A stretch of 33,110 bases of DNA from Bacillota bacterium (lineage in GTDB: Bacteria > Bacillota > Limnochordia > JAAZLZ01). Under the pieces are notes generated by a model. The model searched no databases. It was not told the DNA's origin and saw nothing but the letters and a program-made list of their open reading frames with translations. The stretch spans positions 1 through 33,110 of the forward strand of contig JAAZLZ010000138.1 in assembly GCA_012799075.1 (NCBI GenBank), in the 5' to 3' direction. Shown piece after piece: positions 1-33,110 of this stretch (positions are counted from its first letter, which is position 1; each line of letters opens with the position of its first letter). The position numbers were made by a program, and so were the translations under genes.

Positions 1-86
1 TAGCCCTTTTTGACGGCCATCCCTTTGAGGTTCGCAGCTGCTGCCGGATGGTCCTCATCGACGGTGAAATCGTCCATCGCAGATAG

Positions 87-1403
87 CTATTGGAGTTTCC
101 GGTAAAGCTCAACGGACCTGGCCAGGTACACATTAGCTTGTTCGGCATCGCCAAACTCCCGGTAAAAAAGCCCCAAGTCCGAATAAAGCTCGGCCAGGTC
201 CTTGTCCCCTTCCGCCGGGGCGATGTCCTTCAGGGCCAGACTTGCCTGGCCCAAATGCCAAGCCGCCTTGTCCCGATCGCCAATGCCTTGGTGGGCAGCG
301 GCCAAGGCCAGATGGAGCTTGGTCTTCCGAGCGGGTTCCCCTTGATGGGTCAGGGCCGTTTGATAGGCGGCGATGGCCCGACGGTGATCTCCCTGGGCGG
401 CCAGCAGTCGGCCGTACTCCTCATGGATATTGGCCCGGTTCTTGTTTGAGCCGTGCTCTTCGACCAGCGCCTCGGCCTCTTTGAGGCAGTCCAGTCCTTT
501 CTCGATGTCCCCCGGTTGATTGCGGGCCCGGTAAATGACGGCCAGGTTCACATAAACGTCGATTAACCGCGCCGGGGGTCCGACAGCCCGGAGGAAGTCG
601 GCCGCCCTTGTGGTGGCCCTTAGAGCTTCTTCCGGCTCGCCCCGGAGCTTATGGATGTAGCCCAGGGCCATCTGGAGGTCCCCAAACTTGTAGTAATCGG
701 TATTCTCATCGGACAGCTCAAGGGCCCGGTGCAGCTGGTCCATGCTCTCTTCGTACCGGCCCAAAAAGCAGAGTCCCAGGCCCAGATTCGTCAAGATCCG
801 CAGCCGCAGATAGGCATCCGCCGCTTCCCGGTTGTCGATCAGCTCCAAGGCCTGCTGGAGGTATTCCACGGAACGGTTCCACTGGCCCCGATGGGCGTGG
901 ATGACGCCCAACAAGTTATAGGTGTTAACCAGGCCTGTACCGTCGCCGGCCATTTGAAACTCCTGGGCTGCTTCCTCCAAACGGCCTGTGGCCGCCGCAG
1001 CGCTGCTGCTCTGCCAAAGGGCCCCCCCGAGGTTGTACAAACAAGTGGCCCTCCGTTGGAAATCGGTGGCTGAGCAAAGGGAGAGGGCTTCTTCAAAGCA
1101 GTTGATGGCCTGGGACCAGTTCTTCTCCCGGGTGAAGCTTTGTCCCATGAGGTTTAACTGGTCTACCTTGGGGGATCTTTCCAGTTCATCCACCCCCACG
1201 CTTTCATCGAGGAAGAAGCTGACGGGCTTATTCAACCGTTCGGCAATGATATACAGGCTTTTTAACGAAGGGTTTGCTTCATTCTTCTCGATCTGACTGA
1301 TGAAGCTCTTGGTGAAGTCATCACCAGCCAGCTCCTGTTGAGTAAGGTTTAATCTCTTGCGCAGGTACCTTACCTTCTCGCCGAGGGTCATCCCCGTTTT
1401 CAT
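87..1403 (-). CDS. XRE-family helix-turn-helix transcriptional regulator with C-terminal TPR repeats (RNPP-like architecture)
   Basis: 438-aa ORF. The N-terminus (LGEKVRYLRKRLNLTQQELA...ISQIEKNEANPSLKSL) is a classic Cro/C1-type HTH. The remainder is a series of ~34-aa A/L/Y/G-rich helical repeats typical of TPR. The ATG at 1403 is preceded on the minus strand by AAAGGAGAG. Confidence 0.85.
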   Translation of the reverse strand: MKTGMTLGEKVRYLRKRLNLTQQELAGDDFTKSFISQIEKNEANPSLKSLYIIAERLNKPVSFFLDESVGVDELERSPKVDQLNLMGQSFTREKNWSQAINCFEEALSLCSATDFQRRATCLYNLGGALWQSSSAAAATGRLEEAAQEFQMAGDGTGLVNTYNLLGVIHAHRGQWNRSVEYLQQALELIDNREAADAYLRLRILTNLGLGLCFLGRYEESMDQLHRALELSDENTDYYKFGDLQMALGYIHKLRGEPEEALRATTRAADFLRAVGPPARLIDVYVNLAVIYRARNQPGDIEKGLDCLKEAEALVEEHGSNKNRANIHEEYGRLLAAQGDHRRAIAAYQTALTHQGEPARKTKLHLALAAAHQGIGDRDKAAWHLGQASLALKDIAPAEGDKDLAELYSDLGLFYREFGDAEQANVYLARSVELYRKLQ

Positions 1404-1531
1404 GCATAACTCTCCTTTAGCAGTGGCATTAGGGCTGGCAGCAAAGTCAAATCCCCCACCTTTCTTTAAATTATCATAGGCTCCTTATCCCGTCAAACGA
1501 AAAGAGAGCAAACGCGGGAGTAATCCCACAC

Positions 1532-1560
1532 TTGACACGAGTTCACCCTGAGAGTAATAT
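1532..1560 (+). promoter_or_regulatory. Sigma-A-like promoter (TTGACA-N17-TAATAT) in the long intergenic region upstream of csfB
   Basis: Exact TTGACA at 1532-1537, a 17-nt spacer, then TAATAT at 1555-1560. Read directly from the sequence; the target transcript is unclear. Confidence 0.35.
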
Positions 1561-1857
1561 TAGAGTATAACGCAAGAATAGCAAGAAAGGAGAAGGATAA
1601 TGAGGTTCTTATCGGGTAGAGGTATCCTATGTTACATAATACGTGTAATTGGCCGCTTACGACCCGCCGGCAAGATCAGGGACTGTCGACGAACGGAAAG
1701 GTGCTCCCTGAGCTTGCCTCCCCTCGACCCGGGACCTTATTGCCTCCTCCCGCCGCGGCGGGGCTTGCGAAGGCCTTAGAGCAGGAAGATGGCCGTTTTT
1801 GTGTAAATATAGTAACATGTCACCTTACCGGTGCTTAGGGCATAGGCTGGTGAACGG

Positions 1858-2082
1858 GTGGTGAAGAGGATGGCTGATGGAAAACAATGCTTTGTGTGCG
1901 GCCGCTTGGTGGGGACAGCCCTGATCATCCGGGGGCACTACCTGTGCACGGCCTGCGAGGAACGCATAGCCCAGGCCCAGGTGACGGACCCTTTCTATGG
2001 GATGTTGGTTGAGAAAATCAAGACCATTTGGTCTTATCGGGGTGATGAATTTTGCTGCGAGGGGGGAGCATCCCCTACTTAG
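1858..2082 (+). CDS. csfB: Anti-sigma-G factor Gin (CsfB) family zinc-binding protein
   Basis: The pattern CFVCG...HYLCTACEERI...VTDPFYG.LVEKIK matches the CxxC-N-CxxC-E..I...SDP.Y...KLK layout I recall for B. subtilis Gin/CsfB. Its position upstream of the yaaO-tmk cluster matches Bacillus synteny. The start is ambiguous (GTG 1858/1861 or ATG 1870). Confidence 0.7.
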   Translation: MVKRMADGKQCFVCGRLVGTALIIRGHYLCTACEERIAQAQVTDPFYGMLVEKIKTIWSYRGDEFCCEGGASPT

Positions 2083-3503
2083 AAGGCGTCCTCGAGTACA
2101 TAGACAGCGCCTCCACGGCCTTTCATACTCCTGGGCACAAGCAGGGCAAGGGGGCATATGCTCCCTTGTCTTTACTTTTAGGGGAGAGGTGCTTCCAGGC
2201 CGATGTGGGTGATGAAGTGGGGGGCATGGAGGATGCAGACGTTTTGCTTGACCGGGCGGAAGAATTGGCAGCCCGGTTGTACGGGGTGGACAGGACCTAC
2301 TTCCTCATCAATGGCACCACCTCCGCCCTCCAGGCGATGCTCATGGGAGCCTTTTCCCCCGGGGATGAGCTGCTCATTTCCCGGAACATGCATCTGGCTG
2401 CGGCGGCCGGGTTGATCTTAGCCGGACTTGAGCCTGTTTTCATCCCGGAAAAATGGTGCCCCCATTTGGGCCTTCCCCTAGGGTGGGACATGCATCACTG
2501 GCAGAAGGCGGGGGAGGAGCATCCAAAGGCCAAGGGGGCCTTCCTCGTCTATCCCACGTATCAGGGTTTTTGCCCCGATCTGGCTCCCCTCATCGATGCA
2601 GTCAAAGCCCAGGGGAAGCTAGTCTTAGTGGATGAGGCCCACGGACCCCACTTGGCCCTAAGTTCCAGTCTGCCTCCTTCAGCCTGCGAGCTGGGGGCCC
2701 ATTTGGTGGCCCATAGTGCCCATAAGATCCTAGGGGCCCTCACCCAAAGCTCATTTTTGCACGTGCAAGGGAAAAGCCCCGATCGTTTAAGTAGGGCTGT
2801 CGAGCTGCTTCTTAGCACCAGTCCGTCTCCCTTGCTCTTGGCCAGCCTTGATGGAGCCAGGGCCCAGATGGAGGAGGGCGAAAAGCTTTGGGACAAGGCC
2901 CTTAACCTTGCCCGAAAGGCCCAGGAGCGGATTCAAGAACTGCCGGGTCTGTCCATCTGCGGCCCTGATTACGTCAAGGCGGGTCTGATTCCCCGCTGCG
3001 ATCCGACGAAGCTGGTGGTCTGCGTCCAAGAGCTAGGCTATACCGGTTGGGAGGCTGCCTCTCTTTTAAAAAAGTATGGGATCCAAGTGGAAATGGCCGA
3101 TTGGTGGACCGTCCTCTTCCTATTGACCTATGCCGATGGCCCGGCAGAGGTGGATGCTTTAGTCGCCGGGCTTGAGAAGCTTACGGCAACTCCCCCTCCC
3201 GATGGGGGAAAGGCCGCGGCCAGGCTCTTGGGCGAGGAGATCAGGCCTCCGGCCATCCCGCCCCGATCCTTATCTCCCCGGGAGGCATTCTTCCGGCCGC
3301 GGGTGAAGGTGCCCCTGGATCAGGCCCTCGGCCGGACCGCCGCGGAAATAATCGCCCCTTATCCCCCGGGAAGCCCGATCATCATCCCCGGAGAAGTCTT
3401 TACCGAAGAAATCCTCGACTATCTGCGCCTGCTTAAGGGCTGCCAAGTCAAGGTGCGCGGCGTTGATGACCCTTCCCTGGCCGAGGTGGCGGTAGTTGCT
3501 TAG
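2052..3503 (+). CDS. yaaO: PLP-dependent Orn/Lys/Arg decarboxylase family protein (YaaO-like)
   Basis: N-terminal FHTPGHKQG motif and the PLP-lysine context SAHKILGALTQSS. The size (~480 aa) and position between csfB and tmk match B. subtilis yaaO. A TTG start at 2052 overlaps the end of csfB by 31 nt, so the start is uncertain. Confidence 0.8.
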   Translation: MLRGGSIPYLEGVLEYIDSASTAFHTPGHKQGKGAYAPLSLLLGERCFQADVGDEVGGMEDADVLLDRAEELAARLYGVDRTYFLINGTTSALQAMLMGAFSPGDELLISRNMHLAAAAGLILAGLEPVFIPEKWCPHLGLPLGWDMHHWQKAGEEHPKAKGAFLVYPTYQGFCPDLAPLIDAVKAQGKLVLVDEAHGPHLALSSSLPPSACELGAHLVAHSAHKILGALTQSSFLHVQGKSPDRLSRAVELLLSTSPSPLLLASLDGARAQMEEGEKLWDKALNLARKAQERIQELPGLSICGPDYVKAGLIPRCDPTKLVVCVQELGYTGWEAASLLKKYGIQVEMADWWTVLFLLTYADGPAEVDALVAGLEKLTATPPPDGGKAAARLLGEEIRPPAIPPRSLSPREAFFRPRVKVPLDQALGRTAAEIIAPYPPGSPIIIPGEVFTEEILDYLRLLKGCQVKVRGVDDPSLAEVAVVA

Positions 3504-3550
3504 CCGATTTCCGGTATAATACTAGCAGAGGGAATGGGGGCGGTAACAGT

Positions 3551-4837
3551 ATGAATCAAAGAGAAATCGTCGACGACTTGGACCGGCTCCTTGAGGTGCT
3601 CCCTTCCCCTGTCCGCCAAGAAGTGGTGAAGATGGGGGATCGGCAGGATCTTTTGGAGATAGTGCTGGATTTGGGCCGGCAGCCGGAAGTTCGTTTGCCC
3701 ACTGAATTTCGTTCTTTGAACCTTGACGCTGTCACCCGGGAGGACATCGATTACGTCCTGAAGCGGGTGGGACATTTCGGATCCGACAATCGGGCCGGCA
3801 TTGAAAGGACCCTCCACCGGATCTCCGCCATCCGCAATCGGCGGGGAGATGTGGTGGGACTGACCTGTCGGATTGGACGGGCTGTGTTCGGGACCATCGA
3901 CATCATCCGGGATGTGGTGGAGGAGGGGCAGAGCTTCCTCCTCCTTGGCAGGCCCGGGGTGGGGAAGACCACCATGCTCCGGGAAGTGGCCCGGGTCCTG
4001 GCCGATGAACTGGACAAACGGGTGATTATCGTGGACACTTCAAATGAGATCGCGGGGGACGGGGACATCCCCCATCCGGCCATCGGCCGGGCCCGCCGGA
4101 TGCAGGTGGCCCATCCCGATCAGCAGGCTGCAGTCATGATCGAAGCTGTTGAAAACCATATGCCTGAGGTGATCGTTATCGACGAGATCGGGACGGAAAA
4201 GGAAGCCGCCGCGGCCCGCACCATCGCGGAGCGGGGAGTTCAGCTGATCGGCACCGCCCACGGCACCACCTTGGAGAGCCTGATGGCCAATCCGACCCTG
4301 GTGGACCTGTTGGGGGGGCTCCAGGCGGTCACGCTGGGGGATGAAGAAGCCCGGAAGAGGGGCTCCCAAAAGACCGTTCTGGAGCGGAAGGCCCCGCCCA
4401 CCTTCGAGGTGGTGGTGGAAATCCGCGGCCGGAATCTGCTGGTAGTGCATCGGAATGTGGCTTCCACCGTTGATGCCCTCCTGCGGGGGGCCATGGTCCT
4501 CCCCGAGGTGCGGATGCGGGATGACAAGGGCAAAATCACCATCACCCCAGGGAGTGAACCTTCCTTGCCGGCGGTGCAAAAAGTCAACTACCGCCTGTTT
4601 CCCTACGGGGTGAGCCGCAACCGCATCGAAAAGGCCATCAGCAACACAGGGGCGGCGGTGACCTTGACTGGCGATTTGCGGGATGCAGATCTGGTCCTCA
4701 CCTTGAAGGGACAGTATCGCAAGATGCCGAAAGGTCTAAGGGAAGCTGAACAGAGAGGACTTCCCATTGAAATCATCCGGAGCAATACCGTTACCCAAAT
4801 CGAAGGCTTCCTTGCCCAGCTGATGGGAAGGGATTAG
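3551..4837 (+). CDS. SpoIIIAA-like / Ycf45-type AAA ATPase with C-terminal R3H-type nucleic-acid-binding region
   Basis: Walker A GRPGVGKTTMLRE and Walker B VIVIDEIG, followed by TAHG. The overall layout resembles the R3H-domain ATPases annotated in Clostridia and cyanobacteria. ATG start with an upstream GGGGG. Confidence 0.7.
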   Translation: MNQREIVDDLDRLLEVLPSPVRQEVVKMGDRQDLLEIVLDLGRQPEVRLPTEFRSLNLDAVTREDIDYVLKRVGHFGSDNRAGIERTLHRISAIRNRRGDVVGLTCRIGRAVFGTIDIIRDVVEEGQSFLLLGRPGVGKTTMLREVARVLADELDKRVIIVDTSNEIAGDGDIPHPAIGRARRMQVAHPDQQAAVMIEAVENHMPEVIVIDEIGTEKEAAAARTIAERGVQLIGTAHGTTLESLMANPTLVDLLGGLQAVTLGDEEARKRGSQKTVLERKAPPTFEVVVEIRGRNLLVVHRNVASTVDALLRGAMVLPEVRMRDDKGKITITPGSEPSLPAVQKVNYRLFPYGVSRNRIEKAISNTGAAVTLTGDLRDADLVLTLKGQYRKMPKGLREAEQRGLPIEIIRSNTVTQIEGFLAQLMGRD

Positions 4838-4847
4838 GAGAGGCGCC

Positions 4848-5477
4848 ATGAAAGGTTTTTTCATTACTTTAGAAGGGCCCGACGGCGGCGGGAAAACAAC
4901 CCAGGCCAAGCTCCTCCTGGAATTCTTGGAGGAGCAGGGACGGCCCGGCCTCCATACCGTTGAGCCTGGGGGAACGGAGATTGGCCGGGCCATCCGGGCC
5001 CTGGTCCTCAATCCCCGCTGGCGGCAAATGGCCAGTCGGACCGAGCTGTTGCTCATGGCCGCCGACCGGGCCCAGCATGTGGCCGAAGTGATTCGCCCTG
5101 CCTTGGCTGCGGGTCAGGTGGTCGTCTGTGAGCGCTATGTGGATTCATCCTTGGCCTATCAAGGTTATGGCCTGGGTGAAGACTTAAGATTGATCGATCA
5201 GGCCAACGAATTGGCCGCGGGGGGATTGCTCCCCGACCTCACCATTGTCTTGGATGTGGAACCGGCGACGGCCCTAGCCCGCACTGCCTGCCGGACCCAA
5301 AGGGATCGGATCGAAGGCCGGGGACTTGAGTTTCAGGCTCGGGTTCGGGAGGGCTACCAAAAGCTTTGTGCGGCCTTTCCTGAACGGATGCACCTCATCT
5401 CCGCAGAAGGAGATGTAAAGGCGGTTCACCGGCGCATTGCCGAGTTGGTTGCCAGTCGAATTCCAGGAAGGGGCTAG
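4848..5477 (+). CDS. tmk: Thymidylate kinase
   Basis: FITLEGPDGGGKTTQ P-loop, a DRY-like CERYVDSSLAYQG motif and a length of 209 aa. RBS AGGAGAGG lies upstream. Confidence 0.95.
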   Translation: MKGFFITLEGPDGGGKTTQAKLLLEFLEEQGRPGLHTVEPGGTEIGRAIRALVLNPRWRQMASRTELLLMAADRAQHVAEVIRPALAAGQVVVCERYVDSSLAYQGYGLGEDLRLIDQANELAAGGLLPDLTIVLDVEPATALARTACRTQRDRIEGRGLEFQARVREGYQKLCAAFPERMHLISAEGDVKAVHRRIAELVASRIPGRG

Positions 5478-5482
5478 AGGAA

Positions 5483-5923
5483 ATGAAAATCGAGCCCTTT
5501 AAAAGACGTCCAACGGCCAAGGAATCCAGATCGCCCCGGACAAGGGCCGCCATCCGGCCCGTCCCCTTCGCCCAGGAGCTCCAAGAAGCATCCCGGGGGG
5601 ATGGGGAGGCCTTAGACGAACTGTTGGCCAAGGTAGATGAGCTGGCGGAGAAGCTCCTTGAGGCTCCCTCCCTTGAACTGCTGGAACAATACAAAGCGGC
5701 GGTGGGGGATTTTCTCCAAAGGGTCCTGGCCCGGGCCCACCGGCTGGAAGAGCGGGGCTTCATGGATGCACGCGGGCGCAGGCGGGTTTACGTTTTGGTG
5801 CGCTGCGTCGATGAAAGACTAGCGGAGCTGGCTGAGGGCTTTCTACGGAGCCAGGAGAAGGGTTTGGCCCTAGTTGCCATGCTAGATGAGATCCGGGGCC
5901 TCCTCCTTGACCTTTATTTTTAG
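5483..5923 (+). CDS. yaaR: YaaR (DUF327) family protein
   Basis: 146 aa, the same length as B. subtilis YaaR, helical and acidic. It sits between tmk and holB, which is the conserved synteny. Confidence 0.65.
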   Translation: MKIEPFKRRPTAKESRSPRTRAAIRPVPFAQELQEASRGDGEALDELLAKVDELAEKLLEAPSLELLEQYKAAVGDFLQRVLARAHRLEERGFMDARGRRRVYVLVRCVDERLAELAEGFLRSQEKGLALVAMLDEIRGLLLDLYF

Positions 5924-5937
5924 CGGGGTGTATTGAA

Positions 5938-6921
5938 ATGCTTGGCTGGGAACCGGTGATAGGACAGGAACATGTCCAAGAGGTGCTGCAGCAGGCTTTG
6001 GCAAAGGGCCGTCTGGGCCATGCCTACTTGTTCTCCGGTCCGGAGGGCCTGGGCCAGGAGAAGGTCCTTGATGCCCTTGCAGCCTCCCTTAGCTGCAGCG
6101 TGAATATCCTTAAGCCCTGCGGGGAGTGTGAAGGGTGCCGGGCCTATGCCGGGGGGAACCATCCGGATCTACACCGGGTTGTTCCCGACGGGGCTTCCAT
6201 CAAGCTCGATCAGATACGCTCCCTCCAGCAGGTCTTATCCTTGCACCCCTACCTGGGGAGCTATCGGGTGTGCATCGTCGATGGAGCGGAGGCCATGACC
6301 ATCCAAGCGGCCAACAGCTTCCTGAAGATGCTGGAAGAACCGGGGGACCGGGTGGTCTTCATCCTCCTTTGCCGGAGCACCCAGTCCTTGCCAAAAACAG
6401 TGGTATCCCGCTGCCAGGTCCTTCCCTTCCGGCCCATACCCCTTAGCGTCCTGCAGGATCGATTGCAGGAGGAGGGCGCGCCCCCCAACAAGGCCCAGGC
6501 AGCGGCTTTTCTGTCGGGGGGAAGACCGGGGGAGGCCCAAAGGCTCCTTCAGGATGAAAACTGGCAGGAGCGGGAAAGGATCATTGGAGACCTGGGGGCT
6601 TTCCCGGGGGTGGGCGGGGCCCGGGTGCTTGCCCTTGCCGAAGAGTGGTCCAAGGATCGGGAGAAGGTGGACCTTTTCTTAGATATGGCTCTGCTGTGGT
6701 ACCGGGACCTGCTGGTCCTAGCTACAACGGATCGCAAGGACTTGGTGGTTAATTGCGATCACCTTCCGGAACTAGTCAACCAAGCACAAAGGTACGCTCC
6801 CGGGGAGCTCCTGCGGGCCCTCGAGAGCATCGAGGGCTGCCGGTCCAAGCTTGCTGGCAATGTCAATCTCCGTCTTCTACTGGAAGACATATTCTTTACC
6901 TTGGAAAAAGAGGTGGTGTAA
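5938..6921 (+). CDS. holB: DNA polymerase III subunit delta prime
   Basis: HAYLFSGPEGLGQ degenerate P-loop, a CGECEGCRAY zinc module, an NSFLKMLEEP sensor motif and SRCQVLPF. Confidence 0.9.
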   Translation: MLGWEPVIGQEHVQEVLQQALAKGRLGHAYLFSGPEGLGQEKVLDALAASLSCSVNILKPCGECEGCRAYAGGNHPDLHRVVPDGASIKLDQIRSLQQVLSLHPYLGSYRVCIVDGAEAMTIQAANSFLKMLEEPGDRVVFILLCRSTQSLPKTVVSRCQVLPFRPIPLSVLQDRLQEEGAPPNKAQAAAFLSGGRPGEAQRLLQDENWQERERIIGDLGAFPGVGGARVLALAEEWSKDREKVDLFLDMALLWYRDLLVLATTDRKDLVVNCDHLPELVNQAQRYAPGELLRALESIEGCRSKLAGNVNLRLLLEDIFFTLEKEVV

Positions 6922-7727
6922 TGGTCAAAGTCGTTGGCGTGCGATTCAAAAAAGCCGGGAAAATCTACTATTTCGACCCGGATGATATAGAGCTGGAGGC
7001 GGGGATCAACGTCATTGTGGAAACAGCCCGGGGGCTGGAATTTGGGGAAGTGGTTGTCGGCCCCAAAATGGTGACGGAAGAAGAAGTTGTCCAACCCCTC
7101 AAAAAAGTCATCCGCCGGGCGACGGAGGAGGACTTTGAACACTTAGAGGAAAACCGGGGAAAAGAGACCCGGGCCTTTGATATTGGCCTGGCCAAGATCG
7201 CCAAGCACGGTCTGCCCATGAAGCTGGTCGATGTGGAGTACACCTTCGATAATGCTAAGATCATCTTTTACTTCACTGCCGATGGCCGGGTGGACTTTAG
7301 GGAGCTGGTCAAGGATTTAGCCGGGGTTTTCAAGACCAGGATCGAACTTAGGCAAATCGGGGTGCGGGATGAGGCCAAAATGATCGGGGGACTGGGCCCT
7401 TGCGGGAGGAGTCTGTGCTGTGTGACCTTTCTGGGGGATTTCGAGCCCGTCTGCATCCGGATGGCGAAAGAGCAGAACCTCTCCCTGAACCCCACCAAGA
7501 TTTCCGGCATTTGCGGTCGCCTCATGTGCTGCCTCAAATTCGAAACGGAGCTCTACCGGGAGGAGAAAGCCCGGGAGGAAAAGGAGAAGGAGCCGGCCAA
7601 AGCTGTGCCGGAGGAAGACACAAACGAATCCGCGGCCGCTGAAGAGGCGCCGAAGCCAACGAAGAAGTCTCGTCGGCGTCGTCGGCCCCGCAAGAAGAAA
7701 AAGAAGTCGTCGAAAAAGGAGTCCTGA
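6921..7727 (+). CDS. ricT: PSP1-domain protein RicT/YaaT (stage 0 sporulation / RNA-processing Ric complex component)
   Basis: The sequence from MVKVVGVRFKKAGKIYYFDP through CGRLMCCLKFE is the typical YaaT/PSP1 pattern. The ATG at 6921 overlaps the holB stop (TAATG). The ORF-track extension back to 6753 lies inside holB and was discarded. The C-terminus is strongly polybasic. Confidence 0.88.
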   Translation: MVKVVGVRFKKAGKIYYFDPDDIELEAGINVIVETARGLEFGEVVVGPKMVTEEEVVQPLKKVIRRATEEDFEHLEENRGKETRAFDIGLAKIAKHGLPMKLVDVEYTFDNAKIIFYFTADGRVDFRELVKDLAGVFKTRIELRQIGVRDEAKMIGGLGPCGRSLCCVTFLGDFEPVCIRMAKEQNLSLNPTKISGICGRLMCCLKFETELYREEKAREEKEKEPAKAVPEEDTNESAAAEEAPKPTKKSRRRRRPRKKKKKSSKKES

Positions 7728-7731
7728 GTGA

Positions 7732-8580
7732 ATGGCTGGGGAACTTTATGTATGTGCCACTCCCATCGGCAATTTGGAGGACATTACCCTCAGGGCCCTG
7801 CGCATCCTGGGGGAGGCCAACTTGATCGCCGCGGAGGATACCCAGCGGACCAGGGTGCTCCTTGCCCACTACGATATTGCCGCTCCCCTTATCAGCTACA
7901 ATGAGCACAATCGAAAGCAGCGGCTGCCGGTGATCATGGAGAAGCTAAAGGAGGGCGGCAAGGTGGTGCTGGTCAGTGACGCCGGCACCCCTGGAATTGC
8001 CGATCCGGGTCCGATGCTGGTGGCCGAGGCCCGCAAACGGGGGTTCCCTGTAATCCCCCTGCCTGGGCCTAGTGCCTTAAGCACCGCCCTGTCCATCTGC
8101 GGACTCGGTATGACCCAGTTCACCTTTACGGGTTTTCTGCCCCGCCGGGCCGGAGAGCGGGAAAGGCTCCTGATGGAGCTGCGGCAATCGGGGCGGGGAG
8201 TTGTCTGCTACGAGTCGCCCCACCGGATCGAGGCCGCCTTGGCAAGCCTGGCCAAGGTTTGGCCCGACGCAAAGGTGGCTTTCCTGCGGGAGTTGACCAA
8301 GATCTACGAAGAGGTCCTAGTCGGCTCTCCCGGCCAGATTGCAGCGGAGCTGACAGCCAGTCCCCGACGGGGTGAAATGGTCCTAGTTATTGAAGGCGAC
8401 CGGGATGGCGGCCAAGAAAGGACGTTTAGTCAGGAGCAGATCCGGGAAAAGGTAGTTGTCCTAATGGAAGTAATGGACAAGAAACAAGCCATCAAAGAAG
8501 CAGCGGCCGAATTGGGCATACCAAAGCGAATAGTCTATCGGGCGGTCATCGATCTGCCTGGACGGGGGAAGATGGGCTAG
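7732..8580 (+). CDS. rsmI: 16S rRNA (cytidine1402-2'-O)-methyltransferase
   Basis: LYVCATPIGNLEDITLRAL, AEDTR-like AEDTQRTR, SDAGTPGIADPG and YESPHR motifs. Position next to abrB matches Bacillus yabC. Confidence 0.92.
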   Translation: MAGELYVCATPIGNLEDITLRALRILGEANLIAAEDTQRTRVLLAHYDIAAPLISYNEHNRKQRLPVIMEKLKEGGKVVLVSDAGTPGIADPGPMLVAEARKRGFPVIPLPGPSALSTALSICGLGMTQFTFTGFLPRRAGERERLLMELRQSGRGVVCYESPHRIEAALASLAKVWPDAKVAFLRELTKIYEEVLVGSPGQIAAELTASPRRGEMVLVIEGDRDGGQERTFSQEQIREKVVVLMEVMDKKQAIKEAAAELGIPKRIVYRAVIDLPGRGKMG

Positions 8581-8822
8581 GAATTGTCTTTGAGCTGTTT
8601 TAGACAGTCAAGGCAGATATTTCGGCCTCGAAAGCTGGTCATGTTTTCGCTGTTGCCGCAGAAAACACAGGCGGGCTCGTATTTTTTCAGGACGATGTTT
8701 CCTTCATCGACGTAGATCTCCAACGGGTCCTTTTCTTTGATGCGCAAAGTGCGGCGCAGTTCGATGGGGATGACAACCCGGCCAAGCTCATCGACTTTAC
8801 GGACGATGCCTGTGGATTTCAA
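8577..8822 (-). CDS. abrB: AbrB/SpoVT-family transition-state regulator
   Basis: (M)KSTGIVRKVDELGRVVIPIELRRTL is near-identical to the canonical AbrB N-terminal swapped-hairpin domain. The start is most likely the TTG at 8822, 7-8 nt after GAGGGGGG. The ORF-track ATG at 8855 would add 11 atypical residues. The C-terminal CVFCG...CLDC four-Cys module resembles clostridial AbrB homologues. Confidence 0.9.
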   Translation of the reverse strand: MKSTGIVRKVDELGRVVIPIELRRTLRIKEKDPLEIYVDEGNIVLKKYEPACVFCGNSENMTSFRGRNICLDCLKQLKDNS

Positions 8823-8866
8823 CCTAAACCCCCCCTCTGGTTTTGGTTGTACCATCTTTTGGTTAA

Positions 8867-8895
8867 ATTATACTAGGATTTCCAAACCTAGTCAA
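8867..8895 (-). promoter_or_regulatory. Sigma-A promoter of abrB (TTGACT-N17-TATAAT) enclosing an inverted repeat
   Basis: The minus strand reads TTGACT (8895-8890), a 17-nt spacer AGGTTTGGAAATCCTAG, then TATAAT (8872-8867). With the last two bases (CT) of the -35 hexamer, the spacer forms the inverted repeat CTAGG-N9-CCTAG. Confidence 0.6.
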
Positions 8896-8916
8896 TGAAA
8901 ATGAGGTGTGTAGATA

Positions 8917-9687
8917 TTGGAGCTGGTTATCATCGGCAATTCCTCCCCCTTCCCCGGGGCCCAAGGGGCCTGTCCCGGCTACCTAATCCGCGGCGAAGGG
9001 GCTAACATCCTCCTTGATTGTGGTCCGGGGACAGCAGCCGGCCTGCAGGAGTTTTGCCCTGTGGAAGAATTGACCGGGGTGATCCTATCCCATCTTCACC
9101 CCGACCACTCATCCGATCTGTTTGTGTTGGGGTTTGCCATGGGCTTAGCCCGCCGGGAAGGCCGACTGCCAGAACCAATCCCCCTCTACCTGCCCCCAGG
9201 CAACACGGAGCGGCTTGCGGCCCTTTGCGAGGCCTTCGGCAATTTGATGGGTTTTTACCGGGAGGGGTTCTTGTTCCGGGAATATGGGGAGGGCTCCCCT
9301 GCCATCGGACCCTTCCGCTGCAGTTTCACCCCTGCCCAGCACAACATGGAGGCCCACCTGGTGAAGATCAGTGCTGGCGATCGGATCCTAACCTACTCGG
9401 GCGATACAGGCTTTGACCTTAAGCTTACGGACTTCCTCGCGGGGACTGACCTTTTTCTTTGTGAGGCTACCTTAGAGCCGGAAGAACAGAAGGAGCCTTC
9501 TTCCCACTTGACCGCGGAACAAGCGGGCCTCTTGGCCGCCAAAGCCGGCGTGGACCGCCTGCTCCTCACCCACTTTCGTCCGGGAGCCGATCTGGACAAG
9601 AAAAAGAGGGATGCGGCCCGCAGTTTCTCCGGTCCCATCGATATTGCTCTTCCAGGGCAGCGATACCGGGTGGAAACGACGCGCTGA
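8917..9687 (+). CDS. MBL-fold metallo-hydrolase
   Basis: The HxHxDH motif is present as LSHLHPDHSSDL, with downstream YSGDTG and LTHF motifs. Apparent TTG start. Confidence 0.8.
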   Translation: MELVIIGNSSPFPGAQGACPGYLIRGEGANILLDCGPGTAAGLQEFCPVEELTGVILSHLHPDHSSDLFVLGFAMGLARREGRLPEPIPLYLPPGNTERLAALCEAFGNLMGFYREGFLFREYGEGSPAIGPFRCSFTPAQHNMEAHLVKISAGDRILTYSGDTGFDLKLTDFLAGTDLFLCEATLEPEEQKEPSSHLTAEQAGLLAAKAGVDRLLLTHFRPGADLDKKKRDAARSFSGPIDIALPGQRYRVETTR

Positions 9688-9717
9688 TCCTGCGCCCGAA
9701 TGGCCCTCCCTGATTTC

Positions 9718-10422
9718 CTACAGGCCCGGGAGGGCTTCTTTGATGAACAGCGGCTTATTCATGATGGGGTCCCCTGACATGATGGGATCACCCGACATGA
9801 TCGGGTCGCCAGACATGATGGGGCTCATGGGAATGGGCCCGTGGATCCCATCGATGAACAACCTCACATCAGCTCCATTTTGCAAAATCACCGTCCACCC
9901 ATCCTGCCCGTTTTCAAAACCCCCATTGACCAGCAGTTCCTCACCGGTGGATGCTGCTTTCAGGGATGCATCATCAACCCAGAACCGGCCTTTTGCATTT
10001 CCATCAAGGAAGACGTAGATGCCCACGTAGTCTTCTTTGGCAGTAAACCGAACAAAGCGTCTCTCCCATCCCCGCTCCCGAACCGGCCGACCATCCTGAT
10101 CCAAGTCGGCCTGGTCGAGGCAAAGATGGGGCTCTACCCCCGCGCCTGTTAGGCCTATGTTTACCTTCAGCTCTCCGACTGTCCGCACCCAGATGCCAAA
10201 TTCGTACTCGACGTCCCTATCGACTTTGACCCTTTGGGCTATCCTGCAGCCAACATCATCCCTGTCCGATGCAAATGCAGCCGCTGCCTCGCCGCTTTTA
10301 ACATAAGCAAACCCAATGACGGGCGATTCCACCTTGATGTCTTGTTTGAGCAAAGGACCAGCCTTAGCTGGCCAAACCGCCGCCAAACACAATATCCAGC
10401 CTAAAACCGTCAGCTTCCTCAT
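9718..10422 (-). CDS. Secreted protein with a CBM4_9-like carbohydrate-binding module and C-terminal SGDPIM hexapeptide repeats
   Basis: Signal peptide MRKLTVLGWILCLAAVWPAKA. The RBS GAGGAGGGAG ends 3 nt upstream of the ATG, an unusually short spacing. FWVDDASL is a typical CBM C-terminal strand, and LLVNGGFENGQDGW is a typical CBM4_9 N-terminal motif. The protein ends in MSPIMSGDPIMSGDPIMSGDPIM. Confidence 0.7.
   Translation of the reverse strand: MRKLTVLGWILCLAAVWPAKAGPLLKQDIKVESPVIGFAYVKSGEAAAAFASDRDDVGCRIAQRVKVDRDVEYEFGIWVRTVGELKVNIGLTGAGVEPHLCLDQADLDQDGRPVRERGWERRFVRFTAKEDYVGIYVFLDGNAKGRFWVDDASLKAASTGEELLVNGGFENGQDGWTVILQNGADVRLFIDGIHGPIPMSPIMSGDPIMSGDPIMSGDPIMNKPLFIKEALPGL
9760..9831 (-). 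repeat. 18-bp in-frame tandem repeat (3 full copies plus 1 partial) encoding SGDPIM
   Basis: Units are at 9760-9777, 9778-9795 and 9796-9813, with a partial fourth. Copies differ only at codon third positions (TCA/TCG/TCT, GGG/GGT/GGC, GAC/GAT, CCC/CCG). Confidence 0.9.
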
Positions 10423-10760
10423 CGTCTCCCTCCTCTGACACCAGAAATTTAGCCGATCTGCCGGATGATTCCTTTATTTTAAAAGAAGACAAACAATATT
10501 TTATTGGGGTAGATCCTACTCTTTGTTGAGCTGCGCTGGGAACCCTTGCGATCAGATAAATTCTGGGGTATGATATTAATAGCAAGCAAAAGCACATAAT
10601 TCCTGCCAATTATGGCCTACCCTCAAGTAGAGGCTCTAGCTTCTAATCCAACTTTCGTCCCAAGAGGGCTCTTTTGGGCCGGTACTAAAGAAGTCTACGG
10701 TACAGTAACATATAATACGGGCAAAGGGAATCGTACATAAATTGAAGGGAGGTGTCTAGT

Positions 10761-11024
10761 GTGGGTTGGATCACCATCCTTATTGTTGGTGCGATTCTCG
10801 GTTGGATTAGTGAAGCGTATCTAGTGAAACGGGAGTATCCCGGTCAGTTGTGGGGTGCAATTATCGCTGGTATTGTCGGTGCCTGGATCGGCGGCAAGTA
10901 TCTTGGCGTTTGGGGCTGGATGCTAGGCGGGGTTAATGTGATCGGCAGTGCGATTGTAGCGTTGATCTTGAGCTATGTCGTTGGTTTGTTTGGCGAAGAG
11001 GCCGCCGAAGAGAAAACCAAGTGA
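10761..11024 (+). CDS. GlsB/YeaQ/YmgE-family transglycosylase-associated small membrane protein
   Basis: (M)GWITILIVGAILGWISE... with glycine-zipper-rich transmembrane segments (GAIIAGIVGAWIGG). The GTG at 10761 lies 8 nt after GGGAGG; the alternative GTG at 10752 overlaps the RBS. Confidence 0.75.
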   Translation: MGWITILIVGAILGWISEAYLVKREYPGQLWGAIIAGIVGAWIGGKYLGVWGWMLGGVNVIGSAIVALILSYVVGLFGEEAAEEKTK

Positions 11025-11030
11025 TACTCC

Positions 11031-11059
11031 TTGACAGGGGGCGGATGATCGGCTATATT
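11031..11059 (+). promoter_or_regulatory. Sigma-A promoter of the metG T-box leader (TTGACA-N17-TATATT)
   Basis: Exact TTGACA at 11031-11036, a 17-nt spacer, then TATATT at 11054-11059. Confidence 0.6.
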
Positions 11060-11094
11060 TGGGACGGAAAAGGATTTAAAATCCCAAGCATCTA

Positions 11095-11370
11095 GCTGAA
11101 AGCGATGCGGGGGAGGAGTAGGCAGGCTGGATGGTTCTAGAGAGCCGGGTTAGGTGCAAGCCGGTGCCAAAGGTCTGCTGAAGATGGCCCCCAAGCTGCA
11201 GGCTGAAATCTCAAGTAGGCCGTGCCGGTAGACCCCCTGGGTCGTGCACCCGTTAACGTGCTAGGGTATTGATAAAGTACCCGAAGAGGCCATTGCCGCG
11301 AGGTGATGGCAAAGCAGGGTGGTACCGCGTGTAACCCTTCGCCCCTGTAATGGGGCGGAGGGTTTATTTT
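11095..11370 (+). promoter_or_regulatory. T-box riboswitch leader (Met specifier) controlling metG
   Basis: Conserved T-box sequence AGCAGGGTGGTACCGCG at 11312-11328. Stem I elements are present: an AGAGAG bulge (~11139) and a GGTGCAA distal loop (~11153). The candidate specifier is GAAG-ATG-G with AUG at 11184-11186. A terminator hairpin follows, and the downstream gene is metG. Confidence 0.85.
11333..11370 (+). terminator. Intrinsic terminator (attenuator) of the T-box leader
   Basis: AACCCTTCGCCCC-TGTAAT-GGGGCGGAGGGTT forms a 13-bp stem, followed by TATTTT. Its 5' arm begins two nt downstream of the T-box motif (which ends at 11328), as expected for the antiterminator/terminator alternative. 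Confidence 0.85.
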
Positions 11371-11390
11371 AATTGGAGGAGGCTTTCGCT

Positions 11391-13295
11391 TTGGGTAAGA
11401 ACACCTTCTACATCACCACACCCATCTACTATCCCAGTGATAAGCTGCATATCGGCCATGCTTACACTACCGTGGCTGCCGATGCCATCGCCCGCTACCA
11501 TCGGCTGAACGGCAAAGACGTCTTTTTTCTGACGGGCTCCGATGAGCACGGTCAGAAGATTGAGCGGGTCGCCAAAGAGCGGGGCAAGACCCCCAAAGAG
11601 TATGTGGATGGCATCGTCAAGGGTTTCCAGGATCTTTGGCAGAAGCTGGACATTTCCTACGATGATTTCGTCCGCACCACGGAAGAGCGCCACTACCGGG
11701 TGGTCCAGGACATCTTCCGGGAGATTTACGAGAAGGGGGATATCTACAAAGGGGAGTACAAAGGTTGGTACTGCACCCCTTGTGAGACCTTCTTCCCGGA
11801 AACCCGCCTGGTCGACGGCAACTGCCCTGACTGCGGCAGACCGGTGGAAGTACTGCAGGAGGAAAGCTATTTCTTCCGGATGTCCAAGTACGCGGATCGT
11901 TTGCTGCAGCACATCGAAGCCAACCCGGAGTTCATCCAGCCGACAAGCAGGCGCAATGAAATGGTCCAGTTCATCAAGGGTGGGCTTGAGGATCTGTGCG
12001 TTTCCCGCACCACCTTTGACTGGGGCATCCCTGTACCCATCGAAGAAGGCCACGTTATCTACGTTTGGTTCGATGCCTTGACCAACTACCTGACGGGCAT
12101 CGGCTACTTGGATGACAAAGAGATGTTCCAGAAGTACTGGCCGGCAGATGTCCACTTAGTTGGGAAGGAAATCGTTCGCTTCCACAGCATCATCTGGCCC
12201 ATCATCCTGATGGCCGCGGGTTTGGAATTGCCCAAGAAGGTTTACGGCCATGGCTGGCTGCTCTTTGACAGCGACAAGATGTCCAAATCCAAGGGAAATG
12301 TGGTCGATCCGGTGGTCCTCATCGATCAGTTCGGGGTGGACGCGATTCGCTACTTCCTCCTCCGGGAGATCTCCTTTGGCTCCGACGGCAACTTCTCTTG
12401 GGAGGCCCTCGTTGGCAGGATCAATGCCGATCTGGCCAACGATCTTGGCAACTTAGTCCACCGCAGCTCGGCCATGATGAAGAAATACTATAAAGGCGTT
12501 GTGCCCGAGCCGGGACCGGAGCGCCCCTTAGATGCGGCCCTCCGGGAGGATGCAGCCAATACCCGGAGGAAGCTCGTCTCACTGATGGAGGAGCTGGATT
12601 TGAGCACCGCCCTGGCCACCATCTGGCGGTTCATCGGCTCGGTCAACAAGTACATCGACGAGGCGGCTCCTTGGGCCCTGGCCAGGGATGAGTCCAAAGG
12701 GGACGAGCTGGCCAGGGTCATGTACAACCTAGCCGAGTCCCTCCGGGTGATCTCCCTGTTTATCTACCCCTTTATTCCCTCCACTGCGAAGGAGATTTGG
12801 GCCCGGTTGGGCTTGGATGATGAACTAACGGATCACTTGCTCGGGCAGGCCCGCTGGGGCGAGATGCCGCCAGGCACCGTCATCCGTCCGGGAAGCCCCT
12901 TGTTCCCTCGGATTGAAGACGAAAAACCTCCGGCCAAGGCCCCTGAGGCTCCCCAGAAGGAAGCCATTCCTGAGGTTGCCATCGATGAGTTCGCCCGGAT
13001 GGACATACGCCTTGCCCGGGTCCTCGAGGCGGACAGGATTGCTGGCGCTGACAAGCTGCTGAAGCTCAAGGTGGACTTAGGCGGCGAAGAAAGACAGATC
13101 GTTGCCGGGCTGGCCCAGCATTATCGACCGGAGGAGCTGGTGGGCAAGGATGTGGCCTTGCTGGCCAACCTAAAGCCCACAACGATCCGGGGAGAGCTCT
13201 CCCAGGGGATGGTCTTGGCCGCAGCGGCCAAGGATGGACGGGTGCGAATCCTGACGGTGGATGAGGAGATGCCTGCGGGGTCCAAGATAAGATGA
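11391..13295 (+). CDS. metG: Methionine--tRNA ligase with C-terminal tRNA-binding (EMAP/Trbp111-like) domain
   Basis: PIYYPSDKLHIGHAYT (HIGH motif), KMSKS at ~12280, and a CTPCETF...CPDCG zinc knuckle. The C-terminal FARMDIRLARVLEA...KLLKLKVDLG is a tRNA-binding domain. The TTG at 11391 follows GGAGGAGG at 11375-11382; the track start at 11373 overlaps the RBS. Confidence 0.93.
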   Translation: MGKNTFYITTPIYYPSDKLHIGHAYTTVAADAIARYHRLNGKDVFFLTGSDEHGQKIERVAKERGKTPKEYVDGIVKGFQDLWQKLDISYDDFVRTTEERHYRVVQDIFREIYEKGDIYKGEYKGWYCTPCETFFPETRLVDGNCPDCGRPVEVLQEESYFFRMSKYADRLLQHIEANPEFIQPTSRRNEMVQFIKGGLEDLCVSRTTFDWGIPVPIEEGHVIYVWFDALTNYLTGIGYLDDKEMFQKYWPADVHLVGKEIVRFHSIIWPIILMAAGLELPKKVYGHGWLLFDSDKMSKSKGNVVDPVVLIDQFGVDAIRYFLLREISFGSDGNFSWEALVGRINADLANDLGNLVHRSSAMMKKYYKGVVPEPGPERPLDAALREDAANTRRKLVSLMEELDLSTALATIWRFIGSVNKYIDEAAPWALARDESKGDELARVMYNLAESLRVISLFIYPFIPSTAKEIWARLGLDDELTDHLLGQARWGEMPPGTVIRPGSPLFPRIEDEKPPAKAPEAPQKEAIPEVAIDEFARMDIRLARVLEADRIAGADKLLKLKVDLGGEERQIVAGLAQHYRPEELVGKDVALLANLKPTTIRGELSQGMVLAAAAKDGRVRILTVDEEMPAGSKIR

Positions 13296-14083
13296 TCAGG
13301 CTGATCGATACCCATGCACACCTGACCCACGAAGACTATCAGGGGGAACTAGATGCAGTCATGGCGCGGGCCCGCGAGGCGGGGGTGGAGCGGATCATAA
13401 CCGTTGGGTATGATCTGCCCTCCTCCATCGAGGGCCTGCGGCTGGCTTCCCTTTATCCGGGGGTATACGCGGCGATTGGGATCCATCCCCATGACGCCTC
13501 GACGACTACCCCCGATGCCCTTGGGGAGCTGGCCCGGCTTTGCACCTCGCCCCGGGTGGTTGCCATTGGGGAGACCGGTCTTGATTACTACTACGACAAT
13601 TCTCCCCGACAGGTGCAGATAGAGTCTTTCCGCGAGCACATCCGCTTTGCTCAAAGGCTGGATTTGCCGGTGATCATCCATAGCCGGGATGCCCATGCCG
13701 ATACCTTGACGGTCCTGCGGGAAGAAAACATCCAGCGGACGGGGGGAGTGCTCCATTGTTTTTCCGGAAGCCTGGAGATGGCCCAGGAGGCTATGGAAAT
13801 GGGGCTTTTCATCTCCTTTGCCGGCCCTTTGACCTTCACCAACGCCCGGCGTTTACTGACCGTTGCCCAGGGGATCCCCCTTGACCGGCTCCTGGTGGAA
13901 ACAGACTCCCCGTACCTTACCCCGGTGCCCCATCGGGGCAAGCGAAATGAACCGGGCCATGTATCGTTGGTGGCTGCTCGCTTAGCGGAGCTAAAGGGCA
14001 TTCCCCTGGAAGAATTGGCGCCGATCCTTTGGGCCAACTCCCAAGCTGCGTTTCCTTGGGAAGGGAGGAAGATTAATGGCTAA
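13292..14083 (+). CDS. tatD: TatD-family metal-dependent hydrolase/DNase
   Basis: LIDTHAHL, AIGETGLDYYY, IHSRDA, HCFSG and ETDSPYL motifs. The start overlaps the metG stop in an ATGA. Confidence 0.92.
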   Translation: MIRLIDTHAHLTHEDYQGELDAVMARAREAGVERIITVGYDLPSSIEGLRLASLYPGVYAAIGIHPHDASTTTPDALGELARLCTSPRVVAIGETGLDYYYDNSPRQVQIESFREHIRFAQRLDLPVIIHSRDAHADTLTVLREENIQRTGGVLHCFSGSLEMAQEAMEMGLFISFAGPLTFTNARRLLTVAQGIPLDRLLVETDSPYLTPVPHRGKRNEPGHVSLVAARLAELKGIPLEELAPILWANSQAAFPWEGRKING

Positions 14084-14897
14084 GATTAGGCTAATTGCCA
14101 TGGACATGGATGGTACGCTTTTAAACAGCGACAAGGAAGTGACTCCGGCGACGAAGGAAGCCATCGGCCTGGTGAAGGAACGGGGCGTGCAGGTGACCTT
14201 TGCGACGGGCAGGATGTTTTCAGCCGCCGTCTATTACGCCCGAGAGCTGGGCATTGATATGCCCATGATCAACTACAATGGGGCCCTGATCAAAGAGCCC
14301 AATCGGCGCATTTGGCGCTATTTCCCCTTGGAAGTTCCCGTTGCCACCAAGGTTTTGGAGATCGCCGCTAGGCATGATGTCTACTCCAAGGCTTATGTGA
14401 AGGATATCTTGTATTGTGATCGGGGATGGGAAAAGTCCAAAGCCTTTGCCCGGCGCTTCCGGGTGGCCGCGGAGTTGGTGGAGGATGTGGCCCGCATCCC
14501 GGCCCGGGTCGGCCCTCCGAGCATGATTGTGATCATCGAGGAGCCGGAAGTCTTGGCCCAGGTGGAATCATCCCTCCTCGAGGAGCTTGGGGATGCCGTT
14601 TTCATCACCCGCTCCCGGGCAGACTCCCTGGAGATAATCCACCCCCAAGCCTCCAAAGGCAGGGCCCTCCTCTGGCTGGCCCAGCAAATGGGCATCGACC
14701 CTGAGGAGATCCTGACCATTGGGGACAGCCATAATGATCTGGACCTCCTCAAAGTTGCCGGGGTTGCTGTAGCCATGGGGAATGCTGAACAGGTGCTGAA
14801 GGACAAGGCCGATTTCATCACTCGGGACTGCGATCAGGACGGGGTGGCCGTCGCCCTCCGAAAGTATGTCTTAGATGACCAGGTCGATGCTGGATGA
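14076..14897 (+). CDS. Cof-type HAD-IIB family hydrolase (sugar-phosphate phosphatase-like)
   Basis: IAMDMDGTLL (HAD motif I), TFATGR, and GDSHNDLDLL...VAMGNA (motifs III/IV). 8-nt overlap with tatD. Confidence 0.88.
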   Translation: MAKIRLIAMDMDGTLLNSDKEVTPATKEAIGLVKERGVQVTFATGRMFSAAVYYARELGIDMPMINYNGALIKEPNRRIWRYFPLEVPVATKVLEIAARHDVYSKAYVKDILYCDRGWEKSKAFARRFRVAAELVEDVARIPARVGPPSMIVIIEEPEVLAQVESSLLEELGDAVFITRSRADSLEIIHPQASKGRALLWLAQQMGIDPEEILTIGDSHNDLDLLKVAGVAVAMGNAEQVLKDKADFITRDCDQDGVAVALRKYVLDDQVDAG

Positions 14898-15854
14898 ATC
14901 GCCGATGTTCAGCACGGTATGGATCCCATTGACTAACGCCCGCTCGCCGATTAGGGATGCATCCAGGAGGATGTTTTCCACCCGGGCCCCTTTGTTGACA
15001 ATGGTGTTGCGGATGATGGACGATGAGATGTGGGCCCCCTCTGCAATGGAAACATAAGGACCGATGATGGAGCTTTCGATTTGGGCGGCGGGATCGATCC
15101 AGACCGGGGGAATGATGATGGACCCGGGGATCTGAACCTCTTGGCCCAATCGCTCAAGCAGAACCTTGTTAGTGCTGAGGAGCGTAGCCGGGGAGCCGCA
15201 ATCGAACCAATCGAAAACGGGGAAGGCTTTCATGACCTCGCCTTCCTCCAGCATCAACTGGAGGGCGTCCGTCAGCTGGTATTCCCCCTTGGAGCGAATA
15301 TCCTCCCGGATGATTTTCTCCAGGCACTCCATCAGCAAGGGGGGATGTTGAATGTAGTAGACCCCGATAACCGCCAGGTTGCTTGGGGGATTGACGGGCT
15401 TTTCCACCAGCCGGGTGATGTGCCCGTTTTTGATTTCAACGACCCCGAAGTTTTGTGGATTGGAGACTTCTTTAACGCCGATGGCCGTCACTTGGGCCTG
15501 GATTACCGCCTCCAAATCCCCGGAGAAAAGGGTGTCCCCCAAAACGATGAGGAAAGGTTCATTCGTCGGACCGATGGATCGGACAGCCAGGTAGATGGCA
15601 TGGCCTAGACCCTTGCGTTCTTCTTGTTCAACGAAATGGACTTGGAAAGAGTAGTTTTCCCGCACATAGTCGATGATTTGATCGCCCAAGTAGCCAACGA
15701 CGAGGACGACCTCCGTCACCCCGATGGGCTCTAGGGAGTCGAGGATATGGCCTAGGATCGGCTTTCCGGCCACGTGAACCAGGGCTTTGGGAACGGTATG
15801 GGTCTGGGGTCTAAGCCGGGTGCCGATGCCGGCCACAGGGATAATGACTTTCAA
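14871..15854 (-). CDS. Sugar-1-phosphate nucleotidyltransferase (RmlA/GlmU-like) with C-terminal left-handed beta-helix
   Basis: (M)KVIIPVAGIGTRLRPQTHTVPKALVHVAGKPIL is the NTP-transferase signature. The C-terminal hexapeptide-like repeats are IGPYVSIAEGAHISSSIIRNTIVNKGARVEN. The start is probably the TTG at 15854 (GGGGAGG upstream) or the ATG at 15875. The track extension to 15974 has no support. Confidence 0.82.
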   Translation of the reverse strand: MKVIIPVAGIGTRLRPQTHTVPKALVHVAGKPILGHILDSLEPIGVTEVVLVVGYLGDQIIDYVRENYSFQVHFVEQEERKGLGHAIYLAVRSIGPTNEPFLIVLGDTLFSGDLEAVIQAQVTAIGVKEVSNPQNFGVVEIKNGHITRLVEKPVNPPSNLAVIGVYYIQHPPLLMECLEKIIREDIRSKGEYQLTDALQLMLEEGEVMKAFPVFDWFDCGSPATLLSTNKVLLERLGQEVQIPGSIIIPPVWIDPAAQIESSIIGPYVSIAEGAHISSSIIRNTIVNKGARVENILLDASLIGERALVNGIHTVLNIGDSSSIDLVI

Positions 15855-16139
15855 TTCAGCAATACCTCCCCGCATTAGCGCGTCACAGGTTGTGTTTCGC
15901 TTTGCGGGGCCTTGTTTCCTCCACAAAAAGGAGGCTGACAAAGAGGTCGAGTGGGTAGACAAGTTGCTCGGCAACTTACAGCAGTACCTTTTGGCGAAGG
16001 ATCCTGCTGTTCGAACCTATCGGTTCGGGTCCAGGCCAAAGGACGTTGGTCAGCCTCCAAGAGGATTATGTGCAGGGAAGGCCTCCTTTAAACAGGTACA
16101 TTTTACCACCAAGATGAACAAAGGTTCAAAACCTTCCCC

Positions 16140-16168
16140 TTGACACGCTCCGCACCCTCTTATATACT
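16140..16168 (+). promoter_or_regulatory. Sigma-A promoter (TTGACA-N17-TATACT) of the ABC/radical-SAM operon
   Basis: Exact TTGACA at 16140-16145, a 17-nt spacer, then TATACT at 16163-16168. Confidence 0.6.
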
Positions 16169-16248
16169 GACCTTGAACCAGCATTTCTGTTAAAACTTGC
16201 CATAATGACCTTCGACCTGCCCTTTCTAAGGTGCCTTCACTATGAAAC

Positions 16249-16363
16249 TGCAGGCGGCAGGGTATAACTGGAAACGGTTATGCCTCCCGTGTGGAAAGGA
16301 GGTTGGGCCTTGCCTCGCGAAAGTTGGGCCACTTTCCACTCTCCAGCGGAAAGTGGCTTTTGT
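16249..16363 (+). promoter_or_regulatory. Structured 5' leader: overlapping hairpins, an SD-sequestering helix and a terminator-like hairpin (unclassified cis-regulatory RNA candidate)
   Basis: GGTATAAC/GTTATGCC helix at 16261-16284. CCTCC (16283-16287) can pair with the SD GGAGG (16298-16302). GCCACTTTCC-N10-GGAAAGTGGC is a perfect 10-bp stem at 16328-16357, followed by TTTTGTTG. Confidence 0.4.
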
Positions 16364-17167
16364 TGTGCTGCCCCGACCGAATCAGCTCACCCTGCTATTG
16401 AAGTAGACAACCTTTCCTTCTCCTATTTCAGCAGAAAGGTTCTGGATGGCATCAACATTGTCGTCCCTAAAGGAGTGATCTGCGGCCTTCTTGGCCCCAA
16501 CGGCTCGGGCAAGACCACCCTCCTAAGATGCATCAACGGCCTTAGCCGGCCCCTCGAGGGCCAAGTGCTGATCGATGGGCAATCGGTCCAGTCGATGACG
16601 AGGCGAGAAATCGCCCGCAAAGTGAGCGTTATCCCCCAGCAGTCCAACATTGCCTTCCCCTTCAAAGCCATCGAACTGGTGGTAATGGGCAAGTGTCCGG
16701 AGCTTGAGCATTGGCAGTCCCCCGAGGAAGCCGACTATCTCAGGGCCAAAGAAGTTATGGAGAACCTGGGCATTGGACATTTGGCCCACCGCCGGGTGAC
16801 CGAAATCAGCGGCGGGGAAAGGCAGCTGGTCCTCATTGCCCGGGCTATTTTCCAAGGGGCCGACATCATGCTCCTGGATGAACCAACCGCCCACCTGGAT
16901 TACAGGAACCAGTTCGTCATCTTAAGGGTGGTGCAAGAAGTCGCCCGCCAGAAGAATTTGACCGTCCTCATTACTTTGCACAACCCCAACCTTGCCATTT
17001 ACTACTGCAGCCAGGCGGTCCTCCTCAAGGAGGGCCGAATCGTATCCTTGGGCCCCACCAAGGAGGTTTTTTGCGGCAGGGCCTTGAGCGAACTTTATGA
17101 CATGGACATCGCAATCGCAGATGTGGTGAACCGGAAGTGCCAAGTGGTGCTGCCGTCCGATTGGTAA
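16310..17167 (+). CDS. ABC transporter ATP-binding protein, FepC/BtuD (iron-siderophore/cobalamin) type
   Basis: Walker A GPNGSGKTTLL, signature SGGERQ, Walker B IMLLDEPTAHLD and an H-loop TLHNP. The start was assigned to the TTG at 16310 (7 nt after AAAGGAGG) and is uncertain. There is no ATG/GTG/TTG in frame between 16313 and the conserved IEVDNLSFSY N-terminus. Confidence 0.85.
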   Translation: MPRESWATFHSPAESGFCCAAPTESAHPAIEVDNLSFSYFSRKVLDGINIVVPKGVICGLLGPNGSGKTTLLRCINGLSRPLEGQVLIDGQSVQSMTRREIARKVSVIPQQSNIAFPFKAIELVVMGKCPELEHWQSPEEADYLRAKEVMENLGIGHLAHRRVTEISGGERQLVLIARAIFQGADIMLLDEPTAHLDYRNQFVILRVVQEVARQKNLTVLITLHNPNLAIYYCSQAVLLKEGRIVSLGPTKEVFCGRALSELYDMDIAIADVVNRKCQVVLPSDW

Positions 17168-17194
17168 CAACAATAAATCAAAGGAGATGGAAAG

Positions 17195-18193
17195 ATGAAT
17201 AGGAGGCACTTTAACTGGCGTTGTTTGATGGGTCTGCTTTTGATTATGTCCGTGTTTGTTGGCTTTGCGTCGGCGCAAGGAATAGTGGTGGTGGATGGCC
17301 TTGGCCGGGAAATCAAGCTGGACCAGCCCGCCGAGCGGGTCTATATCAGTTATGGCATTGCCGGCACCATGGTGTATGCCCTTGGAGCCCAAGACAAGCT
17401 GGTGGGCATCGATCCTGAGACCAAAAAGACCGCGGTTTACGTGGCCTGGCCCTCGGGGGGCCGAAGCGAGTTCAACGTTGAAGAAGTCATCGCCCTCGAT
17501 GCCGACTTGATCCTGGTCCCCGGCAGAAATCGCCAGCTGGTGGAGAACCTTGAGGCCCATGGACTAAATGTATTTGGCATTGTGGCAGAAGATTTAAGTC
17601 AGCTGACAGATTCCATGGTCAACCTGGGCAAAGCCCTGGGCAAGGAAGACCGGGCCCAGCAATTCGTAGGCTATTACGATGCTATGGTCCAGCGGATCCA
17701 GCAAAAGACGGCCAACCTGGAAGAATCCCAGCGGCCGAAGGTCTACATGGTGGGCTCAAATCTACTGAGCACCTGCGGCGGGGAAATGTACCAGCACTAC
17801 TTGATCACCTTGGCAGGGGGCCGGAATGTGGTCGGCGCTGAGGGCGCTGGGGCCGAGCGCTGGTTTGAGATCTCCCCTGAGCAAATCGTCAAATGGAACC
17901 CGGATATCATCGTCGTCGTCCAGTATGCCGCGGATACAACCCCCCAAGACATCCTGGCCGATGAGCGCTTTGCCGGGGTGAACGCGGTCCAAAACAACCA
18001 GGTATTTTGGTTCCCCTCCAATTTGATTCCCTGGGACTATCCTTCGCCCCAAGCGATCCTTGGCATCGCCTGGATGGCCAATAAGCTCCATCCCGATCTA
18101 TTTGCCGATCTGGATGTGATGGAGGAGGCCGACGGGTTCTTCCAGATGCTCTATGGCAAGACCTACAGCGAACTTGGCGGCCTCCTTGACTAG
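17195..18193 (+). CDS. ABC transporter substrate-binding protein, FecB/BtuF (cluster A-II, periplasmic binding protein 2) type: SBP1
   Basis: Signal peptide ...LLIMSVFVGFASA-QG. Typical fold landmarks are LVGID, DLILVPG, VFWFPSN and WDYPSPQ. It is a paralogue of the 20381-21406 product. Confidence 0.85.
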   Translation: MNRRHFNWRCLMGLLLIMSVFVGFASAQGIVVVDGLGREIKLDQPAERVYISYGIAGTMVYALGAQDKLVGIDPETKKTAVYVAWPSGGRSEFNVEEVIALDADLILVPGRNRQLVENLEAHGLNVFGIVAEDLSQLTDSMVNLGKALGKEDRAQQFVGYYDAMVQRIQQKTANLEESQRPKVYMVGSNLLSTCGGEMYQHYLITLAGGRNVVGAEGAGAERWFEISPEQIVKWNPDIIVVVQYAADTTPQDILADERFAGVNAVQNNQVFWFPSNLIPWDYPSPQAILGIAWMANKLHPDLFADLDVMEEADGFFQMLYGKTYSELGGLLD

Positions 18194-18204
18194 GGGGTGC
18201 AGGC

Positions 18205-19224
18205 ATGATTTGCAACTACTGCGAATGGAGATGTGACCTGGGGGAGGGCCGCCCTGGGGTGTGCCAGATGTATATTCAGCGGGGGGACCGCATCGAGGAA
18301 AGGCACCCCCACCATTACACCACCTACGCGGCGGTGCACATCGAATCGGTGCCCTTTTTCCACGCCTATCCAGGCAGTCGATCCTTGCAGATCGGAAGCC
18401 GCGGCTGCAACTTCGACTGCCATTACTGCAGCAATGCCTATGTGGCCAAGAGCCTTCCCGATGAGGTCTATACTTTTCATTTGAGCCCGGAGCGGATTGT
18501 GGATGTTGCCAGGAAGACTGGCTGTCACAACATCGTCTTTGCCGTCAATGAACCCATCGTATCCTTCCAATCGCTGATGGAGCTGGCCGACAAGGCAAAG
18601 GCGGCCGGACTGCCCCTTGGCTGTATGACCAACGGCTACATGACCGAGGAAGCTGCCGATGCCCTGGCTGAAAGCTGTGCCTTTGTCAATGTGAGTTTAA
18701 AAGGCTTTAGCCAGGAATTCTACGCCCGCTGCACCGGCATCCCCGATTTCGAGCCGGTGCTGCGAAACATAGGCAAGCTGACAGCTAAGACCCATGTGGA
18801 GGTCACAACGCCAATCATCCAGGATGTCAACGATCAAGACATCATGCCCATCGCGGAGTTTCTCGCGTCGGTCAACGCCAACATCCCCTGGCACGTATTT
18901 CGCCTCCTGCCCGAATACAAGATGAAGGACGAAGCTTATCCCAGCATCGAGCTGATCAATGACAAACTGGAGGAGGCGAGAAGGCTCCTTCCCTACATCT
19001 ATTTCAGCAACTTCGTCGGCTCCACCTGGGTCAGCACCTATTGTCCAAGCTGCGGCGAGAAAGTCATCGAGCGGTTGAACCTAGGGGGATGCGGCGGCAA
19101 AATGATTGATTTCCGCCTTGATGGGGCCAACCGGTGTTTGAACTGTCAAAGCCAAATCCCAATTCAGGGGCGATACGTCAAATGGAACTCGGGAGATGAA
19201 GGGCATGAACTATGCGGTGCTTGA
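18205..19224 (+). CDS. Radical SAM enzyme, COG1180 / AmmeMemoRadiSam-like (PflA-related) family
   Basis: CNFDCHYC is a CxxxCxxC cluster motif, preceded by PFFHAYPGSRSLQIGSRG. An N-terminal Cys-rich segment reads CNYCEWRCDLGEGRPGVC. The C-terminal zinc-ribbon-like segment CPSCGEKVIER...CLNC matches the layout I recall for TIGR04337-type enzymes. Confidence 0.8.
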   Translation: MICNYCEWRCDLGEGRPGVCQMYIQRGDRIEERHPHHYTTYAAVHIESVPFFHAYPGSRSLQIGSRGCNFDCHYCSNAYVAKSLPDEVYTFHLSPERIVDVARKTGCHNIVFAVNEPIVSFQSLMELADKAKAAGLPLGCMTNGYMTEEAADALAESCAFVNVSLKGFSQEFYARCTGIPDFEPVLRNIGKLTAKTHVEVTTPIIQDVNDQDIMPIAEFLASVNANIPWHVFRLLPEYKMKDEAYPSIELINDKLEEARRLLPYIYFSNFVGSTWVSTYCPSCGEKVIERLNLGGCGGKMIDFRLDGANRCLNCQSQIPIQGRYVKWNSGDEGHELCGA

Positions 19225-20362
19225 CGTTCGGGAGTGGGACATCACCATCGATCTAGAAAGGGGAACGCCTATCACCGGTGAGATCCCCGGCCCGGAGAAG
19301 CGAAGGCTCCAGCTTGCCAGGCGGCTCATCAAGGACCATCCATATCCGGGGGACTTCGCCCTGGAAAGCATGGAATGGGTGACCGATGGAGCTTTGAGGC
19401 TATGGAAAGCCTATGATCCGACCTTCATGTTCATCAGCTATGCCCAGCCCCAGATATTAGGCGGGGTCGTGGACATGACCACGGCCGACTGGCGCCGTCT
19501 GATCGACCGGCAATTCCAAAATGTGGACCGCTTCCTGGCCGAATCGGGCTTCACCCCCATTATCATCGGGCTGGGGGACCTGGTTCCCATCGAAGGTTAT
19601 GTTGACCTGTCAAGTTGGGACAGCTACGTTAGGAAGCCCGATCGGCTTTATGCGGGTCTTTATGGCCTGGAGGATGAGGATGACTTTAGTCGGTTGACCA
19701 ACACCCCCGGTGTGGAGCGACTCATCAGCAAGGAGGATTTCATTGCCAACTTCGGGGCCGGCAAGGACTTTGCCCGCCGGCTCCCCGATTACCTGGTCAT
19801 AGCCAAGGAAGGCCATACCTTCAAGACCATGGGCGGCTCCCCCCGGATGGGACTGAAGACGGTGGCCAGGAATTGGCGCATCCCCGTTTATACGCCACTG
19901 GATGATGCCATTCAGTCAATAGTCGACGTTAACGAAGTGGTCTTGCGGAATGCTGGGAAGGAGAGAATTGCCCTCATTGTCTTAGATGGCATAGGAATCG
20001 AAGACTTCCAAGGCCCCCATGAACTTTGCGCCAACAACTTCCATTGGTATACCTACTCCCAAGGGGATGACAGCTATCTAGCCTTGGGCACGGGGAAGCA
20101 CTTTCAATTCAATGATTATCCCCCCGGCTGGCTGAGCTTTGTTGAGGACCCCGAGGACAAAAGATGTCCCCACGATGGATACATCACCAGACTAGTCCCT
20201 GACAGCATCGGCAGCGTCCTCAGAAAGCAGGGGATCTCAAGCGGCGCCGTCGGCAGCAGGAGCACTTTTACTCACCTGGCCAGCGGCGCGGACATCTGTG
20301 TGGAATGCTGCTGCTGTGATTTGTACAACTATGGGACGAAGGCGGTTATCTACACTACTTAG
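19205..20362 (+). CDS. Conserved hypothetical cytoplasmic protein, unrecognised family (paralogue A)
   Basis: 385 aa with no signal peptide or transmembrane segment. It aligns along its full length with the 22504-23652 product, sharing DVREWD, PYPGD.ALES, RIPVYTPL, LDGIG..DF, YPPG, SGADI and LYNYGT. The start was set at ATG 19205 by alignment with the paralogue (MNYAVLDVREWD vs MSYGLIDVREWD). It overlaps the radical SAM gene by 20 nt. Confidence 0.75.
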   Translation: MNYAVLDVREWDITIDLERGTPITGEIPGPEKRRLQLARRLIKDHPYPGDFALESMEWVTDGALRLWKAYDPTFMFISYAQPQILGGVVDMTTADWRRLIDRQFQNVDRFLAESGFTPIIIGLGDLVPIEGYVDLSSWDSYVRKPDRLYAGLYGLEDEDDFSRLTNTPGVERLISKEDFIANFGAGKDFARRLPDYLVIAKEGHTFKTMGGSPRMGLKTVARNWRIPVYTPLDDAIQSIVDVNEVVLRNAGKERIALIVLDGIGIEDFQGPHELCANNFHWYTYSQGDDSYLALGTGKHFQFNDYPPGWLSFVEDPEDKRCPHDGYITRLVPDSIGSVLRKQGISSGAVGSRSTFTHLASGADICVECCCCDLYNYGTKAVIYTT

Positions 20363-20380
20363 ACAAAGGTGGCATAGGAA

Positions 20381-21406
20381 ATGCAAAGACATGTTAAGAA
20401 GTCGGTTTTGCTAGCGGTCGTCCTTGCTCTGTTGGCTGCCTGTTCGGCCTGGGCGGCAGATGTGGTGGTGACCGATGGGCTTGGCCGAGAGGTGGAAATC
20501 ACGCTCCCGGTCAATCGGATTGTCACGAACTATGGCATTGCCACCCATATGCTCTTTGCCCTCGGCGCGGAGGATCGACTAGTCGGCATCGACATGCCCT
20601 CCCAACAGGACAAGTTCTTCAATAGCCTGCGGCCGGAGGTTGGGACCATGGCCAGCGCGGGAAGTCCCAGGGAGCTCAATATCGAGCAGGCCATCGCCCT
20701 AAGGCCGGATTTGCTCTTGGTCCCGGGACGAAACCGCGACCTCATCGAAGGCCTTGAAGCCCGGGGTCTGACGGGTGTTTTCGGTGTTATCGCCGAAGAC
20801 CTGGATCAGCTAAGGACCACTATCGCTAGTTTAGGCAAGGCCCTGGGAGAAGAGGACAAGGCAGAGAAGTTCATCAAGTACTACGATGAAACCTTGGCCT
20901 GCATTGCGGACAGGACAAAGGATCTGGCCGAAGAGGAAAAGCCCCTGGTGTATATTGCCGGCCGGGACGGCCTGCTGTCAACCTGCGGGAAAGACATGTA
21001 TCAACACTCGGTGATTCAAATGGCGGGGGGCAGAAATGCAGGCGGCGACGATAGCCTTGGCGGGGCAGCCCAAGGCTGGTTTAAGGTCTCCCCTGAGCAG
21101 CTGATCAACTGGGACCCTGATTACATCCTGGTTGTCCGCTATGGAGTTGAAGTCACCCCCGAGCAGATTCTGTCCGATCCTCGCTTCCAAGGGGTCAGTG
21201 CAGTCCGCAACGGGCGCGTCCTTTGGTTCCCGTCGAATCTGAACTCATGGGACTTTCCGGCTCCCCAGGCCGTCTTGGGGGTCCAGTGGCTGGCCCGGCT
21301 CCTCCATCCTGACAAATTTGCCGATATGGATCTACAGAAAGATGTGGACGAGTTCTTCCGCACCTTCTACGGGAAGTCCTTTACCGAACTAGGCGGCGAA
21401 ATGTAA
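20381..21406 (+). CDS. ABC transporter substrate-binding protein, FecB/BtuF type: SBP2
   Basis: Signal peptide MQRHVKKSVLLAVVLALLAACSAWA. It is collinear with SBP1 and roughly half the residues look identical by eye (DGLGRE, LVGID, LLLVPGRNRDL, STCGKDMYQH, WFPSNL). Confidence 0.85.
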   Translation: MQRHVKKSVLLAVVLALLAACSAWAADVVVTDGLGREVEITLPVNRIVTNYGIATHMLFALGAEDRLVGIDMPSQQDKFFNSLRPEVGTMASAGSPRELNIEQAIALRPDLLLVPGRNRDLIEGLEARGLTGVFGVIAEDLDQLRTTIASLGKALGEEDKAEKFIKYYDETLACIADRTKDLAEEEKPLVYIAGRDGLLSTCGKDMYQHSVIQMAGGRNAGGDDSLGGAAQGWFKVSPEQLINWDPDYILVVRYGVEVTPEQILSDPRFQGVSAVRNGRVLWFPSNLNSWDFPAPQAVLGVQWLARLLHPDKFADMDLQKDVDEFFRTFYGKSFTELGGEM

Positions 21407-21416
21407 GTGCTCTTCC

Positions 21417-21438
21417 GGGGTCCGTCACTTCGGACCCC
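21417..21438 (+). other. Intercistronic GC-rich hairpin (GGGGTCCG-TCACTT-CGGACCCC) between SBP2 and the permease gene
   Basis: Perfect 8-bp stem read directly from the sequence. There is no U-run afterwards, so it is more likely an mRNA-stability or processing element than a terminator. Confidence 0.4.
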
Positions 21439-21468
21439 GATTGAATTTATGTTCAGGTGGTTGAAGGA

Positions 21469-22485
21469 ATGAAGCGTAATCATGCAATAGCAGCGGCCGC
21501 GATCCTGCTCCTTGCCTGTTTTCTCCTGTCCATGTCCATCGGCCGATATCCTCTGCAGGCAAGGAAGGTAGTGGAACTGATCAAGCTCAAGGTGCAGCTT
21601 CGTGAACCTGATAAGGACATGTTCAATGATTATGTGGTTTTTTGGTCCATCAGGCTGCCCCGGGTCCTAATGGCCTCCTCCGTGGGGGCTGTCCTTGCCA
21701 TTGCGGGTACGGTCTTTCAAGGGCTTTTCCGGAACCCCTTGGTTTCTCCCGATATCCTCGGAGTGTCTGCGGGAGCTGGCTTTGGGGCTGGCCTTGCCAT
21801 CCTGCTCTTTGGCAAATCCGCCGCAGCCATTCAGATTTCGGCCTTTGCCTTCGGTCTCTTAGCGGTATCGGCCGCATATGGGATGAGCCGCTATGCCCGG
21901 AGCCACTCGGTGACCACTCTGGTTTTGTCGGGGGTCATTGTCTCCGCGTTGTTTTCCGCGGGGCTTTCTTTTCTCAAGTATGTGGCCGACCCTTACGAAC
22001 AGCTGCCGGCCATTGTCTTTTGGACCATGGGCAGCTTCAGCAACACCCTGTGGGCTGACTTGGCCAAGACCTTTCCCGCGATGGCTTTCTGCATCGTGGT
22101 CCTGTTTGTCCTCCGTTGGAAGCTCAATGTCTTGACCCTGGGCGATGATGATGCCATGGCGCTGGGAATAGACGTTGCCAAGGCCCGAGGAGTCTACATC
22201 TTCCTTGCCACATTGATGGTGGCATCATCGGTCTCATCCTGCGGGACCATTGGCTGGGTGGGGCTGGTGGTCCCCCACATGGCCCGACTGATTGTGGGCC
22301 CCGATCATACCATCCTGCTGCCCTTTGCCGGCCTTCTCGGTGCAAGCTTTATGGTCCTGATGGACACCCTCGCCCGGAGCATCACCGGCGGCGAGATACC
22401 CATCAGCATCATGACCTCACTCATTGGAGCTCCGTTCCTCGGCTATCTCATGCTGAAGCAAGACAGGGACCAATGGGGAAGTTGA
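21469..22485 (+). CDS. ABC transporter permease, FecCD/BtuC family
   Basis: About 10 predicted transmembrane segments. Family motifs are LPRVLMA..VGA.LA.AG..FQ...RNPL..P..LGVS.GA and a C-terminal GAPFLGYLM. Start is the ATG at 21469 (or the GTG at 21457). Confidence 0.88.
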   Translation: MKRNHAIAAAAILLLACFLLSMSIGRYPLQARKVVELIKLKVQLREPDKDMFNDYVVFWSIRLPRVLMASSVGAVLAIAGTVFQGLFRNPLVSPDILGVSAGAGFGAGLAILLFGKSAAAIQISAFAFGLLAVSAAYGMSRYARSHSVTTLVLSGVIVSALFSAGLSFLKYVADPYEQLPAIVFWTMGSFSNTLWADLAKTFPAMAFCIVVLFVLRWKLNVLTLGDDDAMALGIDVAKARGVYIFLATLMVASSVSSCGTIGWVGLVVPHMARLIVGPDHTILLPFAGLLGASFMVLMDTLARSITGGEIPISIMTSLIGAPFLGYLMLKQDRDQWGS

Positions 22486-22503
22486 TTTAAGGGAGATGAA
22501 AAC

Positions 22504-23652
22504 ATGAGCTACGGCTTGATCGATGTGAGGGAGTGGGATGTTTTCGTCGATTTGACCACCGGGGAGCCGGTAGATCCCCCCGGTCTTGAAATTGAGGGTT
22601 TGGTTCGCGGAATCGTCGGTCGGAACCCCTACCCGGGGGATCTTGCCCTTGAAAGCATCGATTGGGTGACCAGGCTTGCCCTTGAACTCGATCGGGCCTA
22701 CCAGCCCCAATTCATGATGCTCACCTACGCGAACCAGTACTTCCTATCCCGCTATGAAGGGCTTTCGCCCTCCCTTTGGAAGGACACCACCAGCCGCATC
22801 TTTGCCCAGGTCGATGGGTTTGTCCGCACAACCGGGTTCATCCCCATAGTTGTGGGCCTGGGCAGGATGATTCCCCTGCGCCAGTACATCGATCTTAACG
22901 ACCTAGACGGGCTGGTCGTCGCCGGCGGCGGCTCCGCTCATTATGCGGGGATCTTTGCACCCAGCGAGCGGGATCTTGCACGGCTTGGGAGAATGCCGGG
23001 GATCGAGAAAGTAGTGGCCAGGGATGATTTTCTTCGGGAGTTCGGGGGAAGCCCCGACTTCATCAGGCGTTTTCCGGACTATCTTTTGGCAGCCGAGGAA
23101 GGCTCTACTTTCAAGGCTTATGGGGGCATGGCCAGGCCCATGTACAAAATTCCCGCCAAAGACAGCCGCATCCCGGTGTATACTCCCCTATTGGGACATC
23201 TGGTCTCCTTGACTGACATAAAGGGCCTAATCATGGAGGCGATTGCCACGAATCGGGTCGCCCTGATCCTCTTGGAGGGGATCGGCGCTGGGGACTTCCA
23301 GCTCGACTACCGCCTGTGTTCCAACCAGGCCAACTGGTTCACCTACAACCATGGTGAAAGCCACTACCTGGCCATCACTACCGGGAGACATCTCCAGTAC
23401 AATCACTATCCGCCGGGCTATAAGTACTACATCGACGATCACGAAACAAGGGCAAATCCCTATGCTGGGCCTTTCGTTGACACCCCTTCCCACACCATCG
23501 GTCAGGAGCTTAGGCAAAGGGGCCTCAAAAGCGCGGCGGTGGGCAATAGGAGCGTCCTCACCCATATGACTAGCGGCGCCGACATTGCGATTGAATGTCT
23601 GGCCCGGGGCCTGTATAATTACGGCACTCTAGCGGCCTTCAACGTTGACTAA
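22504..23652 (+). CDS. Conserved hypothetical cytoplasmic protein, unrecognised family (paralogue B)
   Basis: 382 aa, full-length paralogue of the 19205-20362 product. RBS AGGGAGA lies upstream of the ATG. No signal peptide or transmembrane segment. Confidence 0.75.
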   Translation: MSYGLIDVREWDVFVDLTTGEPVDPPGLEIEGLVRGIVGRNPYPGDLALESIDWVTRLALELDRAYQPQFMMLTYANQYFLSRYEGLSPSLWKDTTSRIFAQVDGFVRTTGFIPIVVGLGRMIPLRQYIDLNDLDGLVVAGGGSAHYAGIFAPSERDLARLGRMPGIEKVVARDDFLREFGGSPDFIRRFPDYLLAAEEGSTFKAYGGMARPMYKIPAKDSRIPVYTPLLGHLVSLTDIKGLIMEAIATNRVALILLEGIGAGDFQLDYRLCSNQANWFTYNHGESHYLAITTGRHLQYNHYPPGYKYYIDDHETRANPYAGPFVDTPSHTIGQELRQRGLKSAAVGNRSVLTHMTSGADIAIECLARGLYNYGTLAAFNVD

Positions 23653-23682
23653 GTGTACGAACACACATTCGCCCAATTGACC

Positions 23683-23711
23683 TTGACAGCAGGGAAACCG
23701 TCCTGTATACT
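23683..23711 (+). promoter_or_regulatory. Sigma-A promoter (TTGACA-N17-TATACT) for the tRNA pair
   Basis: Exact TTGACA at 23683-23688, a 17-nt spacer, then TATACT at 23706-23711, which is 14 nt upstream of tRNA-Lys. Confidence 0.6.
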
Positions 23712-23724
23712 ATGTTTTGCGAAT

Positions 23725-23799
23725 GGGTCATTAGCTCAGTGGTAGAGCACCGGACTTTTAATCCGGGTGTCGGAGGTTCGAGTCCTCCATGACTCACCA
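23725..23799 (+). tRNA. tRNA-Lys (anticodon UUU), CCA encoded
   Basis: Folded by hand. The acceptor is GGGTCAT/ATGACTC and the D-arm is AGCTCAGTGGTAGAGC. The anticodon stem CCGGA/TCCGG carries loop CTTTTAA, and the T-arm is GGAGGTTCGAGTCCTCC. Terminal ACCA. Confidence 0.92.
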
Positions 23800-23800
23800 T

Positions 23801-23876
23801 GCCCCCATCGTCTAGCGGCCTAGGACACCGCCCTTTCACGGCGAAGGCAGGGGTTCAAATCCCCTTGGGGGTACCA
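23801..23876 (+). tRNA. tRNA-Glu (anticodon UUC), CCA encoded
   Basis: GCCCCCATCGTCTAGCGGCCTAGGACACCGCCCTTTCACGGCG... closely parallels the canonical bacterial tRNA-Glu. The anticodon loop is CTTTCAC and the T-arm is GGGGTTCAAATCCCC. Terminal ACCA. Confidence 0.92.
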
Positions 23877-23887
23877 TGAAAATCTTG

Positions 23888-23914
23888 CCACCGACTGGGT
23901 TCGGTGGTTTTTTC
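23888..23914 (+). terminator. Rho-independent terminator after the tRNA pair
   Basis: CCACCGA-CTGGGT-TCGGTGG followed by TTTTTTC. Confidence 0.8.
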
Positions 23915-23919
23915 TATTC

Positions 23920-23948
23920 TTGACATATGCTTGTAAAAACACTAGGCT
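23920..23948 (+). promoter_or_regulatory. Candidate promoter (TTGACA-N17-TAGGCT) for the ABC-2 exporter genes
   Basis: Exact -35 at 23920-23925, a 17-nt spacer, and a weak -10 (TAGGCT) at 23943-23948. Confidence 0.35.
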
Positions 23949-23984
23949 GGATGGGGGAAAACGGTTAAGCAGGAGGGCGCATCA

Positions 23985-24947
23985 ATGGCACCCATCATCG
24001 AGGCCAACAACTTACGGAAGAGTTTTGGCGATGTGGAAGCAGTGGCCGACATCTCCTTCCGCATTGAAAAAGGAGAGCTGTTTGGCTTCCTCGGGCCTAA
24101 CGGGGCCGGCAAGACGACCACCATCAAGATGCTAACGGGCCTTGCTCGGCCGGATGGGGGGACCCTTTACCTTGGCGGCATCGACTGTACCGACGATCCG
24201 AAGGCGGCCCAGCACCTAATTGGAGTTGTTCCTGATGAAAGCAATCTCTATCCAGAGCTGACCGGGCTGGAGAACCTTTGTTTTTGCGCCGCCCTGTATG
24301 GGATGGACAAGTCCCGTCGTCAAGCCCGGGCCCGTGAGCTTTTGGATTCCTTTGGCCTTGCCCAAGCAGCCGACCGCAAGTTCGGCTCCTATTCCAAAGG
24401 GATGAAACGCAAGCTTGCTATTGCCGCGGGCATCATCCATCGACCGGCAATCCTCTTCTTAGATGAGCCCACCACGGGAATTGATGTCCTAAGCGCCCGG
24501 CAGATCCGCCAGCTGATCGCCGAGCTGCACCGCTTAGGGACCACCATCTTCCTCACCACCCATTACATCGAGGAGGCAGAAAGGCTGTGTGAACGGATTG
24601 CGTTCATCGTATCAGGGCGTATTGTCCGCATCGACAGCATCGAGCATCTCCTCCAGTCGGTGCAGGGCAAACACATGATGGAAATATCGTGGGCAAATCC
24701 CCTTGCCCATGGGGAAAACCTCGCGCAGGCCTTCCCTGAACTGACAGTTGAGACTTTGCTGCCGGGAACCATCCGGATCGAATCGGATGAGCCCATCCAT
24801 GTGGGGGTCCTGGTTCGCTTCCTAGAGGAGCAAGGCGGCCACGTCCTTGAGGCCAGGAGGATCCAGCCCTCCTTGGAGGATGTGTTTATCAACATTACCG
24901 GAATCAAGGGTGAAAGCATGCGAAACGAGGGAGGAAGGGGAGCATGA
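23985..24947 (+). CDS. ABC transporter ATP-binding protein (ABC-2/DrrA-like exporter subfamily)
   Basis: Walker A GPNGAGKTTT, signature YSKGMKRKL, Walker B ILFLDEPTTGID, an H-loop TTHY and a C-terminal accessory domain. RBS AGGAGGG. Confidence 0.88.
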   Translation: MAPIIEANNLRKSFGDVEAVADISFRIEKGELFGFLGPNGAGKTTTIKMLTGLARPDGGTLYLGGIDCTDDPKAAQHLIGVVPDESNLYPELTGLENLCFCAALYGMDKSRRQARARELLDSFGLAQAADRKFGSYSKGMKRKLAIAAGIIHRPAILFLDEPTTGIDVLSARQIRQLIAELHRLGTTIFLTTHYIEEAERLCERIAFIVSGRIVRIDSIEHLLQSVQGKHMMEISWANPLAHGENLAQAFPELTVETLLPGTIRIESDEPIHVGVLVRFLEEQGGHVLEARRIQPSLEDVFINITGIKGESMRNEGGRGA

Positions 24948-25681
24948 AGGGTTGGATCGCTTTCTGGAACATCTTCATCAAGGACATTCGCACCTATTAT
25001 TTGAAGCCCCCGAATATCAGCTGGGGACTGATTTTCCCCCTGTCCTGGACCGGCATGTTCTTCATCAGATCGGGAGCCGGACTGGAAAGCATCCCGGAAG
25101 TTTTGCCTGGAGTGACCGCCCTGTCCGTCTTGTTTGGCACCACCTCCATGTTGGCGGTGACCATCACTTTTGAAAAGAAGAATCGGACCTTTGAGCGATT
25201 GCTTCTTGCACCCATCTCCCTGGAACTGTTGATGTTGGCAAAAACCGCGGGGGCCATCTTGTTTGGCATCGCCAACGGATTCGCACCCCTTATCCTGGCT
25301 GGATTTGCCGCCGATCTGTCCGGCCTAGATCCGGTGATCTTCTTTCTTGGTTTGGTGATGGTAGCCGTCGTTTCAGCCTTCCTCGGGCTGTTCGTCGCTG
25401 TGGCCGTCCAGGAGGTTTTCGAGGCCCAAACCCTCTCCAACTTCTTTCGCTTCCCCATGATGTTCTTGTGCGGATTCTTCTTTCCCATCGAAAAGCTTCC
25501 TGTTTTCCTCAGGCCTTTGTCTTATGTTTTGCCCATGACTTATGGGGTGGACATCCTCCGGGGGGCAGTCCACGGGGGGAATAAGATGGCCTATGGGCTA
25601 AGCTTTCTTGTCCTAGGCGCATTTTGTGTGGGCCTCTTCTTCAAGAGCATCGGCAACGTCAGGCGCAATTGGATTATCTAG
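24944..25681 (+). CDS. ABC-2 type transporter permease
   Basis: 245 aa with six hydrophobic segments. The start overlaps the upstream ATPase stop in an ATGA, the usual arrangement for ABC-2 pairs. Confidence 0.8.
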   Translation: MKGWIAFWNIFIKDIRTYYLKPPNISWGLIFPLSWTGMFFIRSGAGLESIPEVLPGVTALSVLFGTTSMLAVTITFEKKNRTFERLLLAPISLELLMLAKTAGAILFGIANGFAPLILAGFAADLSGLDPVIFFLGLVMVAVVSAFLGLFVAVAVQEVFEAQTLSNFFRFPMMFLCGFFFPIEKLPVFLRPLSYVLPMTYGVDILRGAVHGGNKMAYGLSFLVLGAFCVGLFFKSIGNVRRNWII

Positions 25682-25727
25682 CTCTTTTAGCCCTAAACGA
25701 CCGGCTTGCTTGATCTTGCAGCGATAT

Positions 25728-25757
25728 GAGGCCATGCATCGGCCTTATTTTATTTTT
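25728..25757 (+). terminator. Weak rho-independent terminator after the ABC-2 permease
   Basis: GAGGCC-ATGCATC-GGCCTT is a 6-bp stem including a G-U pair, followed by ATTTTATTTTT. Confidence 0.45.
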
Positions 25758-25855
25758 CTCCCGCAGAAAGAAGGAAAGCCGGAGAAAAGGGCGAAGTGAA
25801 TCTTGTCCAACGGTAGCACCAATTAACGAAATCGTAACACGATAGGAGGAGCGGA

Positions 25856-26380
25856 ATGGACAGGGAGCTTTGGGAAAGGGCTGTTAAGTTTCATGGACAC
25901 CGGTGTCCGGGGCTGGCCATCGGGTTTAAGGCCTGCGAGGCGGCCAAGGAAAAGATGGGACTTGAGTTTTCGCCGGATGAGCAGATTGTCTGCGTCACGG
26001 AGAACGACGCCTGTGGGGTGGATGCGATCCAGCTCATTACAGGCTGTACCTTAGGCAAGGGCAACCTGCTGTATAAAGACAGGGGGAAGATGGCCTACAG
26101 TTTCTTCAACCGAAGCAGCGGGGACAGCCTCCGGATGATCCTAAAGCCGCTGCCGGAGGAAATGGATCGGGAAGATCGCCTGGAATACCTGCTAAATGCG
26201 CCTGCCGGTGAGATTTTCCGGTTCAGCACGCCGAATTTCCCGGTGCCGGAAAGGGCACGAATCTTGAAAACTGTCATTTGCGAAGTCTGTGGCGAGGGTG
26301 CAGCGGAGCACAAAATCCGGCTGAAGGAAGGCAAGAAAATCTGTCTGGATTGCTTCAAGGAGTATTCCAGGGGCTGGTAA
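25856..26380 (+). CDS. FmdE/FwdE-domain protein with C-terminal zinc ribbon
   Basis: The N-terminus AVKFHGHRCPGLAIGFKA is the FmdE-family signature. Followed by ENDACGVDAIQ..TGCT.GKGNL and a C-terminal CEVCGE...CLDC ribbon. Confidence 0.85.
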   Translation: MDRELWERAVKFHGHRCPGLAIGFKACEAAKEKMGLEFSPDEQIVCVTENDACGVDAIQLITGCTLGKGNLLYKDRGKMAYSFFNRSSGDSLRMILKPLPEEMDREDRLEYLLNAPAGEIFRFSTPNFPVPERARILKTVICEVCGEGAAEHKIRLKEGKKICLDCFKEYSRGW

Positions 26381-26393
26381 AAGGAGATGCGAG

Positions 26394-27440
26394 ATGGACA
26401 ACTACCGACGCTATACGGCCAACAAGGGCCTGGCGACGTTGGCCTTGGTGCTGCTGATCGGCATCGTCGCCATGATTGCCCTCAATGCCGGTTCAATGGA
26501 CTTAAATCCGCATCAGGTTATTCGCTCTATCATCGGCAAAGGCGCCGATGTGGCCGATATCGTCATCTGGCAGATCCGCTTGCCAAGGATCTTGGCAGCC
26601 ATCATCGCGGGAGCCGGATTGTCAGTGGCCGGTTGCGTAATGCAAAATAACCTAAGAAACCCGTTGGCCTCACCTTCCACCCTGGGAATAGCTAATGCAG
26701 CAGCCTTTGGAGCCAACATGGCCATCATCGTCTTTGGCGCTGGCAGCATCCGCAGCACCGGAGCCGATGCCGTCAACATATCCAACCCCTATTCCGTTGC
26801 CTTCTCGGCGTTTATTTGGGCGATGGCGGCCGCCTTGATCATCTTGCTCTTGGCCAGGACCCGCGGCTTCTCACCGGAGGCCATTGTCCTAGCCGGTGTA
26901 GCCTTAAGCTCACTCTTTTCGGCAGGCACCATCTTGATCCAGTACTTTGCCCAGGATGTGCAAGTTGCGGCCGCGGTTTTCTGGACCTTTGGCGACCTGG
27001 GAAGGGCGGCGTGGAATGAGGTCCTTATTCTATCCCTTATTGTCGCCTCGGCACTTATCTATTTCATGCTCCGCAGGTGGGATTACAATGCCCTCGATAG
27101 CGGTGAAGAGACTGCCAAAAGTCTTGGCGTCAATGTTGAAAGGGTCCGCCTAGGGGGGATGATGGCCTCATCCCTCATCACCGGGGCAGCTGTATCCTTT
27201 TTGGGCATCATCGGTTTCATTGGCCTAGTTGCTCCCCACATGATGCGGAGGGTGCTGGGGGGCGATCACAGACAGTTGATTCCAGCATCGGCCCTCGCAG
27301 GTGCGCTGCTGCTGTTGGTTTCCGACACGGTAGCAAGAACCATAATTGCACCGGTCGTTCTTCCCGTCGGGGCGATCACCTCTTTTTTTGGTGCGCCGCT
27401 ATTTCTTTACCTACTGGCAAGGGGGTATGAGCAGAAGTGA
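26394..27440 (+). CDS. ABC transporter permease, FecCD/BtuC family (second system)
   Basis: IRLPRILAAIIAGAGLSVAGCVMQNNLRNPLASPSTLGI, VAPHMMRR and a GAPLFLYLL C-terminus. RBS AAAGGAG lies 8 nt upstream. Confidence 0.9.
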   Translation: MDNYRRYTANKGLATLALVLLIGIVAMIALNAGSMDLNPHQVIRSIIGKGADVADIVIWQIRLPRILAAIIAGAGLSVAGCVMQNNLRNPLASPSTLGIANAAAFGANMAIIVFGAGSIRSTGADAVNISNPYSVAFSAFIWAMAAALIILLLARTRGFSPEAIVLAGVALSSLFSAGTILIQYFAQDVQVAAAVFWTFGDLGRAAWNEVLILSLIVASALIYFMLRRWDYNALDSGEETAKSLGVNVERVRLGGMMASSLITGAAVSFLGIIGFIGLVAPHMMRRVLGGDHRQLIPASALAGALLLLVSDTVARTIIAPVVLPVGAITSFFGAPLFLYLLARGYEQK

Positions 27441-28189
27441 TTCTAACAGTTGAAGGGCTAGAGTTTGAATACCCCAGCCGCCCAGTCCTTAAGGACATCA
27501 ACTTTTCCATTGCCAACGGGGATTTCCTGGCTGTCCTCGGGATCAATGGCGCCGGCAAGTCCACCCTTCTTAAGTGCATCAATAGAATCCTCCAGCCCCA
27601 AGTGGGGACTGTACTTATCCGGGGAGATGATGCCTCAAGACTCAGTCGACGGGAGTTGGCCAAGAGAATCGGTTATGTTGCCCAGCACCATGAAAGGACC
27701 AGGACAACTGTTTTTGATGCGGTGCTATTGGGAAGAAAGCCATACATCCAATGGGAAGCTTCAACCAAGGATATGGAAATCGTCCAGGAAGCTCTAACGA
27801 CCCTTGGACTGGACAGCTACGCCCTGCGATACGTTGATGAGTTGAGTGGAGGAGAGCGGCAGAAAGTAGTCATCGCCAGGGCCCTGGCCCAACAGCCCCA
27901 GCTCCTCTTGCTAGATGAGCCCACCCACAGTCTTGACCTGAAGAACCAGTTCGATGTGTCCCGGCTCATCAAAAGAATAATCAAGGAGGAGCAGCTAGCT
28001 GCCGTTGTGGCCATGCACGATCTCAATTTGGCCATGCGCTTCGCCAATAGATTTATGCTGCTCAAGGACGGTGTGATTTTCGCCGCCGGGGGCTTTGAAG
28101 TGATGACCCAAGAGAACATTGAGAGTGTGTACTCCCTGCCCGTTAAAATCAAGCAATTTGGGGATATACCCGTGGTGATACCTGCCTGA
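27437..28189 (+). CDS. ABC transporter ATP-binding protein, FepC/BtuD type (second system)
   Basis: Walker A GINGAGKSTLL, signature SGGERQ, Walker B LLLLDEPTHSLD and an H-loop MHDLN. The GTG start overlaps the permease stop (GTGA). Confidence 0.9.
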   Translation: MILTVEGLEFEYPSRPVLKDINFSIANGDFLAVLGINGAGKSTLLKCINRILQPQVGTVLIRGDDASRLSRRELAKRIGYVAQHHERTRTTVFDAVLLGRKPYIQWEASTKDMEIVQEALTTLGLDSYALRYVDELSGGERQKVVIARALAQQPQLLLLDEPTHSLDLKNQFDVSRLIKRIIKEEQLAAVVAMHDLNLAMRFANRFMLLKDGVIFAAGGFEVMTQENIESVYSLPVKIKQFGDIPVVIPA

Positions 28190-28214
28190 ATTATAATAAG
28201 GGAGTGGGTTAGCA

Positions 28215-29288
28215 GTGGTTCAAAGACATAAGACTTTGGCCGTTGTCATTTTTTGCCTACTGCTGGGAGCTGTTGGTCAAGCCCAAGGCGTTATGATAAC
28301 AGACATGACGGGCAGGCAGATAGAATTGCCCGCCCACGCTAAACGAATCATCGCCATTGGCCCCGGCGCCTTAAGGCTTTGCTCTTATTTCAAGGAGCCG
28401 GACATGATCGTCGGCATCGAACAGATTGACAAGGACAGCAGTATCGGCAGGCCCTATGTAATCGCCAATCCTTCTTATGCCAGTCTGCCTGTAATAGGAC
28501 CAGGGGGCCCCAATAATGCTCCCGATCCGGAGAAGCTCCTATCCGTCAAGCCAGATGTTATCTTCAGCACCTACGGGTCCGATAGGGCCTTCACCGACAA
28601 TCTGCAATCGAAAACCCACATTCCCGTTGTGGCCCTAAGCTACGGACAAACCGCGGTCTTCGATCCCGCCGTTTATGATTCCATCCGACTCATTGGCCAG
28701 GTCATAGGCAACGAGGAGAAAGCCCAAGGGATCGTGGATTATATGGAAATGTGCCGCCTGGACCTCCACAATCGAACGAAAGACATCCCCGATGCCGATC
28801 GGCCCAAGGTCTACATGGGCGGGGTCAACATGAAAGGCTCCCATGGCATTGAAAGCACCCAAGGAAACTACGCCTTGTTCAACGCTGTTAATGCCAAGAA
28901 CGTAGTCGACGAACTTGGCAATACGGGCTCCCTCATGATAGATAAGGAAAAACTGATTCAGTGGAATCCCGACGTTATTTTCCTCGATGAAGGCGGGCTG
29001 GAAGCGGTTGGGCACGATTACCAGAAAAACAGCCGCTACTATAAGGTCCTTGCGGCAGTTAAAAACGGCCGGATCTATGGGCAGCTGCCCTACAACTACT
29101 ACACGACCAATATCGATACGGCCATCGCGGATGCTTACTACATCGGCAAAGTACTCTATCCCCAGCAGTTCGCGGATATCGATCCAGCAGCAAAAGCCGA
29201 CGAGATCTATGAATTTCTCGTGGGGAAGGAGCTCTATTCCAAGATGGCAGCCGATTACGGCGGGTTCATGGTCCTCACCCTAGAATAG
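28215..29288 (+). CDS. ABC transporter substrate-binding protein, FecB/BtuF-like (second system, divergent long form)
   Basis: Signal peptide ...CLLLGAVGQAQG. Landmarks are RIIAIGPGALR, IVGIE, KPDVIFS and NPDVIFLDE. It is not closely similar to SBP1 or SBP2. Confidence 0.8.
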   Translation: MVQRHKTLAVVIFCLLLGAVGQAQGVMITDMTGRQIELPAHAKRIIAIGPGALRLCSYFKEPDMIVGIEQIDKDSSIGRPYVIANPSYASLPVIGPGGPNNAPDPEKLLSVKPDVIFSTYGSDRAFTDNLQSKTHIPVVALSYGQTAVFDPAVYDSIRLIGQVIGNEEKAQGIVDYMEMCRLDLHNRTKDIPDADRPKVYMGGVNMKGSHGIESTQGNYALFNAVNAKNVVDELGNTGSLMIDKEKLIQWNPDVIFLDEGGLEAVGHDYQKNSRYYKVLAAVKNGRIYGQLPYNYYTTNIDTAIADAYYIGKVLYPQQFADIDPAAKADEIYEFLVGKELYSKMAADYGGFMVLTLE

Positions 29289-29298
29289 GAGCTTATGC

Positions 29299-30522
29299 CT
29301 AGACCCGGGGCGGGCGCGATAGGATCCAGTCCACCACCGGGTCTTGGCCCCTCTTGTAATCGACGATGCTAGGTTCGATGATCACATCAGGAAGCAGCGA
29401 ATCAACATCTTCATTAGAATGCTTGAAGTACTTCTTGGAGTAGGTAACGGTGATCCCCGTATTCTTCAAGAACAAGGCTCCCACTTCCCCATAGTGATTG
29501 GGTTTGCCCCCCGTCGCCTCTCCAACAAAGGTTGCCTCCGTCGAGTCCTTCAGCTGCAAGGCATTGAGGATGGCCGAGGAGAAGGTCCTGCGGCCGATCA
29601 CAACAAACAGCCCATCGCGATCATTGAGGCTGCTCTTTTGAATCCGGCCTATGAAGGGTTGCATCACCAAGGAGTTGCCGCCGCTGTTGTTCCTTAGATC
29701 GACGATGAGCTTATCTACCACGTTATCCTCAATGACGGCAAACATTTCCTCTGTAAATTCCCGAAAGGGCTGCTCCATGTCCGCGCAGACGTTGTATTGG
29801 AAGTACAAAGTCCTATGTTCCGGGAGATACTCATACCAATAGTACAGGTCGCCATGGCGACGGTACAAGGGTCGCTCTGTTGTACCCAAAATGTATTTGA
29901 TTTTGTCCACATCCGCAGGGCTCACAACAACAACTTTCTCGCCCTGGTGGTCTGCAAAACCCATCTGGCAAGCATCATCAACAATCCCCAGCCCCTGCAT
30001 GATAGGGGGGATAAGGAGGTACTCAACGGCTAAACACTTGAAGGATGCTTCGTTTTCATGGGAAATGACACCTCTCAACTCGGCCAGCACCTTTTCCATC
30101 GGCTTTCCGTTGATTGTCTCCAGCTTCAGGTTGACTACTTCCGCATATTCTTCCGATGCAGCAATAGCGTAGATCCCTTCTTTGAACCAGTAAAACCGCA
30201 AGGGATAAATGCGGCCAAGCTCAGGGTAAACCACCGTATGTGCATCACCAACGGATGCAACAAGCCGGCTCAGTTCTACGATGAGCTCTTCGTCAGTCAG
30301 TTCATCGATCTGGTCCCTGATTTCCTCGGCTCTCCAGTAGAAGGCCTTCTTGTCCAGCTGGAAGAACAGATTCTTGTGCCTCTTGGGCAGTTCCTTCACC
30401 AAGAACTCCAAGTCATAGGCCCATGCATCATGTCTGTTATTGGCTGTCTTCGTTGTCTCCCTAGAGCAGCCAGTCAACAAGGCCAGGGTAATGACAAGGA
30501 CTATTCCGAGAACGCGCTTCAT
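29299..30522 (-). CDS. Peptidase S41-family (C-terminal processing/tricorn-core-like) lipoprotein
   Basis: MKRVLGIVLVITLALLTGC has a lipobox. It also has DLRNNSGGN and GRRTFSSA serine-protease motifs. The ATG at 30522 lies 8 nt after GAAGGGGG; the track start at 30540 is a TTG within the RBS. Confidence 0.75.
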   Translation of the reverse strand: MKRVLGIVLVITLALLTGCSRETTKTANNRHDAWAYDLEFLVKELPKRHKNLFFQLDKKAFYWRAEEIRDQIDELTDEELIVELSRLVASVGDAHTVVYPELGRIYPLRFYWFKEGIYAIAASEEYAEVVNLKLETINGKPMEKVLAELRGVISHENEASFKCLAVEYLLIPPIMQGLGIVDDACQMGFADHQGEKVVVVSPADVDKIKYILGTTERPLYRRHGDLYYWYEYLPEHRTLYFQYNVCADMEQPFREFTEEMFAVIEDNVVDKLIVDLRNNSGGNSLVMQPFIGRIQKSSLNDRDGLFVVIGRRTFSSAILNALQLKDSTEATFVGEATGGKPNHYGEVGALFLKNTGITVTYSKKYFKHSNEDVDSLLPDVIIEPSIVDYKRGQDPVVDWILSRPPRV

Positions 30523-30739
30523 CTCCCAGGCCCCCTTCAAAGTCGCTGGGAATGCTTTCGCTTCCCCTGTCTGTTTTCCTGCAGTTGCCCTCAGGAGGGA
30601 TTTCGCGGTCCATCAGTTGAACACTGAATTAGCGCAAGCCGGAAATGCCGTCTACAAAGGCGTTCTCACCCCTTTTTTGTCCATCCTTCGGGTCGGATGA
30701 GGATTGAACCGGCCGATCCATGTTCTTGGCCGACTCATG

Positions 30740-30781
30740 AAAAGCCAAAGCACCCTGCCTTGAGGTGGCGGGTGCTTTGGC
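30740..30781 (-). terminator. Rho-independent terminator downstream of feoB
   Basis: On the minus strand, GCCAAAGCACCC-N14-GGGTGCTTTGGC forms a 12-bp stem followed by TTTT. It lies 22 nt after the feoB stop. Confidence 0.8.
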
Positions 30782-30802
30782 TAAGGGAACTACTCCCAGG
30801 CT

Positions 30803-32830
30803 CTATGCGAATCCCAAAAGCCTTCCCCCCTGATACACGATGACTGCTAGGACCCAACCAAGCAGGAGAGTATACATCACCGCGAAAGCCGTCCACTTCC
30901 TTGATCCTGTTTCGCTGCGGATGGCGGCGATGGTCGCTGCACATGGAATGTAGACCAGGGACATCACCAAGAAAGCATAAGCTGACAGGGGAGTCCAATT
31001 GGCTTGGATTGCCTCGATGAGGCCGACTTGGCCAGTACCGTAGAGAACTCCTAGGGTGCCGACGATGAGCTCCTTAGCAATAGCGCCGAAGATCAGGGCA
31101 GCACCTGCCTGCCAAGTACCGAAACCTGCAGGTTTTAGTAGGGGAGCGAGGAGACTGCCAATTCTACCCATGACGGAATTTGGGCTGTCTGGACCGGTGC
31201 CGGGAGGCAGGTTGGATAGGGCCCACACCAGAACCACCGCGAGGAGAATGACCGTGCCCGCCTTATGGAGGAATTCCTTTCCCCGCTCCCAGGTTTGAAT
31301 CAACACCCCCGATAATCGCGGCAGGCGGTAGGGAGGCAGCTCCAAGACGAATGTGGCTGCTTCCTCCTCCTTAATAAATAGACTGAGGACCTTAGCTGCA
31401 ATGAGGGCCAGGAGGACTCCGAGGAAGTACAGGCTAAAGACGACCAACCCGCGGTGGTCGGCAAAAAAGGCTGTGGCAAACAGGACGTAGACAGGCAAGC
31501 GGGCTGCACATGACATAAAAGGATTAATAAGGATGGTGATCAGTCGATCGCGCTTGCTGTCAAGGGTGCGGGTGGCTAGTATGCCGGTAACATTGCAGCC
31601 GAACCCCAAAATCATGGGAATAAAGGCCTTGCCATGAAGCCCGATGGACCGCATCAGCCTGTCGGACAACAGCGCGGCCCGAGCCATGTAGCCCACATCT
31701 TCCAAAAGAGAAATCATCAGGAAAAGCATGAATATGGGCGGTGCAAATTCCAATACGGCCCCAAGACCGCCGAGGATGCCGTCCACCAAAAGACCGGTGA
31801 CCATAGCCGGCAAGCCTATGCCTGTCAGAACGTTGGCAAGGGCAGAGCCGGCCAGGTCGATGAGACTGGCCAAAGCATCGCTAAGGGGTTCACTTAAAGT
31901 GAAGGTAACTTGGAACATCGTCCAGATAACGGCAAAGAAGATGGGATAGGCAAGCCAGGGGTGCAAAGCGACCCGGTCGATGGAATGGGAGCTCCTGGAA
32001 AGCTCTGGCTCTGACCCCACCGACTTGGCTATCCTAGCCGCAAGCTCGTAGCGCTTTTCCGTGATCAGATCGGCGGGCTCTAGGCCGGAGGCATCGCGGA
32101 TGGAAGCCCAGGCCTCCTCAAGTTCGGCTTTCAATCGGGCTTTGTCTTGGGATGACTCCAGTTCCCTTAAGATGTCCGGGTCTTGTTCCAGGAGCTTAAC
32201 GGCCAGCCACCGCGGCGAGCGCCCCCGGCAAAGCTTCGGGGTGAGGGTTTCCGTAAGGCGGGAGAGCCTGTCCTCAACGGCGGGGCCGTAGTCTATGTGA
32301 AAATCTTGCCGAAGGGGTTTACTTGCCCTTTCAAAGGCTGAAGCTATCAACTCGTCGATGCCTTTGCCCCAGACTGCTGCCGTGGGCACAACTTCAATGC
32401 CAAGGGCTTGGGCCAGCTTTGGCACGTCAATCTCCAAGCCCAAATCCTCCGCCTCATCCATCATATTAAGGGCCATGAGCAGGGGAGCGCCCATCTCCAA
32501 AAGTTGAACGGTTAAATAAAGATTCCGTTCAAGGTTCGTGGCATCGACCACGTTGATGACCGCGTCGGGCTCCTCCCAAAGGATGAAATCCCGCGCGATG
32601 GTTTCATCGACGGCCCCTGAACTGAAAGCATATGTTCCGGGCAGATCGACAACCCGGGCCATATAACCGTTCTTAGTCAGAGTTCCTTCTTTCTTTTCCA
32701 CGGTAACACCAGGCCAGTTGCCTACGTGCTGTCTGGCCCCGGTCATAGCGTTAAACAAGGCCGTCTTGCCCGAATTAGGATTGCCGGCTATGGCAATAAG
32801 CGGTGTGGTCTGTAGAGTTTGGCTAATCAT
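30803..32830 (-). CDS. feoB: Ferrous iron transporter FeoB
   Basis: The N-terminal G-domain has IAIAGNPNSGKTALFNAMTG (G1), DLPGTY (G3) and NMMD (G4). It is followed by a polytopic membrane domain containing the gate motifs. 675 aa. RBS GGAGG. Confidence 0.93.
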   Translation of the reverse strand: MISQTLQTTPLIAIAGNPNSGKTALFNAMTGARQHVGNWPGVTVEKKEGTLTKNGYMARVVDLPGTYAFSSGAVDETIARDFILWEEPDAVINVVDATNLERNLYLTVQLLEMGAPLLMALNMMDEAEDLGLEIDVPKLAQALGIEVVPTAAVWGKGIDELIASAFERASKPLRQDFHIDYGPAVEDRLSRLTETLTPKLCRGRSPRWLAVKLLEQDPDILRELESSQDKARLKAELEEAWASIRDASGLEPADLITEKRYELAARIAKSVGSEPELSRSSHSIDRVALHPWLAYPIFFAVIWTMFQVTFTLSEPLSDALASLIDLAGSALANVLTGIGLPAMVTGLLVDGILGGLGAVLEFAPPIFMLFLMISLLEDVGYMARAALLSDRLMRSIGLHGKAFIPMILGFGCNVTGILATRTLDSKRDRLITILINPFMSCAARLPVYVLFATAFFADHRGLVVFSLYFLGVLLALIAAKVLSLFIKEEEAATFVLELPPYRLPRLSGVLIQTWERGKEFLHKAGTVILLAVVLVWALSNLPPGTGPDSPNSVMGRIGSLLAPLLKPAGFGTWQAGAALIFGAIAKELIVGTLGVLYGTGQVGLIEAIQANWTPLSAYAFLVMSLVYIPCAATIAAIRSETGSRKWTAFAVMYTLLLGWVLAVIVYQGGRLLGFA

Positions 32831-32854
32831 ATTTCATACCTCCGGGTAGGACTC

Positions 32855-33110
32855 TTAAGTCCTGCCATGTCGCCATCGGTTTCTTCTTGGGCCTCTTCGC
32901 GGCCGGCCCCGGCCAATGGGTGTCTGTCTACAGATGCCTGGACAAGGCATCACGGCAATGGCTCCTGCTTCAGCCCTGCGCAGGCCAAGCCGACAGCCCC
33001 GGGCGCAAATGACCATGGGATCGCCTAGGGGAGCTGCCCCTTCGACAATTACTTCCGTGCCCGGCGTGAGCCCCATATCCATCAGTCGCCTTCTGAGGGG
33101 CCCCTGGCAA
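32855..33110 (-). CDS. feoA: FeoA-family protein (5' end beyond the window), with an atypical Arg/Cys-rich C-terminal extension
   Basis: The reading frame is open to the window edge. LRRRLMDMGLTPGTEVIVEGAAPLGDPMVICARGCRLGLRRAEAGAIAV is the FeoA SH3-like core. It sits 24 nt upstream of feoB. Confidence 0.8.
   Translation of the reverse strand, partial: CQGPLRRRLMDMGLTPGTEVIVEGAAPLGDPMVICARGCRLGLRRAEAGAIAVMPCPGICRQTPIGRGRPRRGPRRNRWRHGRT

Follow-up and report, generated by a model that had tools for sequence, protein, structure and literature searches.

What does a seven-gene operon that interleaves a type II ABC importer with a radical SAM (rSAM) enzyme and two proteins of unrecognised family bring into the cell, and what do its cytoplasmic enzymes do there? 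The operon lies in a 33,110 bp stretch of Bacillota DNA (contig JAAZLZ010000138.1, hereafter the window). An initial annotation proposed that a metallophore- or tetrapyrrole-like ligand is imported and then processed anaerobically by radical chemistry. The observation itself is confirmed, as all seven open reading frames are present on the forward strand in the order described, behind a consensus promoter-like site. The interpretation is only partly supported, since the operon is preceded by a Moco/Tuco riboswitch that the annotation did not identify, and is better read as a tungsten/molybdenum (W/Mo) acquisition system. The features of the locus are as follows.

16140–16168 (+), sigma-70-type promoter-like site, TTGACA-17 nt-TATACT
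16198–16317 (+), Moco/Tuco riboswitch aptamer (RF01055), the variant lacking stem P3
16326–16367 (+), terminator-like hairpin plus U-tract, probable expression platform of the riboswitch
16310–17167 (+), ABC importer ATPase (longest ORF from ATG 16280, likely start TTG 16310)
17195–18193 (+), substrate-binding protein 1 (SBP1), MolA-like, with a signal peptide
18205–19224 (+), radical SAM enzyme with a PFL-activase-like core and Cys-rich N- and C-terminal extensions
19205–20362 (+), unknown A, 385 aa from the second Met (first possible start at 19196), member of a new family, here called U
20381–21406 (+), substrate-binding protein 2 (SBP2), MolA-like lipoprotein
21416–21439 (+), GC-rich hairpin between the SBP2 and permease genes
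21457–22485 (+), type II ABC importer permease, MolB-like
22504–23652 (+), unknown B, 382 aa, member of family U, with a predicted, distant alkaline-phosphatase-superfamily fold

The genes form one tightly packed unit. Intergenic gaps are 27, 11, 18, 50 and 18 nt, the rSAM and unknown A genes overlap by 20–29 nt, and the ATPase and permease genes are 4.29 kb apart. The promoter-like site matches the consensus at 11 of 12 positions and lies about 30 nt upstream of the aptamer, although such consensus sites are not rarer here than in shuffled sequence (5 found against 3.9 expected). The hairpin between SBP2 and the permease gene has nine pairs, eight of them G-C, with a weak T tail, and may be a partial terminator or an mRNA-stabilising element. 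No terminator follows unknown B, which is instead followed by a second promoter-like site (23683), tRNA-Lys, tRNA-Glu and a terminator (23887–23908).

The riboswitch matches the full-length RF01055 model at 74.5 bits (gathering score 36; E = 2e-16), with the P3 positions deleted. No cobalamin riboswitch or other family reaches threshold in the leader. The 3′ strand of stem P1 contains the ribosome-binding site GGAAAGGAGG (16293–16302), and the ATPase most likely starts 7 nt after it, at TTG 16310. A gene call on a near-identical contig (L091; L numbers denote homologous loci and their contigs) gives the matching 285-aa product. Downstream, a 12-pair stem (16326–16359; dG −20.2 kcal/mol, z −2.3) is followed by UUUUGUUGUG. 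GGAAAG in the P1 3′ strand can pair with CUUUCC in the 5′ arm of this hairpin, which would act as an anti-terminator, as inferred from the sequence. P3-less variants correlate with tungsten-cofactor genes (PMC2408646), but this is a correlation rather than a biochemical result.

Profile searches of Pfam and NCBIfam confirm ABC_tran (1.5e-33), Peripla_BP_2 (1.2e-29 for SBP1 and 5e-27 for SBP2), Radical_SAM and FecCD (1.5e-88). Among solved structures, the best relative of the permease is MolB (HI1471; E = 3.5e-75, 256.5 bits), against about 181–182 bits for FhuB and HmuU (182.3 at most) and 140.4 for BtuC. As a control, the window's other FecCD permease prefers HmuU. For both binding proteins, which are 50% identical to each other, the best relative with a known ligand is MolA (HI_1472), at E = 5.6e-20 for SBP1 and, over the full length, at E = 1.3e-29 for SBP2. 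SBP1 has an N-terminal hydrophobic segment at residues 6–36, while SBP2 has the lipobox LAAC. PDB matches of the ATPase do not discriminate among families (FhuC 150.6 bits, MolC/HI1470 134.1 bits).

The radical SAM enzyme carries its CX3CX2C motif at C68/C72/C75, with conserved cysteines at C3/C6/C10/C20 and C280/C283/C311/C314. Its best NCBIfam hit is the AmmeMemoRadiSam model TIGR04337 (168.6 bits, below the cut-off of 220). In a confident AF2 model (pLDDT 92.5), the best fold match is pyruvate formate-lyase activating enzyme (PFL-AE; 3c8f, TM 0.72 on the target).

The two unknowns, 42% identical to each other, have no Pfam, NCBIfam or PDB sequence hit. They form a small closed family with 140 representatives among 1.84 billion proteins, occurring in 138 of 185,579 species genomes, about 140 strictly anaerobic species including a methanogen. 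Unknown A carries a CVECCCC motif, and its orthologues in L004 and L010 keep the run of four cysteines. The model of unknown B is confident (pLDDT 91.8, pTM 0.93), and its best Foldseek hit is phosphonoacetate hydrolase (1ei6; E = 3.9e-6), followed by ENPP6 and ENPP4. This match is weak in TM-score (0.37), however, and the fold assignment comes without a confirmed metal or nucleophile site. Invariant residues include H296, H354, D360, E364 and G374.

The association of these genes is strongly conserved. The rSAM gene lies directly upstream of U in 76 of 77 loci, an importer is nearby in 67 of 82, and seven rSAM–U fusion proteins exist. Three of three look-ups seeded from the rSAM also found U downstream, including in the archaeon Methanofollis. 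Assignment of the unknowns to a well-characterised family, or a lack of conserved association, would have counted against the initial annotation, and neither was found. No paper describing the module was found.

The pair travels with four importer types: MolBC-like, ECF, ModABC and MOT1. It follows Mop-ModABC in L047 and L053 (ModA above the NCBIfam cut-off) and a MOT1 molybdate transporter in L018 and L021, while in L002 it stands alone behind its own riboswitch. The same riboswitch motif sits 5′ of the homologous operon, or directly 5′ of rSAM–U, in 20 of 82 distinct loci (Bacillota, Chloroflexota and one Geobacter), and all ten examined in detail lack P3. The module therefore follows W/Mo status, and not one transporter type or a FecCD-type organic ligand.

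The explanation favoured here, which we consider somewhat more likely than not, is a W/Mo acquisition operon that is switched off when the pterin cofactor is plentiful. In this view, transcription starts at the promoter near 16140 and runs into the riboswitch. With ligand bound, stem P1 would hide the ribosome-binding site and the downstream hairpin could terminate transcription, whereas without ligand the seven genes would be expressed. The ATPase, the single MolB-like permease and the two MolA-like binding proteins would form a MolBC-A-type importer for tungstate or molybdate, or a close derivative. The radical SAM enzyme and the two U paralogues would form a cytoplasmic two-part module that is independent of the importer type and acts after uptake. 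In the preferred reading, U binds or turns over the tetrahedral oxyanion, or an ester, thio or nucleotide derivative of it, and passes the metal towards cofactor synthesis. The alkaline-phosphatase-superfamily fold binds tetrahedral oxyanions. The radical SAM protein would be U's dedicated partner, either maturing or activating U or working with it as one enzyme. One rSAM serves two U paralogues here, and a lone U sits behind its own riboswitch in L087. The riboswitch, the relatives of the importer, the fold (as a model-based match), the gene linkage, the fusions and the taxonomic range rest directly on the analysis, and the link to the metal is well supported, whereas the cargo, its binding and transport, the direction of regulation and all of the chemistry of the rSAM–U module, including any radical chemistry on an imported ligand, which remains possible, are inferred.

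Some observations sit less easily with this explanation. MolA binds molybdate only weakly (about 100 uM), so that even the true cargo of the reference importer is debated. TonB-dependent receptors with ExbBD-TonB in 27 of 82 loci, and ECF-type transporters in 11, suggest a larger or scarcer cargo than a free oxyanion, and the methyltransferases, DUF364 and FmdE found in many loci are left unexplained. No riboswitch was found in most deltaproteobacterial and Negativicutes loci, where the W/Mo link rests on Mop/ModABC/TupA/MOT1 neighbours in some loci and on FmdE only in others. In 34 of 82 loci, no W/Mo marker was seen within the sequence available.

Salvage of the pterin cofactor or a precursor is an unlikely alternative, though the best placed of the rivals. 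The importer, with a TonB receptor or an ECF transporter in other lineages, would take up molybdopterin, cPMP, Moco/Tuco or a breakdown product, and rSAM–U would convert it into a usable intermediate, for example by cleaving a dinucleotide or phosphate ester and repairing the pterin. This would parallel B12-riboswitch-controlled BtuB-BtuFCD. Control of a type II importer by a cofactor riboswitch and the TonB receptors fit this reading, as does the resemblance of U to nucleotide pyrophosphatases/phosphodiesterases. Desulfovibrio-type loci carry an ECF module whose 192-aa polytopic membrane protein looks like an S component, and ECF transporters typically carry vitamins. FmdE, a suspected cofactor-handling protein, is linked in 19 of 82 loci. 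However, the permease and binding proteins are specifically MolB- and MolA-like, and the pair also sits behind ModABC or MOT1, which carry only the oxyanion, with no other importer within 8 kb. The free cofactor is also very labile, and its uptake is not known in bacteria (PMC9026282).

Almost equally doubtful is a W/Mo metallophore system, in which rSAM–U, with the methyltransferase, DUF364 and FmdE genes seen elsewhere, would synthesise or dismantle a small chelator that is exported by an efflux pump and taken back up loaded with metal, as in siderophore clusters. The layout of TonB receptor, ExbBD-TonB and FecCD-type importer resembles siderophore loci, exporters lie next to the operon (ABC-2 at 23985–25681 in the window and MatE in L004), and accessory methyltransferases occur in 19 of 82 loci. 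Against this, no recognisable scaffold-building enzymes such as NRPS, NIS or opine synthases were seen in the loci inspected, the minimal conserved unit is only rSAM–U, which occurs with plain ModABC or MOT1 or alone, and monoderm loci, including the window, have no accessory biosynthetic genes.

It is less likely still that rSAM–U is an alternative enzyme of molybdopterin biosynthesis, replacing or supplementing MoaA/MoaC and merely co-transcribed with transport genes, as moa and mod genes often are. Moco riboswitches classically control moaA operons (PMC2408646), MoaA is a radical SAM enzyme with weak NCBIfam and fold similarity to the one found here, and some database records name the rSAM “molybdenum cofactor biosynthesis protein”. 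A phosphodiesterase-like partner could in principle form the cyclic phosphate of cPMP. However, MoaA models score only 50–51 bits against cut-offs of 231–325, the closest fold is PFL-AE rather than MoaA, and the C-terminal Cys pattern is CxxC...CxxC, a ribbon-like pattern. The family's few carrier lineages are also expected to have canonical MoaA/MoaC.

A cofactor-independent back-up enzyme, replacing a W/Mo-dependent reaction when cofactor is scarce, much as B12 riboswitches control B12-independent isozymes, is very unlikely. The pair is placed to be repressed by the riboswitch on its own in L002 and L012, and a PFL-activase-like rSAM, together with an invariant Gly in a low-confidence hairpin loop near the C-terminus of U, would fit a radical-bearing protein. 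Yet the pair is almost always in an operon with uptake genes, no substrate-related catabolic genes are conserved nearby, and U shows no glycyl-radical motif or fold. The siderophore, haem or corrinoid reading of the initial annotation is the weakest and already largely refuted: although the importer families are those of iron-chelate, haem and B12 systems, FeoB and a second FecCD system lie nearby and ChuW/HutW offer a precedent for anaerobic haem degradation by radical SAM enzymes, the leader is a Moco/Tuco riboswitch, MolB and MolA are the closest solved relatives, ModABC, MOT1, Mop and TupA are neighbours in other genomes, and the rSAM is not HemN/ChuW-like.

Among known systems, the importer is closest to MolBC-A (HI1470/HI1471/HI1472) of Haemophilus influenzae, a molybdate/tungstate importer, with which it shares a single permease gene and a single ATPase gene, as in a B2C2 transporter. 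It differs in having two binding proteins instead of one, three interleaved cytoplasmic genes and a riboswitch. The leader resembles those of Moco/Tuco riboswitch regulons (moa, mod, tup and W/Mo-enzyme operons; Regulski et al., 2008, PMC2408646), including the ribosome-binding site in P1, the terminator-like platform and the P3-less subclass tied to tungsten-cofactor genes. The genes it precedes here are not among the functions named in the parts of that study consulted, and family U is not named in any source searched.

The anaerobic sulfatase-maturing enzyme and its sulfatase (AtsB/anSME and AtsA) are apparently the only established partnership of a radical SAM enzyme with an alkaline-phosphatase-superfamily protein encoded next to it. 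One maturase can serve several hydrolases, and the substrates are esters of a tetrahedral oxyanion. However, the rSAM found here has no SPASM domain, and U, whose modification would be conjectural, has no C/S-x-P/A-x-R motif and no Sulfatase family hit. The rSAM core is structurally closest to PFL-AE (3c8f, 3cb8), with COG1180-type sequence relatives and, as in that system, one rSAM serving two partner paralogues. The activase family models nevertheless score far below their cut-offs, and U is a 380-aa protein with an alkaline-phosphatase-like predicted fold and no RVxG motif, rather than the ten-stranded barrel of glycyl-radical enzymes. The AmmeMemoRadiSam system, likewise of unknown function, is the nearest named sequence family for the rSAM (1.7e-49, residues 2–324), but no AMMECR1 or Memo homologue appears in any locus inspected, the partner is U and the context is W/Mo. 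B12-riboswitch-controlled BtuB-BtuFCD uptake follows the same logic as that inferred here, with a cofactor-sensing riboswitch repressing a type II ABC importer together with a TonB-dependent receptor in diderm relatives, although here the riboswitch class is different, the permease is nearer to MolB than to BtuC, and an extra enzyme module is present.

The seven closely packed open reading frames between 16140 and 23652 were recovered on the forward strand in the order proposed by the initial annotation, so that its observation holds:
17167 (end; likely start 16310), + strand, ABC importer ATPase
17195-18193, + strand, substrate-binding protein 1 (SBP1)
18205-19224, + strand, radical SAM enzyme (rSAM)
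19196/19205-20362, + strand, unknown A
20381-21406, + strand, substrate-binding protein 2 (SBP2)
21457-22485, + strand, FecCD permease
22504-23652, + strand, unknown B

The genes are separated by gaps of 11-50 nt, and the rSAM and unknown A genes overlap. Searches of Pfam and NCBIfam confirm the family assignments and return no match for the two unknowns, which share 42% identity, while the two binding proteins share 50%. A promoter-like site (TTGACA-17-TATACT) lies at 16140-16168, although such consensus matches are no rarer here than in shuffled sequence. In the 50-nt gap between SBP2 and the permease gene, a strong GC hairpin (21416-21439, + strand; 9 pairs, 8 of them G-C) with a weak T tail may set the ratio of binding protein to transporter.

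The surroundings are ordinary Bacillota core genes, namely tmk, holB, a PSP1-domain gene, rsmI, metG and tatD. A T-box leader (11096-11349, + strand; 106.6 bits) precedes the methionyl-tRNA synthetase gene (11373-13295), as is ordinary for Bacillota, and a 234-aa open reading frame with no Pfam hit (9718-10422, - strand) sits among the housekeeping genes. Directly after unknown B (23683-23908, + strand) come a promoter-like site with the same two hexamers as the operon promoter, tRNA-Lys(UUU), tRNA-Glu(UUC) and a terminator-like hairpin. No terminator separates the operon from the tRNA genes, and read-through is therefore possible. An ABC-2-type exporter (ATPase plus permease; 23985-25681, + strand) lies next to the operon, and a MatE efflux gene occupies the same position in L004, one of the related loci (designated L) that carry the unknown family. 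This may be relevant if a chelator is exported. A second type II ABC importer follows (25856-29288, + strand), comprising an FmdE-domain protein with a zinc ribbon, a FecCD permease, an ATPase and a binding protein, with no riboswitch detected in front of it. A FeoB ferrous-iron transporter gene (30803-32830, - strand) lies at the edge of the window, on the opposite strand to the operon, and nothing links it to the operon.

An Rfam scan of the whole window places a full-length Moco/Tuco riboswitch aptamer (RF01055), which the initial annotation had missed, at 16198-16317, exactly between the promoter-like site and the first gene. It begins 30 nt after that site and scores 74.5 bits against a gathering score of 36 (E 2e-16, model positions 1-135). 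Stem P3 is deleted in the alignment, and P3-less variants have been reported to go with tungsten-cofactor genes (Regulski et al., PMC2408646). The 3′ strand of stem P1 contains the ribosome-binding site GGAAAGGAGG, 7 nt before an in-frame TTG at 16310 that is the likely true start of the ATPase. The window matches a 113-kb metagenome contig, and a gene call on this near-identical contig gives the matching 285-aa product. Eight nucleotides after the aptamer there is a 12-pair hairpin (dG -20.2 kcal/mol) followed by a U-tract, UUUUGUUGUG. The layout fits an OFF switch acting on translation, transcription or both, although the function of this expression platform is inferred.

The importer resembles the molybdate/tungstate type. 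The best solved relative of the permease is HI1471 (MolB) at 256.5 bits, compared with 182.3 for FhuB, 180.9 for HmuU and 140.4 for BtuC. As an internal control, the permease of the second importer (26394-27440) prefers HmuU (200.4 bits) over MolB (142.0 bits), and is thus HmuU/FhuB-like rather than MolB-like. Both binding proteins align over their full length with HI_1472 (MolA), which is the third-best PDB hit and the best with a known ligand (E 1.3e-29 for SBP2 and 5.6e-20 for SBP1). All 66 FecCD genes in related loci are closer to the operon's permease than to the second one. The ATPase does not discriminate among families and was uninformative.

The two unknowns belong to a small, closed family, here called U. 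Pfam, NCBIfam and PDB sequence searches, including a PDB profile search with a 34-sequence alignment, gave nothing meaningful. A word-indexed search of 5.8 billion proteins found 60 clusters, all labelled hypothetical, and a full profile search of 1.84 billion representatives found only the family itself, with 140 hits and no outgroup. The proteins have no signal peptide or membrane segment. The AlphaFold model of unknown B is confident (pLDDT 91.8, pTM 0.93), and its best Foldseek match in the PDB is phosphonoacetate hydrolase (1ei6; E 3.9e-6, probability 1.0), although with a TM-score of only 0.37 over 249 columns, followed by ENPP6 and ENPP4. This is a remote resemblance to the alkaline phosphatase superfamily, not membership shown by sequence. 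Conserved acidic, His, Arg, Ser/Thr and Asn residues would suit a metal/oxyanion site, and D7, E258, T/S293, H296, H354, D360 and E364 are candidate ligands on the basis of conservation alone. Near its C-terminus, unknown A carries CVECCCC, a run of four cysteines, where the rest of the family has IEC(F/L)AR, including a nearly invariant Arg. The run is conserved in the three species with the seven-gene layout (window, 19205-20362; L004, 6536-7708; L010, 3381-4553), and could be a thiophilic metal site or mark a diverged function.

The rSAM gene is closely linked to family U. In seven gene-neighbourhood look-ups it was immediately upstream of U every time. A scan of 185,579 species genomes with a 14-sequence alignment found 138 carriers, and all the named ones are strict anaerobes: Syntrophomonas, Syntrophaceticus, Sporomusa, Geobacter, Desulfuromonas, Desulfovibrio, Solidesulfovibrio, Desulfotignum, Smithella, Syntrophorhabdaceae, Anaerolineae and Holophaga. 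Across 82 distinct loci, the rSAM is directly upstream of U in 76 of the 77 that have upstream sequence. Three look-ups seeded from the rSAM also found U downstream, one of them in the methanogen Methanofollis formosanus, whose U is 41% identical. In this archaeal locus (L089) the binding protein (6711-8921) is 736 aa long with two Peripla_BP_2 stretches, a tandem fusion that echoes the two separate SBP genes of the window, and long SBP genes also occur in the Chloroflexota loci L022 and L059, so that two binding domains may be a recurring feature. Two adjacent 270-aa amino-acid-kinase-family genes nearby weakly resemble UMP kinase, and might speculatively be molybdenum-storage-protein-like. 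The seven-gene order of the window recurs in two other Bacillota MAGs (L004/L009 and L010).

Seven family representatives are single rSAM-U fusion proteins of about 725 aa. In one of these, P0067, the alignment to the window's rSAM stops at residue 258, and the region that would hold the rSAM's invariant C-terminal CxxC...CxxC (residues about 262-345) does not align. The Cys ribbon may be a docking element that is dispensable once the two proteins are fused, but this is speculation.

The rSAM-U pair follows tungsten/molybdenum (W/Mo) genes rather than one type of transporter. A covariance model of the riboswitch found 28 copies in 1.23 Mb of related loci, nearly all on the operon strand and 5′ of it, covering 20 of the 82 distinct loci. 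Rfam confirmed them at gathering score, and all nine further leaders examined in detail lack P3. A possible exception is the Aceticella autotrophica locus (L001), which holds two Moco-type riboswitches (5881-6025 and 12110-12232): one precedes SBP-FecCD-ATPase-rSAM-U-DUF364 and may keep a short P3-like hairpin, while a P3-less one precedes a ModABC-like transporter. In L002/L014 the riboswitch directly precedes rSAM-U with no transporter, in L012 the importer and rSAM-U each have their own copy, and in L087 a lone U has one. In Geobacter (L053) and Syntrophorhabdaceae (L047) the order is Mop-ModA-ModB-ModC-rSAM-U, with ModA above the NCBIfam cut-off. A MOT1 molybdate transporter precedes the pair in L018 and L021, and L008 has two TupA-like genes nearby. 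Desulfovibrio-type loci use a TonB receptor plus an ECF transporter whose 192-aa protein is polytopic, while Negativicutes add FmdE, a methyltransferase, ExbBD-TonB and a TonB receptor.

Table. Features associated with rSAM-U, as numbers of loci out of 82 distinct loci.
Any importer: 67
FecCD-type importer: 56
ECF-type importer: 11
TonB-dependent receptor: 27
FmdE: 19
Methyltransferase: 19
DUF364: 14
Direct W/Mo marker (riboswitch, Mod, MOT1 or Mop): 31
W/Mo marker, counting FmdE as well: 48

The radical SAM enzyme matches PF04055 (1.1e-22), and its CX3CX2C motif (C68/C72/C75) is invariant. Four N-terminal cysteines and a C-terminal CxxC...CxxC are also conserved. The confident predicted model (pLDDT 92.5) has a partial-barrel radical SAM fold, with a core closest to pyruvate formate-lyase activating enzyme (PFL-AE), followed by NifB, viperin and MoaA.

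The locus is best read as a W/Mo acquisition operon with a MolBC-A-like importer. The riboswitch, the kinship of the importer and the linkage of rSAM to U rest directly on the searches, whereas repression by the cofactor, binding and transport of molybdate or tungstate, and everything concerning the chemistry of rSAM-U are inferred. The interpretation in the initial annotation was only partly supported, as the unrecognised family and its association with the rSAM held, but its frame of siderophore, haem or cobalamin uptake did not. As the module also occurs on its own and behind ModABC and MOT1, which carry only oxyanions, the most economical reading is that it acts inside the cell on the metal oxyanion or on its hand-over to the cofactor pathway, and not on a special organic ligand. 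The remotely alkaline-phosphatase-like predicted fold of U, the PFL-activase-like rSAM core, and the presence of one rSAM for two U paralogues here and of a lone U elsewhere lead us to favour U as the oxyanion-handling component, with the rSAM as its maturase, activase or partner.

Four rival explanations could also account for the module. The first two are salvage of the pterin cofactor and a W/Mo metallophore, and both are kept alive by the TonB receptors, ECF modules, methyltransferases, DUF364 and FmdE, which the simple oxyanion picture does not explain. An alternative enzyme of molybdopterin synthesis is also possible, although as a replacement of MoaA the rSAM was rejected, since MoaA models score only 50-51 bits against cut-offs of 231-325. 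The fourth is a cofactor-independent back-up enzyme. A glycyl-radical role for U is retained only as a minor possibility: G374 is invariant at a hairpin tip, but the preceding residues have low model confidence, and there is neither an RVxG motif nor a glycyl-radical fold. An iron, haem or B12 cargo is contradicted by the similarity to MolB and MolA and by the leader, where RF01055 is the only element found in the Rfam scan and no cobalamin riboswitch is present.

A more far-reaching possibility, held only tentatively, is that the pair performs a so far undescribed, radical-SAM-dependent step in tungsten (or molybdenum) handling in strict anaerobes. For example, an alkaline-phosphatase-fold protein, matured or radical-activated by its own PFL-activase-like partner, could capture tungstate or a thio-, ester- or nucleotide-linked form of it and commit the metal to the pterin cofactor. 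Apart from MoaA, this would be the first radical SAM enzyme in the mononuclear W/Mo cofactor pathway, and a candidate answer to how cells treat tungsten separately from molybdenum.

Tungsten and molybdenum enzymes drive formate, aldehyde, aromatic-ring and CO2 metabolism in syntrophs, acetogens, sulfate and metal reducers, and methanogens. Uptake (Mod, Tup, Wtp, MolBC) and cofactor assembly are thought to be largely mapped, but how cells obtain the metals in sulfidic, metal-poor habitats, and how they tell tungsten from molybdenum, is not settled. The conserved two-gene module, which sits inside W/Mo uptake operons and under tungsten-type riboswitches, occurs in about 140 anaerobic species, spans Bacteria and at least one archaeon, and is sometimes a single fused protein. 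It gives a defined, testable candidate for a missing step, as well as a functional foothold for a protein family with no annotation and for the poorly understood AmmeMemoRadiSam-like branch of radical SAM enzymes. It also suggests that many genes annotated as “iron complex transport” in anaerobes are really W/Mo systems.

Literature searches on Moco riboswitches with radical SAM enzymes, AmmeMemoRadiSam, AMMECR1/Memo, DUF364/FmdE, TonB with tungsten, and MolA found no description of this module, and a 2018 comparative-genomics paper on Mo utilisation mentions neither riboswitches nor MolBC. Database names for the proteins are “hypothetical protein” and “pyruvate formate lyase activating enzyme”. 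Riboswitch-controlled W/Mo uptake operons are an established arrangement, and what is new here is that such an operon carries an uncharacterised protein family and an uncharacterised radical SAM branch.

The nearest named family of the rSAM is AmmeMemoRadiSam (TIGR04337), but its score of 168.6 bits is below the cut-off of 220, and no AMMECR1 or Memo gene appears in the window or in any related locus. The proposed relationship between rSAM and U is an analogy to the pairs formed by anaerobic sulfatase-maturing enzyme (anSME) with sulfatase and by PFL-AE with PFL, and the criteria for both pairs fail. In comparison with anSME-sulfatase, no SPASM domain was detected in the rSAM by Pfam or NCBIfam, and the C/S-x-P/A-x-R motif is absent from the U alignment. 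In comparison with PFL-AE-PFL, the glycyl-radical activase models score 51.7 bits against 174 (TIGR02493) and 32.2 against 232 (TIGR02494), and U has no Gly_radical or PFL-like hit, so that only the predicted fold of the rSAM core resembles PFL-AE. The module may therefore work like these pairs, without being one of them.

Follow-up and report, generated by a model that had tools for sequence, protein, structure and literature searches.

Moco/Tuco riboswitches (RF01055) are described upstream of moa, mod and tup genes and of Mo/W enzymes. The described regulon comprises molybdate transporters, Moco biosynthesis enzymes and Moco-using proteins, plus some genes of unknown function, and RNAs of this class that lack stem P3 correlate with tungsten-cofactor metabolism (PMC2408646). 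Molybdate and tungstate are taken up in Haemophilus influenzae by MolBC-A (HI1470-HI1472), a type II ABC importer with a FecCD-type permease, an ATPase and a Peripla_BP_2 binding protein (PMC4031551). Two further types of system bear on the present locus. The alkaline-phosphatase (AP) superfamily includes phosphonoacetate hydrolase PhnA (PDB 1EI6) and the nucleotide pyrophosphatase/phosphodiesterases ENPP4/6/7 (Pfam PF01663), and the only known pairing of a radical-SAM enzyme with a member of this superfamily is that of anaerobic sulfatase-maturating enzyme (anSME/AtsB), a SPASM-domain protein encoded next to its sulfatase, in which it makes formylglycine. AmmeMemoRadiSam system radical-SAM enzymes (TIGR04337) and the glycyl-radical activases of the PflA family are the closest described relatives of the radical-SAM enzyme encoded here.

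We analysed a window of 33,110 nucleotides from a Bacillota bacterium (contig JAAZLZ010000138.1), in which two look-alike proteins, A and B, are encoded in a seven-gene operon behind a Moco/Tuco riboswitch of the P3-lacking type. As in MolBC-A, a FecCD-type permease, an ATPase and Peripla_BP_2 binding proteins are present, but the window has two paralogous binding proteins, the riboswitch, and the radical-SAM gene and the genes for A and B interleaved with the transporter genes. The radical-SAM enzyme resembles the PflA/AmmeMemoRadiSam type and not the SPASM type of anSME. The paper describing the riboswitch regulon (PMC2408646) contains no occurrence of "radical SAM", and we found no description of the module in the searchable literature on DUF364, radical SAM and TonB, on Moco riboswitches with transporters, on molybdophores and tungstophores, on AmmeMemoRadiSam or on FmdE.

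The operon and its paralogous pair

The features of the locus, all on the + strand, are as follows.
16140..16168 (+), sigma-70-like promoter (TTGACA-17-TATACT) in front of the riboswitch; 11 of 12 consensus positions match, and this is a consensus match only.
16198..16317 (+), Moco/Tuco riboswitch aptamer (RF01055), P3-lacking variant, 74.5 bits against a gathering score of 36, with the model positions for P3 deleted; its 3' part contains the Shine-Dalgarno AAAGGAGG (16295-16302) of the first gene.
16310..17167 (+), ABC transporter ATPase (Pfam ABC_tran, 1.5e-33); the mechanical ORF starts at 16280, but the in-frame TTG at 16310 behind the Shine-Dalgarno is the more likely start.
17195..18193 (+), secreted substrate-binding protein 1 (Peripla_BP_2, 1.2e-29, MolA-like) with a signal peptide.
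18205..19224 (+), radical-SAM enzyme of the PflA/AmmeMemoRadiSam type with CNFDCHYC, an N-terminal Cys cluster and C-terminal zinc-ribbon-like CxxC pairs; it overlaps the start of A by 20 nt.
19205..20362 (+), family protein A (385 aa), with an ECCCC motif near the C-terminus.
20381..21406 (+), substrate-binding lipoprotein 2 (Peripla_BP_2, 5e-27, MolA-like), 50% identical to binding protein 1.
21457..22485 (+), FecCD-family (type II importer) permease (Pfam FecCD, 1.5e-88).
22504..23652 (+), family protein B (382 aa), with ECLAR in place of ECCCC.
25856..29288 (+), probably associated second importer, comprising an FmdE-zinc-finger protein (25856-26380), a FecCD permease (26394-27440), an ATPase (27437-28189) and binding protein 3 (28215-29288), identified by Pfam; its association in this window is inferred.

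The observation made in the first-pass annotation, a pair of paralogous cytoplasmic proteins without a nameable family, was confirmed. The ORF of A can start at 19196 or 19205, and homologues support the latter, MNY start. BLASTP of A against B gave 163/384 identities (42%), 62% positives, 7 gaps and E=4e-115 over both proteins end to end, and every shared motif block listed in the annotation appears in this alignment. Neither protein has a signal peptide or a transmembrane segment, the maximum 19-residue Kyte-Doolittle means being 1.33 and 1.51, against 2.25-2.57 for the neighbouring binding proteins and permease. The possibility that one copy is a decaying pseudogene, named beforehand as a point that would count against the pair, could be rejected: both proteins keep all 18 invariant family positions, and A and B are each orthologous to a separate copy in two other operons (A-A 58-68%, B-B 59-68%, A-B 41-46% identity). 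The duplication is therefore old and both copies are maintained.

No curated family was found. Pfam and NCBIfam gave nothing for either protein, Pfam gave nothing for any of 34 family members even at E<=10, and sequence and profile searches of the PDB returned nothing meaningful. We refer to this previously unannotated family as X.

The radical-SAM gene matches Pfam Radical_SAM (PF04055) at 1.1e-22, with 81.4 bits against a cutoff of 29.5, and carries the CX3CX2C cluster motif. It aligns over its full length to TIGR04337 (residues 2-324 to model positions 13-333), but the score of 168.6 bits is below the family cutoff of 220, and no Memo or AMMECR1 domain was found in the window ORFs scanned; X takes the partner position instead. 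Activase models were matched more weakly. The enzyme is 50-56% identical to the radical-SAM enzyme next to the family gene in other loci.

Predicted fold and conserved positions of family X

The first-pass interpretation was borne out only in part. The faint resemblance it saw to the alkaline-phosphatase/metalloenzyme superfamily, while leaving the family open, is right at the level of the predicted fold. AlphaFold models with pLDDT of 88.8 and 90.9 show an α/β core with an inserted cap, and the proteins are similar in size to PhnA and the ENPPs (about 385-405 aa). For B, Foldseek gave 1ei6 chains as best hits (E=4.7e-6 to 7e-5, probability 1.00, 216-277 columns, TM 0.35-0.37), followed by ENPP6, ENPP4 and ENPP1; for A, the top hit was ENPP7 (E=9.8e-3). 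The match is partial (TM 0.23-0.37) and has no support at sequence level: none of the 34 members matched a curated model of the clan (PF01663, PF01676, PF00884, PF00245) at E<=10, and hhalign of the family profile against E. coli phosphopentomutase (DeoB), a cap-bearing AP member for which only a single template sequence was used, gave a probability of 0.08%.

Canonical AP chemistry was not supported. The putative nucleophile position at the helix start, position 55, is variable (S25/A6/G2/N1), whereas Y47-P48-G49-D50 nearby are invariant; positional equivalence is here inferred from secondary structure and not from a superposition. No DxxxH or DH ligand pairs are conserved. Candidate metal ligands are only D7 (32/34) at the end of strand 1, E/D261 (34/34) at the end of the strand carrying LEG/LDG, and H357 (34/34), the residue after 261 being an invariant Gly and not His; the equivalence of D7 and E/D261 to the acidic residues of PhnA and the ENPPs is likewise inferred. 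The suggestion of a metalloenzyme made in the annotation stays putative. That X might be an ordinary phosphatase, phosphodiesterase or phosphonate hydrolase, unrelated to Mo/W, rests on the Foldseek best hits, phosphonoacetate hydrolase and the ENPPs. We consider this very unlikely, since the Thr/Ser nucleophile and, as far as can be inferred, most Zn ligands are not conserved, no Pfam AP-clan model matches any of the 34 members, and the linkage to the radical-SAM enzyme and to Mo/W genes holds across phyla.

Another possibility is that X is itself the substrate of the radical-SAM enzyme, which would install a post-translational modification or a protein radical that creates the active residue of X. 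The characterised PflA-type members act on proteins, X has a predicted AP-superfamily fold without a conserved nucleophile but with an invariant YPGD loop where the nucleophile would be expected, and the genes are tightly coupled and sometimes fused. This reading would be compatible with any of the substrates considered below. However, a pattern search over the 34 members found no conserved glycyl-radical motif (RVxG[FWY]), the few hits lying at non-homologous positions around 108-116, and no conserved sulfatase C/S-x-P/A-x-R motif. Covalent fusion of a maturase to its one-shot substrate would be unusual, and the window has one radical-SAM enzyme for two copies of X. We regard this option as unlikely.

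Genomic neighbourhood in related loci

The context, overlooked in the first-pass annotation as regards the adjacent radical-SAM gene, the riboswitch and the parallel duplication of the binding protein, is our main result. Related loci were collected with a 15-sequence sub-alignment of the family, which samples mainly the single-copy clade. In 84 of 87 such loci, from anaerobic bacteria and one methanogen, the same radical-SAM gene sits directly 5' of the X gene, usually with a 4-nt overlap. Starting from the radical-SAM side, 4 of 4 loci had a Pfam-less gene of 379-388 aa directly 3' of it, and for two of them homology to B was confirmed by BLASTP. Several lineages fuse the two genes; six representative fusion proteins were found, plus one further protein, P0035.

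RF01055 lies directly 5' of the operon in the window and also directly 5' in the related loci numbered L004, L008, L009, L010/L092 (Syntrophomonas wolfei), L058 (Geobacter), L073, L074 and L095, in at least nine independent loci in all; the first five all lack P3. No cobalamin or other riboswitch class was found in the 17 loci scanned with Rfam. In L058 the order is Moco RNA, Mop, ModA, ModB, ModC, radical-SAM gene, X. ModA occurs in 5 loci, ModD in 7, Mop in 5 and XdhC in 2. MoeA and MFS_MOT1 each occur in 3 neighbouring ORFs of a census of 141 ORFs. FmdE and DUF364 each occur in 27 of 87 loci, and in L074 a TrmO-FmdE gene sits behind its own Moco RNA. Best PDB matches of the window's binding proteins were 4hn9 and 4ovk, which have no known ligand, but MolA (3psa) followed with E=5.6e-20 for binding protein 1 and, over its full length, 1.3e-29 for binding protein 2, ahead of siderophore, haem and B12 binders.

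Most Desulfobacterota-type loci, however, carry no riboswitch. Instead they carry TonB-dependent receptors (38/87), SAM methyltransferases (36/87) and DUF364 (27/87), a pattern that fits an organic chelate or a cofactor-like substrate better than a free oxyanion. A metallophore system may be an option: the radical-SAM enzyme and X would either build a small Mo/W-binding compound from a common metabolite, to be exported and re-imported, or break down an imported chelate to release the metal, in parallel to anaerobic haem degradation by ChuW/HutW. The importer is of the FecCD/Peripla_BP_2 class used for siderophores, haem and B12, a DUF364 enzyme was recently shown to do SAM-derived azetidine chemistry (PMC12930334), and exporters lie next to the Firmicutes operons (ABC-2 in the window, MatE in L004, MFS/EamA in L008 and ABC exporters in L009). 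Yet exporters are common neighbours by chance, the Firmicutes operons lack the methyltransferase and DUF364 genes, and some loci (L058, L015) couple the pair only to ModABC and Mop, which carry the free oxyanion. No molybdophore or tungstophore of this kind turned up in the literature search. This hypothesis appears doubtful to us, although it is the strongest of the alternatives.

A pterin or cofactor route is somewhat less likely still. Here the importer would salvage molybdopterin, Moco or a precursor, in the way B12 riboswitches control BtuFCD, and the radical-SAM enzyme and X would repair or convert it, or would form a non-orthologous alternative to a biosynthetic step such as MoaA/MoaC. 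Cofactor riboswitches commonly control salvage transporters, and X has many invariant aromatic and acidic residues (Y47, W58, Y79, Y149, F268, W281, Y291; D50, D160), as expected for a heterocycle-binding site. Neighbours include XdhC, a Moco chaperone family, ModD, a cytidine/guanine-deaminase-fold protein in 11/87 loci, and phosphoesterases/NTPases (Metallophos in 13 and NTPase_1 in 9 of the 141 neighbouring ORFs). The translationally coupled layout resembles MoaA+MoaC, and some databases label the radical-SAM enzyme "molybdenum cofactor biosynthesis protein". The similarity to MoaA is generic, though (about 51 bits against cutoffs of 231-325), the binding proteins resemble MolA, an oxyanion binder, Moco is extremely labile outside proteins, and a bacterial Moco importer is not known.

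A possible module of molybdenum and tungsten assimilation

Our preferred but still tentative reading is that X, with a remote AP-superfamily fold of the NPP/phosphonoacetate-hydrolase type whose active-site residues would have been replaced, works as the fixed partner of the radical-SAM enzyme in an accessory module of molybdenum/tungsten assimilation. In this view, the P3-less riboswitch would let the operon be expressed when Moco/Tuco is scarce, and a MolBC-A-like importer with two paralogous binding proteins would bring the metal species into the cell. In the cytoplasm the radical-SAM enzyme and X would act on that species, or on its immediate carrier or nucleotide-linked form, so that it can enter cofactor synthesis. 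The parallel duplication of binding protein and X (binding protein 1 with A, binding protein 2 with B) suggests two related substrates, for example W and Mo species. We are confident of the paralogy, the fold class in the predicted models, the linkage to and fusions with the radical-SAM gene, the riboswitch and the Mo/W gene neighbourhood. The cytoplasmic processing role, an oxyanion-type substrate and the splitting of substrates between A and B are inferred, as are any metal dependence or catalysis by X and oxyanion binding by the binding proteins. No known step of Mo/W insertion needs a radical-SAM enzyme, and the link between P3-less RNAs and Tuco is correlative only (PMC2408646).

A more far-reaching version of this reading, which we consider possible but not likely, is that the pair carries out a so far unknown, radical-SAM-dependent step in tungsten/molybdenum acquisition or activation in strict anaerobes, both bacteria and methanogens. 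X would be an AP-fold protein repurposed to bind or transform the metal oxyanion or its carrier, and the duplicated pairs of binding protein and X would separate tungsten from molybdenum. If so, the canonical picture (ModABC/TupABC, then MoeA) is incomplete for anoxic, sulfidic habitats, and the long-orphan FmdE, ModD and DUF364 neighbours would gain a functional frame.

Molybdenum and tungsten enzymes drive formate, aldehyde, nitrate, CO2 and sulfur metabolism in anaerobes, and how these organisms obtain the two metals and tell them apart, especially under sulfidic conditions, is only partly understood. The two-gene module occurs in at least about 160 species-level genomes, including the cultured Syntrophomonas wolfei, four Sporomusa species, Syntrophorhabdus aromaticivorans and Methanofollis formosanus, and is found with three different classes of molybdate transporter (MolBC-A-like, ModABC, MOT1) and, in part of the loci, behind the cofactor riboswitch. 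This makes it a concrete candidate for a missing step. It would also expand the known riboswitch regulon, extend the AP superfamily beyond phosphoryl and sulfuryl transfer and give a second example of a radical-SAM/AP-fold partnership.

Paralogy and rarity of the family

The two plus-strand ORFs of the window, A (19196/19205..20362) and B (22504..23652), aligned end to end in BLASTP with 163/384 identical positions (42%), 62% similarity and E=4e-115. The observation of a paralogous pair made in the first-pass annotation held, and every motif block it had listed was found in this alignment. Neither protein showed a hydrophobic N-terminus or a TM-like segment: the maximum 19-residue hydropathy was 1.33 for A and 1.51 for B, whereas the adjacent binding proteins and permease reached 2.25-2.57. 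Both genes are preceded by a GGGAG Shine-Dalgarno sequence 9 nt before the ATG, and the start of A overlaps the end of the upstream gene by 20 nt.

Pfam and NCBIfam gave no hit for A or B, Pfam gave none for any of 34 members of their family (X) at E<=10, and sequence and profile searches of the PDB found nothing. The family is rare. A word-indexed search of 5.8 billion proteins returned 35 clusters, a search of 1.84 billion 50%-identity representatives returned 140 hits, about 60 of them full length, and relatives were present in 159 of 185,579 species-level genomes, the latter count covering the main clade alone. The family alignment showed 18 invariant positions, Y47, P48, G49, D50, W58, P72, G122, G124, D160, P194, P227, G262, F268, N277, W281, S346, A348 and H357, all of which are kept in B; D7, W11, H299, E367, C368, N375 and G377 were near-invariant.

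A and B each have an orthologue in two other operons, loci L004 and L008, with identities of 58-68% for A-A, 59-68% for B-B and 41-46% for A-B. The duplication is therefore old and both copies are under selection. The A-type paralogues of the window (residues 367-371, window 20290-20310), L004 and L008 carry a conserved run of four cysteines (ECCCC), where B-type and single-copy relatives have ECL(A/V)R or ECFAR. This could be a thiophilic metal or cluster site specific to the copy adjacent to the radical-SAM gene.

Predicted fold

The AlphaFold2 models were confident, with pLDDT 88.8 and pTM 0.92 for A and pLDDT 90.9 and pTM 0.93 for B. In Foldseek searches against the PDB, A had no hit at E<=1e-3, its top hit being ENPP7 at E=9.8e-3. 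For B the top hits were four chains of phosphonoacetate hydrolase 1EI6 (E=4.7e-6 to 7e-5, probability 1.00, 216-277 columns, TM 0.35-0.37), followed by ENPP6, ENPP4, ENPP1 and autotaxin. Both models therefore point to the NPP/PhnA branch of the alkaline-phosphatase (AP) superfamily, which shares the size of X and its core-plus-cap layout.

The match is, however, remote and partial. The family profile did not align to E. coli phosphopentomutase. With residue equivalences inferred from secondary structure, the residue at the start of the helix where AP enzymes carry their nucleophile was variable (S25/A6/G2/N1), the acidic residue of the L(E/D)G block was followed by an invariant Gly rather than by the His of the AP 'DH' pair, and no DxxxH was conserved. 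The first-pass annotation had left the family open while noting a faint resemblance of this block to the metal-binding motif of AP-superfamily metalloenzymes; this interpretation was partly supported, at the level of the predicted fold. We infer that the scaffold and the pocket position are retained while the chemistry has changed.

Operon, radical-SAM partner and molybdenum/tungsten context

The two genes lie in a seven-gene operon, the elements of which are as follows (calls for the genes from Pfam and NCBIfam).

Elements of the operon, all on the plus strand
16140-16168, sigma-70-like promoter
16198-16317, Moco/Tuco riboswitch (74.5 bits against a gathering score of 36)
to 17167, ABC ATPase
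17195-18193, Peripla_BP_2 binding protein 1
18205-19224, radical-SAM enzyme
19205-20362, A
20381-21406, binding protein 2
21457-22485, FecCD permease
22504-23652, B

The Rfam alignment showed that the P3 stem of the riboswitch is deleted. Regulski et al. reported that P3-less representatives track tungsten-cofactor metabolism (PMC2408646). The Shine-Dalgarno sequence AAAGGAGG of the first gene lies in the 3' arm of the aptamer, and an in-frame TTG at 16310 follows it. The two binding proteins are 50% identical, so that the operon contains a duplicated unit of binding protein plus X. Their best PDB matches were two structural-genomics proteins of unknown ligand, followed by MolA (HI_1472) at E=5.6e-20 and 1.3e-29, ahead of all siderophore, haem and B12 binders. 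MolA is the molybdate/tungstate binding protein of the type II importer MolBC-A (PMC4031551). The radical-SAM enzyme (rSAM) has CNFDCHYC, an N-terminal four-Cys motif and C-terminal CxxC pairs. It aligned over its full length to the AmmeMemoRadiSam rSAM model but scored 168.6, below the cutoff of 220, and it hit glycyl-radical activases and MoaA only generically.

Immediately after gene B lie tRNA-Lys(ttt) at 23725-23799 and tRNA-Glu(ttc) at 23801-23876 (plus strand), with their own 11/12 promoter-like site (23683-23711) and a terminator-like hairpin (23887-23908). They separate the riboswitch operon from the downstream ABC-2 exporter genes (23985-25681). A second importer cluster (25856-29288, plus strand) is headed by an FmdE + DksA/TraR-type zinc-finger protein, followed by FecCD, an ATPase and a binding protein. 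This binding protein 3 is very close to the Thermotoga maritima TM0189-type protein 2etv (E=8e-111), and no riboswitch precedes the cluster. Since FmdE recurs in 27 of 87 family loci, the cluster may belong to the same system. Elsewhere in the window, a T-box leader (RF00230, 106.6 bits; 11096-11349, plus strand) lies directly upstream of the methionyl-tRNA synthetase gene (11373-13295), which is ordinary Firmicutes-type regulation and helps place the organism in Bacillota.

We compared 87 non-redundant loci, with ORFs classified by BLASTP against seed proteins.

Gene classes in loci of the family (loci out of 87)
Radical-SAM gene, 84
Peripla_BP_2 binding protein, 61
ABC ATPase, 59
FecCD permease, 55
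TonB-dependent receptor, 38
SAM methyltransferase, 36
FmdE, 27
DUF4213/DUF364, 27
Cytidine-deaminase-fold protein, 11
XdhC, 2

Wherever the radical-SAM gene was present it lay immediately 5' of X, typically with its stop codon overlapping the X start by 4 nt (rSAM ends at 8004, X starts at 8001). The exceptions were second X copies, two truncated contigs and locus L067. The reciprocal test also held: four of four loci retrieved through the rSAM have a Pfam-less gene of 379-388 aa directly downstream, two of which were confirmed as X, with 41% identity to B in the methanogen Methanofollis formosanus and 50% in a Thermoanaerobacteraceae MAG. The M. formosanus locus (L093, CP037968) has a 736-aa double-length Peripla_BP_2 protein (6711-8921) upstream of rSAM-X, followed by a methyltransferase, FecCD and an ATPase. 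The module therefore crosses the bacteria/archaea divide. Six representative proteins of 668-734 aa, plus the protein P0035, are rSAM-X fusions, and the rSAM part of one fusion is 52% identical to the rSAM of the window. Across loci the rSAM (50-56% identity) is more conserved than X (35-44%). One rival to the reading favoured below is maturation of X by the rSAM, by analogy with anSME and sulfatases, although no glycyl-radical or sulfatase motif is conserved.

The TonB receptors, methyltransferases, DUF364 proteins and type II importers among these neighbours support another rival, a metallophore made or degraded by rSAM and X. In Desulfobacterota-type clusters the module is also accompanied by large radical-SAM proteins (550-590 aa) with a Peripla_BP_2-like domain (locus L006, 1077-2834 and 15373-17151; locus L007, 12851-14503), alongside small ORFs of 56-64 aa and a cytidine-deaminase-fold gene. 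A group II intron (RF02001 and RF00029; 13636-13975, minus strand) about 4.5 kb downstream of X in Syntrophorhabdus aromaticivorans (locus L020) is unrelated to the finding.

The riboswitch RF01055 lies directly 5' of the transporter-rSAM-X operon in the window and in loci L004, L008, L009, L010/L092 (Syntrophomonas wolfei), L073, L074 and L095. In the Geobacter locus L058 it also heads the operon, which there reads riboswitch, Mop, ModA, ModB, ModC, rSAM, X, with ModA scoring above the TIGR01256 cutoff. No other riboswitch class was found in the 17 loci scanned with Rfam. ModA is adjacent in five loci, ModD-like genes occur in seven, the L074 copy being above the TIGR01334 cutoff, and Mop occurs in five. 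In L095 a second riboswitch heads a ModABC operon right after X-DUF364. In L074 a divergently oriented Moco riboswitch (3322-3438, minus strand) controls a TrmO_N-FmdE fusion protein and a ModD gene (2329-3153 and 1481-2194, minus strand). TrmO-FmdE-like proteins occur in 14 of the retrieved loci, and this arrangement ties the orphan FmdE family to cofactor-sensing regulation. In L073, from a Syntrophomonas MAG, a second Moco-type riboswitch (9292-9411) lies directly after X and precedes a GAF-domain/ABC-ATPase fusion gene (9963-11198), an unusual architecture for a riboswitch-controlled gene.

A Pfam census of 141 otherwise unassigned ORFs within 2.2 kb of rSAM-X found MoeA (3), MoCF_biosynth (4), the MOT1 molybdate transporter (3), Metallophos phosphoesterases (13, often directly 3' of X), NTPase_1 (9) and TonB/ExbB. 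The calcineurin-like phosphoesterase genes, present in 13 loci and exemplified by that at 9137-10192 in locus L016, had no NCBIfam match; together with the NTPase_1 genes they hint at a nucleotide or phosphoester intermediate in the pathway. Pterin or cofactor salvage, or an alternative biosynthetic step, is a further rival, supported by the aromatic and acidic invariant residues of X and by the XdhC, deaminase, ModD and phosphoesterase neighbours. The module is thus tied to three unrelated classes of molybdate/tungstate transporter and to cofactor-sensing RNA, across Bacillota, Desulfobacterota and, through a ModB/ModC-type (TOBE-domain) transporter about 7 kb away, a methanogen.

A putative accessory module of Mo/W assimilation

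In the best-supported reading, X is a new family on a predicted AP-type scaffold, it is the fixed partner of a PflA/AmmeMemoRadiSam-like radical-SAM enzyme, and the pair is an accessory module of Mo/W assimilation, induced when the cofactor is scarce. The paralogy, the fold class of the models, the linkage and fusion to the rSAM, the riboswitch and the Mo/W gene neighbourhood rest directly on the data, whereas any chemistry, an oxyanion-type substrate and a role in the cytoplasm are inferred. We tentatively favour cytoplasmic processing of the imported metal species, because AP-type pockets are built for tetrahedral oxyanions, AP-superfamily enzymes binding tungstate, molybdate and vanadate, and because some operons contain only ModABC, Mop, rSAM and X. 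This reading and its rivals are not all mutually exclusive.

Our literature searches found no description of this module. The riboswitch study mentions 'genes of unknown function' in an S. wolfei operon but does not mention radical SAM at all (PMC2408646). In conclusion, our data point to a divergent AP-superfamily branch with a new partner and in a new context, and there is a substantial chance that it marks a new biochemical step.
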